Shown here: positions 1-64,000 of the stretch, in pieces
Layout: every line of letters starts with the position of its first letter
How positions within the stretch are numbered: position 1 is the stretch's first letter
DNA from: Massalongia carnosa
Taxonomy: Eukaryota
Length of the DNA: 64,000 bases
Direction of reading: 5' to 3'
Assembly: GCA_965645245.1 (NCBI GenBank)
Contig: OZ287075.1
Span: 682,001-746,000, forward strand
Position numbers and translations under genes: made by a program
Notes under the pieces: generated by a model
Databases searched by the model: none
The model's input: the letters and a program-made list of their open reading frames with translations, nothing else
Told to the model about the DNA's origin: nothing

Positions 1-1
1 A

Positions 2-484
2 ATATTTGAGTGTGACCCGAGGAGAAGAATAAACATACCCGAGCTTAGGAGTCGGATCCTCAGGTGCCCCAGGTTCACCACTCGCTCCGCTGTTTCCCCA
101 CCAATCCCTGAGCCTGAGGTACAGGATGCTCAGAACTCCAAGTTAGAAAACATCCCCGATTCCATCAATCCTTTCTATCTATACCCGACGGTACCATTTT
201 ATCCGGTTCCTCCTCCCATTCATACGATAACCGCACAGTACTCGCAACTTACAATTTCTTCGACCGGATCATCAGTGTCAGACGATGGTTCCGTTTACTC
301 GACGTCGTCGAGTTGCTCATCAACGTCTTCTACCGCGAACGTGAACAACATCTCCAGACCACAGGGATCTATATATATACCACCGAAACCGCAACTCAAT
401 TACTACGGCACATTCATGCCTTTGGATCCGACTCCTAAAGATTTAGTTCCTGAACAGTTTTTTCATTCTGTCCAAGTTTGTTAG
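2..484 (+). CDS. 3' end of a Ser/Thr protein kinase, probably Ran1/Pat1 (Sks1/Vhs1)-like; 5' part lies outside the window
   Basis: Frame 2 is open from base 2: IFECDPRRRINIPELRSRILRCPRFTT... (kinase subdomain XI followed by a Ser/Pro-rich tail), with stop TAG at 482-484. Confidence 0.7.
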   Translation: MFECDPRRRINIPELRSRILRCPRFTTRSAVSPPIPEPEVQDAQNSKLENIPDSINPFYLYPTVPFYPVPPPIHTITAQYSQLTISSTGSSVSDDGSVYSTSSSCSSTSSTANVNNISRPQGSIYIPPKPQLNYYGTFMPLDPTPKDLVPEQFFHSVQVC

Positions 485-2579
485 TTTTGTTGCACAAGGT
501 CACCTTCAAGTCACGACAAACCCAGGGGATTGTCGATTACATTCATGTATTTATGATGATGATAATAATTATGAAGGGGTGACACGCTTTGTTGTACCTT
601 TCTCCCTGGAAAGGCGCCATAGAAGGTCCGGAGTCTGCTATTAGGTAATATTTGAAGTTCATCAATAAATGGTGGGAGAGGATTTATGCTACGGGATAGC
701 CATGGGTGTCGCGGTCCTAAAGCCGAAAAAGAGTACCGGGCGCCAGAATGTCCTGATTCGATTCCCTGGACTTGATCATCCATACGTTTTGAATGTCGCT
801 TGTGCTAGTTTCTTTGTTACATGGTTCTTAGATAGATGATTCAAGGCATGACAAGGCGTCTGACATTAGGATACGGTTGTGGTGGGAGGTTGTTTTTCTT
901 CATTTTACGACATGCGAATACTCAAAGGGCACGGGATGGGTTTTTTCGGTGGTTAATGCATGGTGGAAGTCCGATCTGTCACAATTCTACAACTGGCGGA
1001 GGTCTGATCCAATTTCCTCGGTTTTGCACAGAATACGTGAGCTTGGAATCCATACCAACGCTCGACCATGTACAACAAGACGGTTGCACCGACCAAAGAA
1101 TTAGGCGGTCACCATCACTCCATATTGTCACGGCGGGTTTCCCCGGAAGTGGTCATCGTCTAGATAATAGGTTGAGGATCATGCTTTTCATCCCTTTTTA
1201 CCATCGTGATTGCTGCATGAACATTGTTGATCATTTTGGGCCTGCCACGGGGAATGATCTTGCCCAGCAGATCTTGCCTTTCTGTTGTCCCCGGCAATGA
1301 AGGAACCCTGAGAGTTGATGGGTGATAGATATGCCCACGTATGATCCGGCGCAAAGGAAAGCCCTCCTATCCATATCACCTGATTGCGGCCATGCTTTTG
1401 CTAGATTCGCCTTGTACTTGATTGGATGCCCTGCAAACTCATTTCCTTGCCATAGACGATCACCATGTTCAATCACCCTGATCGACACCTCAGCGAAACG
1501 TCGGGCGACGAAAGAACACCACATGAGTAAGCGAGGCGTTGTCTATCGTGCATATCATACGCCAGGTGGAGCTTAACTTCATCCTTATCCCACGTCGAGG
1601 AGGTGCCCCGTGCACTCGCTCTCTGTCGCACAAGAAACCACAGGGCTCATCATTTGCTCGATGTGGCCCTTCCGACGATGTGTGCTTTCCTTCCCCTCTA
1701 GCCCCCAGCGTTCGCCCTGCCTTGGCAGATTTGCTTCGCCCTGTTTTCTTTTCTGGCGCCAAAGTGCATTTTCCCCGGGAAGAAGTAAATCGTTCCGAGG
1801 GACCTTTAAGGGCACTTACATGGAAAGGGTGAGAAGCTGAGCGACAAACTCAGTCACATATTCACCGTTTTTCGCACCAGGCAGGAGGGGGAAGTTACAG
1901 GACACTTGATTTGGTCTAAATCAGCGGCTTGCGCGCGCTGTTGTCGGCGAGAATTATGTGTTTTCCTTTGAGCTATTATTGAATTGCCATGATGCGTCAT
2001 GGAGAGGATGAATCTACTCGCGCGCCTGTGTGGGGTGGGCAGAGGGATTGCATTTGTGGGATATACTCTGTTTCTTGTTTACAGACAGATCTTGCTTGAA
2101 GGGGATAATGTTACATCCAGGTTTTTGCAGACGAACTGCGCTGATTACCTGGAACATGGTTCTTGGATCATCTGTGCCTTTCATCATCATCTTCCAACCA
2201 AATTCTGAGAAAGGGTTTTTTTTTGTTTTCGAAGATGGGATTCACATGCCCCCTATTCTAGACTGCATTATGCAAGCTCCTGCTTCTACGAGTATCGGAT
2301 AGATGCCTCTCTGTATAGAATATGTTAATAGGAGACAAATCGAAACATGTCACGACCTAGATGGAGGTGCTGATGTATGAAACTTTCCCTCTCAAACTAG
2401 TTCATCCCGAAGTTTCCCCCCTTCGTTCCATCGAGAACTTCAATCAACCGCCTGTTGCCACTATGTATCGTGTTCATGGTATCATCTTGGCCTGATCGTC
2501 CCTCTACAGCCGAGAACTGCAGGCTGACGGCACAGACTCATGTTTCTAGTTGGTTTGTTTTCCACACGATGGGCAAGTG

Positions 2580-2580
<1 letters not shown>

Positions 2581-2616
<36 letters not shown>
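2581..2616. repeat. Compound microsatellite (CT)6(CA)12
   Basis: Read directly from the sequence. Confidence 0.95.
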
Positions 2617-2617
<1 letters not shown>

Positions 2618-4490
2618 AACGGTCTGGCTAGTTTTCTTTCCCAGCTTGTTGGGTAAAGTCCTTCACGTTTCCCACGATTGCGAATGCTAAAGCTCGAAGT
2701 AGGACCTTCTCCCAACATTCCAACCGCTTCTGCTGCGCCATCATGACCAAGCTCAACTCCTTTATGCACGTTGGATGGCATTCGTTGCACAGGATGTATG
2801 TATACTCGTGAATCCGCTGGTTAGGGAAACAGCGAAACGGTATTATCGACACGCGATCGCGTCAGAACCTTCATGTCAAAGGGCTCTCTTGCCAGCCGAC
2901 TTTTCCATCCTATCATGGTTTTGGTTGTTACCCACCCCCACGCTGTTTAGCCTTTGGGATTCTCTCATGTCTCATATAACGCACGATCGTCTAAGGGTCA
3001 GCGTCAGCGTCAGCGTTATACAGACTATTGTATCCGTGCATTATCAATTCTAAGCTGAGCTAAAACTGCGTGGGGCTGGCGTGGTTAGAACCAACCTTCT
3101 ATGCAGAGTACTCTGTACTCCCGTAACAACTAATGAGTAATCAATTTCTCGAGTTGTTCACGTTTTAGTTCTCATATTTTGGATCCTTAGCTGCAGGGTT
3201 GGCTGCATCTACTACTCAGTTTAAATCCTCCAGCCTCCAAAGGCCCCAATCACCCAGACTGCTAACCATGCACGTATCTAGACGAACCAATTATCCGAGC
3301 TCGGCACAGTTGTCTCGCCGGCTTCCTTCGGTCTTGGCTCTGCGGTCATCTCTACCGTTGCTTTTCCTTCGTTTGTCGCATGATTTTTCAACAAGCACTC
3401 GATCGGTACGAGTGTCCACCAACCCAACAGTTTGACATTCATTCTCTCCGCATAAGCTTTGCGAATCCTTCTTTTCAAGCCTGCAGCTAGTTAACGCGTT
3501 CCCCCCCGCAGATCAGCTGACAGACGCAGATCAGCTGACAGACGCAACTGCACAGAGTATAGAGTATCCCAGCCTTATCTCTTCAACAGAGATCGACAAT
3601 GCGCATGTTGGGTTGTTTTGATCGACGGTGCTCTGCCTGTCCAGCTTTAGGCAGCAACAGCACAGCCGCCTCCGTGCCGCATCCACGCACCCTACAATCG
3701 CGTAGAACCTGTATGGTATCTTCCACACCTATGGTAACTCCTACGGCCCGACAACCGGATGGGCTTACAGAATTGTGCTAATGACGCATGAAAGAGCTCA
3801 CAACACTTCTTCTCAACATCAACCCTTGTGCCATGCACCCACCATCTCTCCGCCTTGCCCATCAAATGCATGAGGTTTCTTTCTGAGTGATTACACCCTC
3901 TATAAAAAAGCCCTCGCTACCAGCGAACCACGATTTCAGCCGGTAAAGCAAACTTTCCCCCAACCCCCGAAAGCAGCGCCTTCTATCCAATACAACCAGC
4001 CCCCCTTCATGTGGCATACGTTTAGCAAACTGGTCGGTGCAGATTCACATGTAGTCATCCACCTGGATAGCCCAAGAATAGAGTGCTGAACCGCAAGATT
4101 GCTCGTTGGATAGTTATGAGATCTATCCGATATCATGGGGGAGACCTCATAGTTGAATGCGTACATAATTTCAACGATCCTGCAGGTGGCCGACGCAACC
4201 AACCGTTTTCTTTTTGTTTGCTCATCCCGTCTGTAGAATACCGGTCCGGTTAACGAATCTCAGCCATTGATTGCCCCGATTGCCGCTCCCGATTGCAAGT
4301 CTCAAGCAGCGCTTTGATAAAAAAATAAACAATAAAAAACAAACTAAGATATTACCACCACCATGGGAGCATCTCACCTAGTCAGTTAGTTAGTCAGTCA
4401 GCTAGCTTGCTAGCTAGCCAGCAATCAAATCCCATCAAAAGATTTCTTCTTCTTCTTCTTCTTTCTCGCCTATCCCTTATTCCAAACCCT

Positions 4491-4541
4491 CTGACTGACT
4501 GACTGACTGACTGACTGACTGACTGATACATACATACATAC
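4491..4541. repeat. Compound microsatellite (CTGA)9 followed by (TACA)n
   Basis: Read directly from the sequence. Confidence 0.95.
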
Positions 4542-5516
4542 GTCCAATTTATACAACAACTTGCCTGTATCTAAGGCACACACACACACAAACACACACT
4601 TCCGCCATCTCTTCCCCAACCCCCAAGCCTCAAGTTCCAAGTTAGTCTTCCACCACCCCCTTCCCGTCTTCGCCTCCCTATCTGCCTCTTTCATTCATTC
4701 ACCTCAACCCCCCCTCCTCTTCCCACAAAAATCCCATTAAATCCAATAAACCCGCACAATAAATACCCACCTACGAAAACCTCCATTGCCCTTCTCCTCT
4801 ACCTATCTATCTAGCTATATTGGACCACACCCCCCCCCCCAAAAACCGAACCGATCAATCCGAATTCATCCCCCCCCCAAAAAAACTTCGACGAGATCAA
4901 GAAAGGGGAAGTCCCCCTCCGGGCTTACGGAAGCAGAATATCTTCCTTCTCCTTCCACTCCTCCGTACACCCTGCTCTCCAATGAAAATAAGAAGCCAAA
5001 ACAAAACAAAAAAATGCCGGGAAATATTTCCAAGGATATGTATGAATACAACGGACCGGGGGGGGGGGGGTGAGGGGGGTTAAGGGGCACAATTGCTGAA
5101 TTGATAAAGATTCGGTCAATGGTGAACACTGCGTCAAAATTATTTACTTAGCCCGCTACGTTGACGGTGGGCTGGACGTGGAAGGTGGAAGGGGATGGTT
5201 TGATGTTGCTTGAGAATGGAAAAGAAAGGTAAATGGGACCGCTTCGTTAGAATACGAAAGCCATACCTACCATGCGTGCATACATACATACATGCTGGTG
5301 ATGACAACATCAATTGCGCAGATGTCATGACGGCAATCGGCAATAGTATCGAGTTTGCAAACGCGTTCGACTACTTGTCTGAATTCTATCTACGTACAAA
5401 GCTCCTTTAGCTGCTTCAAATCGTTAGATGGTATTAGGTATACCGTGGTTGGGAGGTAGAAATGAATAAATTGGCGGCCTTGTAGTTCAATCCGTTGAGT
5501 ATCTTCACTTCATATG

Positions 5517-8338
<2,822 letters not shown>

Positions 8339-8856
8339 GGCTTACTGCTGGGACGCAGCCTCTAAGACTGTACCTAGTCTACGAATTGTGGATTTTATGG
8401 TTAGCTACTGATGCTAGAAAATGGTGAGGCTTTGGTAAGAAGCCCAACTAGTGTAAAGTCTCTCACGGTGCTATCGCTGCACCGAATTAAGATGATAAAA
8501 ACACTCCTCAAACTATGAACTCAGGCAAGCCCTCTTAGTGTATGTATGTGACAAGAGCTTGATTGTAGATGATACAGGAACAGATTCTTCGAGAGCAAGC
8601 TTTGGATTGGCTAGTTGTTAAGGGTTGGTAAGGCAGTTGAGAAAAGCTTGGATAGCCGTTCGATATCTACTCAAGTTGTTCGGGTTCATGCACGTGATAA
8701 ATCTCAAGTACTAGCGTTGTATTTTAACCCACTGTCATTTTACCATACTACGTACCGTCAGCATGTTAAACCAACAACGATTTTCATATCTATGACCACC
8801 GGAGTAAACCCAGAATATACCCCATCAAGCATCTGAGTCTTTTGATCAACAAGAAA

Positions 8857-9202
8857 ATGGGTGGAAACAGCAGAGAAGGTCACCATACCCAACAGGCTGT
8901 GTATTCAGTTCGCTTACCCTGTTATGCAGGCGGAAAGGCCAAACCGCTCAAAGCACCCAAGAAGGAGAAGAAAGAGTTAGACGAGGATGATATTGCACAT
9001 CTTGAGAAACTAAAGGCCGGTAAGCAGTAATATTTGATCTGCATTACCTACGTGCACGGAAGATATGGATATTACGGTGTTCTGAAGACTAATTTCTGGC
9101 TGTGTAGATGCAAAGGCAAACAAAGAAATGGCCGAGAAGGCGAAAGGGAAGGGGCCGCTCAACGCAGGACAGCAAGGAATTAAGAAGTCCGGGAAGAAGT
9201 AG
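8857..9202 (+). CDS. TMA7: Translation machinery-associated protein 7, 3 exons
   Basis: MGGNSREG/GKAKPLKAPKKEKKELDEDD...KGKGPLNAGQQGIKKSGKK*; introns 8879-8929 and 9020-9107. Confidence 0.9.
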
Positions 9203-9610
9203 ATCAGTTCTTTAAGAATTCATGCGGTAGGCGCTTTGGAGTCTGCAGGACTAAGCAAGGATAGCGATTCACGTAACATGAAAACATTTCACGAGGATAG
9301 CTGGCGGAATTATCGGGCGTGATCCTGAACGATTTCCGTTTACTAACTATTACTGCAAAGAATCCTCTCTTTGTCACAAACTTTCGCTGTCCTGAAATCT
9401 ATCGTCCTGGAGCGAAACGTCTAGCCAACGAAAGGCAGCGAGCGTATCTACCACGAAGGTTTTTTACAATCATACTTTGTATTTTTCTGACCCCATCCCT
9501 GATTACTGGTCATAGTATCCTGTGTATAGACTTATTTTGGTACAAATAATATAAGAATTCGGTCTGATGCATCACATTAAAGTCAGCATGTCGGTGGAGC
9601 TACGCCGGCA

Positions 9611-11500
9611 TCAAGATGCTAGGCGTTTGACCCAAAGTGAAGAGTTCTCATAAGCAGAGTCATTATCATGTCGTTTCCACGCCCTGTGTAGCTGTAGTCC
9701 TGTTTCATGTTCTTCCTTCACGACTATTTCCAACTCCTTTTTAAGACCATCAACAGTTCTCTTGATTTCATGTCGCGACGCCATATAATATGCAATGGAA
9801 CTAGGCTGGACAACATGAGTAAGCTCATGTATAACAGTCCCGAGATTTCCCCGACGGCGACGTAAATTGTCTAGCTTAGCTTCAAGACTCGCCACCCGCG
9901 TAACAGCTTGAGCTTCGGGAGGAGATTTTGGTAGCGATTTCGAAAGCCCCCCCTCTACAGTACCTGCATTGAATGATCTTCCTAATTCCGAGGGCGTAGG
10001 CTTCCGAGATGGGATACTAGCAGCTGGAACCGGCCTTTTACGGTTCAGAATGGATGATGGAGTTGGCCCTGAGCAATCGGTATTCATTAAAGGTGTGGCA
10101 GGGGGGCTGTCAAAAGCCGTGGTGGCGTAAGTTGTAGCGCTGAAACGACTTGGAGGCTGATCTTCAAGATGCATATGATGCATTCTAGCCCGAAAATCCT
10201 TCTCGTTGACCGCGAGATCTTGTCCACCGGATACTCTGCGCGGCGTGGCTTCTGGTGAGACCGGCACTCGTCTGTCCTTCTTCTCCTCGGTAAGTATGTG
10301 CTGTGTCGGGTGTGACAGGATGGAATCTTGAATTACCGAATCCGCATGTCTATAACACGGAAAAATTTGAGGTCCGTCAAGAGGCGTATCTTCTCCCGAG
10401 GACTCATGATGATCCACCAAGTCATGACTGTCAATGAACCTTGAAGGCAGGCTAGATTTGCGTTGGGTTGCATAGATGACCGTTGATGCTGGAGATACGC
10501 TACCAGAAGAGTGTTCTCTTGGATATACCGAATGTTGTTGGGAACCACGGGGGAAGGAAGGCGTCTTGCCAGGGGGCAGAGGCTTATCCAGCAGGGGGTT
10601 CATGATTGCGTGTCGTCCACTTGCGCCTCTCCATGCTTCTTTAGGGCTGAATAAGGGTTCGGGTTGCTTGGTTGAGTATCTTCTACCGCCTTGACCTCTT
10701 CCACCATTGATACTGGTTTCATTCCCCAAAGAGCCAGCTCTTTGTCCCTGGATATGTTCAAACTCAAAATTAACAGCTCCCGGGACGGCCTGGGCGGGTT
10801 TCCCAGCCTCGCTGGTGGTAGGCTCACCAGAGAAGTCATCCCAGCGAGTCAGGTTTGTTACGGTGGAATCTCGATCGGGCGGACTGGCGCTGGCACCTCT
10901 GCCTCGCCACCCCGAGAACAGAGGTCTGGGACTATATTGATCATACATCTTTGTAGGCACTGGAATACTGCTACCCTGACGGCTCCCCCGTTTGAAGTAT
11001 GTCGCCAAAGGGCTCGGGGATTCTGTGATAGGTGAAATGTCAAGACTACTCCGTTGGCTTCCGTTCTTTCCACCATCGTTCATCTGTATAGACTCCGGAG
11101 GTGAAACATCATTGTAGTGGTGCGAGAAGACTCTTGGAGTGTCTGATCCAGAGGTAGTATTCCTACTTAGATCGGGCGAAGGTTGGGAGTAAACCGAGGA
11201 TGCAGTGGGCGTTTCGGATACAGGACGCTCGGAACTTGTACTGGGCACTTGCAGTGACCTGCTTCTTGAATTTAGCATCATCGATATCGTATGTCAATTA
11301 TGAACTTACAATGGAAGCTCGGGCAAGCCCTTGAGAACATCTTGCGTCTTCCTCCGACCAAAGGCCGGTCTTGAACTTATACTGAGATCGACTGTGTTTA
11401 TTATTGTTGAGCCCTCTAAAGTCCTCTCATCGACAGTCGTTTCAATTAAAATAGGGTGTCCGATGGCCCTATCGGATGTACGATTAAGTCTCTTCCACAT
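9611..11500 (-). CDS. Conserved fungal hypothetical protein, Ser/Pro-rich with C-terminal coiled-coil, 2 exons
   Basis: 556-aa ORF (9611-11281) joined in frame to an upstream exon starting MWKRL at 11500 via intron 11265-11309 (GTAAGT...GCTAA...AAG). C-terminus EEHETGLQLHRAWKR...SLWVKRL looks conserved. Confidence 0.75.
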
Positions 11501-12379
11501 GGCACAGTAGGCGATTTTGAATAGCCTCACGCTTTCCTCCCGATGTTTGTTGAATTCGTGGAACAAGGACAGTCTTCTCAGAAGATGGTGGGGTTACTAG
11601 TTGCTAGCTGTAGGAAGAACAAGAGAAAGATACAGGCAAGGAGTGAAGAAAAGCTGGTGTTGGCGGTCCAGATGTTAATTGTATTTTGAATGACTGTACC
11701 TTTCCATAGCTAGGTTAGGAAAATGGAACACCTGTCAGAACCAGAAGACATTGATAAACAAGACAGAAACGACTTCAGCACGCGCGATCAACAGCTGTTG
11801 TGCAACTCTACGGATACGGAGTACAGCGTCTGTACTACTTTGAAAGTCCATCGCGTAGAGTTCGTGCACCAGTACCCTGTTTGTAACAATAGTGAAACAT
11901 CAAGAGGGTCCTCCACTAGGATAAGGCGGGTAGGCGGCTTGGTCGGATCAGGAGTTGTAAAGCCGATAATTAACCGGGTGGAAGGCAAGGGGAACGCATT
12001 TATAAGATAAATCGACACCTGTGTATATGTCAAAAAAGCAGCGCGAACACAAGGATTAAAGACCTTCATTCTTGCCAAGGTACTCCGTACTCGAGGATAA
12101 AATGAAGCAGTAGAGAATGATAATTTTAGAAGTATTCAAAATCAAAAGGTTGTTTTCGTACTGAGGAATTTAGGGAACAGGCCCATGATGCTAAAAGCGA
12201 AAGGTGGAGATAAAAATGCGAAAGAGTTTCCAGAGTACATATGTGCATACTCATTTCATGACCGCTCCCGAATAGAGCAGCTTATGCGTGCTTCTCTCAC
12301 CGCCCCCGTTGCTACATAGATATCATAACACTTCTTCAAGGTGCTCCAGAAGGGCAAGTCCCTATTGATAAGACCTGTC

Positions 12380-13007
12380 ATGGCGGAGAGTATGTTTAAT
12401 GATGTACATACTTGCACCTGCAGCGCTCTAAGTCTAACAAAGAACAGGTCACTTTTCGTCTGATGGGGATCCTTCGGCACCTCATACGTGAGTTCACTTC
12501 TTATGTTCTTTCATGTGGAGCTAATTACTTGTTCTTAGAGCTTCGATTGCATCGCCTATAAATCTTGTTCTGCTGGCATTCCTTGTCCTGATAGTCTATA
12601 TTCGTTTGCGTCCAGCGCAACTACCGATTTTGCCAAGAAGGCCCTCGCCGGTGGTCTTTCGTACCTTCACTCCGCCAACCTTGAAGCCATACAATGGCGA
12701 GAAAGACATGCCTGTCTATCTAGCGGTGCGAGGAAAAGTGTTCGACGTAACACCTGGAAGGAACTTCTATGGCCCGGGAGGACCCTACGAGAACTTTGCA
12801 GGGAGAGACGCAAGCAGAGGTTTAGCTTGTGGCAGCTTCGATGAGGATATGTTAACCAAAGACTTGCAAGGTCCATTAGACAGTCTACAAGGTTTGGGGG
12901 AAGATGAGTTGCGGGCATTACAAGACTGGGAAGATAGATTTACGGAGAAATACCTGGTGGTCGGAAAGCTGGTAGCCTGCGGAAGCGAAGAGATGGCAGA
13001 GAAGTAA
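12380..13007 (+). CDS. DAP1: Membrane-associated progesterone receptor / cytochrome b5-like heme-steroid binding protein (Dap1 family), 3 exons
   Basis: VYLAVRGKVFDVTPGRNFYGPGGPYENFAGRDASRGLA and an N-terminal TM segment (LVLLAFLVLIVYI). Introns 12390-12447 and 12488-12538 keep the frame. Confidence 0.88.
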
Positions 13008-13632
13008 TCACAGGGAGCGTACCCTGTATCGGGACCCTTTGAATTCACCGGCTGCCATAAACTCAGATATCTGTCTATGGCTTCAAGTTGTCTTAAAAAT
13101 CCGAATAGGTCCTTGATGCACGACAAAGTTGTGGGAGGAAGGAGAAACCCAAAAGTAATTCTCATATCCAGAGTTGGAATTTTTACTTGGTTTCTTATGT
13201 TGGTTATACTTTATGTACTATTTTCACGACCCCTTTATGTATCGAATAAACTACCTGGGTAGTCAACCCGATATTTTTATTTTAAAGATAAGTGCTATAC
13301 AGTAGAGAAAGCATTAAGGATGTGGAAGCTGTTCGAAAGGGTATAATCTGAAGTTATTCATCATGAAATGCTGCACGAATATTACTACATTAGGTATGTT
13401 GCATTACTCAGATACTTAGCGTCCATAGGGGGAGGTAACTTTGTCAGCTTGAGGCCAAGTTGCCGGCGGCAAAGTTCATGAGATACGTTTCTTTTTTATA
13501 TCTGCATTTCAAGTTGCTACTGTAAGGATAGTTTCTAATTAAACATGCACTCATCGAGGGTAATTCGACTTGCGTGGCATTGCGTTCGGTGATAAAGCTA
13601 AGGTGATCTTACAAAAGCTGTTTAAGTCCCCA

Positions 13633-16359
13633 ATGGTGAACGGGAAACCAAATAAGTATGGACAGGAGGATTCGCTTCCAATTCCAACTTACGAAGAAGC
13701 AATATCATCTCGTCCATCATCATCGCAAGCCTTCCTTGGTCCGGCAGAGGTCAGCCATGATGCTGAAAGGCAAGGGCTTCTTGCCTATCAAAGACCTTCT
13801 GAAAATGGGTACGAAGCTCCAACCGTCGAGTCAGCAGGATCTAGTCTAGAACATCTGCCATCGTCTAGAGCTACCTCACCCAGAAGCTCTGCGGAAAATT
13901 TGCGCAGGGAGATAATACAACTCGACATCCTTGAGCCTGGAGTGCAAGGGGAAGGAGGAAGGCTTCGGAGCAGCCGATTATCTAAACACATTACAAACCT
14001 CACCCACAGTCTCTCCTCCATCAACCTCCCTTTTCGACAATGGCTACCCTCGTTGGACTACATCCGGGCAAGAATACCCCCTTTTCCTGATAATCTAAAA
14101 CCCAGCTGGATTTTGTTGGGGCGTGTATTTGCGCTGCTACTTGTTTTGTCGTTAGCATATCTCTTATTTATATCAGACGTTTTCAGTATCAATCGAGGAC
14201 GGGGGGAAAACCAGATATATGATCCCGAATATGCAAGATCTTATGTTCAAAGCAACATCGATGAGACCTACATTCGCCAGAACTCCGAGCACCTCACAAC
14301 GTTTGATCATGTGGCTGGTACACAAGGTAGTTTCGCACTTGCGAGATGGATGAAGGGGTTGTTCAGTGCGGCAAGGTTGGAACATGTTGGGTTAGAAAGA
14401 TTTGATGTTTACCTTAACTTTCCGACCACAAGCGGGCGTAAGGTAGCCATTATTGATCCTCCAGAAATGGCCTGGGAGGCACTGATCGAAGAAGACCATA
14501 TCTACAAGGATTCTCCTCGAGAACAAACCCTTGTGTTTCATGGACATTCACGGTCTGGCAATGTCACGGGATCATTGGTTTATGCAAATTACGGGTCCAG
14601 GGAAGACTTCGAGCGACTTAAACACCACGGTGTATATGTTACAGACTCGATTGCAATTGTTAGAAATCATGGGACCCAAAGCGACCAAGCTGTGCAAGTC
14701 AAAGCTGCTGAATTGGCCGGCGCGATTGGTTGCATCATATACAGCTATCCTGCTGAGGTTGGGTTTCGAAACAGAACGGTCTCTCCCGATGGATATATCA
14801 TGCCTAGCGATGGGGTACATAGGGGGTCCGTCACTCTGTCGAGTTGGACTGTGGGTGACGTTTTAAGCAGTGGGTTTGCTTCCCACCCTTTTGAAAAGAA
14901 AAGAAATTCGAAAGATTCGAACCCAGGCCTTGCCAAAATCCCAAGCATACCTTTGGCTTGGAGGGATGCGCAGAAGTTACTTAAAGCACTTAAAGGTCAC
15001 GGCCATAAAGTGCCCGATGGCTGGAAAGTAGGCATTGGGGATTTTGAATGGTGGTCTGGTGATCAGGAATCTCCTATCGTGCATGTAATGAACCTACAAG
15101 ACGAAGAAGAGAGGCAGCCCATTTACAATGTCGTAGGAAAGATCACTGGACTTGAGCAACCTGAGAAATCCATCATTGTTGGAAATCATCGAGACGCATG
15201 GTGCTTTGGAGCTACAGATCCTGGCAGCGGTACAGCGGTTCTTTTGGAAGTCGTGAGAATCTTTGGTGAACTGAGAAGCCTCGGGTGGAGGCCTTTACGG
15301 AGCATTGAATTTGCTTCCTGGGATGGCGGGGAATATAATCTGATTGGATCTACCGAGCACGTCGAGGCAAGGATACAAGATCTGCGGCAGAATGGGATTG
15401 CTTACATTAATGTTGACGTCGCCGTGGCCGGGTCTGAATTCCAAGCAGCTGCAAGCCCGCTCTTCGAGAAAGTTTTGCTACAAGTCCTGGACCGCACGAC
15501 CGACCCAGTGAGCAATAGGACACTCCGGTCTTTATGGAATGAGAAGAAGAACAAGCTGCAAGTTCTCGGAGTGGAAAGTGACTACGTTGCCTTCCAGTAT
15601 ATGGCAGGAACTTCAAGCATCAACCTTGGCTTCAGTGGTTCTCTGTATCCATACCATAGCTGCTATGATAGCTTCGAGCGAATGAGCAAATACGGCGACT
15701 CGGATTTTCAATATCACAAGAACCTGGCGCAAATATGGGCATTACTGATCCTTGAGCTGGCAGATACCAGACTGATCCCGTTCGACTTTAATGCATACGC
15801 TCACGCCATAAAAGGCTACTTAGAGGATTTCGAGCAGTATGCTAAAGGTAAAGGAGCACTAGAGCATAATTTCAGTTTGAAGCCATTGTATCAAGCTCTG
15901 GAGGAGTTCACGAAGAATGCGGTCCAGTTCCATGACTGGGATCGAACGTGGGCTGAGGTCGTATATAGTCAAGAGGGATTTGAGAGTAACGTTGTGGCTA
16001 TAAAACGAATGAGTCACAACACGAGAATGGCAAACTTTGAAACACATTTGCTTGATCTTGAGAACGGCGTATGTCTATGGTTTTGCTTTACTTTCGCTAT
16101 ACCCTTCTGTCATATTCCCCTATTCGTTTCCGGCAACCCTTTCATATTTCACATGAAGCTAATTGAGAGTGCACAGCTTCCCGGAAGGGAACAATACAAA
16201 CACGTGTTATTCGCACCTCAAAGATGGTCCGGTCATGGTCAAACGTATTTCCCAGGTGTAAGAGATGCTATCGAGGATGGGGATTGGGAGTTGGCGCAAG
16301 CAGAAGTTCTCAAAGTTGCTGGCATTCTATCACATGCAAGCAAGAAACTCCTTCACTAA
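13633..16359 (+). CDS. Type II membrane M28 peptidase-family protein (glutamate carboxypeptidase II / transferrin-receptor-like; Vps70/Tre1-2 type)
   Basis: PTYEEA motif, TM helix, PA domain (LVYANYG), GNHRDAW, GATDPGSGTAVLLE, SWDGGEY, YHSCYD and a TfR dimerisation tail. In-frame intron 16069-16176 (GTATGT...GCTAAT...CAG). Confidence 0.9.
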   Translation: MVNGKPNKYGQEDSLPIPTYEEAISSRPSSSQAFLGPAEVSHDAERQGLLAYQRPSENGYEAPTVESAGSSLEHLPSSRATSPRSSAENLRREIIQLDILEPGVQGEGGRLRSSRLSKHITNLTHSLSSINLPFRQWLPSLDYIRARIPPFPDNLKPSWILLGRVFALLLVLSLAYLLFISDVFSINRGRGENQIYDPEYARSYVQSNIDETYIRQNSEHLTTFDHVAGTQGSFALARWMKGLFSAARLEHVGLERFDVYLNFPTTSGRKVAIIDPPEMAWEALIEEDHIYKDSPREQTLVFHGHSRSGNVTGSLVYANYGSREDFERLKHHGVYVTDSIAIVRNHGTQSDQAVQVKAAELAGAIGCIIYSYPAEVGFRNRTVSPDGYIMPSDGVHRGSVTLSSWTVGDVLSSGFASHPFEKKRNSKDSNPGLAKIPSIPLAWRDAQKLLKALKGHGHKVPDGWKVGIGDFEWWSGDQESPIVHVMNLQDEEERQPIYNVVGKITGLEQPEKSIIVGNHRDAWCFGATDPGSGTAVLLEVVRIFGELRSLGWRPLRSIEFASWDGGEYNLIGSTEHVEARIQDLRQNGIAYINVDVAVAGSEFQAAASPLFEKVLLQVLDRTTDPVSNRTLRSLWNEKKNKLQVLGVESDYVAFQYMAGTSSINLGFSGSLYPYHSCYDSFERMSKYGDSDFQYHKNLAQIWALLILELADTRLIPFDFNAYAHAIKGYLEDFEQYAKGKGALEHNFSLKPLYQALEEFTKNAVQFHDWDRTWAEVVYSQEGFESNVVAIKRMSHNTRMANFETHLLDLENGVCLWFCFTFAIPFCHIPLFVSGNPFIFHMKLIESAQLPGREQYKHVLFAPQRWSGHGQTYFPGVRDAIEDGDWELAQAEVLKVAGILSHASKKLLH

Positions 16360-16577
16360 AAGGATTTACTCAAGATGTCTCTTGCATGTCTGTAGTTTTA
16401 TTTAAGAATTCCGCTATTGGTCGCTACACACCTTCGTTATGCTGCTATATCCTCCATATCATTCTACTCTATCCCCCCCCCCAAACTCCCTTCCCCCGGG
16501 GATTCTCGAAATTATAAACTTTCACCGGTCAAATCTCCCGAATCTCAACTTTTGGTATTCACACAAATCTTCCTTTT

Positions 16578-17552
16578 TGTAATACGGATGGCGCTAGAAG
16601 GATACGTGATCGCCTACGGCGGTTGCGGGATTAACTAGCATGAGCCAGGCCGTAGTACTTAGTCGCACAGCCGTCGAGGTTGACACGACGCCACCTTGCC
16701 ACACAACTCCGAATTAGTTGTTACTACGTTCTAGACTGCTTACAGATCAAACACCTGTCGAGGCCGTGGTGGTAGATTGCCATGGAGTAAGGCGAACTCC
16801 TGTGGAGAAGCCGTGAACTCTATATGGAATCTACTGGCCTACTCGGAGCTACTCGATCTCTTGATGGATCAAGAGTTGTAGCAGGAGGCACGGCTAGCTG
16901 GACGCAGCTTGAGCTCGGCCTCCCCGGTGTAAACTTCAGCTTCAACCTTTATTGCTACGTTGGTAGTGATGTCGGCTGAATCAACCTACATGACCTTGTG
17001 GTCTAGACCTTGTGTCTAGAGGCAGGTCCGCAGTGTAGATAGAGATTCAGTCGGAGGTAACCTTCCATCGCTACGTTGGTAGTGGTGACGGCGAAATGAA
17101 GCTACATAGCCTCGGCGTCTAGACTTTATGTTTAGAGGCAGGCTAGCAATGTAGTGAGGGATCTAGCCGGAGGTAGAAGTGTTCTACCTTGCAAGGGAAG
17201 GTCTAGAAGGCTGGTCGAGGCTGACTAGATGATCCAGCGAACGCCGAGTTCGTAGATGGATCCTGAGGGATGGTTAGATGTAAGACGATAAGGTCAGAAG
17301 TGGGTTGCAAGGCTCCTAAGGTTCCAAGGCTCCCAAGGCTATAGGCTTGGGGTGAGTAGGATAAATACCAGAACGAATCCTGTAGTATTCGTTAGCAATA
17401 AGTCTTTATTCTATGAACAACCTACGTTTGGGTCTCGGACGAGATCTCTTGGTCTAAGCACTTCCACATCCATTAGTTTTTTGGATCACGTATACTCTCG
17501 GAGACCAGCACGTAGTAGCTATCTTAGCTTACTGGTCTCGTAGCCCATTACA
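16578..17552. mobile_element. Solo LTR, family A (975 bp)
   Basis: TGTAAT...ATTACA termini, 5-bp TSD CTTTT, near-identical second copy at 44764-45782. Confidence 0.92.
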
Positions 17553-17789
17553 CTTTTCTCCATCCTGTCAATTCCATCTCTAACCTGCACTCTCCATCTC
17601 GTCACAACAAATAACAAACAGCAGAAAGCCGAGATCCTCGTCCCTTTGACTTGAGGAGAGCGAACAAAGCAGGATGAGGTAGAGATGTATGCATAAAGAG
17701 CCAATTCCGAAAGGCTTCAACAGCGGTAAAATAAAAGGAGTGGTGTTCGGAGCTCTGATCTCGAGTGTTTCAGCCGTGTTTGCTATGTA

Positions 17790-17822
17790 CAGTCACGTGC
17801 CAAAAGTCTGCGGCCCAACCCG
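17790..17822 (+). mobile_element. Possible left terminal inverted repeat of a Tc1/mariner-type element (partner not in window)
   Basis: TA followed by CAGTCACGTGCCAAAAGTCTGCGG resembles Tc1-type ends; no matching inverted copy was found. Confidence 0.3.
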
Positions 17823-17862
17823 TGATTTTTGTGATTTCGCGTTTTCAACTCATCAGCCCCTA

Positions 17863-17908
17863 TGTTGAATATATTGAACACCTAGTAGTTTAATGAACAT
17901 AGCACTTA
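17863..17908 (+). mobile_element. Degenerate fragment related to the Copia LTR at 49970
   Basis: TGTTGAATAT...TGAACACCTAgtAGTTtAATGAACATAGCAC matches the start of the LTR at 49970-50030. Confidence 0.5.
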
Positions 17909-18238
17909 TATACAAGCGTACGCCGCGCAACGGGTTGGGTTTTCGCTACAAAATTGCTTTTTCGCTATCGGGGTTTTCTTTCAAAACTCAATCCGAACAT
18001 CAAAAATCATAGGGTTCGCCACAAACGGGTTGAGTTTTCAGTACAGAGGTTGACACCGAAAGTCCTGATAATACGCTAATATGAAGCTAGTACTAGTGTC
18101 TTGGCAGATTATAGTGCCGAATTCTGGAATTTCTAGTCATCTACCTCGTCATCGCTACTATTGTCATGAAACGGCTTCGAACCAAAAGGATCTCGGCCTT
18201 ATCCCTAGTTGCCCCCTCTATCCTGTCCCTACCTACCG

Positions 18239-18398
18239 TACCGCAGGTTCATTGGAGCTACCGCAGGTTCATTGGACCTAACGCAGGTTCATTGGACCTA
18301 ACGCAGGTTCATTGGAACTACCGCGGGTTCATTGGACCTACCGCGGGTTCATTGGACCTACCGCAGGTTCATTAGACCTACCACAGCTTCATTGGTCA
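18239..18398. repeat. Eight 20-bp tandem repeats (TACCGCAGGTTCATTGGACC consensus) inside the chromovirus 1 LTR; repeated in the 3' LTR at about 24430-24589
   Basis: Read directly; head-to-tail units with no spacers. Confidence 0.95.
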
Positions 18399-18778
18399 GT
18401 GCGCGCTGTTCCAACCTTTCTCGATGCGGTTAGATCGAGTACGGCTCCGCCTCCGATCTTCGAAACCATAATTACCCGGTCCCTATTAGGTGTCTTCGTA
18501 TTAACTTAGGAAAAGGAGATGAATAGGAGACATCGAAGATCAAGGAAACAAAGGGGTAAGGAGGTGAGGAATAGATATAAAAGAAGGGGTCGAGTCTCGA
18601 AAGTTCTGGCGCCTTGTCCGACGTCTTGAATAGCCAATCTAGCCTAGCTGTAGCTATAGACTCAGTCAATTAGAAAGCTTGACCATCCAATCCAGTCCCT
18701 TGACATTTCGTCGGACCTATCCCTTAAAAAGTGCCTTCCATAACACTTTTCTCCATCCATTCCTTTTTCAACCCAGCC

Positions 18779-19957
18779 ATGTCTTCTCAGGAAGAAAACC
18801 CCCCTCATCAGGACGAGCGTGTGAGATTTGTTCAGGAACGTCTTCAATCCAACCCTCAACAGTTCTTGAACGAAATGGAAGCCATGTCGAACGAATTAGC
18901 TCAGCTTCGCGCCGCTGCCAAAACCCCATCCCCGTCCGCTTCCGATCCCCCCGTCTCGACTCTCAACCCAGCTCTCGCCCCATCCTTGGATCCCCAGATA
19001 GCTGCCCTGATGAAGCTACTCCTAGCCAGGAACCCCGAACCACGTTTAGAAAAGCTCCCAGATATTCCGGAATACGACGGGGACGAAGCTCGACTGGACG
19101 CCTGGGAACAAAGCCTCATTCAGCGAATGCATATAAACAATGATCGCTATCCCTCCGACGAATCCAAAATCGCGTATGCAGAAAATCGACTAATCATCGG
19201 AAAAAAGGCTCACAACCTCATGAACTCCTATCGAGTTGACGGCCTTTGCACACTGACCTCCTTCTCCGACTGGCGATTCGCTCTTCGTCGTGCCTGTGGC
19301 AACCCCTACGAACAAGAAGATGCTCGAAAATATCTCCGAGAAACGTTGAAACAGGGCAGTATGAGCTTTGAGGAATACTATAACCTGTTCTCCCAAAAGA
19401 AGGATCGCTCGAGAATGGAGGACGCCTCTCTGATTGACGCTATGAAGACAAACGTCAACTATTCAACTCAGTCAGCGGCCCTCATGTATCGGGTTCCGGG
19501 TACCAATCGACAACCGATTACCTTCGATGAACACGTCACCATGTGGTTGGAGACGGACCGCGGCCTGCGTCAAATTCGTCACCTCGCCCCTAAATCCTCC
19601 AACAATACCGCGGGACTCAATGCTTCGGCCGCCATCACCTCAACGTCCCGAAAGGGACAATCAACCAATCAGCCCTCGGCAGTCAGAGCTGCTTCTGTCC
19701 CCTCCTCTTCCACCCCCCCGGCACCTCTGCCCGTCGGCGACCCGATGGATCTTAGCTCTGCTATGGCCGCAGTCAAGGGCCATTCACTAAAAACCGAGGG
19801 AGTTAGGAAGATTTGCGAAGACTGGAAGCCCTGTTTTTATTGCAAGCGCCAGCATCCCGGGAAGTCAGCCATTGACTGTCACAATAAAAAATCAACTCAC
19901 CTTCGAACCATGGATCTCATCCCCGAGGGGCCTGATAACAATCAGGAAAAAGCCTAG
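18779..19957 (+). CDS. gag: Gag of chromovirus 1
   Basis: KLPDIPEYDG, GDPMDLS, zinc knuckle CFYCKRQHPGKSAIDC. Confidence 0.9.
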   Translation: MSSQEENPPHQDERVRFVQERLQSNPQQFLNEMEAMSNELAQLRAAAKTPSPSASDPPVSTLNPALAPSLDPQIAALMKLLLARNPEPRLEKLPDIPEYDGDEARLDAWEQSLIQRMHINNDRYPSDESKIAYAENRLIIGKKAHNLMNSYRVDGLCTLTSFSDWRFALRRACGNPYEQEDARKYLRETLKQGSMSFEEYYNLFSQKKDRSRMEDASLIDAMKTNVNYSTQSAALMYRVPGTNRQPITFDEHVTMWLETDRGLRQIRHLAPKSSNNTAGLNASAAITSTSRKGQSTNQPSAVRAASVPSSSTPPAPLPVGDPMDLSSAMAAVKGHSLKTEGVRKICEDWKPCFYCKRQHPGKSAIDCHNKKSTHLRTMDLIPEGPDNNQEKA

Positions 19958-22900
19958 TCCCTGCGCTTAGTCGCGTGCAGGGACCTCCCGTTTTCATCTC
20001 TTCTTGTTTGATGGCCGACTCATTTTCCCCTTTTCTAAGGTCTAATACTCGTTTTTCCGTAGCGTCCGCTTTGGAGCTGTTCGAATCAGATAAAACGTTC
20101 AAAGACAGCCACATGGTAGTTGCCTGTACTTTACGTTTATCTAGATTCAGAATTAAAACATTTAACCTTGTCGATTGTGGTGCATCTGGCTACTCATTTA
20201 TTGATGAAAACTTTGCGCAAACTCATCAAATCCCTCTTCATCCCCTCAAATATCCTCGACGCCTTGAAGGATTTGACGGCCAGGCAGCCCTGTCCGGAAA
20301 CATCACCAAGGTGGCCGAAATTATCATGGACCTAGAAGGTCATGTAGAAAGATTATTTCTATTTGTCACCGGATTAAAACATTACCCAATTGTCCTGGGT
20401 CACCCATGGCTTCGACGGCACAATGCTGTAGCTGATTTTGGAAACAATACCCTCACCTTTGCCTCTCCTTTCTGCCTCACTCATTGTTGCCCCCATCCTG
20501 TCAAGATTCATGCCATCGAGGAAGAATTCCTCACCCCAGTCGAAAGTCAGAAAGTCAGGGAGGCTGAGGATGTCAACTCAGTCAAGAAAGTTTTCGAAGA
20601 CATCACGTCCATGCAAATTATCAGTACGTCGAAAACTTTCCTAAAACAAGAGGAAAAAAATACCTCTTCAACTAAACAAATCGAGCCCAAAATCGAAACC
20701 CCCCTCGAGCCCCTATCAAATGATGAACCGAGCCGTATCGAGAAGACAATTCAGCAAGGACTCACTCCGAAAATTCGATATAGAAGTCCTTCTTCACTTC
20801 GTACATCTACTCAAAGACGTGCCGAACAGAAAGCACGCAAAAACATCCCTAGCCTGCAGCTAAACGTCTGCGAAATCGAAGCCGCCTCCTTCAACCGACT
20901 AAGCCGGAAGAAAAATCACGATATCTTTGTTCTTTCGATGAAAGAAATCGATCGCTTCTTAGGAATGGAAGCCTCACCTAGCCCAGTTCCCAGTCTAGCC
21001 CTCAATCAAAGTCCCAGCCTAGTTATCAATTCTAGTCCCAGCCCAAGTTATCAACCATTGTCCCCCCAGTCGAGTCTCAGTGAAAAGGAAATCCATCTAG
21101 CCCTATTCAAAATGAATAAAGCCCTAACCTTGCACGCAACCGTTACCCAGGAGGAATTAGACGAATATCGGGAAAGAAAAAACGTCGATCCAGCTCCTTT
21201 TCTGCCCAAGCAATATCACGACTTCCTAGATGTTTTTTCAAAGAAAAACTCCGACATCCTACCCGATCACCGCCCGTACGATCATGCCATCAAGTTAAAA
21301 GAAGGCACTCAGGCCCCTAGTCAGGCTCTTTATAGAATGAGTCGCAATGAAATCGAGGAGCTTCGTCGCTATCTAGATGAGAATTTAGCCAAAGGATTTA
21401 TTAGAGCTAGTCGCTCTCACGCTGCCTCACCAGTAATGTTCGTCAAAAAGCCTGGAGGAGGACTTCGCTTTTGTGTTGACTATCGAGGCCTAAATGCCAT
21501 CACGATAAAGAATCGCTATCCGCTACCTCTGATCGCCGAGACACTAAATCGATTGTCTAGAGCCAAGATTTTCACCAAGCTAGACATCATCGCCGCCTTC
21601 AACAGGCTTCGAATAAAAGAAGGAGATAAAGAACTCACCGCATTTTGCACTCGTTTTGGCCTGTTCGAGTCTCTGGTCCTGCCATTCGGTCTGTGCAACG
21701 GACCCGCCTCTTTTCAACATTTTATCAATGACACCCTTCGCGAGTATCTTGACGACTTCTGCACGGCCTATTTAGATGACATTCTCATCTACAGCGATAA
21801 TGAGCTAGAACACGAGACACACGTCAAGAAAATACTCTCCAGACTTCGAGACGCTGGTCTGCAGGCCGATATCACCAAGTGCAAATTTCACGTGACCGAA
21901 ATTGCATACCTAGGGCTGATTGTGACCACAAAGGGAATAAAGATGGACCTAGCCAAAGTGGAAACCGTCACGAACTGGCCAATTCCCGTCAATGTGAAAG
22001 ACGTGCAAAGCTTTTTGGGATTTGCTAACTTTTATAGACGATTCGTGTATGAATTTAGCAACATAGCCGGCCCCCTAACCAATCTGACCAAAAAGGAAAC
22101 GGAATTTCGATGGACTGAAAAATGTCAAACCGCTTTCGAAATCTTGAAAAAAGCCTTCACCTCTGACGTTATATTGAGACATTTCGATCCGGATCGTCCA
22201 ATAGTCGTAGAAACCGACGCCTCCGACTATGTGTCGGGTGGCATTCTTTCTCAGTATGATGATAAGGGAGTGCTTCATCCTGTCGCCTACTTTTCCAGAA
22301 AACACAATCCGGCTGAATGCAACTATGAGATATATGACAAAGAATTAATGGCAATTGTTCGATGTTTTGAAGAATGGAGATCAGAATTGGAAGGATCTGC
22401 ATTTCCCATTAACGTCATATCTGATCATAAAAACCTCGAATACTTTGCCTCGACCAAACAACTCAGTCGTCGTCAGGCCAGGTGGAGTGAATTTCTTTCT
22501 CGTTTTGACTTCAAGATAGTCTACCGACCAGGAAAAGCGGGAGGAAAACCGGACGCTTTGACTCGACGATCAGGAGATCTTCCTAAAGAAGGGGATGATA
22601 CGGACGATCGAAGGAAATATCAGTATCAAACTATTCTAAAAACCGAAAACCTAGACGAGGAAATCGCAAAAAGCTATCTTTCTTCCATTCTTCTAGCCCC
22701 AGCCTTTCTAAATGACGAAGAACCTCAGCTAGACGAGGGCCCAATCAATCTAGATGAGGATATTCCTACTCAGCTTCTTTGGGAAGAAGCCCTCGCACGA
22801 GATCAATTCGCACCCAGAATTCTAGAAGCTCTTCGCAATAACGAAAGATATCATAATCAAATTCAGCTAGCAGAATGCGAAGACAGAGAAGGTGTCCTAT

Positions 22901-24312
22901 ATTTTCGGAATAAGAAATATGTGCCTCGATCAGACCGCCTACGACTTCGTATCATTCAACTTGCCCACGATAGCGTCGCCGGAGGACATCCAGGCCGTTC
23001 CAAATGTCACGAATTAGTAAATCGAACACATTGGTGGCCTAGTATGCATCAGTCCATCAAAAGATTTATTCGGAATTGCCACACCTGCAAAAGATCAAAA
23101 CCATCTCGTCAGCGTTATCAAGGCTGGCTGCGTCCGCTACCCCCTCCAGAACGTAGATGGCGTGATGTCTCCATGGATTATGTAGGACCACTGACTCCCA
23201 GCACCTTTATGGGAATCACCTATCGCTATGTCTTAGTGTTTATAGACCGTCTTTCCAAAATGCGACACTTTGTCCCCACAGCAACCATGGAAGTTGAAGA
23301 AGCGGCCAATTCTTTCTATCAGAATGTCTGGAAATTGCATGGCCTTCCCGATGTCCTAGTCTCCGACCGCGGCTCTCAGTTTACCTCCGACTTCTGGGAA
23401 CTGATGTGCAAAAGGTTGAAAATCGATGCCAAACTTTCCACTGGTTATCATCCTGAGACTGATGGACAAACCGAAAGAGCTAATGCCACTATGGAGCATT
23501 ATCTTAGGGCTTATGTCAACTACATGCAAGATGACTGGGCACAATGGCTTCCCGGCGCCGAATTCGCTAGCAATAACACCGACTCTTCTAGTATTCTAGC
23601 CTCCCCCTTCCTAGCCAACTTCGGACAACATCCTCGTGTGGGATTTGAACCGGAGGAACCGTTACCTCAAGACCTGACCGCTCAGGGAAGGGCAAACCTG
23701 ATTGCAGCCAATCAGTTTGTGGACAAAATGCAGGACATCGATACTCATCTCCGAGACGAAATGCTAATGGCACAAGCATCTTATGAATCAACCGCAAATG
23801 CTAATCGACGTCCCGGCCCCCGCTATTTCGTAGGAGATATGGTATGGCTAAGCACCAGAAACATCCAGACCGCCCGCCCAACAGTTAAATTGGACGATCG
23901 AAACATCGGTCCCTATCGGGTCAGCAAGGTTTTTTCCAACCCACTGATTGTTCAAATCGAACTTTCCGATACCGTCAAAATTCATCCCGTTTTTCACGTC
24001 AATCTATTGCAACACGACGCCAATGACAAGCTTCCCGGACAAATACCGGAGCCTCAAAACCCCGTTATTGCTGAAGACGGCCAGCGAGAATGGTATGTAA
24101 ATAGCATTCTGAATTCCAAACTTGATCGACGTTTCCAACCCCCACTTCTGAAGTATCTTGTCGGCTGGGAAGGACACGCCTCCACCTGGGAACCATTCAA
24201 CTACATCACCAACTGTCAGCAAGCCCTAGACGAGTATCATCAAGCTTACCCCAACGCCGCTGGCCCTCATCTCACCCCGTGCCAAATTCCTCGTTGTCGG
24301 TGTCGTGATTAA
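19945..24312 (+). CDS. pol: Pol of chromovirus 1 (protease-RT-RNaseH-integrase-chromodomain), -1 frame relative to gag, uninterrupted
   Basis: VDCGASG, LRFCVDYRGLN, YLDDILI, ETDASD, HDSVAGGH...CHTC, VSDRGSQF, HPETDGQTER, GPY, WYVNSIL...YLVGWEG; 1445-aa ORF 19975-24312. Confidence 0.95.
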   Translation, partial: GKSLVPALSRVQGPPVFISSCLMADSFSPFLRSNTRFSVASALELFESDKTFKDSHMVVACTLRLSRFRIKTFNLVDCGASGYSFIDENFAQTHQIPLHPLKYPRRLEGFDGQAALSGNITKVAEIIMDLEGHVERLFLFVTGLKHYPIVLGHPWLRRHNAVADFGNNTLTFASPFCLTHCCPHPVKIHAIEEEFLTPVESQKVREAEDVNSVKKVFEDITSMQIISTSKTFLKQEEKNTSSTKQIEPKIETPLEPLSNDEPSRIEKTIQQGLTPKIRYRSPSSLRTSTQRRAEQKARKNIPSLQLNVCEIEAASFNRLSRKKNHDIFVLSMKEIDRFLGMEASPSPVPSLALNQSPSLVINSSPSPSYQPLSPQSSLSEKEIHLALFKMNKALTLHATVTQEELDEYRERKNVDPAPFLPKQYHDFLDVFSKKNSDILPDHRPYDHAIKLKEGTQAPSQALYRMSRNEIEELRRYLDENLAKGFIRASRSHAASPVMFVKKPGGGLRFCVDYRGLNAITIKNRYPLPLIAETLNRLSRAKIFTKLDIIAAFNRLRIKEGDKELTAFCTRFGLFESLVLPFGLCNGPASFQHFINDTLREYLDDFCTAYLDDILIYSDNELEHETHVKKILSRLRDAGLQADITKCKFHVTEIAYLGLIVTTKGIKMDLAKVETVTNWPIPVNVKDVQSFLGFANFYRRFVYEFSNIAGPLTNLTKKETEFRWTEKCQTAFEILKKAFTSDVILRHFDPDRPIVVETDASDYVSGGILSQYDDKGVLHPVAYFSRKHNPAECNYEIYDKELMAIVRCFEEWRSELEGSAFPINVISDHKNLEYFASTKQLSRRQARWSEFLSRFDFKIVYRPGKAGGKPDALTRRSGDLPKEGDDTDDRRKYQYQTILKTENLDEEIAKSYLSSILLAPAFLNDEEPQLDEGPINLDEDIPTQLLWEEALARDQFAPRILEALRNNERYHNQIQLAECEDREGVLYFRNKKYVPRSDRLRLRIIQLAHDSVAGGHPGRSKCHELVNRTHWWPSMHQSIKRFIRNCHTCKRSKPSRQRYQGWLRPLPPPERRWRDVSMDYVGPLTPSTFMGITYRYVLVFIDRLSKMRHFVPTATMEVEEAANSFYQNVWKLHGLPDVLVSDRGSQFTSDFWELMCKRLKIDAKLSTGYHPETDGQTERANATMEHYLRAYVNYMQDDWAQWLPGAEFASNNTDSSSILASPFLANFGQHPRVGFEPEEPLPQDLTAQGRANLIAANQFVDKMQDIDTHLRDEMLMAQASYESTANANRRPGPRYFVGDMVWLSTRNIQTARPTVKLDDRNIGPYRVSKVFSNPLIVQIELSDTVKIHPVFHVNLLQHDANDKLPGQIPEPQNPVIAEDGQREWYVNSILNSKLDRRFQPPLLKYLVGWEGHASTWEPFNYITNCQQALDEYHQAYPNAAGPHLTPCQIPRCRCRD

Positions 24313-24654
24313 AATTGCATCGCAGGAGCTCTGCCTTTGAGAGGGGAGCTACTGTCATGAAACGGCTTCGAACCAAAAGGATCTCGGCCTTATCCCTAGT
24401 TGCCCCCTCTATCCTGTCCCTACCTACCGTACCGCAGGTTCATTGGAGCTACCGCGGGTTCATTGGACCTAACGCAGGTTCATTGGACCTAACGCAGGTT
24501 CATTGGAACTACCGCGGGTTCATTGGACCTACCGCGGGTTCATTGGACCTACCGCAGGTTCATTAGACCTACCACAGCTTCATTGGTCAGTGCGCGCTGT
24601 TCCAACCTTTCTCGATGCGGTTAGATCGAGTACGGCTCCGCCTCCGATCTTCGA

Positions 24655-27600
24655 TGTCATGGAGTGACTGGGCACCTGCCAGTTAGTTCATTGAACCAAC
24701 CTTAGCTGCTTGAACGAAGCACTAGCCGGCTAGCCGATCCGAAAGGAACTAAGCTTAATCCGGTTTAGTCAGGGCAAAGGTAAGTGTTCCGGCTGAAGGT
24801 AAGTGTTCGGACTGTCATAGCGATAGTTTCATGCCAGGGACTTGGGAAATTGGATCAACGGCTGGATTGGGACTGGTTCCGTTCGCCAGGGTCTTATACT
24901 CGCCCACCTTGGATTTTCTGTTTCTTTTCTCCTTGTCGAACGTCTTGTCCACCTAGCTAGACAATCAAGTAATACGTTTGCACCATCTGAATTTCTACCT
25001 GACCTCGCACCGTGACACTACGTTCGACCAGCCTATTCACCTGGTGCATCATCATCATGTCTATCAACCTCGACCCCCCCACCGCCGTTTCCAATGCCAA
25101 CGAACTGAGCAGTGCCGTGCAGCAACACCCACAAGCATGGCTCGATTTCCTTCTTCGCATCACCAACTTCGCGTCCAACGCTCAGGAAATCATCACCACC
25201 TTAGAGACCGACAAAGCAACCGCACTATCTTCCCTTGAACAGGCTAACGTCACTCTGACCGAGAATTCAATCACCATGGCCGCCGGACAGGCTGTTCTAG
25301 ACGAACTCCGCACCAACCTTGCCGATGCATCCTCGCAGTCTAAATCACACCGCTCCACTAAGCATCCAGACCCCTCTCTCTTTGGTGGCGACAAAGCAGA
25401 ACTTCGAGGATGGATGACACAACTCCGGATCAAGCTAAACATCAACAAGGACCATTATCCCACCGAGCAAAGCAAGCTGGCTTATGCGCTAAGCCGCTTG
25501 AAGGAAAAAGCTTTGGAACAAATGCAGCCGTACCTAGAAAGAGATGGAAACATTGCCCTTGTCGATATGAACGCGTTCTATACCAAACTGCAATTGGCCT
25601 TCGGTGATCCTGATAGAAAAGCAACAGCACAAAGGGAACTGCGACAGCTTCGACAAAAGAATAAAGAGTTCTACTTATATCTATCCGACTATCAGCGCCT
25701 CGTTCCCGACACAGGCTTCGACGATGAAGCCAAACGATCGATTCTTCTGGACGGTCTCAGCGATGAGTTAAAATCCGCTCTAATCACGGTAGACCTACNN
25801 NNNNNNNNNNNNNNNNNNNNNNNNNNNNNNNNNNNNNNNNNNNNNNNNNNNNNNNNNNNNNNNNNNNNNNNNNNNNNNNNNNNNNNNNNNNNNNNNNNNN
25901 NNNNNNNNNNNNNNNNNNNNNNNNNNNNNNNNNNNNNNNNNNNNNNNNNNNNNNNNNNNNNNNNNNNNNNNNNNNNNNNNNNNNNNNNNNNNNNNNNNCG
26001 CCCCCATGAAGAAACCTCGTATTCTTGAACTCGCAGACAGTCGTCCCGTATCGTCTGGAAAACTTACCCACCTTGCTCGTCTGAACCTTGACATCGCCTC
26101 CCACTCCGAACCCGCCAACCTTCTCGTTACCAGTCTCGGTCATTATCCTATCGTTCTCGGCATTAAATGGCTACAAGTCCACGACGTCAGCATACGATGG
26201 GCCATGAACTCTCTCACTTTCAACTCACCTTACTGCCGTCAGCACTGTCTTGACAACTCCGAGTCAAATACGGTGATAGGCATAACCAACGTTCCTGAAC
26301 TTCGCGCGGAAAAGCCCCTCGTCGTTGAAAGTATCGCTAGTCCCGACACGACTGCGCCAATCATCGCTCATAACACTAGTCCCGAGGCGGTTAGATTTAA
26401 CAGGCCCGGCCGGTTAAATCTGCGCGTCAACTCTAATGCGGTCGCGTCCGCCGCCCCTTCGCCTATCTTGTCTTCGACCTTACCCGTTCCGTCCCCGCTC
26501 GTTCCGCCGCCGACCAATCAGAGTCCACCATTGAGCATATGTATGATAGGGGCCGCCCCCTTTACCCGTCTAGCAAAGAAAAAAGAGTGTGAACTCTTTA
26601 CCGTGAACATGAGAGATATCGAGCGTGCCTTGAACCCTAAACCGGAAATTGACCCTGCTACAGTGTTGCCACAGGAATATCATGAATTTCTTGATGTATT
26701 TTCCAAGAAAGAAGCTGATAAACTTCCTGAGCCACGTAGCTATGATCATAAAATTCCATTGATGGAAGGAAAGGAACCCACGTATGGCCCGTTATACGGC
26801 ATGAGTCGAGACGAACTGTTAGTTCTACAGAAGTATCTCACGGAAAACCTGAAGAAAGGTTTTATTCGATCCAGTTCTTCCCCCGCTGCGTCCCCGGTGT
26901 TCGTTAGGAAACCAGGCGGAGGCCTGCGTTTTTGTGTTGATTACAGAGCATTAAATGCGATAACGATCAAGAACAGATACCCCCTACCTTTGATCAGAGA
27001 AACCTTGGACCGCTTGAGTAAGGCAGTTGTCTTTACTAAGTTGGATATTGTCGCGGCTTTCAACCGTCTCCGTGTAACTCATGGAGAGGAATGGAAAACT
27101 GCCTTTCGAACACGTTATGGATTATTCGAATATCTCGTCATGCCATTTGGGCTCTGTGGAGCGCCATCCTCGTTTCAGGAGTACATTAATGATGTACTTC
27201 GTGAATATCTAGACATCTTCTGCACCGCGTACATCGATGACATATTGATTTACAGCAATTCCATGAGCGAACACAAGGGTCATGTGAGAAAAGTACTAAC
27301 GGCCTTACGGAAGGCCGGACTACAACTCGACATCTCAAAGTGTGAATTCCATGTCACGGAGACCATTTATTTAGGGTTGATAATATCCAAAGATGGTATA
27401 AGAATGGACCCTAACAAAATTGAGACAATTCAGAATTGGAACACCCCCGAGAATCTAAAAGACGTGCAGGCTTTCATAGGATTCGCGAATTTCTATCGTC
27501 GATTTGTCAAGGGTTTCTCTCGTATAGCCGGACCATTGACTGCTATGTCACAAAAGAAGACATCATTCGTATGGACCGCTGACTGCGCCAGGGCCTTCGA

Positions 27601-30079
27601 GGATCTGAAGGCTATGTTCACCAGTGACGTTGTTCTGCTGCATTTTGACCCCGATAAGGAAAGCGTGGTTGAAACTGACTCTTCTGATTATGTCAATGGC
27701 GGAGTTCTCTCACAGTATGATGACAATGGAGTCCTTCGCCCCGTAGCCTTTTTCTCGCGACGTTTGTCACCGGCGGAGTGCAATTACGAGATTTATGATA
27801 AAGAACTACTAGCCATAATACGTGCATTCGAGGAATGGAGACCAGAACTCCAAGGAGCCGCATACCCGGTTAAAGTAATCACCGATCATAAAAACCTGGA
27901 GTATTTCACCACCACCAAGCAGCTAAGCAGACGACAGGCCCGCTGGGCAGAATATCTCTCACGTTTCGACTTCAAAATCACGTATAGACCCGGCAAATTA
28001 GGTGGAAAACCTGATGCTTTGACTAGAAGATCAGGAGATCTTCCTAAGGAAGGGGACGTGAGACTGGAACATCAGAATCAGGTGGTATTAAAACCGCATA
28101 ATTTTGAACTTCATGCTAACAACGTGCCTCGTGTGACTGACGTGTCCGACTCTGAACCTGACATCGTCATTGAACCATCGAACCTTGCTCCCGCCTCCGA
28201 CTCGGAAGACAAATCTATAGACGAACTCATTGATCTAGGATATGAACATGACCCTATGCCTAACAAAATCCTGACACTTCTCCGAAACGGTACTCGACAC
28301 AGCAAGGACATCACCCTAGCCGAATGTGAAGACAGGAATGGAAGACTATACTACAAGGAAAGGCTATATGTCCCTGATTGGCATGAATTAAAAATGAGAC
28401 TATGCAAGGAATATCACGACAGTCCAGTCGCCGGTCATCCAGGCAGATCTAAAACATTTAGTCTAATGGCGCGAGACTACTACTGGCCCCGATATCATCA
28501 GTTCACTGCCCGCTATGTTCAGCACTGTCACACATGCTCTCGCAGTAAAGCTACTCATCATGCTAAGTACGGAGTGTTGAAACCTTTGCCTGTTCCTCAA
28601 CAACGATGGAAGGACATATCCATGGATTTCGTCACTGGCCTACCCGAAAGTAGTGATAAAAGCGCCGTACTAAGCGTTGTTTGTCGACTAACCAAGATGA
28701 AGCATTTTATTCCATGCAGAGAAACCACCGACGCTAAGGCCTTGGCTAGGCTATACGTGGAACATGTCTGGAAACTTCATGGCCTACCTGACTCCATTGT
28801 ATCGGACCGAGGAGGCCAGTTCATCGCTGACTTCTGGAAAGCACTATGTGAACGACTAAAGATCAACAGTCGGCTATCCACATCGTTTCACCCGGAGACC
28901 GATGGTCAAACGGAACGATATAACGCGGTCATGGAACAATACCTCAGAAGCTATGTATCCTATCAACAAGATGACTGGACCGACTGGTTGCCCATGGCTG
29001 AGTTCGCTAGCAATAACTCCGACTCCGAAACAACGTCCGTCAGCCCGTTCCTTGCTAACTATGGTTTCCACCCCCGTCTTGGTTTTGAACCTGTTCATCG
29101 CGACTCCCCCAATGCGCAGGTCATTAGCGCCGACGAATTCGCCTCCAAAATGCAAAGTATCAGTGAACACCTCGGCGACGAAATGCGCCTAGCTCAAGCG
29201 CGTTATGAAGCATCTGCTAATGCAAACAGGACCCCGGCTCCCATGTTTCATGTCGGTGACGAGGTATGGTTGGACGCTAGGCATATAAAGACCAAACGGC
29301 CATCACGAAAGTTGGATTGGAAAAAGCTTGGAAGGTTCATTATAAAGAAGGTTGTTAGCAAGTACGCATACTAGTTAGACCTTCCCGCCTCTATGAAAGT
29401 TCATCCTGTGTTCCATGTCTCTCTTCTAGAGCCTGTCTCTCAACACCCCCACGTCGGCCACATACCCGCTCCTTCTCCCCCTGTCGAAGTTGAAGGTGAA
29501 ACAGAGTGGGAAGTCGAAGAAATTTTGGACTCCCGTTTCTTTCGAAGACGATTACAATACCTGATCAAATGGACTGGTTGGGACGCCCTCGACTGGACTG
29601 AAGCTAAGGACGTCACCCACTGCTCAGACTTATTGGAAGACTTTCATCGATTGAGGCCTACCAAGCCTGGTGGTCCTCGCGGAGCTCGGACCTAAAAGGG
29701 GAGCTGGTGTCATGGAGTGACTGGGCACCTGCCAGTTAGTTCATTGAACCAACCTTAGCTGCTTGAACGAAGCACTAGCCGGCTAGCCGATCCGAAAGGA
29801 ACTAAGCTTAATCCGGTTTAGTCAGGGCAAAGGTAAGTGTTCCGGCTGAAGGTAAGTGTTCGGACTGTCAATAGTGTCATAGCGATAGTTTCATGCCAGG
29901 GACTTGGGAAATTGGATCAACGGCTGGATTGGGACTGGTTCCGTTCGCCAGAGTCTTATACTCGCCCATGTTGGATTTTCTGTTTCTTTTCTCCTTGTCG
30001 AACGTCTTGTCCACCTAGCTAGACAATTAAGTAATACGTTTGCACCATCTGAATTTCTACCTGACCTCGCACCGTGACA
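24655..30079 (+). mobile_element. Ty3/Gypsy chromovirus 2 nested in the 3' LTR of chromovirus 1; LTRs 24655-25017 and 29708-30079
   Basis: TSD TTCGA. gag from about 25057 runs into the N gap. pol about 26006-29695 has YIDDILI, RNaseH, integrase and chromodomain WEVEEILDSR, with one in-frame TAG at 29372-29374. Confidence 0.95.
25799..25998. other. Assembly gap (200 N) across the gag-pol junction of chromovirus 2
   Basis: Run of n characters. Confidence 1.
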
Positions 30080-31064
30080 TTCGAAACCATAATTACCCGG
30101 TCCCCATTAGGTGTCTTCGTATTAACTTAGGAAAAGGAGATGAATAGGAGACATCGAAGATCAAGGAAACAAAGGGGTAAGGAGGTGAGGAACAGATATA
30201 AAAGAAGAGGTCGAGTCTCGAAAGTTCTGGCTCCTTGTCCGACATCTTGAATAGCCAATATGGCCTAGCTATAGCTATAGACTCAGTCAATTAGAAAGCT
30301 TAACCATCCAATCCAGTCCCTTGACAACTATTATTACTATTACATTCGAACCCCGCTTCAACGATAGTCGCGTTTTACCAAAATAATTTCGTTATACGTT
30401 ATATCGGGGGAGATAGGGAAAATCATGATAAATTTACTACTTTATACCCCTAAAAACCCTCAATTCTCCCCTTTTATCCTCAGCAACTACCCAAGTGCTT
30501 AGAGTGGCTTGTTTTTGACTGTTTTGCCGTCATTTAAACAGCTCCCGTTTATGTCTTCGTAATTGACGAAGCATATCTATATCGTCCTTCAACTGCTATT
30601 TTTCATGTAGTCTCAGAATCCTACAAGCCTTCTGTGCTTGACTTACCGTTATAACAGATATAATATTCATCTCTTTATTCGTTTCAGCGAGATTTTCCTG
30701 CTTCGCATATCGTGAAACGATAACATTTATAATGTCTTTATTTGTATCTTCTATAATCTTCTCGAACGGGTTAATAAATTGATAAATATTTATCAACTCT
30801 TTCATTTTATTCATGATCTGCATCTGACGTATGTTCTGTGTAATCTCTTTCCAAATTGTCTCGAACTCGATTTATCTCGAGATTCTTAATTGATTAAAGA
30901 ATGCTGAATCTCAATCAAAGACGTCTGATCGCCTTCAGCAGTTCTGTATAATGAAAAAATTTGACGTCGTTTTTTCATGTTGAAATATTTCATCGCATAA
31001 CAAGAAGAACATTTATGAAGACAGTCGAATTTTTTCCAACATCAAAAGAACTTATCATAAACTT

Positions 31065-32277
31065 TATCACGAAGCGAGATATTGAATCGATTTCTACCAT
31101 TGCGCCACCTGTCCTCCCGACCAAAAGGTACAATACTTAGTCCGCAGACCAAGCTCTATTCTACTATAACTGGGACTCCTGCTATATTCGCTGTAGGTCC
31201 TGCCGTCCGCACCACGCTTGGTCGAACCGTTACACTACCGCCCGTCTAGCTGCGGCTAGCCCCTAGCCGCTTCCAGTTATAGTTAGCCCCGAAGAATGGG
31301 CGCTTCTTAGCGTACGGCCCTCGCCGATCCGACTTAGAGAGTTTTCATCCAACGCTTTCCCGTTTCGTCCTAGCTTTAGTCCGTCGAAGCAAGGCGAAAA
31401 AGCGAGGAACTCAGGTCAGGAATCGAACTCACGACTAGTACACCGATTGATGACTAAGTATTCTGTGACGAAGCGAGATAGTGAATAGATTTCTACCATT
31501 GCGCCACCTGTCCTCCCGACCAAAAGGCACAATACTTAGTCCGCAGACCAAGCTCTATTCTACTATAACTGGGACTCCTGCTTTGTTCGCTGTAGGTCCT
31601 GCCATCCGCACCACGCTTGGTTGAACCGATACAATAACTGGGACTCCTGCTATATTCACTGTAGGTCCTGCCGTCCGCACCACGCTTGGTCGAACCGTTA
31701 CACTACCGCCCGTCTAGCTGCGGCTAGCCCCTAGCCGCTTCCAGTTATAGTTAGCCCTAAAGAATGGGCTCTTCTTAGCGTACGGCCCTAGCCGATCCGA
31801 CTTAGAGAGTTTTCATCCAACGCTTTCCCGTTTCGTCTAAGCTTCAGTCCGTCGACGCGAGGCGAAAAAGCGAGGAACTCAGGTAAGGAATCGAACTCAC
31901 GACTAGTACACCGATTGATGACTAAGTATTCTGTGACGAAGCGAGATAGTAAATAGATTTCTACAATTGTGCTACCTGTCCTTCCCGACCAAAAGACACA
32001 ATACTTGTCCGCAGACCAAGCTCTATTCTACTATAACTGGGACTCTCTGTGACGAAGCGAGATAGTGAATAGATTTCTACCATTGCGCCACCTGTCCTTC
32101 CCGACCAAAAGGCACAATACTTAGTCCGCAGACCAAGCTCTATTCTACTATAACTGGGACTCCTGCTTTGTTCGCTGTAGGTCCTGCCGTCCGCACCACG
32201 CTTGGTCGAACCGTTACACTCTCGCTATGTTCGCTATAGGTCCTGCCGTCCGTACCACGCATGGTCGAACCGTTACA
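31065..32277 (-). mobile_element. Tandem, self-nested array of the 571-bp TRIM: LTR-internal-LTR-partial LTR-internal-LTR, the last LTR interrupted by a solo LTR (32048-32218)
   Basis: Outer TSD AACTT and inner TSD CTCTC. LTRs 31065-31234 and 31464-31633, partial LTR 31634-31702, split LTR 31932-32047 + 32224-32277. Internals 31235-31463 and 31703-31931. Confidence 0.9.
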
Positions 32278-33410
32278 AACTTGACGAGTTATTTTCGTAT
32301 AAAGACCTTTCAATTTTGTATTATGCCTTGATTTAGTAGTTGATTTAATGGAATAATATTTGCAAATAGTCATGCAATGCGAATATTCTTCAAAAGATCT
32401 GTATAAATGAGTTTTAAAAATGATGTGATGATTAATTATAATATCTTTATTTATTTATCTTCGTCATTCAATACTTTTACAGTTAATTCGTGAAAACTGA
32501 AATTATTCATCAACAATAGAATCAATCGTTCATTTATATGATTATTTAATCAATGCAAATATTCTATTATGATGCTGTTGTTATTTCAAGCCTTGGGATT
32601 TTATCTTCAAACAGCATCGATGATCTTCAATATATAAATTTTGATATTTCGAAATCAATTTGATCTTTTGATCTTATCAATACATCAGATGTTAGATTTA
32701 TTTATTCATCAGGATTACATGTAAGACAGATAGTGATCCTAGCCCGTTTTAATTAGAATTCTATCGAATCGAAGCAGCTTACTGTAAAAAATACATTTTA
32801 TTCTGCTTCTATCGGCGTATCTTTCAGTATTAAGAGATCGATCGAATGACATTTTTCTATAACCTCCTATTTCATTTATGTTATAAACGTCTTTGATAGC
32901 ATATTAAGATGTTAATTTACGAAGATCAGAAATTATTTGTTGTAAATTTTCGCTTTGATCAGCCGAATCAATCTCGTCATTGTCACGATTCTACTCGGCA
33001 CGACCTCGGCACTCGGATGAATTCGGCACCGCCTAGGGCAAACCGTAGATGGAACGCGCAGGAACTTTCGATTTCGTTCCCGCACCTTCGATTTTGTTCC
33101 AGCAGTCACGAGAAGATTCCATCGCGACTATACCACATGGGTATTAGCGCAATAGTGGATATATAGGGGAAGGTTCGGGTTGTCAATTGTCTTTTTCCTT
33201 CCTCATCTTTATTGTATTCGTTTCTAGTGTCCCTATGACTTGTCTCTAGGTAGATCATAACATTACAATAAAGATCCAACTTACCCTGCTATCCTACGTG
33301 AGGGATATAAAAGAACTCACCCGAAGAACGAAACCAGAAGAACCCAGAACCCAAACGACGAACTGAACGAAACACGAAGAACCGAAGAAACCGAAGATCG
33401 CCACAGTGTT

Positions 33411-33498
33411 GGCACCAGAACCCGAACCCGAACCAGAACCCGAACCAGAAACCGAACCAGAAACCGAACCAGAAACCGTACCAGAACCGAACCAGAAC
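33411..33498. repeat. Minisatellite (AACCGAACCAGA-like 12-mers) in the chromovirus 3 leader
   Basis: Read directly from the sequence. Confidence 0.85.
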
Positions 33499-36400
33499 TA
33501 GACATAGACACCGAAGGAGGCCTCCCCTATAGCGATGGCACGATCCACAGGAACCGGGATTGAACTCCCAACTCGACGAGAATCGATGATCCCGACGACC
33601 CAGGAGACAGATGACGAATTGGAGGTAACGGAACCTCTGATGATCGAGAACTTTCGACAACTGAAGGCATGGATGAAGCACGACGGCTAGGCTGTGTCCG
33701 ACATGCTTCAGGAACTGAAAAAAGCCTATAACGACTCCATCGACCGAAGCAATCTCGCCACCGACATGGCCGAAAGCTTCCAGAAAAGAATGAACCAGCT
33801 AGAAGGAATTGTCGAATACCAAAAGGAAGAACTGAGGGAAGCACGTCGCCAGGCTTCCGAAACACCAACCGACAAAACACGAGAGCAGTCTCGCCCTCAT
33901 TCTCCTTCTCGGACACCAAGTACTCAACGGACCGACAGCACCAGTGACAAGAAGAAGTCCATGAAGCTCCCTGATCCTCCCATTTTTACTGATGGAAAAG
34001 AGATTTCCATTGACCATTGGCTGACGAAGATGCGGAGTAAATTAGCGGCCAACGAGGACCATATGCCCACGGAAGTGCTGAAGAAGGCGTACGTAGAGAA
34101 CCGAGTCGGAGGAGAAGCCATGGGGCACCTCGAACCCCGACTCCGAAAAGGTGCAATTCGCTCCTTTGTGACGGCCGAAGAAATATTCGACCAATTGGAA
34201 CGCACCTACGGCGACCCCAACCGAAAACAAAACGCCATGAACAGCTTCCGAGCCCTCAAGCAAGGAAGCAAAGACTTTAACACCTTTTGGGCTGAGTTCC
34301 AGCGCCTAGCAGCTGAGTTAGAGCATAACGAGGCCACGCTAATCAGCGAGTTGAAGTACAAGCTTTCCTGGGAAATGTCACTACAATTGGCCACCGGCGA
34401 CCAGGCACCAACCGACCTCTATGCGTTTGCGCAAAAGTGCCAACGCTTATACCAGGACCTCAAGGACTCGGACCGGAGTAAGGCTAGTATGGAACGTTAT
34501 GCTGAAAGACGTTCTAGCACGGCTCCGACCCCCAGCGCCATGGCCAAGAGAACGACGACTTCCACCAAGACCTACGTACCACCTCGACCCTTCACCAGCA
34601 CTCCGACCACTAGAACTACCTCTTACATGACGGAGGAGGAGAAGGAACGACTGACTAGAGAAGGTCGTTGTTTCTTTTGCAAAGAAACTGGACATATATC
34701 GAGGGACTGCGAGAAGAAGACTCGGCCAGCGAAAGTGCAAGAACTCGCTGAGGTTGCCGGCTCGGGAAAAGAATGACCTCCACCGAAGGCGCGGATGGAG
34801 GTGAACCTTTGTTGATTTCATCTAGCTGTTTACCAGGCAATTTGTTTACGGATGAACCTCTAGTCATACAGTGTAGGCCAGGTAACAGCGAAGAAATGAA
34901 AGTAATGGGACTGTTGGATACTGGTGCTACAGGACATGCTTTTATTGATGAAGCAACAGCGCGTGAAGTTTGTGAAAAGCTTCAAATCTCCCCTCAGAGA
35001 CTGACACGACCGAAACCGGTGAAAGGTTTTGATGGTAAACGGGGTAAAGACATCACCCATGCCATCTACCCCACCCTGACCGTACAAGACCACAAAGAGA
35101 CGGTGGCGCCTCTTCTGATCACCACACTAGGCCAACATAAGATGATCCTGGGCAAACCATGGATGAGGAAACATGGAGTAGTTATCGACATGGCCCTGGA
35201 CAAGATAATCTTCTGGCCCGGCCACTGTTCCCATCCAGGCGCACCCAAACCACTCCAGAAGCAAGAAACGACGAAGACCTCGAAGACTATAGAACCTAGA
35301 AAGGTTATGAAGATATTGACACGGACCCAAGAAGAAAAGACAGAACAGAAAGAACCCGAAAAGACCAAACCAGAACAGTCTATGCAGTCGAATGTGGTAG
35401 CTGACAAGGCTGTTGTTAGACTAACAGAAAGATTAACAGTCTTTCCATCTACCGAAACTGTAGATGGACATTCAACCGAAGATAAGCCGATAGAGATGGC
35501 CATGATAGGGGCTGCTGCGTATCGACTGCTCTCCAGATGAAAGGACGTCGAATTATTCTCCATTTCCTTGAAAGACATCGAGTATCAGCTCAACAAAGAA
35601 GACCGCCCACCGACTGACCCGAAGACGGTAGTTCCCCCGGAATATCACGAGTTTTTGGACGTCTTTTCCAAGGCCGCATCGGACACGCTGGCACCTCACC
35701 GACCCTATGACCATCGTATTATTCTGGAAGGAGGAAAAGATCACGGGCATAGCCCACTTAGGAGTATGTCGCAAAGAGAGCTCGAATTCGTCAAGAAATA
35801 CCTCGAGGACAACCTTCGAAAGGGGTTTATCGAGGACAGTCACGCTGCTTGCTCGTCCCCGATTCTTCTAGCCAGGAAGCCTAATGGAGGACTTCGCTTT
35901 TGTGTCGATTATCGACGGTTGAACCAGTTGTCAAAGAAAGACCACTATCCAATTCCCCTGATAGGAGAAACGCTAGCCCAGCTGAAAGAGGCCAAGATCT
36001 TTTCGAAAATCGATATCCGACAAGCGTTTCACAAACTCCGAATGGCTATGGAATCTGAAGATTTGACCACGTTTAACTCCCGTTTCGGTGCCTATAAATA
36101 CAAGGTATTACCGTTTAGACTTTCCGGAGGACCATCGACCTGGCAGCACTTTATCAATGACGTGTTGTTTGAATATCTGGACAAGTTCTGCACGGCTTAC
36201 CTAGACGACATCTTAATTTATAGCAAGAATCTGAAAGAACATCGGGAGCATGTACGGGCCGTTCTATCAAGACTTCGAGAAGCAGGACTCCAAGCGGACG
36301 TGGACAAATGCGAGTTCCACGTGACGGAAACGAAATATCTGGGACTGCTTATCGGTGTTGATAGCATTCGTATGGACCCCGCCAAAGTCAAGGCCATTCG

Positions 36401-38587
36401 TGAATGGGAAATTCCGACCTGCCTACGGGAGGTATGTTCGTTCATTGGTTTTTGCAATTTCTATCGCCGGTTCATCAGAAGATTTCCCAAGATCGCCAAA
36501 CCGCTGAATGCGTTGACAAAGAAAGAACGAATATTCGAATGGACCCCCGCATGTGAAAAATCTTTTCGAACTCTACAGAAACGAATTGGAGAAGCCCCAA
36601 TCCTGATACATTTCGATCGGAACAAACAATGCTATCTAGAAACGGACTCATCAGATCATGTCAATGGCGGCGTGCTCTCCCAGATGGGTGACGACGGAGA
36701 GTTACACCCGGTGGCTTTCTTTTCGAAAAACATGAGCCCGGCCGAGTGTAATTACGAAATATACGACAAGGAACTGCTAGCGATAATTCGCTGCTTCGAG
36801 CAATGGAAACCCGAACTGGAAAGTACGGACTTGCCAGTGAAGATCTTCACCGATCACCGAAGTCTAGAATATTTCATGTCAACTAAGAAACTAACTAGAC
36901 GACAAGCTCGCTGGGCGGAGTTTCTCTCGGAGTTCAATTTTGTCATTACATATCGACCCGGAAAGAAGAATGAGAAAGCGGACGCCCTGACTCGAAGACC
37001 AAATGACAAACCCCGGGACGATGATGACGAAAGGCAGCAACACCAGCTGCAGACACTGTTACCCCCTGAAAGATTTGAACTTCAACCAATCGAAGAAGCA
37101 ACGGAACCGGAAGCAACGGAATCAGAAGAAACCCCCGACCAGGACCCACCGACCCTGGACGAACGAATAAAACAGGAAAACCTGGAAGATGAACTTTGCA
37201 CCAGAATCAGGAAAGCCATAGAAAGAACCGACACCACCGACGACTCGTTACCCGACATAAAGAATTGCATCGTGGAAAAGGACTGTTATATAAGCAAAAG
37301 CGCTTATGGGTCCCGAACAAGAAAGAAACGATCCTAGAAGTCGTTCGGATAATACACGACCAAATAGCAGTAGGACACCCCGGAATCGCCAGGACTAGTC
37401 AGATAGTCTCCCGAAATTACTATTGGCCAAACATGAACAAGGACATCCATCGCTATGTACGAAACTGTCATGTTTGCAGGCGCGCAAAAGCACCTCGGGA
37501 CAAGTACAATGGACTACTGAAGCCACTGCCCATCCCAGAGAGACCATGGAAGGATATCACCCTCGACTATGTGACCGGACTCCCGAAAAGCAAAGGAAAT
37601 GACGCTATCCTGATGGTAGTGGACCGGATGTCAAAGGAAAGACATTATATCCCGTGCACATGCAGCGGGGAAGGCACAATAGCAGAGGCCACAGCGAAAC
37701 TCCTTATCGACAATGTATGGCGCTATCATGGACTCCCGAACAGCATGCTATCCGATCGAGGACCGCAGTTCGTCTCAGCAGTATGGAAGGCCTGGTGCAA
37801 AATTCTCGGAATTACAGCAAAACTGTCAACAGCCTATCACCCAGAAACAGACGGACAAAGCGAAATCGCGAATCAGGAAATGGAGCGTCACCTCCGGAGT
37901 TTTGTGAACTACAGCCAGGATGACTGGACGGACCTGCTTCCAATGGCCGAGTTCGCTGCCAACAACGCACCCTCAGCCACTACAGGGCTTTCACCGTTCA
38001 TGGCCACCAAAGGGTATGAGCCAAGAAGGAGCTTCGATCCGACCGAGCGTTCCGCAGACTCCACTAGGGAAAGACTAGCCAACGAAAAGCCAGAGCCATT
38101 ACTGACGACATGAAAAAGGTATGGGACTTTGTTCAACAAAACATGAAGAAATCCCAAGAACGACAAGCAATAGCGGCAGACCGGCATCGAACTGAAGTCT
38201 CGTACAGCGAAGGGGACATGGTGTGGCTATCCACAAAGAACATCAAGACGGAGCGTACCGCCAAAAAGCTGGATCACAAAATGATTGGTCCCTACAGAGT
38301 CAAGAAACTAGTAGGTTCTTCCTGCCAATTGGAACTCCCACCGTCAATGAAAATCCATGATGTCTTCCACACCAGCCTACTTCGGAAGGCCTCCGACGAC
38401 CCACTTCCAGGCCAGATTAACGAACCACCACCGCCAGTAGTGGTTGAAGGGAACGAGGAATGGGAACTAGATGACATCCTGGATGCACGAAGACGCTACC
38501 GAAAGATTCAATTCAAGGTCAAATGGAAGGGAATAGACGAAGATTTGACATAATGATGCAGAAGGCTTCGAAAATGCAAATGAGATA

Positions 38588-41465
38588 ATCGTCGGCTCGC
38601 TTACCTCCGGGATCCGACTTGAAAAAATGTCGACCGCATTTTAGTCGGGGAAAGCGGTTGCATCCCGGAAAGCGGTTGCATCCCGGAAAGCGGGTGCATC
38701 CCGGAAAGCGGTTGCATCCCCTCAAATTCAAATTTCTTCATCTTTTTGATCATTGACCAACAACCACATTGATTAAAAATCAGTCGCCACCGTACATAGC
38801 TTGAAAATCATTTCTCCGACCCAACTGATTATCAATTCAAATCCTTTCCTTTCGAATCAATCCCCCGAACCAATCTCCCCTTTCGAATCATGGATAACGA
38901 CGCCTCCCTTGTCTCCACTCTCAACCCTATGGAAAGATTGAAAAAGGCGAAGGAATTTCTGACAAATCATCCCAAAGAAAGTAAAACGACTGCAGCTAGA
39001 ATCTACAATATCAACGTCAAAACTTTGACGTCTTCCATTCGTCGACCAGAAGGGAGGAAAATTGGAGGACAAAATCAGATACTGAGGGAGCATGAGGCAA
39101 GGTCAATTATTGGCTTTATTAAGTCCTTATTGATTCATGGAATTCTTCCTACACATCAGATGGGTTTTAAGGCTATTGTAAGTCTGCAAAAGGCCTATAC
39201 CCCCCTCGAGGTAGGCCCGTCAAGAAGATGGTTTCGGAGCTGGTGGAAATGTAACAAACTTCATAAAATAAAGACAAAACCACTAGCAATGATTCGTTAT
39301 AAAGCTGCCCAAGAATCAGATGTGATGGAATGGTTTGAAAGGTATAGAGAGAGAGTTGAAAATTCGAAAAAGTCGGAACATTTTGAACTTTGATAAAGCT
39401 GGTTTTCGGGTTGGATGCATGAGGGGTCAGGAAATCATTGTTCCTGAAGAAATCAAACAATTCTACGCCGTCAGCCCGGAAAATCGCAGATCTGCGACAG
39501 TTATTGAGACTAGCAATGCTGCCGGCGACTATCCCCCCCCTCTAATGATCATCGTACAGGGTCATGACATCATGGCCACATGGTTTTCGGAAGGTGTGCC
39601 CTCGAACAGTGGTTTTACATCTGATAAGATAGCAATTGAATATTTGAAGCATCTTATCAAACATACAAATGCAGGACCTGATGCGGAATGGCAATTATTG
39701 CTGATGGATAATCATGGCAGTCCTACAACCCCTGAATTTTCACTTTTGGCCAATGAGAATCGCATTCGACCCTTTCCCTTTATACCGTATTTAACTCATT
39801 GCATGCAACTATTGGATGTGGGCGTATTTCAGCCTTATAAGCATTGGCATTGCAAAGCCACTGAGGAAGTCGTTGCGTCGTTATTTGTCGAGTATTCTGT
39901 CTCAATTTATACAGGACTTGACCAAAATCAGAAATTATACATTCAAGACTTCTACGATTCGGCATGCATTTGAAAAGTCGGGAATGTGGCCGATTGGTCC
40001 AAAGGCATGCATTCGTCAGCTGAAAAATTTCAATCCCAATGATCCCAATGATTCATTAAACAGTCTGAATACGAATAATGAGCCCTCATTACCTCTACCC
40101 CCACCTCGTCAAATCCAACCGACAAAAGTAGCTGACATTGAGTATGGTTTGAGTCAATAGGGACCGAAAAGCAGAAAATCCATGCAATAGAGTGATCCCG
40201 CTCGGGCTGAGGGATGGGACTCATTTGTAGACAATATAAATGAAGTTGTTTCGAATACGATTATCGATGGCATGGAGCTGGAAATGCATCGAGAATCAAG
40301 AAGAAGTCAGTTAAATAAGAGACGAATGTCTCGTAAACGTCTGAGACCAGAAACCGGAAGATTGGGAATCACAGCGGAAGATGCAAAGTAGGCTAGAGCC
40401 ATCAGACTACAACAGGATCAAGAGGCTGAGGAGAAACGAGCGAATAATAGCTTCATGAAGCTATAGCGAATAGAAAGAGAAGAAATGCATGTCAAGGGAT
40501 TGGCTGCTCGAAAAACAGAAAGAGATCGAGTCAAACAGCTGAAAGAAATGCAGAAAATGCTCGGTCCTATTCCAATTGAGATGTATGAGAAGATTCCTGA
40601 CCCCGAGGCATTATTGAAGGCCACGAATGAGGTATGGATAGCTGAGGAAGCGAAGAAGGAAATTAGAAAGAATCCGCGTGACAATGTCAATGAGGAAGAT
40701 GTCACGTTTATCGTAGATAGCACTGGTCATGGAGATAATTCAATCCTTCCAGATCTTCTAGAAGGAGAAACATGGCTACGATATGATTTCGTATCTTTCG
40801 ATTCGGAAGAATCATTGAAAGAATTCGATTTAGAAGCATCTTTCCAACCAGGAGATGCGAATAATTGGTAGAATGCGGGGTATTGTTACAGCGCCGCCGT
40901 ATAAGGCTGATTATTACTAAGCCTGATGACTCAGCGGTGCTGAATACAGTCATACTATAGTCAGGTCAAGCGATGACTAATGGGACGGGACAGAAGGTCT
41001 GAGCCCACGGAGGAACGTCCGCCCTTAGTTGGCATAGTTGGCAGAGTACTGAAGAAACTCGACCTCGACTATTCCCACTGATCTATATAATATAGTGTTA
41101 GGCCCACCTAGATAGATCATCTTACAATTTAACTACTCCGTACTAAATTGTTCTACTCTTAACCCACTACACTACTCCTAGTCCAGAGTCACTCTCACAG
41201 GTATGCGGGGTATGCGGAGTAAGCGGAGAATCACGAAGGTCAGGGTGTCAGGGGGGTCAAGGCAAATGATTTTGACGACGGTGATGATGACGGCAATGAT
41301 TTTCAAGCTATCTACGGTAGCGACTGATTTTTAATCAATGTGGTTATTGGTTAATGATCAAAAAGATAAAGAAATTTGAATTTGAGGGGATGCAACCGCT
41401 TTCCCCGACTAAAATGCGGTCGACATTTTTACAAGTCGGATCCCGGAGGTAAGCGAGCCGACGAT
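38588..41465 (+). mobile_element. pogo/Fot1-like DNA transposon with long (about 170 bp) TIRs, inserted in the chromodomain of chromovirus 3; transposase pseudogene about 38890-40871
   Basis: TA TSD and TIR ATCGTCGGCTCGCTTACC...; motifs AARIYNINVKTL, NFDKAGF, LLMDNHGS, THCMQLLDVGVFQPYK; frameshifts and stops. Confidence 0.92.
40884..41199. mobile_element. Solo LTR, family B (316 bp)
   Basis: TGTTACA...TCACA termini, TSD GGTAT, internal TATATAA. Confidence 0.88.
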
Positions 41466-41951
41466 TAGTGGAAGAATTTTACAAACGAAACCCGAAGAAG
41501 CCACGATGAACGCCTGCACGCTAATCGAATTGATCATCCAATCTGTCACGTGATGAAACGGACGAACGAAAAAGGAACAGCTCGACAATAAAACCCCGGA
41601 GATAACGCGGATTTTATCGCGGTCAGGTGACTCGCGATCTAAAGCGGGGGGTAGTGTCACGATTCTACTCGGCACGACCTCGGCACTCGGATGAATTCGG
41701 CACCGCCTAGGGCAAACCGTAGATGGAACGCGCAGGAACTTTCGATTTAGTTCCCGCACCTTCGATTTTGTTCTAGCAGTCACGAGAAGATTCCATCGCG
41801 ACTATACCACATGGGTATTAGCGCAATAGTGGATATATAGGGGAAGGTTCGGGTTGTCAATTGTCTTTTTCCTTCCTTATCTTTATTGTATTCGTTTCTA
41901 GTGTCCCTATGACTTGCCTCTAGGTAGATCATAATAGTCATAATAAATATA

Positions 41952-44568
41952 GGGAACGGATAACAGGACACCACTTTGGTTTGATAAACACCACCTCCGG
42001 TTAGGTAAACACCGCTAGCCCAGGTAGGGTAGATTCCTCGGCCCCGCCCGCCTCTTCCCCTTCTAGGTCTAGCGGTTGAAACTTCCATATTCTACCTGCA
42101 CCTCATCCTTGCACTCATATTTCACATTTGATCTGCAGGCACCCTGCCGCCGCCACGTCGTCATGCCGCTTCGACCTCCCGAAGAAAGTCAATCCTTTGC
42201 CTGACTAGAGGACCTGTTGCTTAGAGTCAATGAGCATGCCGCCCCCGAAGGCTACGCCGTGGTGCTCCTTCGAACCAAGAAAACCAAGCTGGGAGTGAGA
42301 AATAAAGCTTGGTTAAAATGCGACCGAGGTGGAAAAGTCAGAGAACCGCAGGGTTAGGATCGTCGGCACACCAGCAGTCGACTAATTGCTTGTCCATTTG
42401 CCCTGACAGCTAAAATAGACGACGAGGTGTGGTTTTTGGAGGTGGTAAATGGGACATATAATCATCCGTCCAGTCTTGCTGGCTCTCATCCTGCCCTGAG
42501 AAAAATCGCTCTGACCGGTGTAAAGGATGACGTTACCAGACAGTTAACAGTACAAACGTCGGCGTCAAATGTTTGTCTAGTCTACGTGTTCCCGATGTGA
42601 ATGCAGATTTCAGTCCTTATGATCCCAATGCCGAGATAATTGTGAATCCGATGTTTAAACCTCGGGACATCTACAACTTAAAGGCGCAGATGAGACGTGA
42701 TGTCTTGGGACCATTGACTCCTATTCAGGCATTGATTCGTGAGTTTGATGAAAAGGATTGGGTGTACAACTTTCAACAAGACATTCATCAGCAGATTACG
42801 CATCTCTTCTTTATCAAGGGCAGTTCCCAAACTCTTCTGATAGATAATCATGAAGTTCTCATTATGGATTGCACGTACAAGACCAATCGATACAAAATGC
42901 CTCTTCTCGTCATCAGCGGACAAACCGCGCTACATACTACCTTTTATGTCGCCTTTTGCTTTCTGATCACGGAGACAGCAGTGGACTACATCTGGGCTTT
43001 ACAGCAATTGAAGGAGGTGTATTCTCGATTGGAATTTCCTGATTCGATTATTCTCGTGTCCGACATGGAGAAAGGATTAATATTGGCATCTTCTATAGTC
43101 TTTCCAAATATCAATCATTTGTTATGCATCTGGCACATCAATCAGAATGTGTTGACAAAGTGCAAAAAATCTTTCTACAATGAGGAATGGAAGATCTTTT
43201 TGTCAAATTGGAAATCTGTGATCTATGCAGCAACCAAGCCTCAATTTTGGAACCTATGGGAGCAGTTTTCTGCTACCTATATGACTTCTCATGAAGATTA
43301 TATTCGATATTTGAAGTCCACCTACATTGATAATTATCACGATCGCTTCGTGGCATGCTACACCAAAAAGGTGCTGCATTTTGAGACAACGGTAACGTCG
43401 CGAGAGGAAGGCGCACATGCAGTATTAAAACGTCAATTAGGATCATCGACCGGAGATTTGAAGCTGGTAGTTGACGGCATTAATCTGCTACTAACAAATC
43501 AGTATCCAGATCATCTGATTGCTTTTGAAGAAGCCGGAACACGTTTTCCACTTCATCTTCGCAAAGTTATTTTTCAGCAACTGAGAGCATTTATCAGTCC
43601 ATATGCCCAGAAAAAGATTCTACACCAATACGAGTTATTAACAGGATGACCGACTGTTATTCCAGCTTGTACCAACCTCTTCACTACCATCACCGGCTTG
43701 CCTTGTAGTCATCTGATTCAGCAACGATTATTCGAGAATGAAAGAAGCCTGAAATTGGAAGATGTGCACCCGCATTGGAAGTAGGTTATTGTCATCTGAT
43801 CGATAGTCAGCAATCAGCTACTAACAACATTTCAAGGTTGGAAAAGCGCGCCCCTCCGATTTCTTTGATTAATCCTCTTCTTCTAGTGAGGGAACCGGAG
43901 ATAGCCCGACCTCGTGGTCGCCCTCAGGGAGCGGAAAACAGACGAGCGGAGGCATTTGACAATTCCACTCATCGATTACCATCTCAATTCGAACGGGTTG
44001 AAATGGAAACAGCTGATGCAATAGCTCCGGAGGTGGAACGAGCTATTCATCGAGCCAATACTACACCAGGCAGGGTAGGACGTCGGGGGCGAGGGCGAGG
44101 GCGAGGACGAGGGGGAGGGAGAGGAGGGGGAGGGGGGATTGGTAAAAGAGCTGAGACAAACACAAGGACTGGCCGAGATATGGCTAGGGCTAGTCCAGGC
44201 AGAGCTGGTCGAGGAAGGGGAGACGGGATTGGCGGGGATGCAGCAGATAGAATTGGCGGGGATGCAGCGAATACGGCTCCAATCAACTGATTTGCATTAC
44301 TAAGCTTCAAATAAAGGGTGCGATTCATGAAGACAGTGCTAATCGACAAATCCAATGTCTAGTAATCGATGGTTGAAAGCTGAATTGACTTTTTTCTTGA
44401 GTTGTCAATGTTGGGATGTGGACTGCTAGACCTAAAAGGGGAAGAAGGCGGGCGGGGCCGAGGACTCTACCCTACCTGGGCTATCGGTGTTTACCTAACC
44501 GGAGGTGGTATTTATCTAACCGGATGTGGTGTTTATCTAACTAAAGTGGTGTCCTGTTATCCGTTCCC
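41952..44568 (+). mobile_element. Mutator-like element (MULE) with about 120-bp TIRs; transposase pseudogene about 42163-44290
   Basis: TIR GGGAACGGATAACAGGACACCACTTT, 8-bp TSD TAAATATA; motifs IMDCTYKTNRYKMPL, VSDMEKGL, LLCIWHINQN, TSREEGAHAVLK; RGG-rich C-terminus. Confidence 0.93.
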
Positions 44569-44763
44569 TAAATATATTGTTTGAGTTTTCGGCGTCTTTT
44601 AAATCGATTCAGTCAGTTATTGCTTTAATTTGAAGTCAAAATAAATCTTCATACTAAGGCAATTTGTTTTACAATTCGATGATATTGATTCGTAAAACTT
44701 CAGCATTAATAAAAAGATTGATTTATTTATATTGTTGCTTTTATTCGAATAAAGCATCTTTTA

Positions 44764-45782
44764 TGTAATACGGATAGCGCTAGAAGGATACGTGATCGCC
44801 TACGGCGTTTGCGGGATTAACCAGCATGAGCCATGCCGTAGTACTTAGTCGCACAGCCGTCGAGGTTGACACGACGCTACCTTGCCACACAACTCCGAAT
44901 CCTACGTTCTAGACTGCTTACAGATCAAACACCTGTCGAGGCCGTGGTGGTAGATTGCCATAGAGTAAGGCGAACTCCTGTGGAGAACCCTTGAACTCTA
45001 AATAGGATCTACTGGCCTACTCGGAGCTACTCGATCTCTTGATGGATCAAGAGTTGTAGCAGGAGGCACAGCTAGCTGGACGCAGCTTGAGCTCGGCCTC
45101 CCCGGTGTAAACTTCAGCTTCAACCTTTGTTGCTACGTTGGTAGTGATGTCGGCTAAATCAACCTACATAACCTTATTGTCTAGACCTTGTGTCTAGGGG
45201 CAGGTCCGCAGTGTAGATAGAGATTCAGTCGGAGGTAACCTTCCATCGCTACGTTGGTAGTGGTGACGGCAAAATGAAGCTACATAGCCTCGGCGTCTAG
45301 ACTTTATTTTTAGAGGCAGGCTAGCAATGTAGTGAGGGATCTAGCCGGAGGTAGAAGTGTTCTGCCTTGCAAGGGAAGGTCTAGAAGGCTGCTCGAGGCT
45401 GACTAGATGATCCAGTGAACGCCGAGTTCGTAGATGGATCCTGAGGGATGGTTAGATGTAAGGCGATAAGGTCAGAAGTGGGTTGCAAGGCTCCTAAGGT
45501 TCCAAGGCTCCCAAGGCTATAGGCTTGGGGTGAGTAGGATAAATACCAGAACGAATCCTGTAGTATTCGTTAGCAATTAGTTTTTATTCTATGAACAACC
45601 TACGTTTGGGTCTCGGACGAGATCTCTTGGTCTAAGCACTTCCACATCCATTAGTTCTTTAGATTACATAAACTCTCGGAGACCAGCACGTAGTAGCTAT
45701 CTTCCCCCTCTCACGCTGAACATTTCCCCTTTCGAGATCAGCGTCGCTCGTGATTAGCTTACTGGTCTCGTAGCCCATTACA
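44764..45782. mobile_element. Solo LTR, family A, second copy (1019 bp)
   Basis: TGTAAT...ATTACA termini, TSD TTTTA, aligns with 16578-17552. Confidence 0.92.
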
Positions 45783-45830
45783 TTTTAACATAAGTCATTT
45801 AAGAGTAATCTTTCGTTTGATTGAGCTCGC

Positions 45831-46401
45831 TGTGACGAAGCGAGATAGTAAATAGATTTCTACCATTGCGCCACCTGTCCTTCCCGACCAAAAGGCACAA
45901 TACTTAATCCGCAGACCAAGCTCTATTCTACTATAACTGGGACTCTTGCTATGTTCGCTGTAGGTCCTGCCGTCCGCACCACGCTTGGTCGAACCGTTAC
46001 ACTACCGCCCGTCTAGCTGCGGCTAGCCCCTAGCCGCTTCCAGTTATAGTTAGCTCCGAAGAATGGGCTCTTCTTAGCGTACGGCCCTCGCCGATCCGAC
46101 TTAGAGAGTTTTCATCCAACGCTTTCCCGTTTCGTCCTAGCTTCAGTCCGTCGAAGCAAGACGAAAAAGCGAGGAACTCAGGTCAGGAATCGAACTCACG
46201 ACTAGTACACCGATTGATGACTAAGTATTCTGTGACGAAGCGAGATAGTGAATAGATTTCTACCATTGCGCCATCTGTCCTTCCCAACCAAAAGGCACAA
46301 TACTTAGTCCGCAGACCAAGCTCTATTCTACTATAAATGGGACTCTTGCTATATTCGCTGTAGGTCCTGCCGTCCGCACCACGCTTGGTCGAACCGTTAC
46401 A
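45831..46401 (-). mobile_element. Complete 571-bp TRIM (171-bp LTRs 45831-46001 and 46231-46401; 229-bp non-coding internal region)
   Basis: TG..CA termini and TSD CTCGC/CTCGT. On the minus strand the PBS AATACTTAGTC follows the 5' LTR and purine-rich AGACGGGCGGTAG precedes the 3' LTR. No ORF. Confidence 0.93.
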
Positions 46402-46763
46402 CTCGTCTTATTTTTATCATTTTGATAAGCATATTTGAAAATAAGACTCTCGCTGATAGATGTACTCTCAGGCACTTAATTATACTCTCTTTTATATCAC
46501 ACGCGACAGTTATTCTAAGTCACTTTATTTGTTGAATCATCATTGTATCTGTCCCGAAGAGCTTTTCGCTAAAAATATTCGTGATTTCACGATAAGTTTT
46601 TTTTCGAGAAGGAGAAATTGACAAAGATATGAAGGCATGTCATTCTCGAGACATATTTATAGCAGAATCGTAGCAAATATACGACAGCTTTATCACTACG
46701 CTATAACAAACGTTATCAAAAAGTTGAAAATATTTTTCGTTATATCGTTATGAAGGGTTTTTC

Positions 46764-49171
46764 ACCCAGATGGGCGCCAGACGAGGAAGATCAACCGAAT
46801 CTGCACTAGAATTGTTGACTGAACAAATTCATACAGTATGGGGCCAAGGCACAGACAAAGTAGCCACATTATTGAGCATGGACGTAGCAGGAGCCTATGA
46901 TATAGTGACACATCGAAGACTGATTCATAATCTTCGCAAAAGGAAAATCCCGAAATAGGTCACTGACTGTGAAACGGGGAGACCTTCTCCCAGCAGGCAT
47001 TCACTACTGGAAGATGGGATCCACAGGGGCTACAAAACGTGATAGTCACAATAGAGGTACAAAATTGGTAGGGTCGGGTCAAAGGGTAGACTAAATGTTA
47101 CCCTTTTGAAGTGCTTGATCATTGATCTATATAGGATAGGACAATCCACAACCTAAGCTCTTTTTCTATACCTTGCCCATACTACCTGGTATTTTCGGAC
47201 TCCGAAATACTTCGGATACCGAAACACTCGGGTAGATAAGACTAGGCAGGCGAGCTAGGGGAGGTGAGGCGAGGCGAGGGGATACTTCGTGTACTACGAA
47301 AATACCTCTATAATAAGTTAAGTCCCCACACTATGCCTAACTGGGTTAGGCGGGACCTTATTGTCTTGGTGGTTGTTTTGGCTGTACATATCCCACATAG
47401 CCACATAGGCCAGTCTTACGTTCAACGAACGCATACTAGGCCTACCCTATTACAGACTGGGTGAACAGTTTTCTGAATGAAAGAAGCACTACCCTGGCGA
47501 TTCACAGCCGAGTCACGGGCATATTCGATGTAAAAACCGGAATCCCACAAGGCTCCCCCATTTCTCCTATTCTTTATCTGTTCTACAATGCAGACCAACT
47601 AGACATATGTGAAAGACCAGGCAGCAACACGAGTACTCTAGGCTTCGTAGATGACATCAATGTGCTAGTATACGGAAAAGGCACCGAAGAAAATTGCAAG
47701 ACGCTAGAAGTAATTCACAAAAAATGTAAAAAATGGGCAAGTCAACATGGTTCAGTCTTCGCTCCGAAGAAATACGAATTTATATATCTGTCAAGAAATC
47801 CGAAGAAACTTAACATGTTCACTGTTATTCAAATAGAAAATAACATCATAAAACCAAAGACAGACATCAGAATTCTAGGACTTCAAATCGATTCAAAATT
47901 GAAATTGGGTGCTCATACAAGGAAAATCAAGGAAAAAATGACAAAACAATCCAGGGCATTGACAAAAATATCCACCTCCACATGGGGCGCTACTCTTCTA
48001 AAGGCACACTAGGTTTACACCGCCGTAGTCAGGCCGGCCATGACGTACTGCTCCACCATTTAGCACATGCCAAAAGAAATTCAAAAATCAAACGTCATCT
48101 CAAACAAACTGGCTGTCATATAAAACAAATATCTAAGAAACATAGCTGGAGCCTTCAAAGCAACGCCTATAGCTGTACTAGAAGCAGAGACATTTATAGC
48201 CTCAATTGAGTTATATTTAGATCAACTACAGGCCAAGACCAGACAATGCCTGTGTCGAAATGGTAAAAAGAGTTTCATCACAAATACATGAAACAAAATA
48301 GCCAATAAACTTCGAGGTCGGGCAGAACGCAAGAGGGCCCCAGTCATCACTCCAGGGACGCTGAAATACGCCTGGGCTAAGAGAATTACATCGGAGGCAC
48401 ATAACCCTCCAACACCGACACCAAATCTACCATGGGCCGAATCCCCCCCGAATCTCACCCGAGAAATAGAGGAGGCACGCGCCGCTCATAACAAAATAAC
48501 TGCTTAAATAAAAAACGACACACAGTTGCATGGCAGGCCTCGTGTAGATCATATCAGGAACGCACACCCGTTCCCACTCGGCACAATCAGGTTCACTCTC
48601 CAAAAAACGCATCAAATTGCACGAAACTCTAGCCAAAGGGGAGAGCGCGCTAGCAATTCAGATACGCTAAGAAAAGATAGGCCTAGCCGCCTTCCTATAT
48701 AGACACCGAGTCCCAGACGTCTCGTCTCCAAACTGCTCATGTGGCTAGCATAAACAGACTGCAAAACATGTGACCATGTTTTGCAAACTCAACGACAACA
48801 GAAAAACTCTGCTAAATACGATAGGTACAAACAACTATCGATTAATCACTGGGTCATCTAAAGCAATAAAATTAGTCACAAAGTAGCTAATAAAGAAAGG
48901 TTTGCTGTCATAATTTTCGCTGACAGCACAGCATCCATACTGCTAACAGTAGGCATGCTTTGTTTCATTTTTCATACTTGTCTTAGGTCAAAGGTTTTTT
49001 CATGGAGCACACGGCTGGGACCCGGAGGGTCCTCGGCCGGACACAGGATTGGATTCTTTTTCTTCCTCAAAAGGTTTTCCATGTACTATAAAACTAGATA
49101 GACTCGCCCCGCATGGGCCGGCCTTCGGCCGGTACCACATCGGAATAAGAATTATTATCATCATCATCATC
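46764..49171 (+). mobile_element. 5'-truncated Tad1-like LINE (RT pseudogene) with (ATC)n tail
   Basis: 14-bp TSD ATGAAGGGTTTTTC (46750-63, 49172-85); motifs LSMDVAGAYD, GIPQGSPISPILYLFY, GFVDDI and a C-terminal Cys/His motif; many stops. Confidence 0.92.
46970..47454. mobile_element. Solo LTR, family C (485 bp), inserted in the LINE RT
   Basis: TGAAACGGGG...CCCTATTACA termini and TSD GACTG; removing it restores VTDWVNSFL. Confidence 0.85.
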
Positions 49172-51182
49172 ATGAAGGGTTTTTCGTTATAACGAGGTTT
49201 TTATCATGAAACTATAAAAAACCCGAGAAAGAACTTCGTTATGCTGAGGTTTTCGTTATAAGGAACTTTTCTATTGCGGGGTTCGACTGTATTACCAGCT
49301 CGAAGGCCTCGTCGAACTCGATCATATCATTTTTTTCGATCTTCACTGATATAAAGACGAACTCTACTTTCTGCTTTAGAGGAACCTTCGCGATACTGAT
49401 TTCCACCCTTTAAAGCTATAACCTGTTGAATATAACAAGGTATGTACTCAAACCAGTGCTGAATACGTTTCTTAGTCAATGTCTTTTTCTAGCACCGTGT
49501 CCAGACCTTCTCTATAATAATTCTATTCGTCGGACAGCCCCTTCGGGTAGTTTGTCGCTTTATCTAGGCCCAACAAGTCTTGATTATATTGAGATCAGGA
49601 GATTTTCCGGGCCAAATCAAGCGTATAACTCCTGCATTTATTAATATCTAATCCTGATGCTTACAAGCATAACGTAATTGCTACTTATTCGGGCAAGCCA
49701 CCTACTCGGGCCGCGCCATTCAAATCTAATGGGTATCTAATTCTTTTCTATTATTATTTATCACCACCATCCAATCATATTTAAATAAATTCAAAATTAG
49801 ATATATCAGATTCTAATACTCGTTTAGAATTAGCTATTAAATATTTGCGAGAAAAACCTAATGTATCATAACGAGAAATCGCCCGTATTTATAATATTCC
49901 TCGATCGACGCCTCAAGCTCGTTTACGGGATAGACAACCTGCAAAATCCTATTATCAAACTATACAAAGTGTTGAATATTCAACTCCTACCAGTACAGTG
50001 AACACCTACCAGTTCAATGAACATAGCACCTACGACTGCCCAAGATGGACAGAGCACCTACAGAAACCGTAGATGCCGTATTAGGCTTAGCCTAGAGATT
50101 AGATAAGATCAGCTCAGATAATCTTATCACCTCGCTTAGCAGAGGGTGACCAGTTATGGGACAAAGACTGCTGAACAGCACTCTTCATCCTTAACATCAC
50201 GGTCATACATACCATTTTTATCATAGCCATATAGCCATAGTCATATACCTATTTCAACAGGTTATGAGCCCGGAAGGGCGCTATCGATTCAGTCACGAAT
50301 CGAATTGCTCATCCGCAGCACTACAGTGCATAATAGCTAAGCATCATCGTTTACAAAAAAAAAACCCCTTAGATGCAATACTAAAAAATTTCTTTGCGTA
50401 CTTAGAATTTACCTCACCACGATTATCTATCGTGAACTACGCACACGCATCATTACACGAAATTCAAATGCACAATACCTACAAAGACCTTGGACACCAG
50501 ACAGGCCGTTAGCCCAAAGGCCCAAGGCAATCTCAACAAACCTTTGAATAGCGTGTATGCCTGGAGATTAGAAGGAACGATGAACCTCTAAAGACCAAAG
50601 GATACCACTATGTCAACTAGGTTCAGGGAGCAGGAAGAGATACAGACCCATCTTGGAAAAGTAGTCCTTCCTTGCCAAAAGAGATTTCTTGAACGCCACA
50701 GAAGGGAAAACATGGGAGTAGTGAAAGTGGAAGAACCCTGTTTCATTTAACAGGCCCTGTGCCTGTTAAATGAAAACGGTATATCCCTGTTCAGACTCTG
50801 TTTTTCCTTGTCGTCAAGTGATAGATAAAAGTTCACTAGGATACAAGCCGATGATAGGTCAAAGTTCATCAGGTTACAATCAAGCCACCAAGTGATAGGT
50901 AAAAGTTCACTAGGATACAAGCCGATGATAGATCAAAGTTCATCAGACTACAATCAAGCCACCAAGTGTTAGACAAATTTTCACTAGGATATGGGCTTGG
51001 AGCAAATATTGCTAGGACAATGAGGTGCATGATGATAAGTAAAAGGAATGCTGCTTGTTTTTCTCATAAGGAGAAGTCAACACATCATCCTCCTACTTTA
51101 TCCCTCACACATTGTATTATAGAACTCTAAGATATAAAAATCAAGTTCTTCATTCACAAGCTTTCTACTCTTCATTCACAAG

Positions 51183-52124
51183 ATGTCTAGTTCTACTCAA
51201 GACGTGATTCAGTTGTTAGAAAAAGCGGAAGATTATCCACAATGGGTTGTGCACACCGAGGGCATTCTGAAGCAAAAGAATTGTATCTTTGCTATTCAAG
51301 ATAACATTGCCGCTATCACGTATCAGACAGTCAAGCGCAAGTACTTGGAGATGGGCTTCACCGAGGCGAATCTCAAGGATGAACAAATCTTTACCAAAGT
51401 CGGAGCTGACGTTGAAAAGCAGAGCCTTCTCATGCTCAAGGCCGAAGGAATCATTCAAATGCGTGTCGCCCCACAGCATCACACTCTGATATCAACCCGC
51501 ACAGCTGGCGATATGTGGAGAATCTTGAAGATCAAGTTTCAGGACATCGCACCCATGAGCATCACCGACATTCTCTACAACATGAACTCCAAGAAGATGA
51601 CGAATTATGAGAATGTCACTCAATACTGCGCTGAGTATGAAAAAGCATTGAACTCCATAAAAGGCATGATAGATGAGGACTCGGAACTGAACGCAAAGGG
51701 AGCAGAACAAGTCCTTCAAGGATACTTGTTACGAAACGTCATCGAGGACTATCTACCCCTTATAGCTCAACTTCGTCGGGATTGGATTACTGGCAGATCG
51801 AACCTCACGACTGCATGCAGATCAATCACCGCTTACTCCATCAGCAGGCCAGAGAGGAAGGCACTCCACATCAATGCTTCCAGAACTGGCGTTGCCGGAA
51901 ACAACGGAAAAGCACCACCAGGAACTTGCACCTTTCCAGAATGTGTCCGAAGAGGGCGGACTTCCCACTTACTAGAGAAATGCTTTCAGAAATACCCAAA
52001 TCTGAGACGTCAAACATACCCCTTAGAGTCTATGAAGACAAGAGGAACAAGGACCTCTGATTCCAAAACGGAAACGGTCCCGACATCCACCGTATCAACA
52101 GACCTACCAACTGTGAGCAGTTGA
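51183..52124 (+). CDS. gag: Gag of the Copia element
   Basis: 313-aa ORF with variant zinc knuckle CTFPECVRRGRTSHLLEKC; ends in TGA, in frame with pol. Confidence 0.85.
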   Translation: MSSSTQDVIQLLEKAEDYPQWVVHTEGILKQKNCIFAIQDNIAAITYQTVKRKYLEMGFTEANLKDEQIFTKVGADVEKQSLLMLKAEGIIQMRVAPQHHTLISTRTAGDMWRILKIKFQDIAPMSITDILYNMNSKKMTNYENVTQYCAEYEKALNSIKGMIDEDSELNAKGAEQVLQGYLLRNVIEDYLPLIAQLRRDWITGRSNLTTACRSITAYSISRPERKALHINASRTGVAGNNGKAPPGTCTFPECVRRGRTSHLLEKCFQKYPNLRRQTYPLESMKTRGTRTSDSKTETVPTSTVSTDLPTVSS

Positions 52125-55100
52125 CTCACAAAGGTCATGACCGTTAGACTACAGAAGATCATGACTATGACAAGTCTCAGTAGAAGTTCTTGGCTATTGG
52201 ACAGCGCGGCAGATATGCATGTATGCAATCACAGACCCTCTTTCACTGACTACATAGACTATCCTACAGGACTAGCAGGATCAACGTCCACAGGCACATC
52301 GCCAGGAAGAGGGACTATTCAAAAAACTTTGACATCAGAGGACGGATCACCTTGTTCAGTTTTGACCCTCAACAATGTACTTTACATTCCTCAATGCCCT
52401 GTGAGCCTCGTCAGCCTTGGACTACTCAATCAGCATTCTATTTTCTATGATAACTCGAACTGGAGACTGTTCCTTGAACCTACCAAGAAAATCATATGTT
52501 ATGTACCCAGAGTTAACAGCAACTTCATGCTACAAACCATAGACACTCTAGATATGAGGATGCATCTGAACAAGATTGACGAGAACACTTATCAAGAAGA
52601 AAACGTCGCTATTCATCAAACTTTCATAAAATTCAAGCTCACAACTTGGCATGCACGTCTTGGTCATCTCAACATACCGACATGCCGAAAGTACCTGAAA
52701 ACACTGAACATAACGTTTGTTGACGATATCAATCAGGGTTGGTTCTGTCATGCTTGCGAGATGGGGAAAGCCACCAAGATATACAATCGAACTCCACAAG
52801 AGAAAGCCACGGAGATCTTCCAGAAAATAAACTCCGACATGGTAGGACCAATCAAACCAGTAGGGCTCCTTGAAGAGCTCTACTTCTTCACCTTCACCTG
52901 TGACGCCAGCAGATACACTCATGTTTATACGGGACACAAAAAAAGTGAATGGTTTGATCACTTGTTGACATACAACAACATGGCTCAAAACAAATCTGGG
53001 AAAGCAAAGCCAATAAGCATCTTTCGCACTGACTTCGGCACAGAACTACGCAGTCACAAGTCAGATAACTGGTTCCTTCAACAAGGTATAATATATGAAC
53101 CTTCCGCCACATATTCTCAAGAAGAAAACGGTGTCGCAGAACGAATGGGTAGGACCATCATGGACATGACAAGATGCACAGTTATTGGTGGAGGAATTCC
53201 AGATTATCTGTGGACAGAAGTCGTTTTAGCCATGGTTCACACCAAAAACGTTAGACCAACAAACGCCTTGGGAGGTAAAACCCCCTATGAAGTCTTTGAG
53301 AACAAACCACCCAAGCTAGATCACTTGAGAGTACTTGGATCCACCGTTTATGCATTGATTCATGAACAAGAGCGAAAGGGAATGAACAGCAAGTCTGCAA
53401 AATTCGCCCCAAGAGCTCAGAAAGGAATCTTGTGTGGATATGACGGAAACACTATCTATCGCGTCTTCCTGGAAAAAGACTACAAGGTCATTCGAGTCAA
53501 AGATCTACGAATTCATGAAGATGCTATAGACAAGAATGAGACTGATCTGCCTACATACGATTCCGTGATGATTGTTGAAGAAGATGAGAATCTGCCTAAA
53601 GCTATTTCCAACTCTTCCAGAACTCAACCACGGTTAAATCCCGAAGTCACTGAAGCTTCAAAACGAGGAAGAGGTAGGCCCAGGAAACATGCTCATGTAG
53701 CACAAGTACTGGCCCTTCTGTCTAATGAAGCACTGACTGAACCAGAGCATATCTTCACAATGGTAGACAAAGATGAAGAAGATCCACTCATACTTCTAGC
53801 CAAGGAAATGGAAAAAGAGGGAGCAGCAAACCTAAACGATCTTGATGCGTTCGTTCAATCAGACATAGCTGAGCCACAGACATATCATCAAGCAATGAAC
53901 TCCAGCTATTCAAACGAATGGAGCCTGGCAATGAACGAAGAGCACAAGAGCCTCATGGAAAACAACACCTGGGATACTGTACCTATCGAAACCATGAAAC
54001 TTGGACACATAGCATTAAGCGGTAAGTGGGTATATAAGCTAAAGAAAGATGTGAATGGAAACATCACCCGCTTCAAAGCTAGATGGGTCGTCAAGGGATA
54101 TCTACAACAATACGGAGTAGACTTCGATCAAACCTTCGCTTCTGTGGTCAAGCCGATGGCCTTTCGTCTGATATTCGCATTAGCTGCTTATCATGACTTG
54201 GATATCGAACAACTCGATATAGTGACAGCTTTCCTCAATGGCTTCATTGATCAACTCATCTATGTTCACATGCCAAAAGGTTATGACGTACCCGGCATGA
54301 TATGTAAACTGAACAAGGCCCTGTATGGTCTAAAACAGTCTCCTCGCCTCTGGTATGAACGACTTTCTACCTTTCTGCTGCAAAAATTAGGACTCGAGAA
54401 GCTTCACGCAGACCACAGCATCTTCGCCACACCTCAAGGCATAAAAGGTCCCATCGTTACTTCTTTCGTTGATGATCTGAACATCATAGGTCCAAAGGGC
54501 TCCCAAATGATCACCGAAGTCAAGAGACAACTCAAGCTAGCATTCAAAATGGTAGACATGGGACCGATCAGTTACTACTTAGGTCTCAAGGTCGAACGAG
54601 ATCGAGTCAAAAGGATCATCAAGCTATCTCAACCAACCTATATTGAGAAAGTGCTAGAAAGATTTCATATGCAAAATGCAAAAACAGCCAATACTCCCAT
54701 GCGAGAAGAATGTCTTTTCACCAATGAATCCCAAGCCTCCGACAAAGACATTAGACAATATTAAACCATTGTTGGATCCATCATGTTCGCGATGATAGAA
54801 ACAAGACCCGACATTGCTTTTGCAACATCTGCAGTCAGTCGACATTCGAAAAATCCAAGCAGGACACACATGGAAGCGGCCAAACATATTCTCAGGTATC
54901 TTAGCGCTACCAAGGACAGAGGTATCACCTTCGGCGGAGGAGACCTGACAATACAAGGGTATTCCGATTCCGACTGGGCCGGAGACAAGGAAGAACGCAA
55001 GTCAACGTCTGGTTATGTCTTCATGTTAAACAATGGACCCATAAGCTGGTGCTCCAAAAGACAAACAACCGTCGCATTATCATCAACTGAAGCAGAGTAT

Positions 55101-55502
55101 ATGGCACTTACCTTAGCAGCAAAGGAGGCCACATGGCTACGTTTACTGATGACCGAACTTGGATTAATGACTATAGACAACGAATCCCCAACGGTAAATG
55201 TGTTAAGAGGAGAAGGCACCATCGCATTAAAAGGCGACAATCAAAGCGCCATAGCCCTTGCCAACAATCCTGTCTTACACGCTAGGACTAAGCACATAGA
55301 CATTCAGCATCACTTCATCCGGAACGAGGTCCTCGAGGGACGAATCGACCTCACCTATGTCTCAACAGAAGACATGATAGCAGACGGACTGACAAAACCT
55401 CTCACTCATGTTAAGTTCTTCTCGTTTGTCAGACAATTACACATGGATAACAATTCAACCACGGTTGAACCTACAGGCAAAACAAGTACTGGCAGGACTT
55501 GA
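52125..55502 (+). pseudogene. pol: Pol of the Copia element (protease-integrase-RT-RNaseH) with one nonsense codon at 54762-54764
   Basis: WLLDSAA, WHARLGH...CHAC, FRTDFGTE, ENGVAER, FKARWVVKG, LYGLKQSPRLW, FVDDL, YSDSDWAG, KHIDIQHHF. TAA replaces the conserved Q in Y*TIVGS. Confidence 0.93.
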
Positions 55503-55955
55503 GGGGGGGTGTTGAATATTCAACTCCTACCAGTACAGTGAACACCTACCAGTTCAATGAACATAGCACCTACGACTGCCCAAGATGGACAGAGCACCTA
55601 CAGAAACCGTAGATGCCGTATTAGGCTTAGCCTAGAGATTAGATAAGATCAGCTCAGATAATCTTATCACCTCGCTTAGCAGAGGGTGACCAGTTATGGG
55701 ACAAAGACTGCTGAACAGCACTCTTCATCCTTAACATCACGGTCATACATACCATTTTTATCATAGCCATATAGCCATAGTCATATACCTATTTCAACAC
55801 AAAGACTATCCGTACACGAGAAACAAGCACTGATTATATAGATTGAAAGAATGACTGCATAGGGCTGGCCCCCTCGAATTATACATCTTAAAAGCATTGC
55901 TAAGAGTTTAATAGAGACCAAAGGGGATCGAAAAGCGCTTAGATACTATTGGTAT

Positions 55956-58777
55956 TCTGGTGGGGCGACACGTGTCATCTATGGTCAGGTGACATGGCAA
56001 GCCTGTATGGGGATAAAACGGGTTTTTGCTGGCGTTTTCTTCATCATCTCCGGACATTATCTTCTATTACCTACGCTATCATCATCATCGTCGTGTCACG
56101 TAGTTATCGACATACGTTCATTTCGTGCATGAACTAGTCGTTCAGTCGTTAAGTCGTCGAGTTCGTTTCATGTCTATGTAGTCGTAGGTCTATTCAGACG
56201 TTTGTGTATGTATGTGTATGTGTATGTGTTCACTGCTCAGTTCGTCATCTATCATCACGTACCACCACCTTCTATTAGCACGCACGACTACCCTTCTTCA
56301 TTGGCGACCACGGTGCGATATATGATTGTACTGGTGCAATTGAGCGGTTGAACTGAGCATCAAACGTCGAAAACCTCCTTGTTTTGCACCTCTGATCACT
56401 CTGACTACTCTACCTCCGGCCGTGCACGATCGAGTCCTCCTACATCAAATCAAGCATTATGGCCCCCATCAGCTTTTTTACCTTTTCGACCTCCGCTACC
56501 CCTACTGTTACCGTTTCACCGACTGCATGCGTTCCAGACGTCTATTTCTGGGAATGGCTAGTCGTTCTATTCACTGCACTGATGGCGATGATCTCGTGTT
56601 GCACCTTCTGCTTTTGGGCCAATCATCCGACCGAGACCTACAGGACTAGTTTGACTGCACCTACTCCGTTATCAGTGAAACAATCACGTCAGCGAAGACG
56701 AACGAAACGTGGCAGGCCTACCAAAAGAGCCTCCGTTTCGACCTCCGAGTCGTCAGAGTCGTTCGAGTCGTTCACGTCTATCACTAGTTTACCTTCATCT
56801 TCACCTTCACCTTTATCAACAAATTCACCTCTAAAAAAGCGACAACGTCGTCATCTTCCGAGAAAGCGATAGCAAAATAGCCGGTCTATCTCCGTGTCGA
56901 GGGCATCGTCTGTCAGTTCATCAGCACCGTCAGTATCATCATCAACTGCCTTGGTTGCATCAATAATGTCATACATGAGCATGGACGAATTGTTCGCGAA
57001 ATATGGGGCATAAAAGGCCTATGTAGCCAATACAAACTATCCAGAATCGCTGCCTATTTGTCCAGCAGTCGCCGTGTCACCACCGGTTACTATGTCTGCA
57101 CCGTCTGCACCGTTTATGTCTGCACCGTCTACCGCACCACTGTCACCCATCATCGCTCATCGTTCTGCCGTGTCTTCGGCACCTGTCATCACCGCTATCG
57201 AGTCAGCTGACACTAAGTCAGCAATTGAGTCATCTACACGTGGGCCGGAAGGGCCGAAATCAGCACTTTTACGTTCAGCACCTGGTTGTAGCAATGAGCT
57301 AGCGCGGGCCGGGGAAAGGCCGACTACTGAGTCCGCTGCGTCTACTGTCACTGCGTCTGCTGACACTAAGTCAGTCATTGAGTCATCAAAAAAGGGGCCG
57401 GAAAGGCCAAAATTAACATTATTTCATTCAGCCTCTGAGGTCAATGTGGAGCTAGCTATGGCCGGACGCCTTCCGGACGTCAGCTACGTCGAAATTGACG
57501 ACTATTTAGCACCTTCTCGTTCAGCATCACCGTCCCGTTCAGCGTCATCTTTTCGTTCAGCACGTTCAACACATTCAGCGTCATCATTCATTCAATTAGT
57601 GACCTTCGTTTCGTCAAATGTCGATGAATATCTGTCTACTTTGCCGATCATTCAGTCATCTATCTCTCCTCGAGCACTAGGGTTTTTATATTTGCAGGCC
57701 TCTACCTGGATAGTTCCTATGTTTCGAATATCTAGCCTTCCCCTTTCGGAAGCCCTAAATCAACTAGCAGGTGCTGATACCACGAAAATATTGCTGCACA
57801 CTGTCGTGGGTCGAGAGATTTTGACCGAGTTGCTGACAAAAGTGAAAGAAATTCTCGCACGGTTATCAGCTAGTGCCACCGTGTCAGCCAATTTGGTGAG
57901 GTCGTTTCCACCTCCATATAGGTCAGGGCCATGGCAGTCAGACCGAGCTAGGCACGCACGGGCTAGACGTGCAAAACGTTCGCGCTGGATACTACCTGCA
58001 CCTCCGGTTTCATATTATTCCACTCCATTTGACAGGCCCGGCCTATCTAATCAGTCAGCGTCAGCACCAGCACCGTCATCACCTCCGTCGTTATCATCAG
58101 CCCTACCAGCTGCACCACCGGTTGATACCTTGCTATTACCTGAAACGGTCAAGTCGTCAACATTTGAGGTCTATCGGGCGAGCGGTGCGTTCATTCCGCC
58201 TCAGGCTAACTCCATGTAGTCGTCCGGAACACCGTCAACAGACCCATCAGTCAGTCAACAACGATTTATTCAGTTCGTGTCTACCCCCGAGGGCTGGCAG
58301 GCAATAGTGACGATGATGGAGGCTATTCAGCAGCGGATAGGGGTCGATGTGAGTCGTGTTTTTCACATGTGACGTGATCATATGAGCTGTGATTGGCCCG
58401 CAGGGCAGACTAGTGAGGCGGACAGATTAGAGGCGAGGCGAGGGCTCAGAGACGAGTTCTGATTAGTCAGGCGAGGTGAGCTGGCGAAGTGTTGACAGAT
58501 GCCAGGGGACGGCATCTTTAGGGTGTGAGGCTATGTGGTGGGGCGACATGTGTCATCTATGGTCAGGTGACATGGCAAGCCTGTGTGGGGATAAAACGGG
58601 TTTTTTGCTGGCGTTTTCTTCATCATCTCCGGACATCATCTTCTATCACCTACGCTGTCATCATCATCGTCGTGTCACGTAGTCGTCGACACACGTTCAT
58701 TTCGTGCATCAACTAGTCGCTCAGTTGTTCAGTCGTCGAGTTCTTTTCATGTCTTTGCAGTCGTAGGTCAATTCAGA

Positions 58778-58808
<31 letters not shown>

Positions 58809-58879
58809 TTACTGCTCAGTTCGCCATCTATCATCACGTACCACTACCTTCTATTAGTACGCACGACTTCCCTTCTTTG
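55956..58879 (+). mobile_element. Non-autonomous LTR element (about 345-bp direct repeats 55956-56300 and 58534-58879) carrying one decayed non-Gag/Pol ORF
   Basis: Direct repeats, PBS-like TGGCGACCACGG at 56302 and purine-rich AGGGTGTGAGG before the second repeat. It interrupts the Fot1-like transposase; no clean TSD. Confidence 0.75.
56459..58372 (+). pseudogene. About 637-codon Ser/Pro/Ala-rich ORF with an N-terminal hydrophobic helix and three in-frame stops
   Basis: ORFs 56459-56872 and 57074-58219 share a frame; the only stops are at 56870 (TAG), 57011 (TAA) and 58217 (TAG) before TGA at 58370. Confidence 0.6.
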
Positions 58880-60200
58880 TTGTAAAAACTTTTTGAACAG
58901 ACATACTAAATTCAAGTTAAAATATAATAGAAATTTGGATTAGGTCAGAAAAGACGCCAGCGACCCTGTTATCATGAAGGATTGGTTCGATTTGTGCATG
59001 ACCACTCGCGAGAAATACGGTGTCGCAGATGCAGATATATGATTTGATTTGATTATTCTTACGCCGTTGTGTCACCGGCCGAAGGCCGGCCCATGCGGGA
59101 GTTACTATATAAGCGATGTAATAAGTAGAAAACCTAAAGGTGAAAAACTACTCCTGCGCATCCGCTTCATCGGGGGTTCGCCGCTCCCGCGGATTGATTC
59201 CTGTATCTCGAAAATCGGCGATACCTGTTTTTCAATCTGAAAAGAGACTGCCCGGCTGCTGTTCAAGCAGTTGCGTGGCAATAGAATACTGTGTTAAAAT
59301 ACGGCGCAGGAGCCACGTGGTTACAACTTTGAGAACATTGGGTTCGATGATTAACTTGCGGTAGTCTGACGTGCCTGCCGTTCGTAGCATATGCTTTCTG
59401 TGTTCGTGCAGTCTGCAGAACATGATTACATGCTTGGCTGTTTGTAAGAGGCTTCCGCAGGGACATGCCGCCGAGTTCACACCTGGGACCTTGCGCCGAT
59501 TTAGAAAGATTGCCGGTCCGATTTTTTCCATTCTTATCTGTGTTGCTAGTGAGCTTTGCGCTTTGTCTAGTAACTTGTTTGCGTTAAGCCTTTTCCTGAG
59601 TATAGGCGCCTGTTGTGCAATCGTGGGATATAACGTGTGTTTTGCTTGATATGCTTTCCACTTGTTGATCCACTGATTCTCAAAGTGCTTCTTTATTATC
59701 CCGTCTCGTAGGTTCTGCGTCGTTACTTGCGCTGTGCGTTGTCTCTTCTATACCTCGTCGATCGTTGTACAGGGAAGGGGAGAGGGTTGATCCAGTTTAA
59801 CTGTTTTCGGTGCGTCTTTCGTTATCTTTATTACCCATTCTCGTTTACGAATTCCCGGTGTTTTCTCTGCGACTCGCGATTGACCTCTTTTACCTCTGAG
59901 TTTCACTTGAATTCTATTGCACTCCTGCTTTATAATTTTTTCCTGTTCGCTGTTCGAGATTCTGGATCTCGTTTTTGCTTGTAAGCGGTCTAGATATTGC
60001 ATTAAGGGAGGTATGTGGGTTTCTGCCTACAATACTTCAATTGGGGTAGCCTTGTACGCTCCGACTATGACTCGTAAACACCTGTTTTGTATGACCTCGA
60101 GTTTGCTTCTTGATTCGATTTTGGCTTTCTTTCTTGCTTCGGCTGGCATATGCCATGCTATCGAGCCGTGCGCCATGGCGGGGCGTATTACTGCTATATA

Positions 60201-61524
60201 CAAATCGGGTCTAGGAAGTCAGCAAACACTTAGCTTAATTTCCCCTTATCTAAATTCCCCCCTTACTTCACCCCCCCTTTCTACATTAATTTTTATCTGA
60301 TCAACGAAATGCCTTCTAAACCCAAGACGGCCAGACGTGAACACTCGTCTGAAACCATTGCTATCGTTGTAGCCCTTCATGAAGTCTACTTATCCTATGC
60401 TGAAATAGCCCGTCAAGTTCGGCTGGCCCGTTCCACCGTAGTCACCATAGTTCATAGAGCTAAGAGATAAGCCGACGCCTCTTCCGTTCCCAAAAAACGT
60501 ACTGGTCGGCCAACCAAGCTAAATGTCCGTGCCAGACGGGCATTGATTCGCCATGTTGAGAAAAATCCACACGATAATTTGCTGGCCCTGACTACCCCTT
60601 CCAAATCGGGTCAAAAGCTCTCTCGCGTCACCGTACGAAAATATCTGAAGCTCGGTGGCTATTTCCGTTTCAGGGCTAGAAAAAAGCCGTTTCTATTAGC
60701 ACGTCACAAAGCAATCAGGCTAAAATAGGGCAAGGAGCATAAGCATTGGACGCTAGTAGATTGGGCCCGAGTTATATGGACAGATAAAGCTACGTTTGAA
60801 ACTGGTTTAGACACTCGCTCGTGCTACGTCACGAGACGAAAAGGCACGGCCATGGAGTCTAGATATCTGAAGCCTATATTCAAAAGCGGACGAAGCACTG
60901 TGGGCATCTGGGCTAGCATACGATTGGGTGAAAAAGGCCCTATGCTCGTTTTGAATAAGGGGAGACGAATGAATTCAGATATCTACATTGACGAGGTGCT
61001 ACGGCCTTTAGGGCTCTCGTTTTATGAAGCATGCTTGACTAGGCGAGGTTTGACGATCTGGATGGATGACGGAGCCAGCTATCATACTTCGAAAAAGGTG
61101 ATTGATTGGGGAAGACGAAACGGGCTTTTACGCATGGATTGGCCACCTCAGTCACCCGATTTGAATCCCATTGAGAATCTCTGGCGTATTATCAAAATAC
61201 GGGTCAGTGCCCGTCGTCACCAAATCCATACAATTGAGGCCATGGAGCAGGCTATTCGGGAGGAATGGGAGCTGTTGACTGAGGAGGACTTCAGACGGTG
61301 CATTGAGAGCATGCCTGAGCGTATTCGCTTTCTTATTAAGGTTAAAGGGGGTTCTATTAAATACTGATAACTTAATCTTCTTCAGCATGCAGTATTTGAC
61401 GAAATATGTAGGTTTCAATGCATCAAGTTGGAAATTGATTGATTGGGGTGATTTTCATCATTAGGGGTGAGGGGTAAAATGGGGGTGGAACGTGCGCTGT
61501 TCGGTCACTTCCTAGACCCGACTG
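60201..61524 (+). mobile_element. Tc1-family (DD34E-type) DNA transposon; transposase pseudogene 60309-61367
   Basis: TIR (CA)..TCGGGTCTAGGAAGT and TA TSD; motifs GRPTKL, WTDK (for WTDE), WMDDGA, SPDLNPIENLW; stops at 60468 and 60726 in an otherwise single frame. Confidence 0.93.
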
Positions 61525-63314
61525 TACACGTGGCGGGCTCGTAGGAGGGTCGCCCCCCAGGTTGAGGCTGCGATTTTGGTCAGTGCCATTGTTTGTCTCG
61601 CCATTTTCTTCTGAATTTCCTTGTAATGCGCTGCCCAATCGAGTCTAGTGTCAATGTATATTCCCAGGACTCTTATCGAAGTCTTAGTCTTCAGGATCTT
61701 GCCTCTTACCGCGAAGGATGCGTCCAGGTTGAATTTCTTTAGATTCTTTGCCAGGTGTATCAGCTCGTATTTGTGTGGCGCGAATACGGAGCCGTGGCGA
61801 GCGGCCCATCGTTCGCAGTCGTTGAGTATTTTTTCCAACGTTTTGCAATTCTCTTCGGTGGACTTTCCGTACGCCAGAATATTGACGTCGTCTACGAAAC
61901 CCATGCCCGCTGCGTTAGTACCTGGTCTATTGCAAATATCGAGTAAGTCTGCATTATAAAAGAGGTATAGAATAGGAGATAAAGGAGATCATTGCGGAAT
62001 TCCTATGTTCAGCCGGAATGCGTTAGTTGTTCGTTAGTTGATAGTGAGAGTTGTTTCTCTTTCCTTGAGGAAGCTTTCTGTCCATTTCGTGATCCATTCC
62101 GGAATTTTTCTCTTTCTCAGATTATGAATGAGCCTACGATGTGAAACCGTATCGAAGGCGCCTGAGACGTCCATACTAAGAAGCGATGCTACTTTTTCTT
62201 TCCCTTGCTTCCAGACCGTGTGTACCTGCTCCGTGAGCAGTTCGAGCGCTGTGTCCGTTGCGCGGCCTGGTCTTGCTCCCATTTGCGTGTCTGGAATTAA
62301 TCTGAGTTTTTCCATTAAATAGCTTATTTTCCTTGCTATAATGGATTCTAGCATTTTTCCAAGCGTGTTTAGGAGCGCAATGGGTCTCTACGCCTTAGGA
62401 TCCGCGTAATTACTCTTTCCTGGTTTCTTTAGCGTGATAGTATTGGCGGTTTTGAACGCTCGAGGATAATAACCCTGCTCTGCGCAGGCTTGGAACAGTA
62501 GTGTCAGCAACTTGATCAGATTTTCCGAGCATGCCTTGAGAATTCTATTTGTGATCCCGTCCGGACCGGGTACCTTGTCTAGTTTCGACCTACGAAGCGC
62601 TGCCGCCACTTCTTCTTTCGTGATCAGGATGGGGCAGTCTGGGGTTTGCGGGTACGTGTATCCTACGATGTCGCTGAGATCTGCGTCCGGGGGTAGGGGG
62701 AAGAAAGATCTCTTTAGCATTTTCGCTTTCTCTTCGAAGGTATTGGCTATCGTATTAGGGTCCTGGGTTGTGGCCAGGGGGGGTTTTGTGATTTCTCTAG
62801 GGGCGTCACTTTTGTTTTTACCCCACTTTACTAGACGGAAGAGTCCGGATTGGGAAGATGTGATTGTGGCTATTTGCTGTTTGAAGCAGAGATTTTTTGC
62901 TTTACCGATAATTTTTTGTTTCTTATAGTTTGCTTTAACGTAAGTTTTCCAATCCGCTAGGTTTCTTTCCGCGGTCCAGATTCTTCGTAGCCTACGAGTC
63001 TCTCTTGTTGCGTCGTCGCATTCCTTATTCCAAAAGGGTTTCGCCTCCGGGCTTGGTCTGGCCTATGGTACTGCTTTATCTACGATTTCCTTGAGGTAAT
63101 CCTGGATTTCCTTGGTATATTGATCGATTTCCTCGATGCTATACGACATGCGTGGTGCGGGGGTTCTTTTCTCGATTTCTTTTACCATGTCCATATTTAG
63201 AAGTTTCCAGGCCCTTCGTGGGAGCTTTGTCAGGGGTTCGCAGGAGAGCCGCAGTCTCGTTGAAATCGGTATTTGATCGGAAACTTGATTCATCTCCGGG
63301 ACCGTGGTGCAGTG

Positions 63315-63485
63315 TGTAACGGTTCGACCAAGCGTGGTGCGGACGGCAGGACCTATAGCGAACATAGCAGGAGTCCCAGTTATAGTAGAATAGAGCTTAG
63401 TCTGCGGACTAAGTATTGTGCCTTTTGCTCGGGAAGGACAGGTGGCGCAATGGTAGAAATCTATTCACTATCTCGCTTCGTCACA
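63315..63485 (+). mobile_element. Solo LTR of the TRIM family (171 bp), opposite orientation to the other copies
   Basis: TGTAACG...CGTCACA termini, TSD CAGTG/CAGTA, inside the LINE endonuclease region. Confidence 0.92.
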
Positions 63486-64000
63486 CAGTATTCCAATCTC
63501 TCCGTTAAATCTTCTGTCATGAACACCAGTTCAATAGTGCTGCTGGTCGAGTTTCTTGCTACCCATGTAACTGTTCCTCTTGGAAGTATGAGAGAGAGAT
63601 TTTTGTTTTCTATAATGTCTAGCAGTTGCTCGGACGCCTCGTGCTGTCCTCGTACCCCTGCTCCACCCCAGTATGGGTGATGGAGATTGAAGTCTCCTAG
63701 AAGAATATGCTCTCCGGGGTCTTGTAATTGGTGTAATACTTTTTTATTTTTTTATTCATTTATTCATTAAGTGTATTCAACCTAAGGTTATGACAATAAA
63801 ATATTTTAGGATATGTTTCTATAATACAAATAAATCAACCCTTTATAACCCATCTATGTATCGTCAATTTTCCCCCGTTTTTACTCCGTGTTAGTAACAA
63901 TCTATAGTAATCGAGAAATTATCGATTTTACAATTTGTCTTAGTAAGTTCGTAAATGTTTCAACATAAATCATTTCTGATATTACTGTTCGATCTCTCCC

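Follow-up and report, generated by a model that had tools for sequence, protein, structure and literature searches.

Could a tRNA-type promoter for RNA polymerase III (Pol III) be split across the boundary between the LTR and the internal region of a miniature retrotransposon, so that a full element carries both parts and a solo LTR only one? The question is raised by a locus of Massalongia carnosa at which an A-box-like string stands in the LTR and a B-box-like string in the adjoining leader, and the initial annotation of this DNA had proposed that the element captured or mimics such a promoter. We analyzed the 64,000-nt stretch of contig OZ287075.1 (assembly GCA_965645245.1) that contains the locus, called the window below; the sense strand of the element is the minus strand of the window.

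Anatomy of the element and its copies

The locus is a 571-bp non-autonomous, non-coding LTR retrotransposon (TRIM) of a lichen-forming ascomycete, and its features are collected in Table 1. The two LTRs of the complete copy are 96.5% alike and end in TG..CA, a PBS opens the internal domain and a polypurine tract closes it, there is no coding capacity, and the dimensions lie within those of TRIMs (less than 1 kb in all, with direct terminal repeats within about 100–250 bp). Target duplications flank the complete copy (ACGAG/GCGAG) and other insertions of the family in the window (AAGTT/AAGTT and GAGAG/GAGAG), and a solo LTR is present as well. The element is thus a TRIM by its anatomy, and by the layout of its priming sequences, judged from the DNA sequence, it is grouped with Tf1-type elements (below). 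Reading the plus strand as the sense strand was considered and rejected, since in that orientation no purine tract precedes the 3' LTR and the logic of self-primer and PBS fails. On the sense strand, each LTR has a T4 run that precedes the A-box string.

Table 1. Features of the TRIM and of other family copies in the window (positions are those of the window)
Feature	Position	Strand	Basis
Complete TRIM copy, LTR + internal + LTR, 171 + 229 + 171 = 571 bp	45831..46401	-	sequence reading
5' LTR, 171 nt, from TGTAACGG to CGTCACA	46231..46401	-	
3' LTR, 171 nt	45831..46001	-	
Internal region, 229 nt, non-coding	46002..46230	-	
Target duplication, ACGAG/GCGAG, 4 of 5 positions alike	46406..46402 / 45830..45826		
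TATA-like stretch in U3, ~26 nt upstream of self-primer; putative promoter element (Pol II or TBP-dependent)	46328..46336	-	
Self-primer GACTAAGTATT, LTR positions 93-103; predicted 5' end of genomic RNA	46299..46309	-	exact complementarity, fold
PBS AATACTTAGTC, 11 nt, begins 1 nt past LTR end	46219..46229	-	exact complementarity, fold
A-box-like string TGGCGCAATGG in U5, within loop closed by primer/PBS duplex	46263..46273	-	motif match, fold
B-box-like string GAGTTCGATTCC in leader, 21 nt downstream of PBS	46186..46197	-	motif match
T5 run, 17 nt after B-box string; sole sense-strand T5 of the element	46164..46168	-	
Polypurine tract AGACGGGCGGTAG, abuts 3' LTR	46002..46014	-	
Compound locus, flanks AAGTT/AAGTT (5 of 5 alike)	31065..32277	-	
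Solo LTR, A-box string intact, flanks CAGTG and CAGTA	63315..63485	+	

The compound locus consists, in order, of LTR-a, an internal part, a 69-nt LTR stump, an LTR, a second internal part and a final LTR, and it is explained by two nested insertions: a second element entered the next LTR after its position 69, and LTR-a took up, after LTR position 59, a solo LTR (32048–32218, minus strand) that is flanked by a perfect 5-bp duplication (GAGAG/GAGAG, 5 of 5 alike). Together with the complete copy, the compound locus gives the family three junctions between LTR and internal region in the window (46231/46230, 31932/31931 and 31464/31463), whose aligned columns have a mean identity of 91%.

The initial annotation had called the element a fungal TRIM, and this description stands: LTRs, internal part and target duplications are all present, and the host is an ascomycete because the relatives of a host gene in the window lie in the Lecanoromycetes. 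This gene (13564–16359) encodes an M28 peptidase with a transferrin-receptor-like domain; its best named relatives are in lichen-forming Lecanoromycetes, the closest named match being 77% identical and from a Peltigerales species.

Priming layout

The 11-nt PBS is the exact reverse complement of LTR positions 93–103, and none of 2000 shuffled LTRs produced a complement of that length. A PBS that directly adjoins the 5' LTR and can pair with an internal part of that LTR is the arrangement of Tf1-type elements. The RNA stretch that begins with the primer and ends with the PBS is predicted to form a closed panhandle, with z-scores of −3.64 and −3.00 in two copies of the TRIM; the interior of the panhandle folds differently in these two copies, so no defined U5 hairpin accounts for the A-box string.

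Is the same layout found in larger elements of this genome? The window holds three Ty3/gypsy chromoviruses (X, Y and Z), whose pol domains include Tf2-1-like SH3 and chromo domains, and each has a complement between its LTR and its PBS. The match is 12 nt long in Z, a length reached by 0 of 2000 shuffles, and it is 9 nt in Y and 8 nt in X (reached by 19 and 77 of 2000 shuffles, respectively), matches so short that, taken singly, they are only moderately unlikely. The panhandle z-scores are −2.64 for X, −2.43 for Y and −3.20 for Z, and in all three the complement is located 59–90 nt away from the end of the LTR. The sequences that flank the primer (cctt...tcttg) are common to X and Y, whereas the primer and the PBS themselves differ between the two in a matched manner. 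TRIM and chromoviruses also resemble one another in the style of their polypurine tracts and LTR ends (the TRIM and Z, for instance, both read GGTAG|TGT), and Y has a 5-bp target duplication.

The self-priming PBS is the clearest feature of the element and was overlooked in the initial annotation. It gives the stretch between the two boxes an ordinary job and is the reason for the Tf1-type assignment. Self-priming is an established mechanism in Tf1 and has been suggested for Tj1 and for several gypsy elements of ascomycetes (PMC4600332; PMC6934838), whereas the standard definition of a TRIM includes a tRNA-complementary PBS (PMC6934838).

The box pair and its likeness to a tRNA gene

The A-box string is an exact match to TRGCNNARYGG, and this string, the B-box string and the T5 run lie on the minus strand at the positions that the initial annotation had assigned to them (Table 1). 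It had placed the boxes about 77 nt apart on either side of the LTR/internal junction; the distance from A-box start to B-box start is 76 nt, and both boxes do occur together only in a full element. Its count of two junctions out of three with both boxes also agrees with our alignment: they are intact at 46231/46230 and 31464/31463, and at 31932/31931 the A box has decayed to TAGCACAATTG, 3 changes in 11 nt compared with about 5% across that whole copy. The proposed pairing of CAGG with CCTG at the offsets of tRNA positions 4–7 and 66–69 survived only in part, since it is present in the copy at 31506 and absent from the copy at 46273, which reads CAGA there.

How readily would such a combination arise by chance? 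There are six matches to TRGCNNARYGG in the window (2.76 are expected by chance) and all six are in LTRs of this family, five of them on the minus strand and one in the plus-strand solo LTR; GTTCRANNCC has 12 matches, three of which lie within the family's three internal regions. A first-order Markov sequence of 24 Mb, trained on the window with the family masked, contained 1011 A-box strings and 1658 B-box strings, and A-to-B pairs 40–110 nt apart occurred in it three times, a rate of 0.008 per 64 kb that would give a few pairs in a fungal genome. All three lacked the 4-bp complement, and no T4 or T5 run lay within 45 nt of them. The full combination is unlikely to have come together by chance in a single element, with the caveat that the pair was spotted by eye in a very large scan and that the additional features were chosen after the fact. 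The repeated copies do not count as independent evidence, since one event has been multiplied by transposition.

The statement of the initial annotation that the D and T stems are broken and that the junction is not a tRNA is borne out by ARAGORN and Rfam, neither of which finds a tRNA there. At default thresholds ARAGORN calls no tRNA gene in the 64-kb window, and no Rfam family reaches its gathering score in the window, 5S rRNA included; an Rfam E-value scan of the 1.4 kb around the compound locus (31000–32400) gave no tRNA and no 5S rRNA match at E ≤ 10 and only a chance miRNA match (E = 5). The 126-nt tRNA-like stretch named in the initial annotation folds no better than its shuffles (z = +0.39). 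When the ARAGORN thresholds are lowered to 90% a single call appears in the window, at 48567–48677, with a poor T loop, and at 80% the junction is called, but so are other places, 110 calls across the window in all, which is noise level; in this relaxed call the primer/PBS duplex plays the "anticodon stem", and the "intron" is made of 66 nt of U5. From the ARAGORN, Rfam and fold results, the likeness to a tRNA is therefore confined to 14 + 12 nt, the 4-bp complement and the T run.

Occurrence and conservation in public sequence runs

Words of the element are present in 14 run rows from 12 studies and several organisms, and at least half of the words are present in three of these rows. Among the 18 runs listed no RNA run carries the element, which says nothing about its expression. 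In summed word depth, which is not a copy number, the LTR exceeds the internal part by a factor of 3–5, and this excess is consistent with many solo LTRs. Contigs from four of the runs (X1, X4, X6 and X7) were aligned to positions 46002–46401 and gave 3589, 92, 1 and 5 pieces, with no X6 coverage of 46140–46230. In public metagenome contigs the PBS 22-mer had no match and the LTR 22-mer had one (L001), which was rejected as an unrelated stretch with no further similarity to the LTR; two further strings of the element had no match each in public genome contigs.

The idea that the box columns are preferentially conserved found no support in the contigs of the four runs. Among the 400 places, 26 vary in at least one run, and none of these is among the 23 box positions, where 1.5 would be expected (probability of none about 0.2); in run X1 a minor share of at least 5% occurs at 13 of the 400 places and again at no box position, with 0.75 expected (probability of none about 0.5). 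The boxes show no extra conservation here, in a test that has no power, the family being too young for it.

A contig of run X6 is of a different kind. In it, the LTR and the 3'-terminal 138 nt of the internal region are fused at 46139/46140 to unlike sequence. This junction suggests that a larger relative exists and that the PBS, the B box and the T5 run may form a separable 91-nt 5' module.

Proposed replication cycle

From the anatomy, complementarity, fold and chromovirus layout described above we propose a cycle in which the start site, the polymerase, the cleavage step and the helper are predictions. Pol II would start about 26 nt downstream of the TATA-like stretch in U3, near 46310, and read into the 3' LTR. 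The first ~11 nt of this RNA (46309..46299) would fold back onto the 11-nt PBS (46229..46219), RNase H of a helper chromovirus would cleave the duplex, and the released 3' end would then prime minus-strand DNA; the polypurine tract (46014..46002) would prime the plus strand, and integration would produce the 5-bp duplication. The proteins would be supplied in trans by a self-priming Ty3/gypsy chromovirus. A search of the window with the TRIM (blastn, word size 7) returned only family copies and chance matches of at most 29 nt; X, Y and Z have no sequence in common with the TRIM, so the helper is probably located elsewhere. Replication of this kind would have no need for the A- and B-box pair. 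We consider it moderately probable that the element is a Pol II-transcribed, self-priming TRIM in which the box pair is a relic or a coincidence. The pair itself most likely either descends, as a relic, from a tRNA- or SINE-derived segment or arose by coincidence, and it probably does not function as a promoter.

Alternative explanations of the box pair and the PBS

Could Pol III nevertheless serve the element? A working type-2 promoter or a TFIIIC site would then be formed, in full elements only, by the A box of U5 together with the B box of the leader, and the outcome would be either an RNA of about 120 nt that covers the LTR end and the PBS and ends at the T5 run, or a TFIIIC-bound chromatin boundary. 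The strings do have the properties that such a promoter calls for: an exact A box and a near-consensus B box in the right order on the same strand, a pair seldom met in random sequence, an acceptor-like complement of 4 bp that the consensus has at tRNA offsets, and a T5 run shortly after the B box, so that pair, complement and T run are more tRNA-gene-like than chance easily yields. A spacing of 76 nt between the boxes falls within what TFIIIC tolerates in tRNA genes that have introns, and some fungi can use T5 as a Pol III terminator. The T5 run is also nearly fixed in run X1, where the loss of 1 nt accounts for 0.25% of the depth; in run X7, however, the sole contig across the site has T4 in its place, and another X7 contig reads TAGCGC. 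Both boxes, moreover, sit in longer invariant runs (46162–46229 and 46251–46273), the A box of the decayed LTR was not spared from change, and neither ARAGORN, Rfam nor the fold signals a tRNA at the junction. Pol III starts about 10–20 nt upstream of an A box, which here is downstream of the self-primer, and the transcript would meet the T5 run after about 120 nt; with neither self-primer nor polypurine tract nor 3' R, this RNA could not be a replication template, and there would be no terminal redundancy, since the T4 run in the 3' LTR lies upstream of the A box. The T5 run in the leader and the T4 runs in the LTRs, as read from the sequence, argue against a full-length Pol III transcript. 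Because its RNA cannot be a template, any Pol III role would be accessory, and it is not evident what selective advantage the element would gain. Pol III promoters are known from the TRIM Cassandra and have been inferred for Helenus and Ajax (PMC10886601). On balance we regard a working promoter or TFIIIC site at this junction as unlikely, and it is equally doubtful that the family represents a new TRIM architecture of the Ascomycota, in which self-priming would be combined with a tRNA-type promoter split at the U5/PBS boundary and with a PBS-spanning RNA of about 120 nt or recruitment of TFIIIC.

A history rather than a function might also explain the strings. A whole tRNA- or SINE-derived segment may once have stood in the 5' region, as in Helenus, and a self-complementary PBS may later have arisen in its anticodon part; since the end of a self-priming LTR is set by the position of the PBS, the U5 boundary would have moved and divided the segment, with the A box falling to the LTR and the B box to the leader. 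Promoter activity may have survived such a split or been lost. This origin would account for the tRNA-like character of the two boxes, of the 4-bp complement and of the T run, and for the location of the self-primer/PBS pair exactly between the two halves, and the TRIMp3 families have been proposed to come from insertion of a SINE into a TRIM (Kojima, PMC10886601); however, the sequence between the two short box segments has no tRNA likeness at all, and no intermediate forms were seen. We hold it as a tentative possibility, one that overlaps both the self-priming TRIM with an idle box pair and the working promoter.

Two further explanations appear much less probable. The boxes could be a landing pad that recruits TFIIIC and TFIIIB, with the helper integrase targeting the complex, so that copies attract copies to sites just upstream. 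Ty3 integrase targets TFIIIC/TFIIIB complexes, and the two nested insertions of the compound locus entered U3 at points only 10 nt apart (they follow LTR positions 59 and 69), both in the orientation of the host LTR and 60–70 nt upstream of its A box. These are two events only, however, the A box is decayed in one of the two host LTRs, and the window's other three insertions adjoin neither a tRNA gene nor another A–B pair. Tj1, a self-priming relative of Tf1, keeps a fixed orientation when it inserts upstream of Pol III genes, but its distance to the start site is 1–10 bp (PMC4600332), not 50–60 bp, and we think targeting of this sort very unlikely here. The other explanation concerns the PBS, which might pair with a fragment of a host tRNA such as the anticodon arm, the match to the LTR being a structural stem and not a primer. 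PBSs complementary to anticodon loops are described for fungal Helenus and Copia elements (PMC10886601). Against such a primer stand the exact 11-nt complement within the element, which no shuffle reached, the like layout with different sequences in X, Y and Z, including the matched changes between X and Y, and the fact that the PBS does not start with TGG; it is accordingly quite improbable.

Significance and comparison with known systems

If the element is a self-priming TRIM with an idle box pair, its value is descriptive: it would represent a widely held TRIM family of lichen-forming fungi that uses Tf1-type self-priming, and self-priming would be extended to a miniature non-autonomous element. 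The box pair can in addition mislead tRNA or SINE annotation. Should the boxes work, they would provide a third route by which LTR elements acquire Pol III signals, after Cassandra and Helenus, and the first case in which the integrity of a promoter separates full copies from solo LTRs; the RNA or TFIIIC could then modulate the priming, silencing or insertion targeting of the family, and Pol III/TFIIIC control of retroelements would become testable in ascomycetes. Our literature search found no described self-priming TRIM and no Pol III promoter split across an LTR boundary, and a term search of a preprint on Peltigerales transposable elements (10.64898/2026.02.14.705750) returned nothing relevant on TRIMs.

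The initial annotation knew of no described fungal equivalent of a TRIM with a tRNA-type promoter. This does not hold, since Helenus TRIMs, which have tRNA-like promoters in their LTRs, occur in Pucciniales and some Agaricomycetes, as well as in six animal phyla and Selaginella, and have been grouped with Cassandra and Ajax as "TRIMp3" (Kojima 2024, PMC10886601). According to that paper, fungal Helenus elements have PBSs complementary to tRNA anticodon loops and apparently depend on Copia elements, no complementarity of their tRNA-like part to the PBS was found, and use of Pol III is unproven (PMC10886601). Like Helenus, the element described here is a short, non-autonomous fungal LTR element with A- and B-box strings, 5-bp duplications, many solo LTRs and tandem arrays. 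Helenus, however, has the whole tRNA-like sequence inside the LTR, whereas here the LTR ends at 46231, with box A in the LTR and box B in the internal region; fungal Helenus has a tRNA-complementary PBS, a Copia helper and reported hosts only in the Basidiomycota, whereas this TRIM has a self-complementary PBS, a likely gypsy chromovirus helper and an ascomycete host, and its T5 run would block a full-length Pol III transcript. Since it appears to differ on each defining point, we do not class it as Helenus.

Its closest likeness in priming is to the Tf1/Tj1 type, with which it shares a PBS directly after the 5' LTR that is complementary to an LTR stretch taken as the RNA 5' end, the apparent lack of a tRNA-type PBS, a 5-bp duplication and an ascomycete host; Tf1 and Tj1 are autonomous elements with gag-pol, whereas this is a 571-bp non-coding derivative that would depend on a helper. 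Cassandra, a plant TRIM, also has Pol III internal-promoter strings and produces Pol III transcripts (PMC10886601), but its promoter is 5S-derived and wholly inside the LTR, and Rfam gave no 5S match here. The tRNA-derived SINEs (SINE2), finally, resemble this element in that a T run comes after their A- and B-box strings, but they lack LTRs, a PBS and a polypurine tract and are moved by non-LTR elements, whereas here the boxes are separated by an LTR end and a PBS.

Insertion of the TRIM family into its own LTRs

Two cases were found in which a member of the TRIM family, a 571-bp non-coding LTR retrotransposon with 171-nt LTRs, is nested in a TRIM-family LTR, at window positions 32219/32218 and 31634/31633 (-); the insertion points are after LTR positions 59 and 69, respectively, both at the TATA-like stretch of the U3 or slightly upstream of it, and in both cases the inserted copy has the orientation of its host LTR. 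Single contigs of X4, one of four public sequencing runs whose contigs were aligned to TRIM 46002-46401, exit the TRIM LTR 1-2 nt from these same two positions (46342 and 46333). The region around LTR positions ~59/69 may be a preferred target of the family or a recombination-prone spot.

Because the TRIM LTR opens with TGTAACGGTTCGACC, a second T-loop-like string, GGTTCGA, is present at LTR positions 7-13 (46395-46387 (-), with the equivalent site in every LTR); it falls short of a complete B box as found in tRNA-type Pol III promoters.

Other repeats and retrotransposons in the window

Coordinates and strands of other repeated features, shown with their similarity or spacing
Feature	Position	Strand	Remarks
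Direct repeat, ~620 bp	16556-17175 and 44742-45353	+	92-96% alike, 28.2 kb apart
Direct-repeat pair, ~346 bp	55958-56303 and 58536-58882	+	2.58 kb apart
Chromovirus X	LTRs 18158-18705 and 24349-24648 + 30080-30326	+	X/Y pair spans 18158-30326
Chromovirus Y	24655-30079	+	inside 3' LTR of X; duplication TTCGA
Chromovirus Z	32981-41934	+	LTR pair ~99% alike
Copia-type element	49969-55799	+	gag + pol at 51138-54764

Between the two ~620-bp repeats lie the compound TRIM locus and the chromoviruses, together with a gene for a MULE transposase at 42531-43649. The ~346-bp pair encloses a 401-aa ORF (57014-58219) that has no match in Pfam, and repeats and ORF together may constitute another non-autonomous LTR element. 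Judged from its LTR pair, which is 100% identical over the first 291 bases, the Copia-type element is probably a very recent insertion.

The ORFs of chromovirus Z are interrupted and spread over several frames; its PBS complement is 12 nt long, at a distance of 59 nt from the end of the LTR, and 0 of 2000 shuffles reach this length. Within the U3 of the chromovirus X LTR, a 20-nt accgcaggttcattggacct-like unit is repeated in tandem roughly eight times at 18240-18390 (+), and the interior of chromovirus Y includes 200 N (25799-25998), a stretch masked or withheld. Both X and Y have PBSs of the self-priming (Tf1/Tj1) type, and between the two elements primer and PBS diverge in matched fashion.

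Follow-up and report, generated by a model that had tools for sequence, protein, structure and literature searches.

The window analysed here, by which we mean the whole stretch of 64,000 nucleotides (64 kb), is a nest of LTR elements in the DNA of a lichen-forming ascomycete. A host gene within it codes for an M28/transferrin-receptor-like peptidase, whose best named relative belongs to Pseudocyphellaria aurata (77% identity), followed by those of other lichen-forming Lecanoromycetes. Three gypsy elements, named A, B and C below, and one copia element are found in the window. The 5' LTR of gypsy A lies at 18162-18705, gypsy B (24655-30079) is inserted into the 3' LTR of gypsy A, gypsy C extends over 32981-41934 and the copia element over 49970-55799. 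These gypsy elements carry RVT_1, RNase H, Integrase, SH3_Tf2-1 and Chromo domains; the Chromo domain scores 36 bits in gypsy B, above the Pfam cut-off, and 25.1 bits in gypsy A, at the cut-off, while gypsy C has the SH3_Tf2-1 domain together with the first half of a Chromo domain. The sequence following the LTR of the copia element, GGTTATGAGCCC, resembles a half-tRNA primer site, and we take this motif to be a match to tRNA-iMet.

On the minus strand, positions 45831..46401 hold a complete, non-coding TRIM-like element of 571 bp with the organisation LTR-core-LTR, delimited by the sequence itself, by a repeat search and by contig ends. Its 5' LTR (171 bp; 46231..46401, read from 46401 to 46231) runs from TGTAACG to CGTCACA, and the 3' LTR, also of 171 bp, is found at 45831..46001. 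Between them lies an internal domain of 228 bp (46002..46229), or a core of 229 bp if the spacer nucleotide G46230 is counted. Read in the direction of the element, the 5' LTR begins with a putative U3 of 92 nt (46310..46401; its border with R is equally putative), followed by a motif, GACTAAGTATT, at 46299..46309 that would form the first 11 nt of the transcript and serve as self-primer, and by the rest of the presumed R-U5 leader (46231..46298), with 79 nt from the start of the primer to the end of the LTR. A single G (46230) then separates the LTR from the primer-binding site (PBS), AATACTTAGTC, at 46219..46229, which is complementary to the self-primer and starts 1 nt past the 5' LTR; in the paired RNA this G stands opposite G12 as a mismatch. 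At the other end of the core, the polypurine-tract (PPT)-like sequence GACGGGCGGTAG (46002..46013) adjoins the 3' LTR. As 9 of its 12 bases are purines, it is a purine-rich rather than a pure tract, and it ends in GGTAG. The element is flanked by a 5-bp target site duplication (TSD) with one change, ACGAG upstream (46402..46406) and GCGAG downstream (45826..45830).

With a total length below 1000 bp, terminal repeats within 100-250 bp, LTR ends of the TG..CA type (TGTAAC...GTCACA), a 5-bp TSD and no coding capacity, the element agrees with what is required of a TRIM in length, LTR size, non-coding nature and TSD, and the preliminary description of it as a TRIM-like element of this build holds. 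The longest stop-free frame measures 75 aa. For three frames with lengths of 50-74 aa, Pfam returned no family at E values up to 10. Loose ends of public contigs cluster at 45831, 46001/46002, 46231 and 46401, and the flanks into which they run are heterogeneous and AT-rich. Since these loose ends lead into unlike flanks, the LTR borders called here mark where a dispersed repeat really ends. The 5' and 3' LTRs differ at six positions (3.5% divergence), so that this copy is an old rather than a very recent insertion.

Further copies of the family are present within the window. An array of the form LTR-core-LTR-core-LTR, the middle LTR of which is chimeric, occupies 31069..32277 on the minus strand and is bordered by the TSD AAGTT/AAGTT; a solo LTR with the TSD GAGAG/GAGAG is nested inside this array (32218-32048), and another solo LTR, with the TSD CAGTG/CAGTA, is located on the plus strand at 63315..63485. 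Together with the full copy (ACGAG/GCGAG), four insertions thus have a 5-bp TSD of their own, two of them perfect and two matching at 4 of 5 positions. This is the inventory that had been given earlier (a full copy, an array and solo LTRs, each with its own TSD), with the addition that two of the duplications are imperfect. Beyond the window, 18 public runs were listed, and the contigs of four of them (X1, X4, X6 and X7) were compared with the element. The family or a part of it is contained in 14 of the 18 runs, which come from 12 studies; one of the runs is a lichen metagenome and none is recorded as RNA. The number of contig pieces on the TRIM stretch amounts to 4303 in X1, 106 in X4, one in X6 and six in X7. 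The family is very abundant in public contigs and appears to be among the most abundant repeats; at about 96-97% identity it is found in contigs labelled as several organisms as well as in the lichen metagenome. One contig of X1 and one of X4 join position 45830 to 46413 with six letters between. Across this join the window is longer by exactly 576 bp (571+5), and the contigs retain one copy of the TSD, in the version GCGAG; they thus show the site in an unoccupied version. On its shorter side, the unoccupied-site contig has 25 letters only, and it could be allelic or stem from a paralogous flank. Separate TSDs, the unoccupied site and the varied flanks that begin precisely where the LTRs end all bear out the earlier claim that the family has been mobile. 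In addition, a scan of metagenome contigs with a pattern of LTR end plus PBS returned 12 loci; as the resemblance to the element stops at the pattern in all 12, we regard them as chance. Genome contigs were scanned with two LTR patterns, neither of which returned a match.

The sequence just past the 5' LTR, AATACTTAGTC (46229-46219), and GACTAAGTATT inside this LTR (46309-46299) are reverse complements without a mismatch, matching at 11 of 11 nt. The same pair was listed independently by the repeat search, as inverted repeat I3 (14 nt, 93%, one mismatch). When the LTR was shuffled 3000 times by mononucleotides, a single shuffle contained a complement of 11 nt or longer that began 0-6 nt past the LTR. 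The chance expectation calculated from 7 offsets, 161 positions and a factor of 4^-11 is about 3e-4. The preliminary description had rested on this 11-mer and on its position 1 nt after the 5' LTR. Both are correct for the 5' LTR, in which the motif is exact; the 3' LTR, however, reads GATTAAGTATT, with C>T at 45907, a minority variant within the family. It could be argued that the match is a product of chance, or that the copies were spread by recombination or segmental duplication instead of retrotransposition. Recombination has indeed reshaped copies in the array at 31069-32277, and the 3.5% divergence between the LTRs of the 571-bp copy can be counted on the same side. Nevertheless, we consider this very improbable, given a single shuffle in 3000 as good as the real sequence, four insertions in the window with their own 5-bp TSDs, many unlike flanks and a site that is 576 bp shorter.

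Both motifs are well preserved. The PBS is identical in all three window copies (46219, 31920 and 31452), and the primer motif is exact in five of the seven window LTR copies that cover it, the exceptions being the 3' LTR of the 571-bp copy (C>T) and one LTR of the array with a deletion of 1 nt. In the contigs of X1, X4, X6 and X7, 36 of the 571 places carry an alternative letter that reaches the listing threshold in a run. No variant of at least 5% was seen in the PBS in the covering runs X1, X4 and X7, nor in the primer motif of the 5' LTR in the covering runs X1 and X4. At 45907, in the primer copy of the 3' LTR, the T of the window is in the minority in X1 and does not occur in X4, X6 and X7; the primer motif of the family is therefore GACTAAGTATT. 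The C>T variant would still pair with the PBS as G-U, and the PBS partner that would match the primer variant GATTAAG is AATACTTAATC. Among the 36 variable places one falls within the 33 motif bases, compared to 2.1 expected, which is no significant depletion. No CpA/TpG occurs in either motif, and transitions make up 17 of the 24 kinds of change listed for X1; the motifs may just be poor targets of the prevailing mutation process. Compensatory changes between primer and PBS were not found within the TRIM family, in window copies or contigs, because neither motif varies and covariation is consequently absent, which leaves their conservation as the sole signal.

This layout is shared by all three neighbouring gypsy elements, in which the bases just past the 5' LTR likewise find their complement within that LTR. 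For gypsy A, the PBS comprises 8 nt at an offset of 3 past the LTR (155 of 3000 shuffles as good), with 90 nt from primer start to LTR end and 40 nt from TATA to primer. The corresponding values are 9 nt, offset 2, 32 of 3000 shuffles, 83 nt and 41 nt for gypsy B, and 12 nt, offset 1, 0 of 3000 shuffles, 58 nt and 45 nt for gypsy C; the TRIM, with 11 nt, offset 1, 1 of 3000 shuffles, 79 nt and 26 or 45 nt, has the same arrangement. The leaders of gypsy A, B and C are all predicted to form the primer/PBS duplex. Gypsy A and gypsy B are related and can be aligned from the TATA to the PBS, so that their primers (GTCCGACG in A, GTCGAACG in B) and PBSs (CGTCGGAC in A, CGTTCGAC in B) can be compared position by position. 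Two of the eight pairs differ in both partners, with pairing kept in 16 of 16 cells; the shuffle control for this comparison (117 of 500) is powerless because it involves only two sequences.

The RNA of the TRIM from 46309 to 46200 is predicted to fold with -31.1 kcal/mol (z -2.78), a stability reached by none of 200 shuffles. The minimum free energy structure includes the 11-bp primer/PBS duplex, closed by the G/G mismatch at nt 12, and the predicted ensemble probabilities of the 11 pairs range from 0.93 to 1.0. According to these predictions, the leader RNA folds in such a way that the primer pairs with the PBS. The TATA-like segment that had been placed about 25 nt upstream of the LTR motif is TATAG, which starts at 46335, 26 nt upstream of the primer motif, and is present in all copies. 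A second one, ATATAG, starts at 46354, 45 nt upstream, and is found in three of the eight window LTR copies covering the site. Transcription would presumably start at G46309 (GACTAAG). The TATA-like site common to all TRIM copies is situated at 26 nt, compared to 40-45 nt in gypsy A-C.

An inverted repeat of this kind might instead be a stem in the leader that serves packaging, dimerisation or RNA stability, while priming takes place elsewhere. In keeping with such a role, the stem is predicted to close a structured leader of 91 nt, and its tie to priming is one that we infer. Yet the 3' arm of the stem occupies the position of a PBS, 1 nt after the LTR, and there is no other candidate PBS; moreover, gypsy A and gypsy B have the same layout with two pairs altered in both partners, and passages on Tf1/Sushi elements assign this layout to priming (PMC4600332, PMC6317226, PMC7175516). 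We therefore consider a stem without a function in priming improbable.

A PBS complementary to a tRNA is part of the TRIM definition as given in a passage of PMC6934838, and in this respect the 571-bp element departs from it, as judged from searches of both the window and the element. The first bases past the 5' LTR contain no TGG. ARAGORN found no tRNA gene in the 64-kb window and, at a threshold of 80%, none in the TRIM; lowering the threshold to 60% produced implausible intron-bearing matches only. Similarly, an Rfam search of the element gave no match at E values up to 10. That there is no TGG-starting tRNA PBS, as stated in the preliminary description, is in line with all of these searches. 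A-box-like and B-box-like motifs can be made out by eye in the TRIM; we dismissed a tRNA-like nature of the element, as both ARAGORN at 80% and Rfam came out empty. The sequence with which a priming host tRNA would have to pair is GAATACTTAGTCATCAATCGG. Priming by a host tRNA or tRNA fragment could nevertheless proceed via an internal part of the tRNA, in which case the complement in the LTR would be incidental. Some copia elements use half-tRNA primers; that half-molecule primers exist is stated in a passage of PMC6317226, and the copia element of the window itself has a half-tRNA-looking sequence, GGTTATGAGCCC, after its LTR. For the TRIM, by contrast, the complement in the LTR is exact over 11 nt, was equalled by one of 3000 shuffles and is located where gypsy A-C have theirs. 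Considering this together with the lack of a TGG, of a tRNA in the window and of a tRNA-like match in the element, we regard priming by a tRNA or its fragment as hardly likely.

Taken together, we consider it likely that the 571-bp element is a non-autonomous TRIM-like LTR retrotransposon that possesses all cis parts for self-primed reverse transcription of the Tf1 type. In the course of events that we propose, RNA polymerase II would initiate in the 5' LTR at or near G46309, and the first 11 nt of the RNA, GACUAAGUAUU, would fold back across the 79-nt R-U5 leader onto the PBS located 1 nt past the LTR. By analogy with Tf1, the RNase H of a helper chromovirus would cut after nt 11, and the freed 3' OH would prime minus-strand DNA. 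The purine-rich tract ending in GGTAG would prime the plus strand, and the integrase of the helper would insert the copy and thereby produce the 5-bp duplication. As the TRIM encodes no protein, Gag, RT/RNase H and IN must be supplied from outside, presumably by an autonomous Ty3/gypsy chromovirus. The earlier interpretation as a minimal self-priming parasite of a Tf1/sushi-type chromovirus is thus supported in its first part by the complementarity, the predicted fold, the layout of gypsy A-C and the lack of a tRNA signal in window and element, while the link to a helper is drawn from what the TRIM would need.

The closest parallel is found in the Tf1/Sushi group. In Tf1 of Schizosaccharomyces pombe, the initial 11 bases of its RNA are paired with the PBS, and the RNase H cut falls between bases 11 and 12, as described in a passage of PMC7175516, and self-priming is regarded as general in the group in statements of PMC6317226, PMC4600332 and PMC6934838. 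Tj1, Tcn1, Maggy, Skippy, CfT-1, Boty, Grasshopper and Afut1 are named as self-priming members in the relevant parts of PMC7175516, PMC4600332, PMC6934838 and PMC6317226. With Tf1/Tf2 and the other Tf1/Sushi elements, the TRIM has in common a PBS that complements a stretch of the 5' LTR and the lack of a tRNA PBS; its duplex of 11 bp has the same length as that of Tf1, and its R-U5 leader is predicted to fold so as to pair primer and PBS, as in this group. Chromo and Tf2-1-type SH3 domains, which belong to the group as well, are present in the autonomous elements beside the TRIM. Tf1/Sushi elements, on the other hand, measure about 5 kb and encode gag/pol, whereas the TRIM has 571 bp with neither gag nor pol, and its transcript start and RNase H cut are putative. 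Furthermore, no relationship in sequence links its primer and PBS to those of the three adjacent chromoviruses.

Plant TRIMs were first described in potato and Arabidopsis and are exemplified by Cassandra, Wukong and SMART. They resemble the element in that they are smaller than 1 kb, have terminal direct repeats between 100 and 250 bp long and a short core that is non-coding and ends in a PPT (in the element, a PPT-like tract), and form 5-bp TSDs, tandem LTR-core-LTR-core arrays and solo LTRs, but show no sequence similarity to it, and the host here is a lichen-forming ascomycete. Small non-autonomous LTR elements of ascomycetes have been listed before, namely the TRIM-like RetroCl1 of Colletotrichum and a REPET class 'TRIM' in Umbilicaria pustulata; the citing text and the table row in which they appear do not describe self-priming. 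Bivalve TRIMs are also without a recognisable PBS, and the relevant passage of PMC6934838 mentions self-priming as a precedent and proposes no mechanism. They share with the present element the lack of a canonical tRNA PBS, but the TRIM described here has a precise complement between LTR and PBS at the canonical position. Self-priming and TRIMs are each known; full-text searches of the open-access literature brought up no paper in which the two are combined, the bivalve TRIM study coming nearest.

If a self-priming chromovirus gave rise to a non-autonomous derivative, the latter would be expected to retain the way in which its parent is primed. Because both halves of the duplex lie on the parasite's own RNA, the primer sequence of the TRIM need not match that of its helper. 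We tentatively suggest, as a possibility rather than a probability, that the TRIM is a natural minimal self-priming substrate mobilised by a chromovirus with a different primer/PBS pair. If so, the RT/RNase H of the helper would recognise the duplex by its shape rather than its sequence, and the parasite, being self-primed, would need to match neither a host tRNA nor its helper. Besides a promoter and the integrase ends, the 571 bp would then accommodate the 11-nt self-primer with its 79-nt leader, the PBS and the PPT, which would supply a very small natural template for the cis requirements of self-primed reverse transcription. A TRIM with a primer/PBS pair of the Tf1 type also points to a general solution for TRIMs in which no PBS can be recognised. 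LTR finders that demand a tRNA PBS would miss or misclassify fungal families of this kind. The identity of about 96-97% across contigs of several organism labels leaves room for spread between lichen fungi.

Within the window, no element shares the LTRs of the TRIM and has coding capacity. Comparison of the TRIM LTR with the LTRs of elements A, B, C and D remained at chance level (79, 299, 74 and 50 of 300 shuffles as good, respectively), and the core compared with the 5' UTRs and with the 3' ends of gypsy A and C did not exceed the level of shuffles. The core at 46154-46133 matches the chromodomain-coding part of gypsy B at 22 of 24 positions, equalled by 0 of 300 shuffles; on the scale of the window this match has an E of 0.76, and similarity beyond it is as good in 219 of 500 shuffles. 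As for gypsy C, its sequence GCGGGGGGTAG occupies the same place as the PPT-like tract of the TRIM, and both end in GGTAG, as had been noted before for this element under the name chromovirus 3. Across the PPT/U3 junction, with CTAGA-CGGGCGGTAG on one side and TGTAACGGTTCGAC on the other, 25 of 30 counted positions match between the TRIM and gypsy C. When internal parts without the LTR were compared, the last 131 nt of the core and the 95 nt before the 3' LTR of gypsy C gave a score reached by 6 of 1000 shuffles (3 of 500 in another run); with 200 nt before the 3' LTR of gypsy C, 12 of 1000 shuffles were as good. The similarity to gypsy C at the PPT/U3 junction and the match to gypsy B may be taken as weak leads to a helper, and not as its identification. 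A spacer of 1 nt is common to gypsy C and the TRIM. Two kinds of record from the public contigs also touch on this end of the element: the X6 record (1,774 nt) keeps the 3' LTR and departs from the TRIM at 46139, and an X7 record of 281 nt keeps GGTAG and the LTR and has a different sequence upstream.

The TRIM, a 571-bp non-coding LTR element on the minus strand (46401-45831), was found at ~96-97% identity in two public contig runs, X6 and X7, that bear the labels of other organisms, with 9 of 309 and 14 of 358 letters, respectively, differing from the TRIM. The host peptidase, an M28/transferrin-receptor-like gene in the window, reaches a protein identity of only 76-77% with its nearest other relatives. 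The high identity of the TRIM in these contigs may reflect unusual conservation or transfer.

In the TRIM array, the middle LTR is chimeric: the initial 73 nt of an LTR (31634-31706, minus strand), preceded by a PPT, join a complete LTR without any intervening sequence, which looks like the product of recombination or a template switch. Within the TRIM itself, all on the minus strand, we noted an A-box/D-arm-like TGGCGCAATGG in U5 (46273-46263), a B-box/T-arm-like GAGTTCGATTCC 34 nt into the core (46197-46186) and, 17 nt after the latter, TTTTT (46168-46164). Together they are reminiscent of Cassandra TRIMs, which carry pol III promoters; no tRNA was detected in the TRIM by ARAGORN and Rfam, and the two box-like motifs may be a matter of chance or a relic.

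The other retroelements in the window, all on the forward strand, include two chromodomain Ty3/gypsy elements forming a nest (18162-30326), in which gypsy B (24655-30079) is inserted within the 3' LTR of gypsy A and flanked on either side by TTCGA. Gypsy B contains a 200-N gap (25799-25998) and a single in-frame stop (29372-29374) ahead of its chromodomain. In a third such element, gypsy C (8.95 kb), the Chromo domain match breaks off at ~38550, and part of a DDE_1 transposase is present at 39326-39973; the 3' part of gypsy C (38550-41654) therefore seems to have received a DNA transposon insertion. The LTRs of the copia element (49970-50259 and 55509-55799) are 100% identical over 291 nt, and the sequence directly after the first one, GGTTATGAGCCC (50260-50273), which presumably matches tRNA-iMet, resembles the half-tRNA-iMet PBSs reported for some copia lineages. 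Its complement includes CTCATAA, a string that contains CAT and is similar to an anticodon loop.

A pair of direct repeats of 289 nt each, with 90% similarity and a separation of 2579 nt (56015-58882, plus strand), encloses a stop-free frame of 401 aa, for which Pfam returned no family; this stretch may be a further non-autonomous LTR-like element. Finally, a segment of ~600 nt containing tandem units of ~116 nt is duplicated on the plus strand (16556-17175 and 44742-45353), with its copies 28 kb apart and 92-96% identical; the second copy lies ~500 nt from the TRIM.
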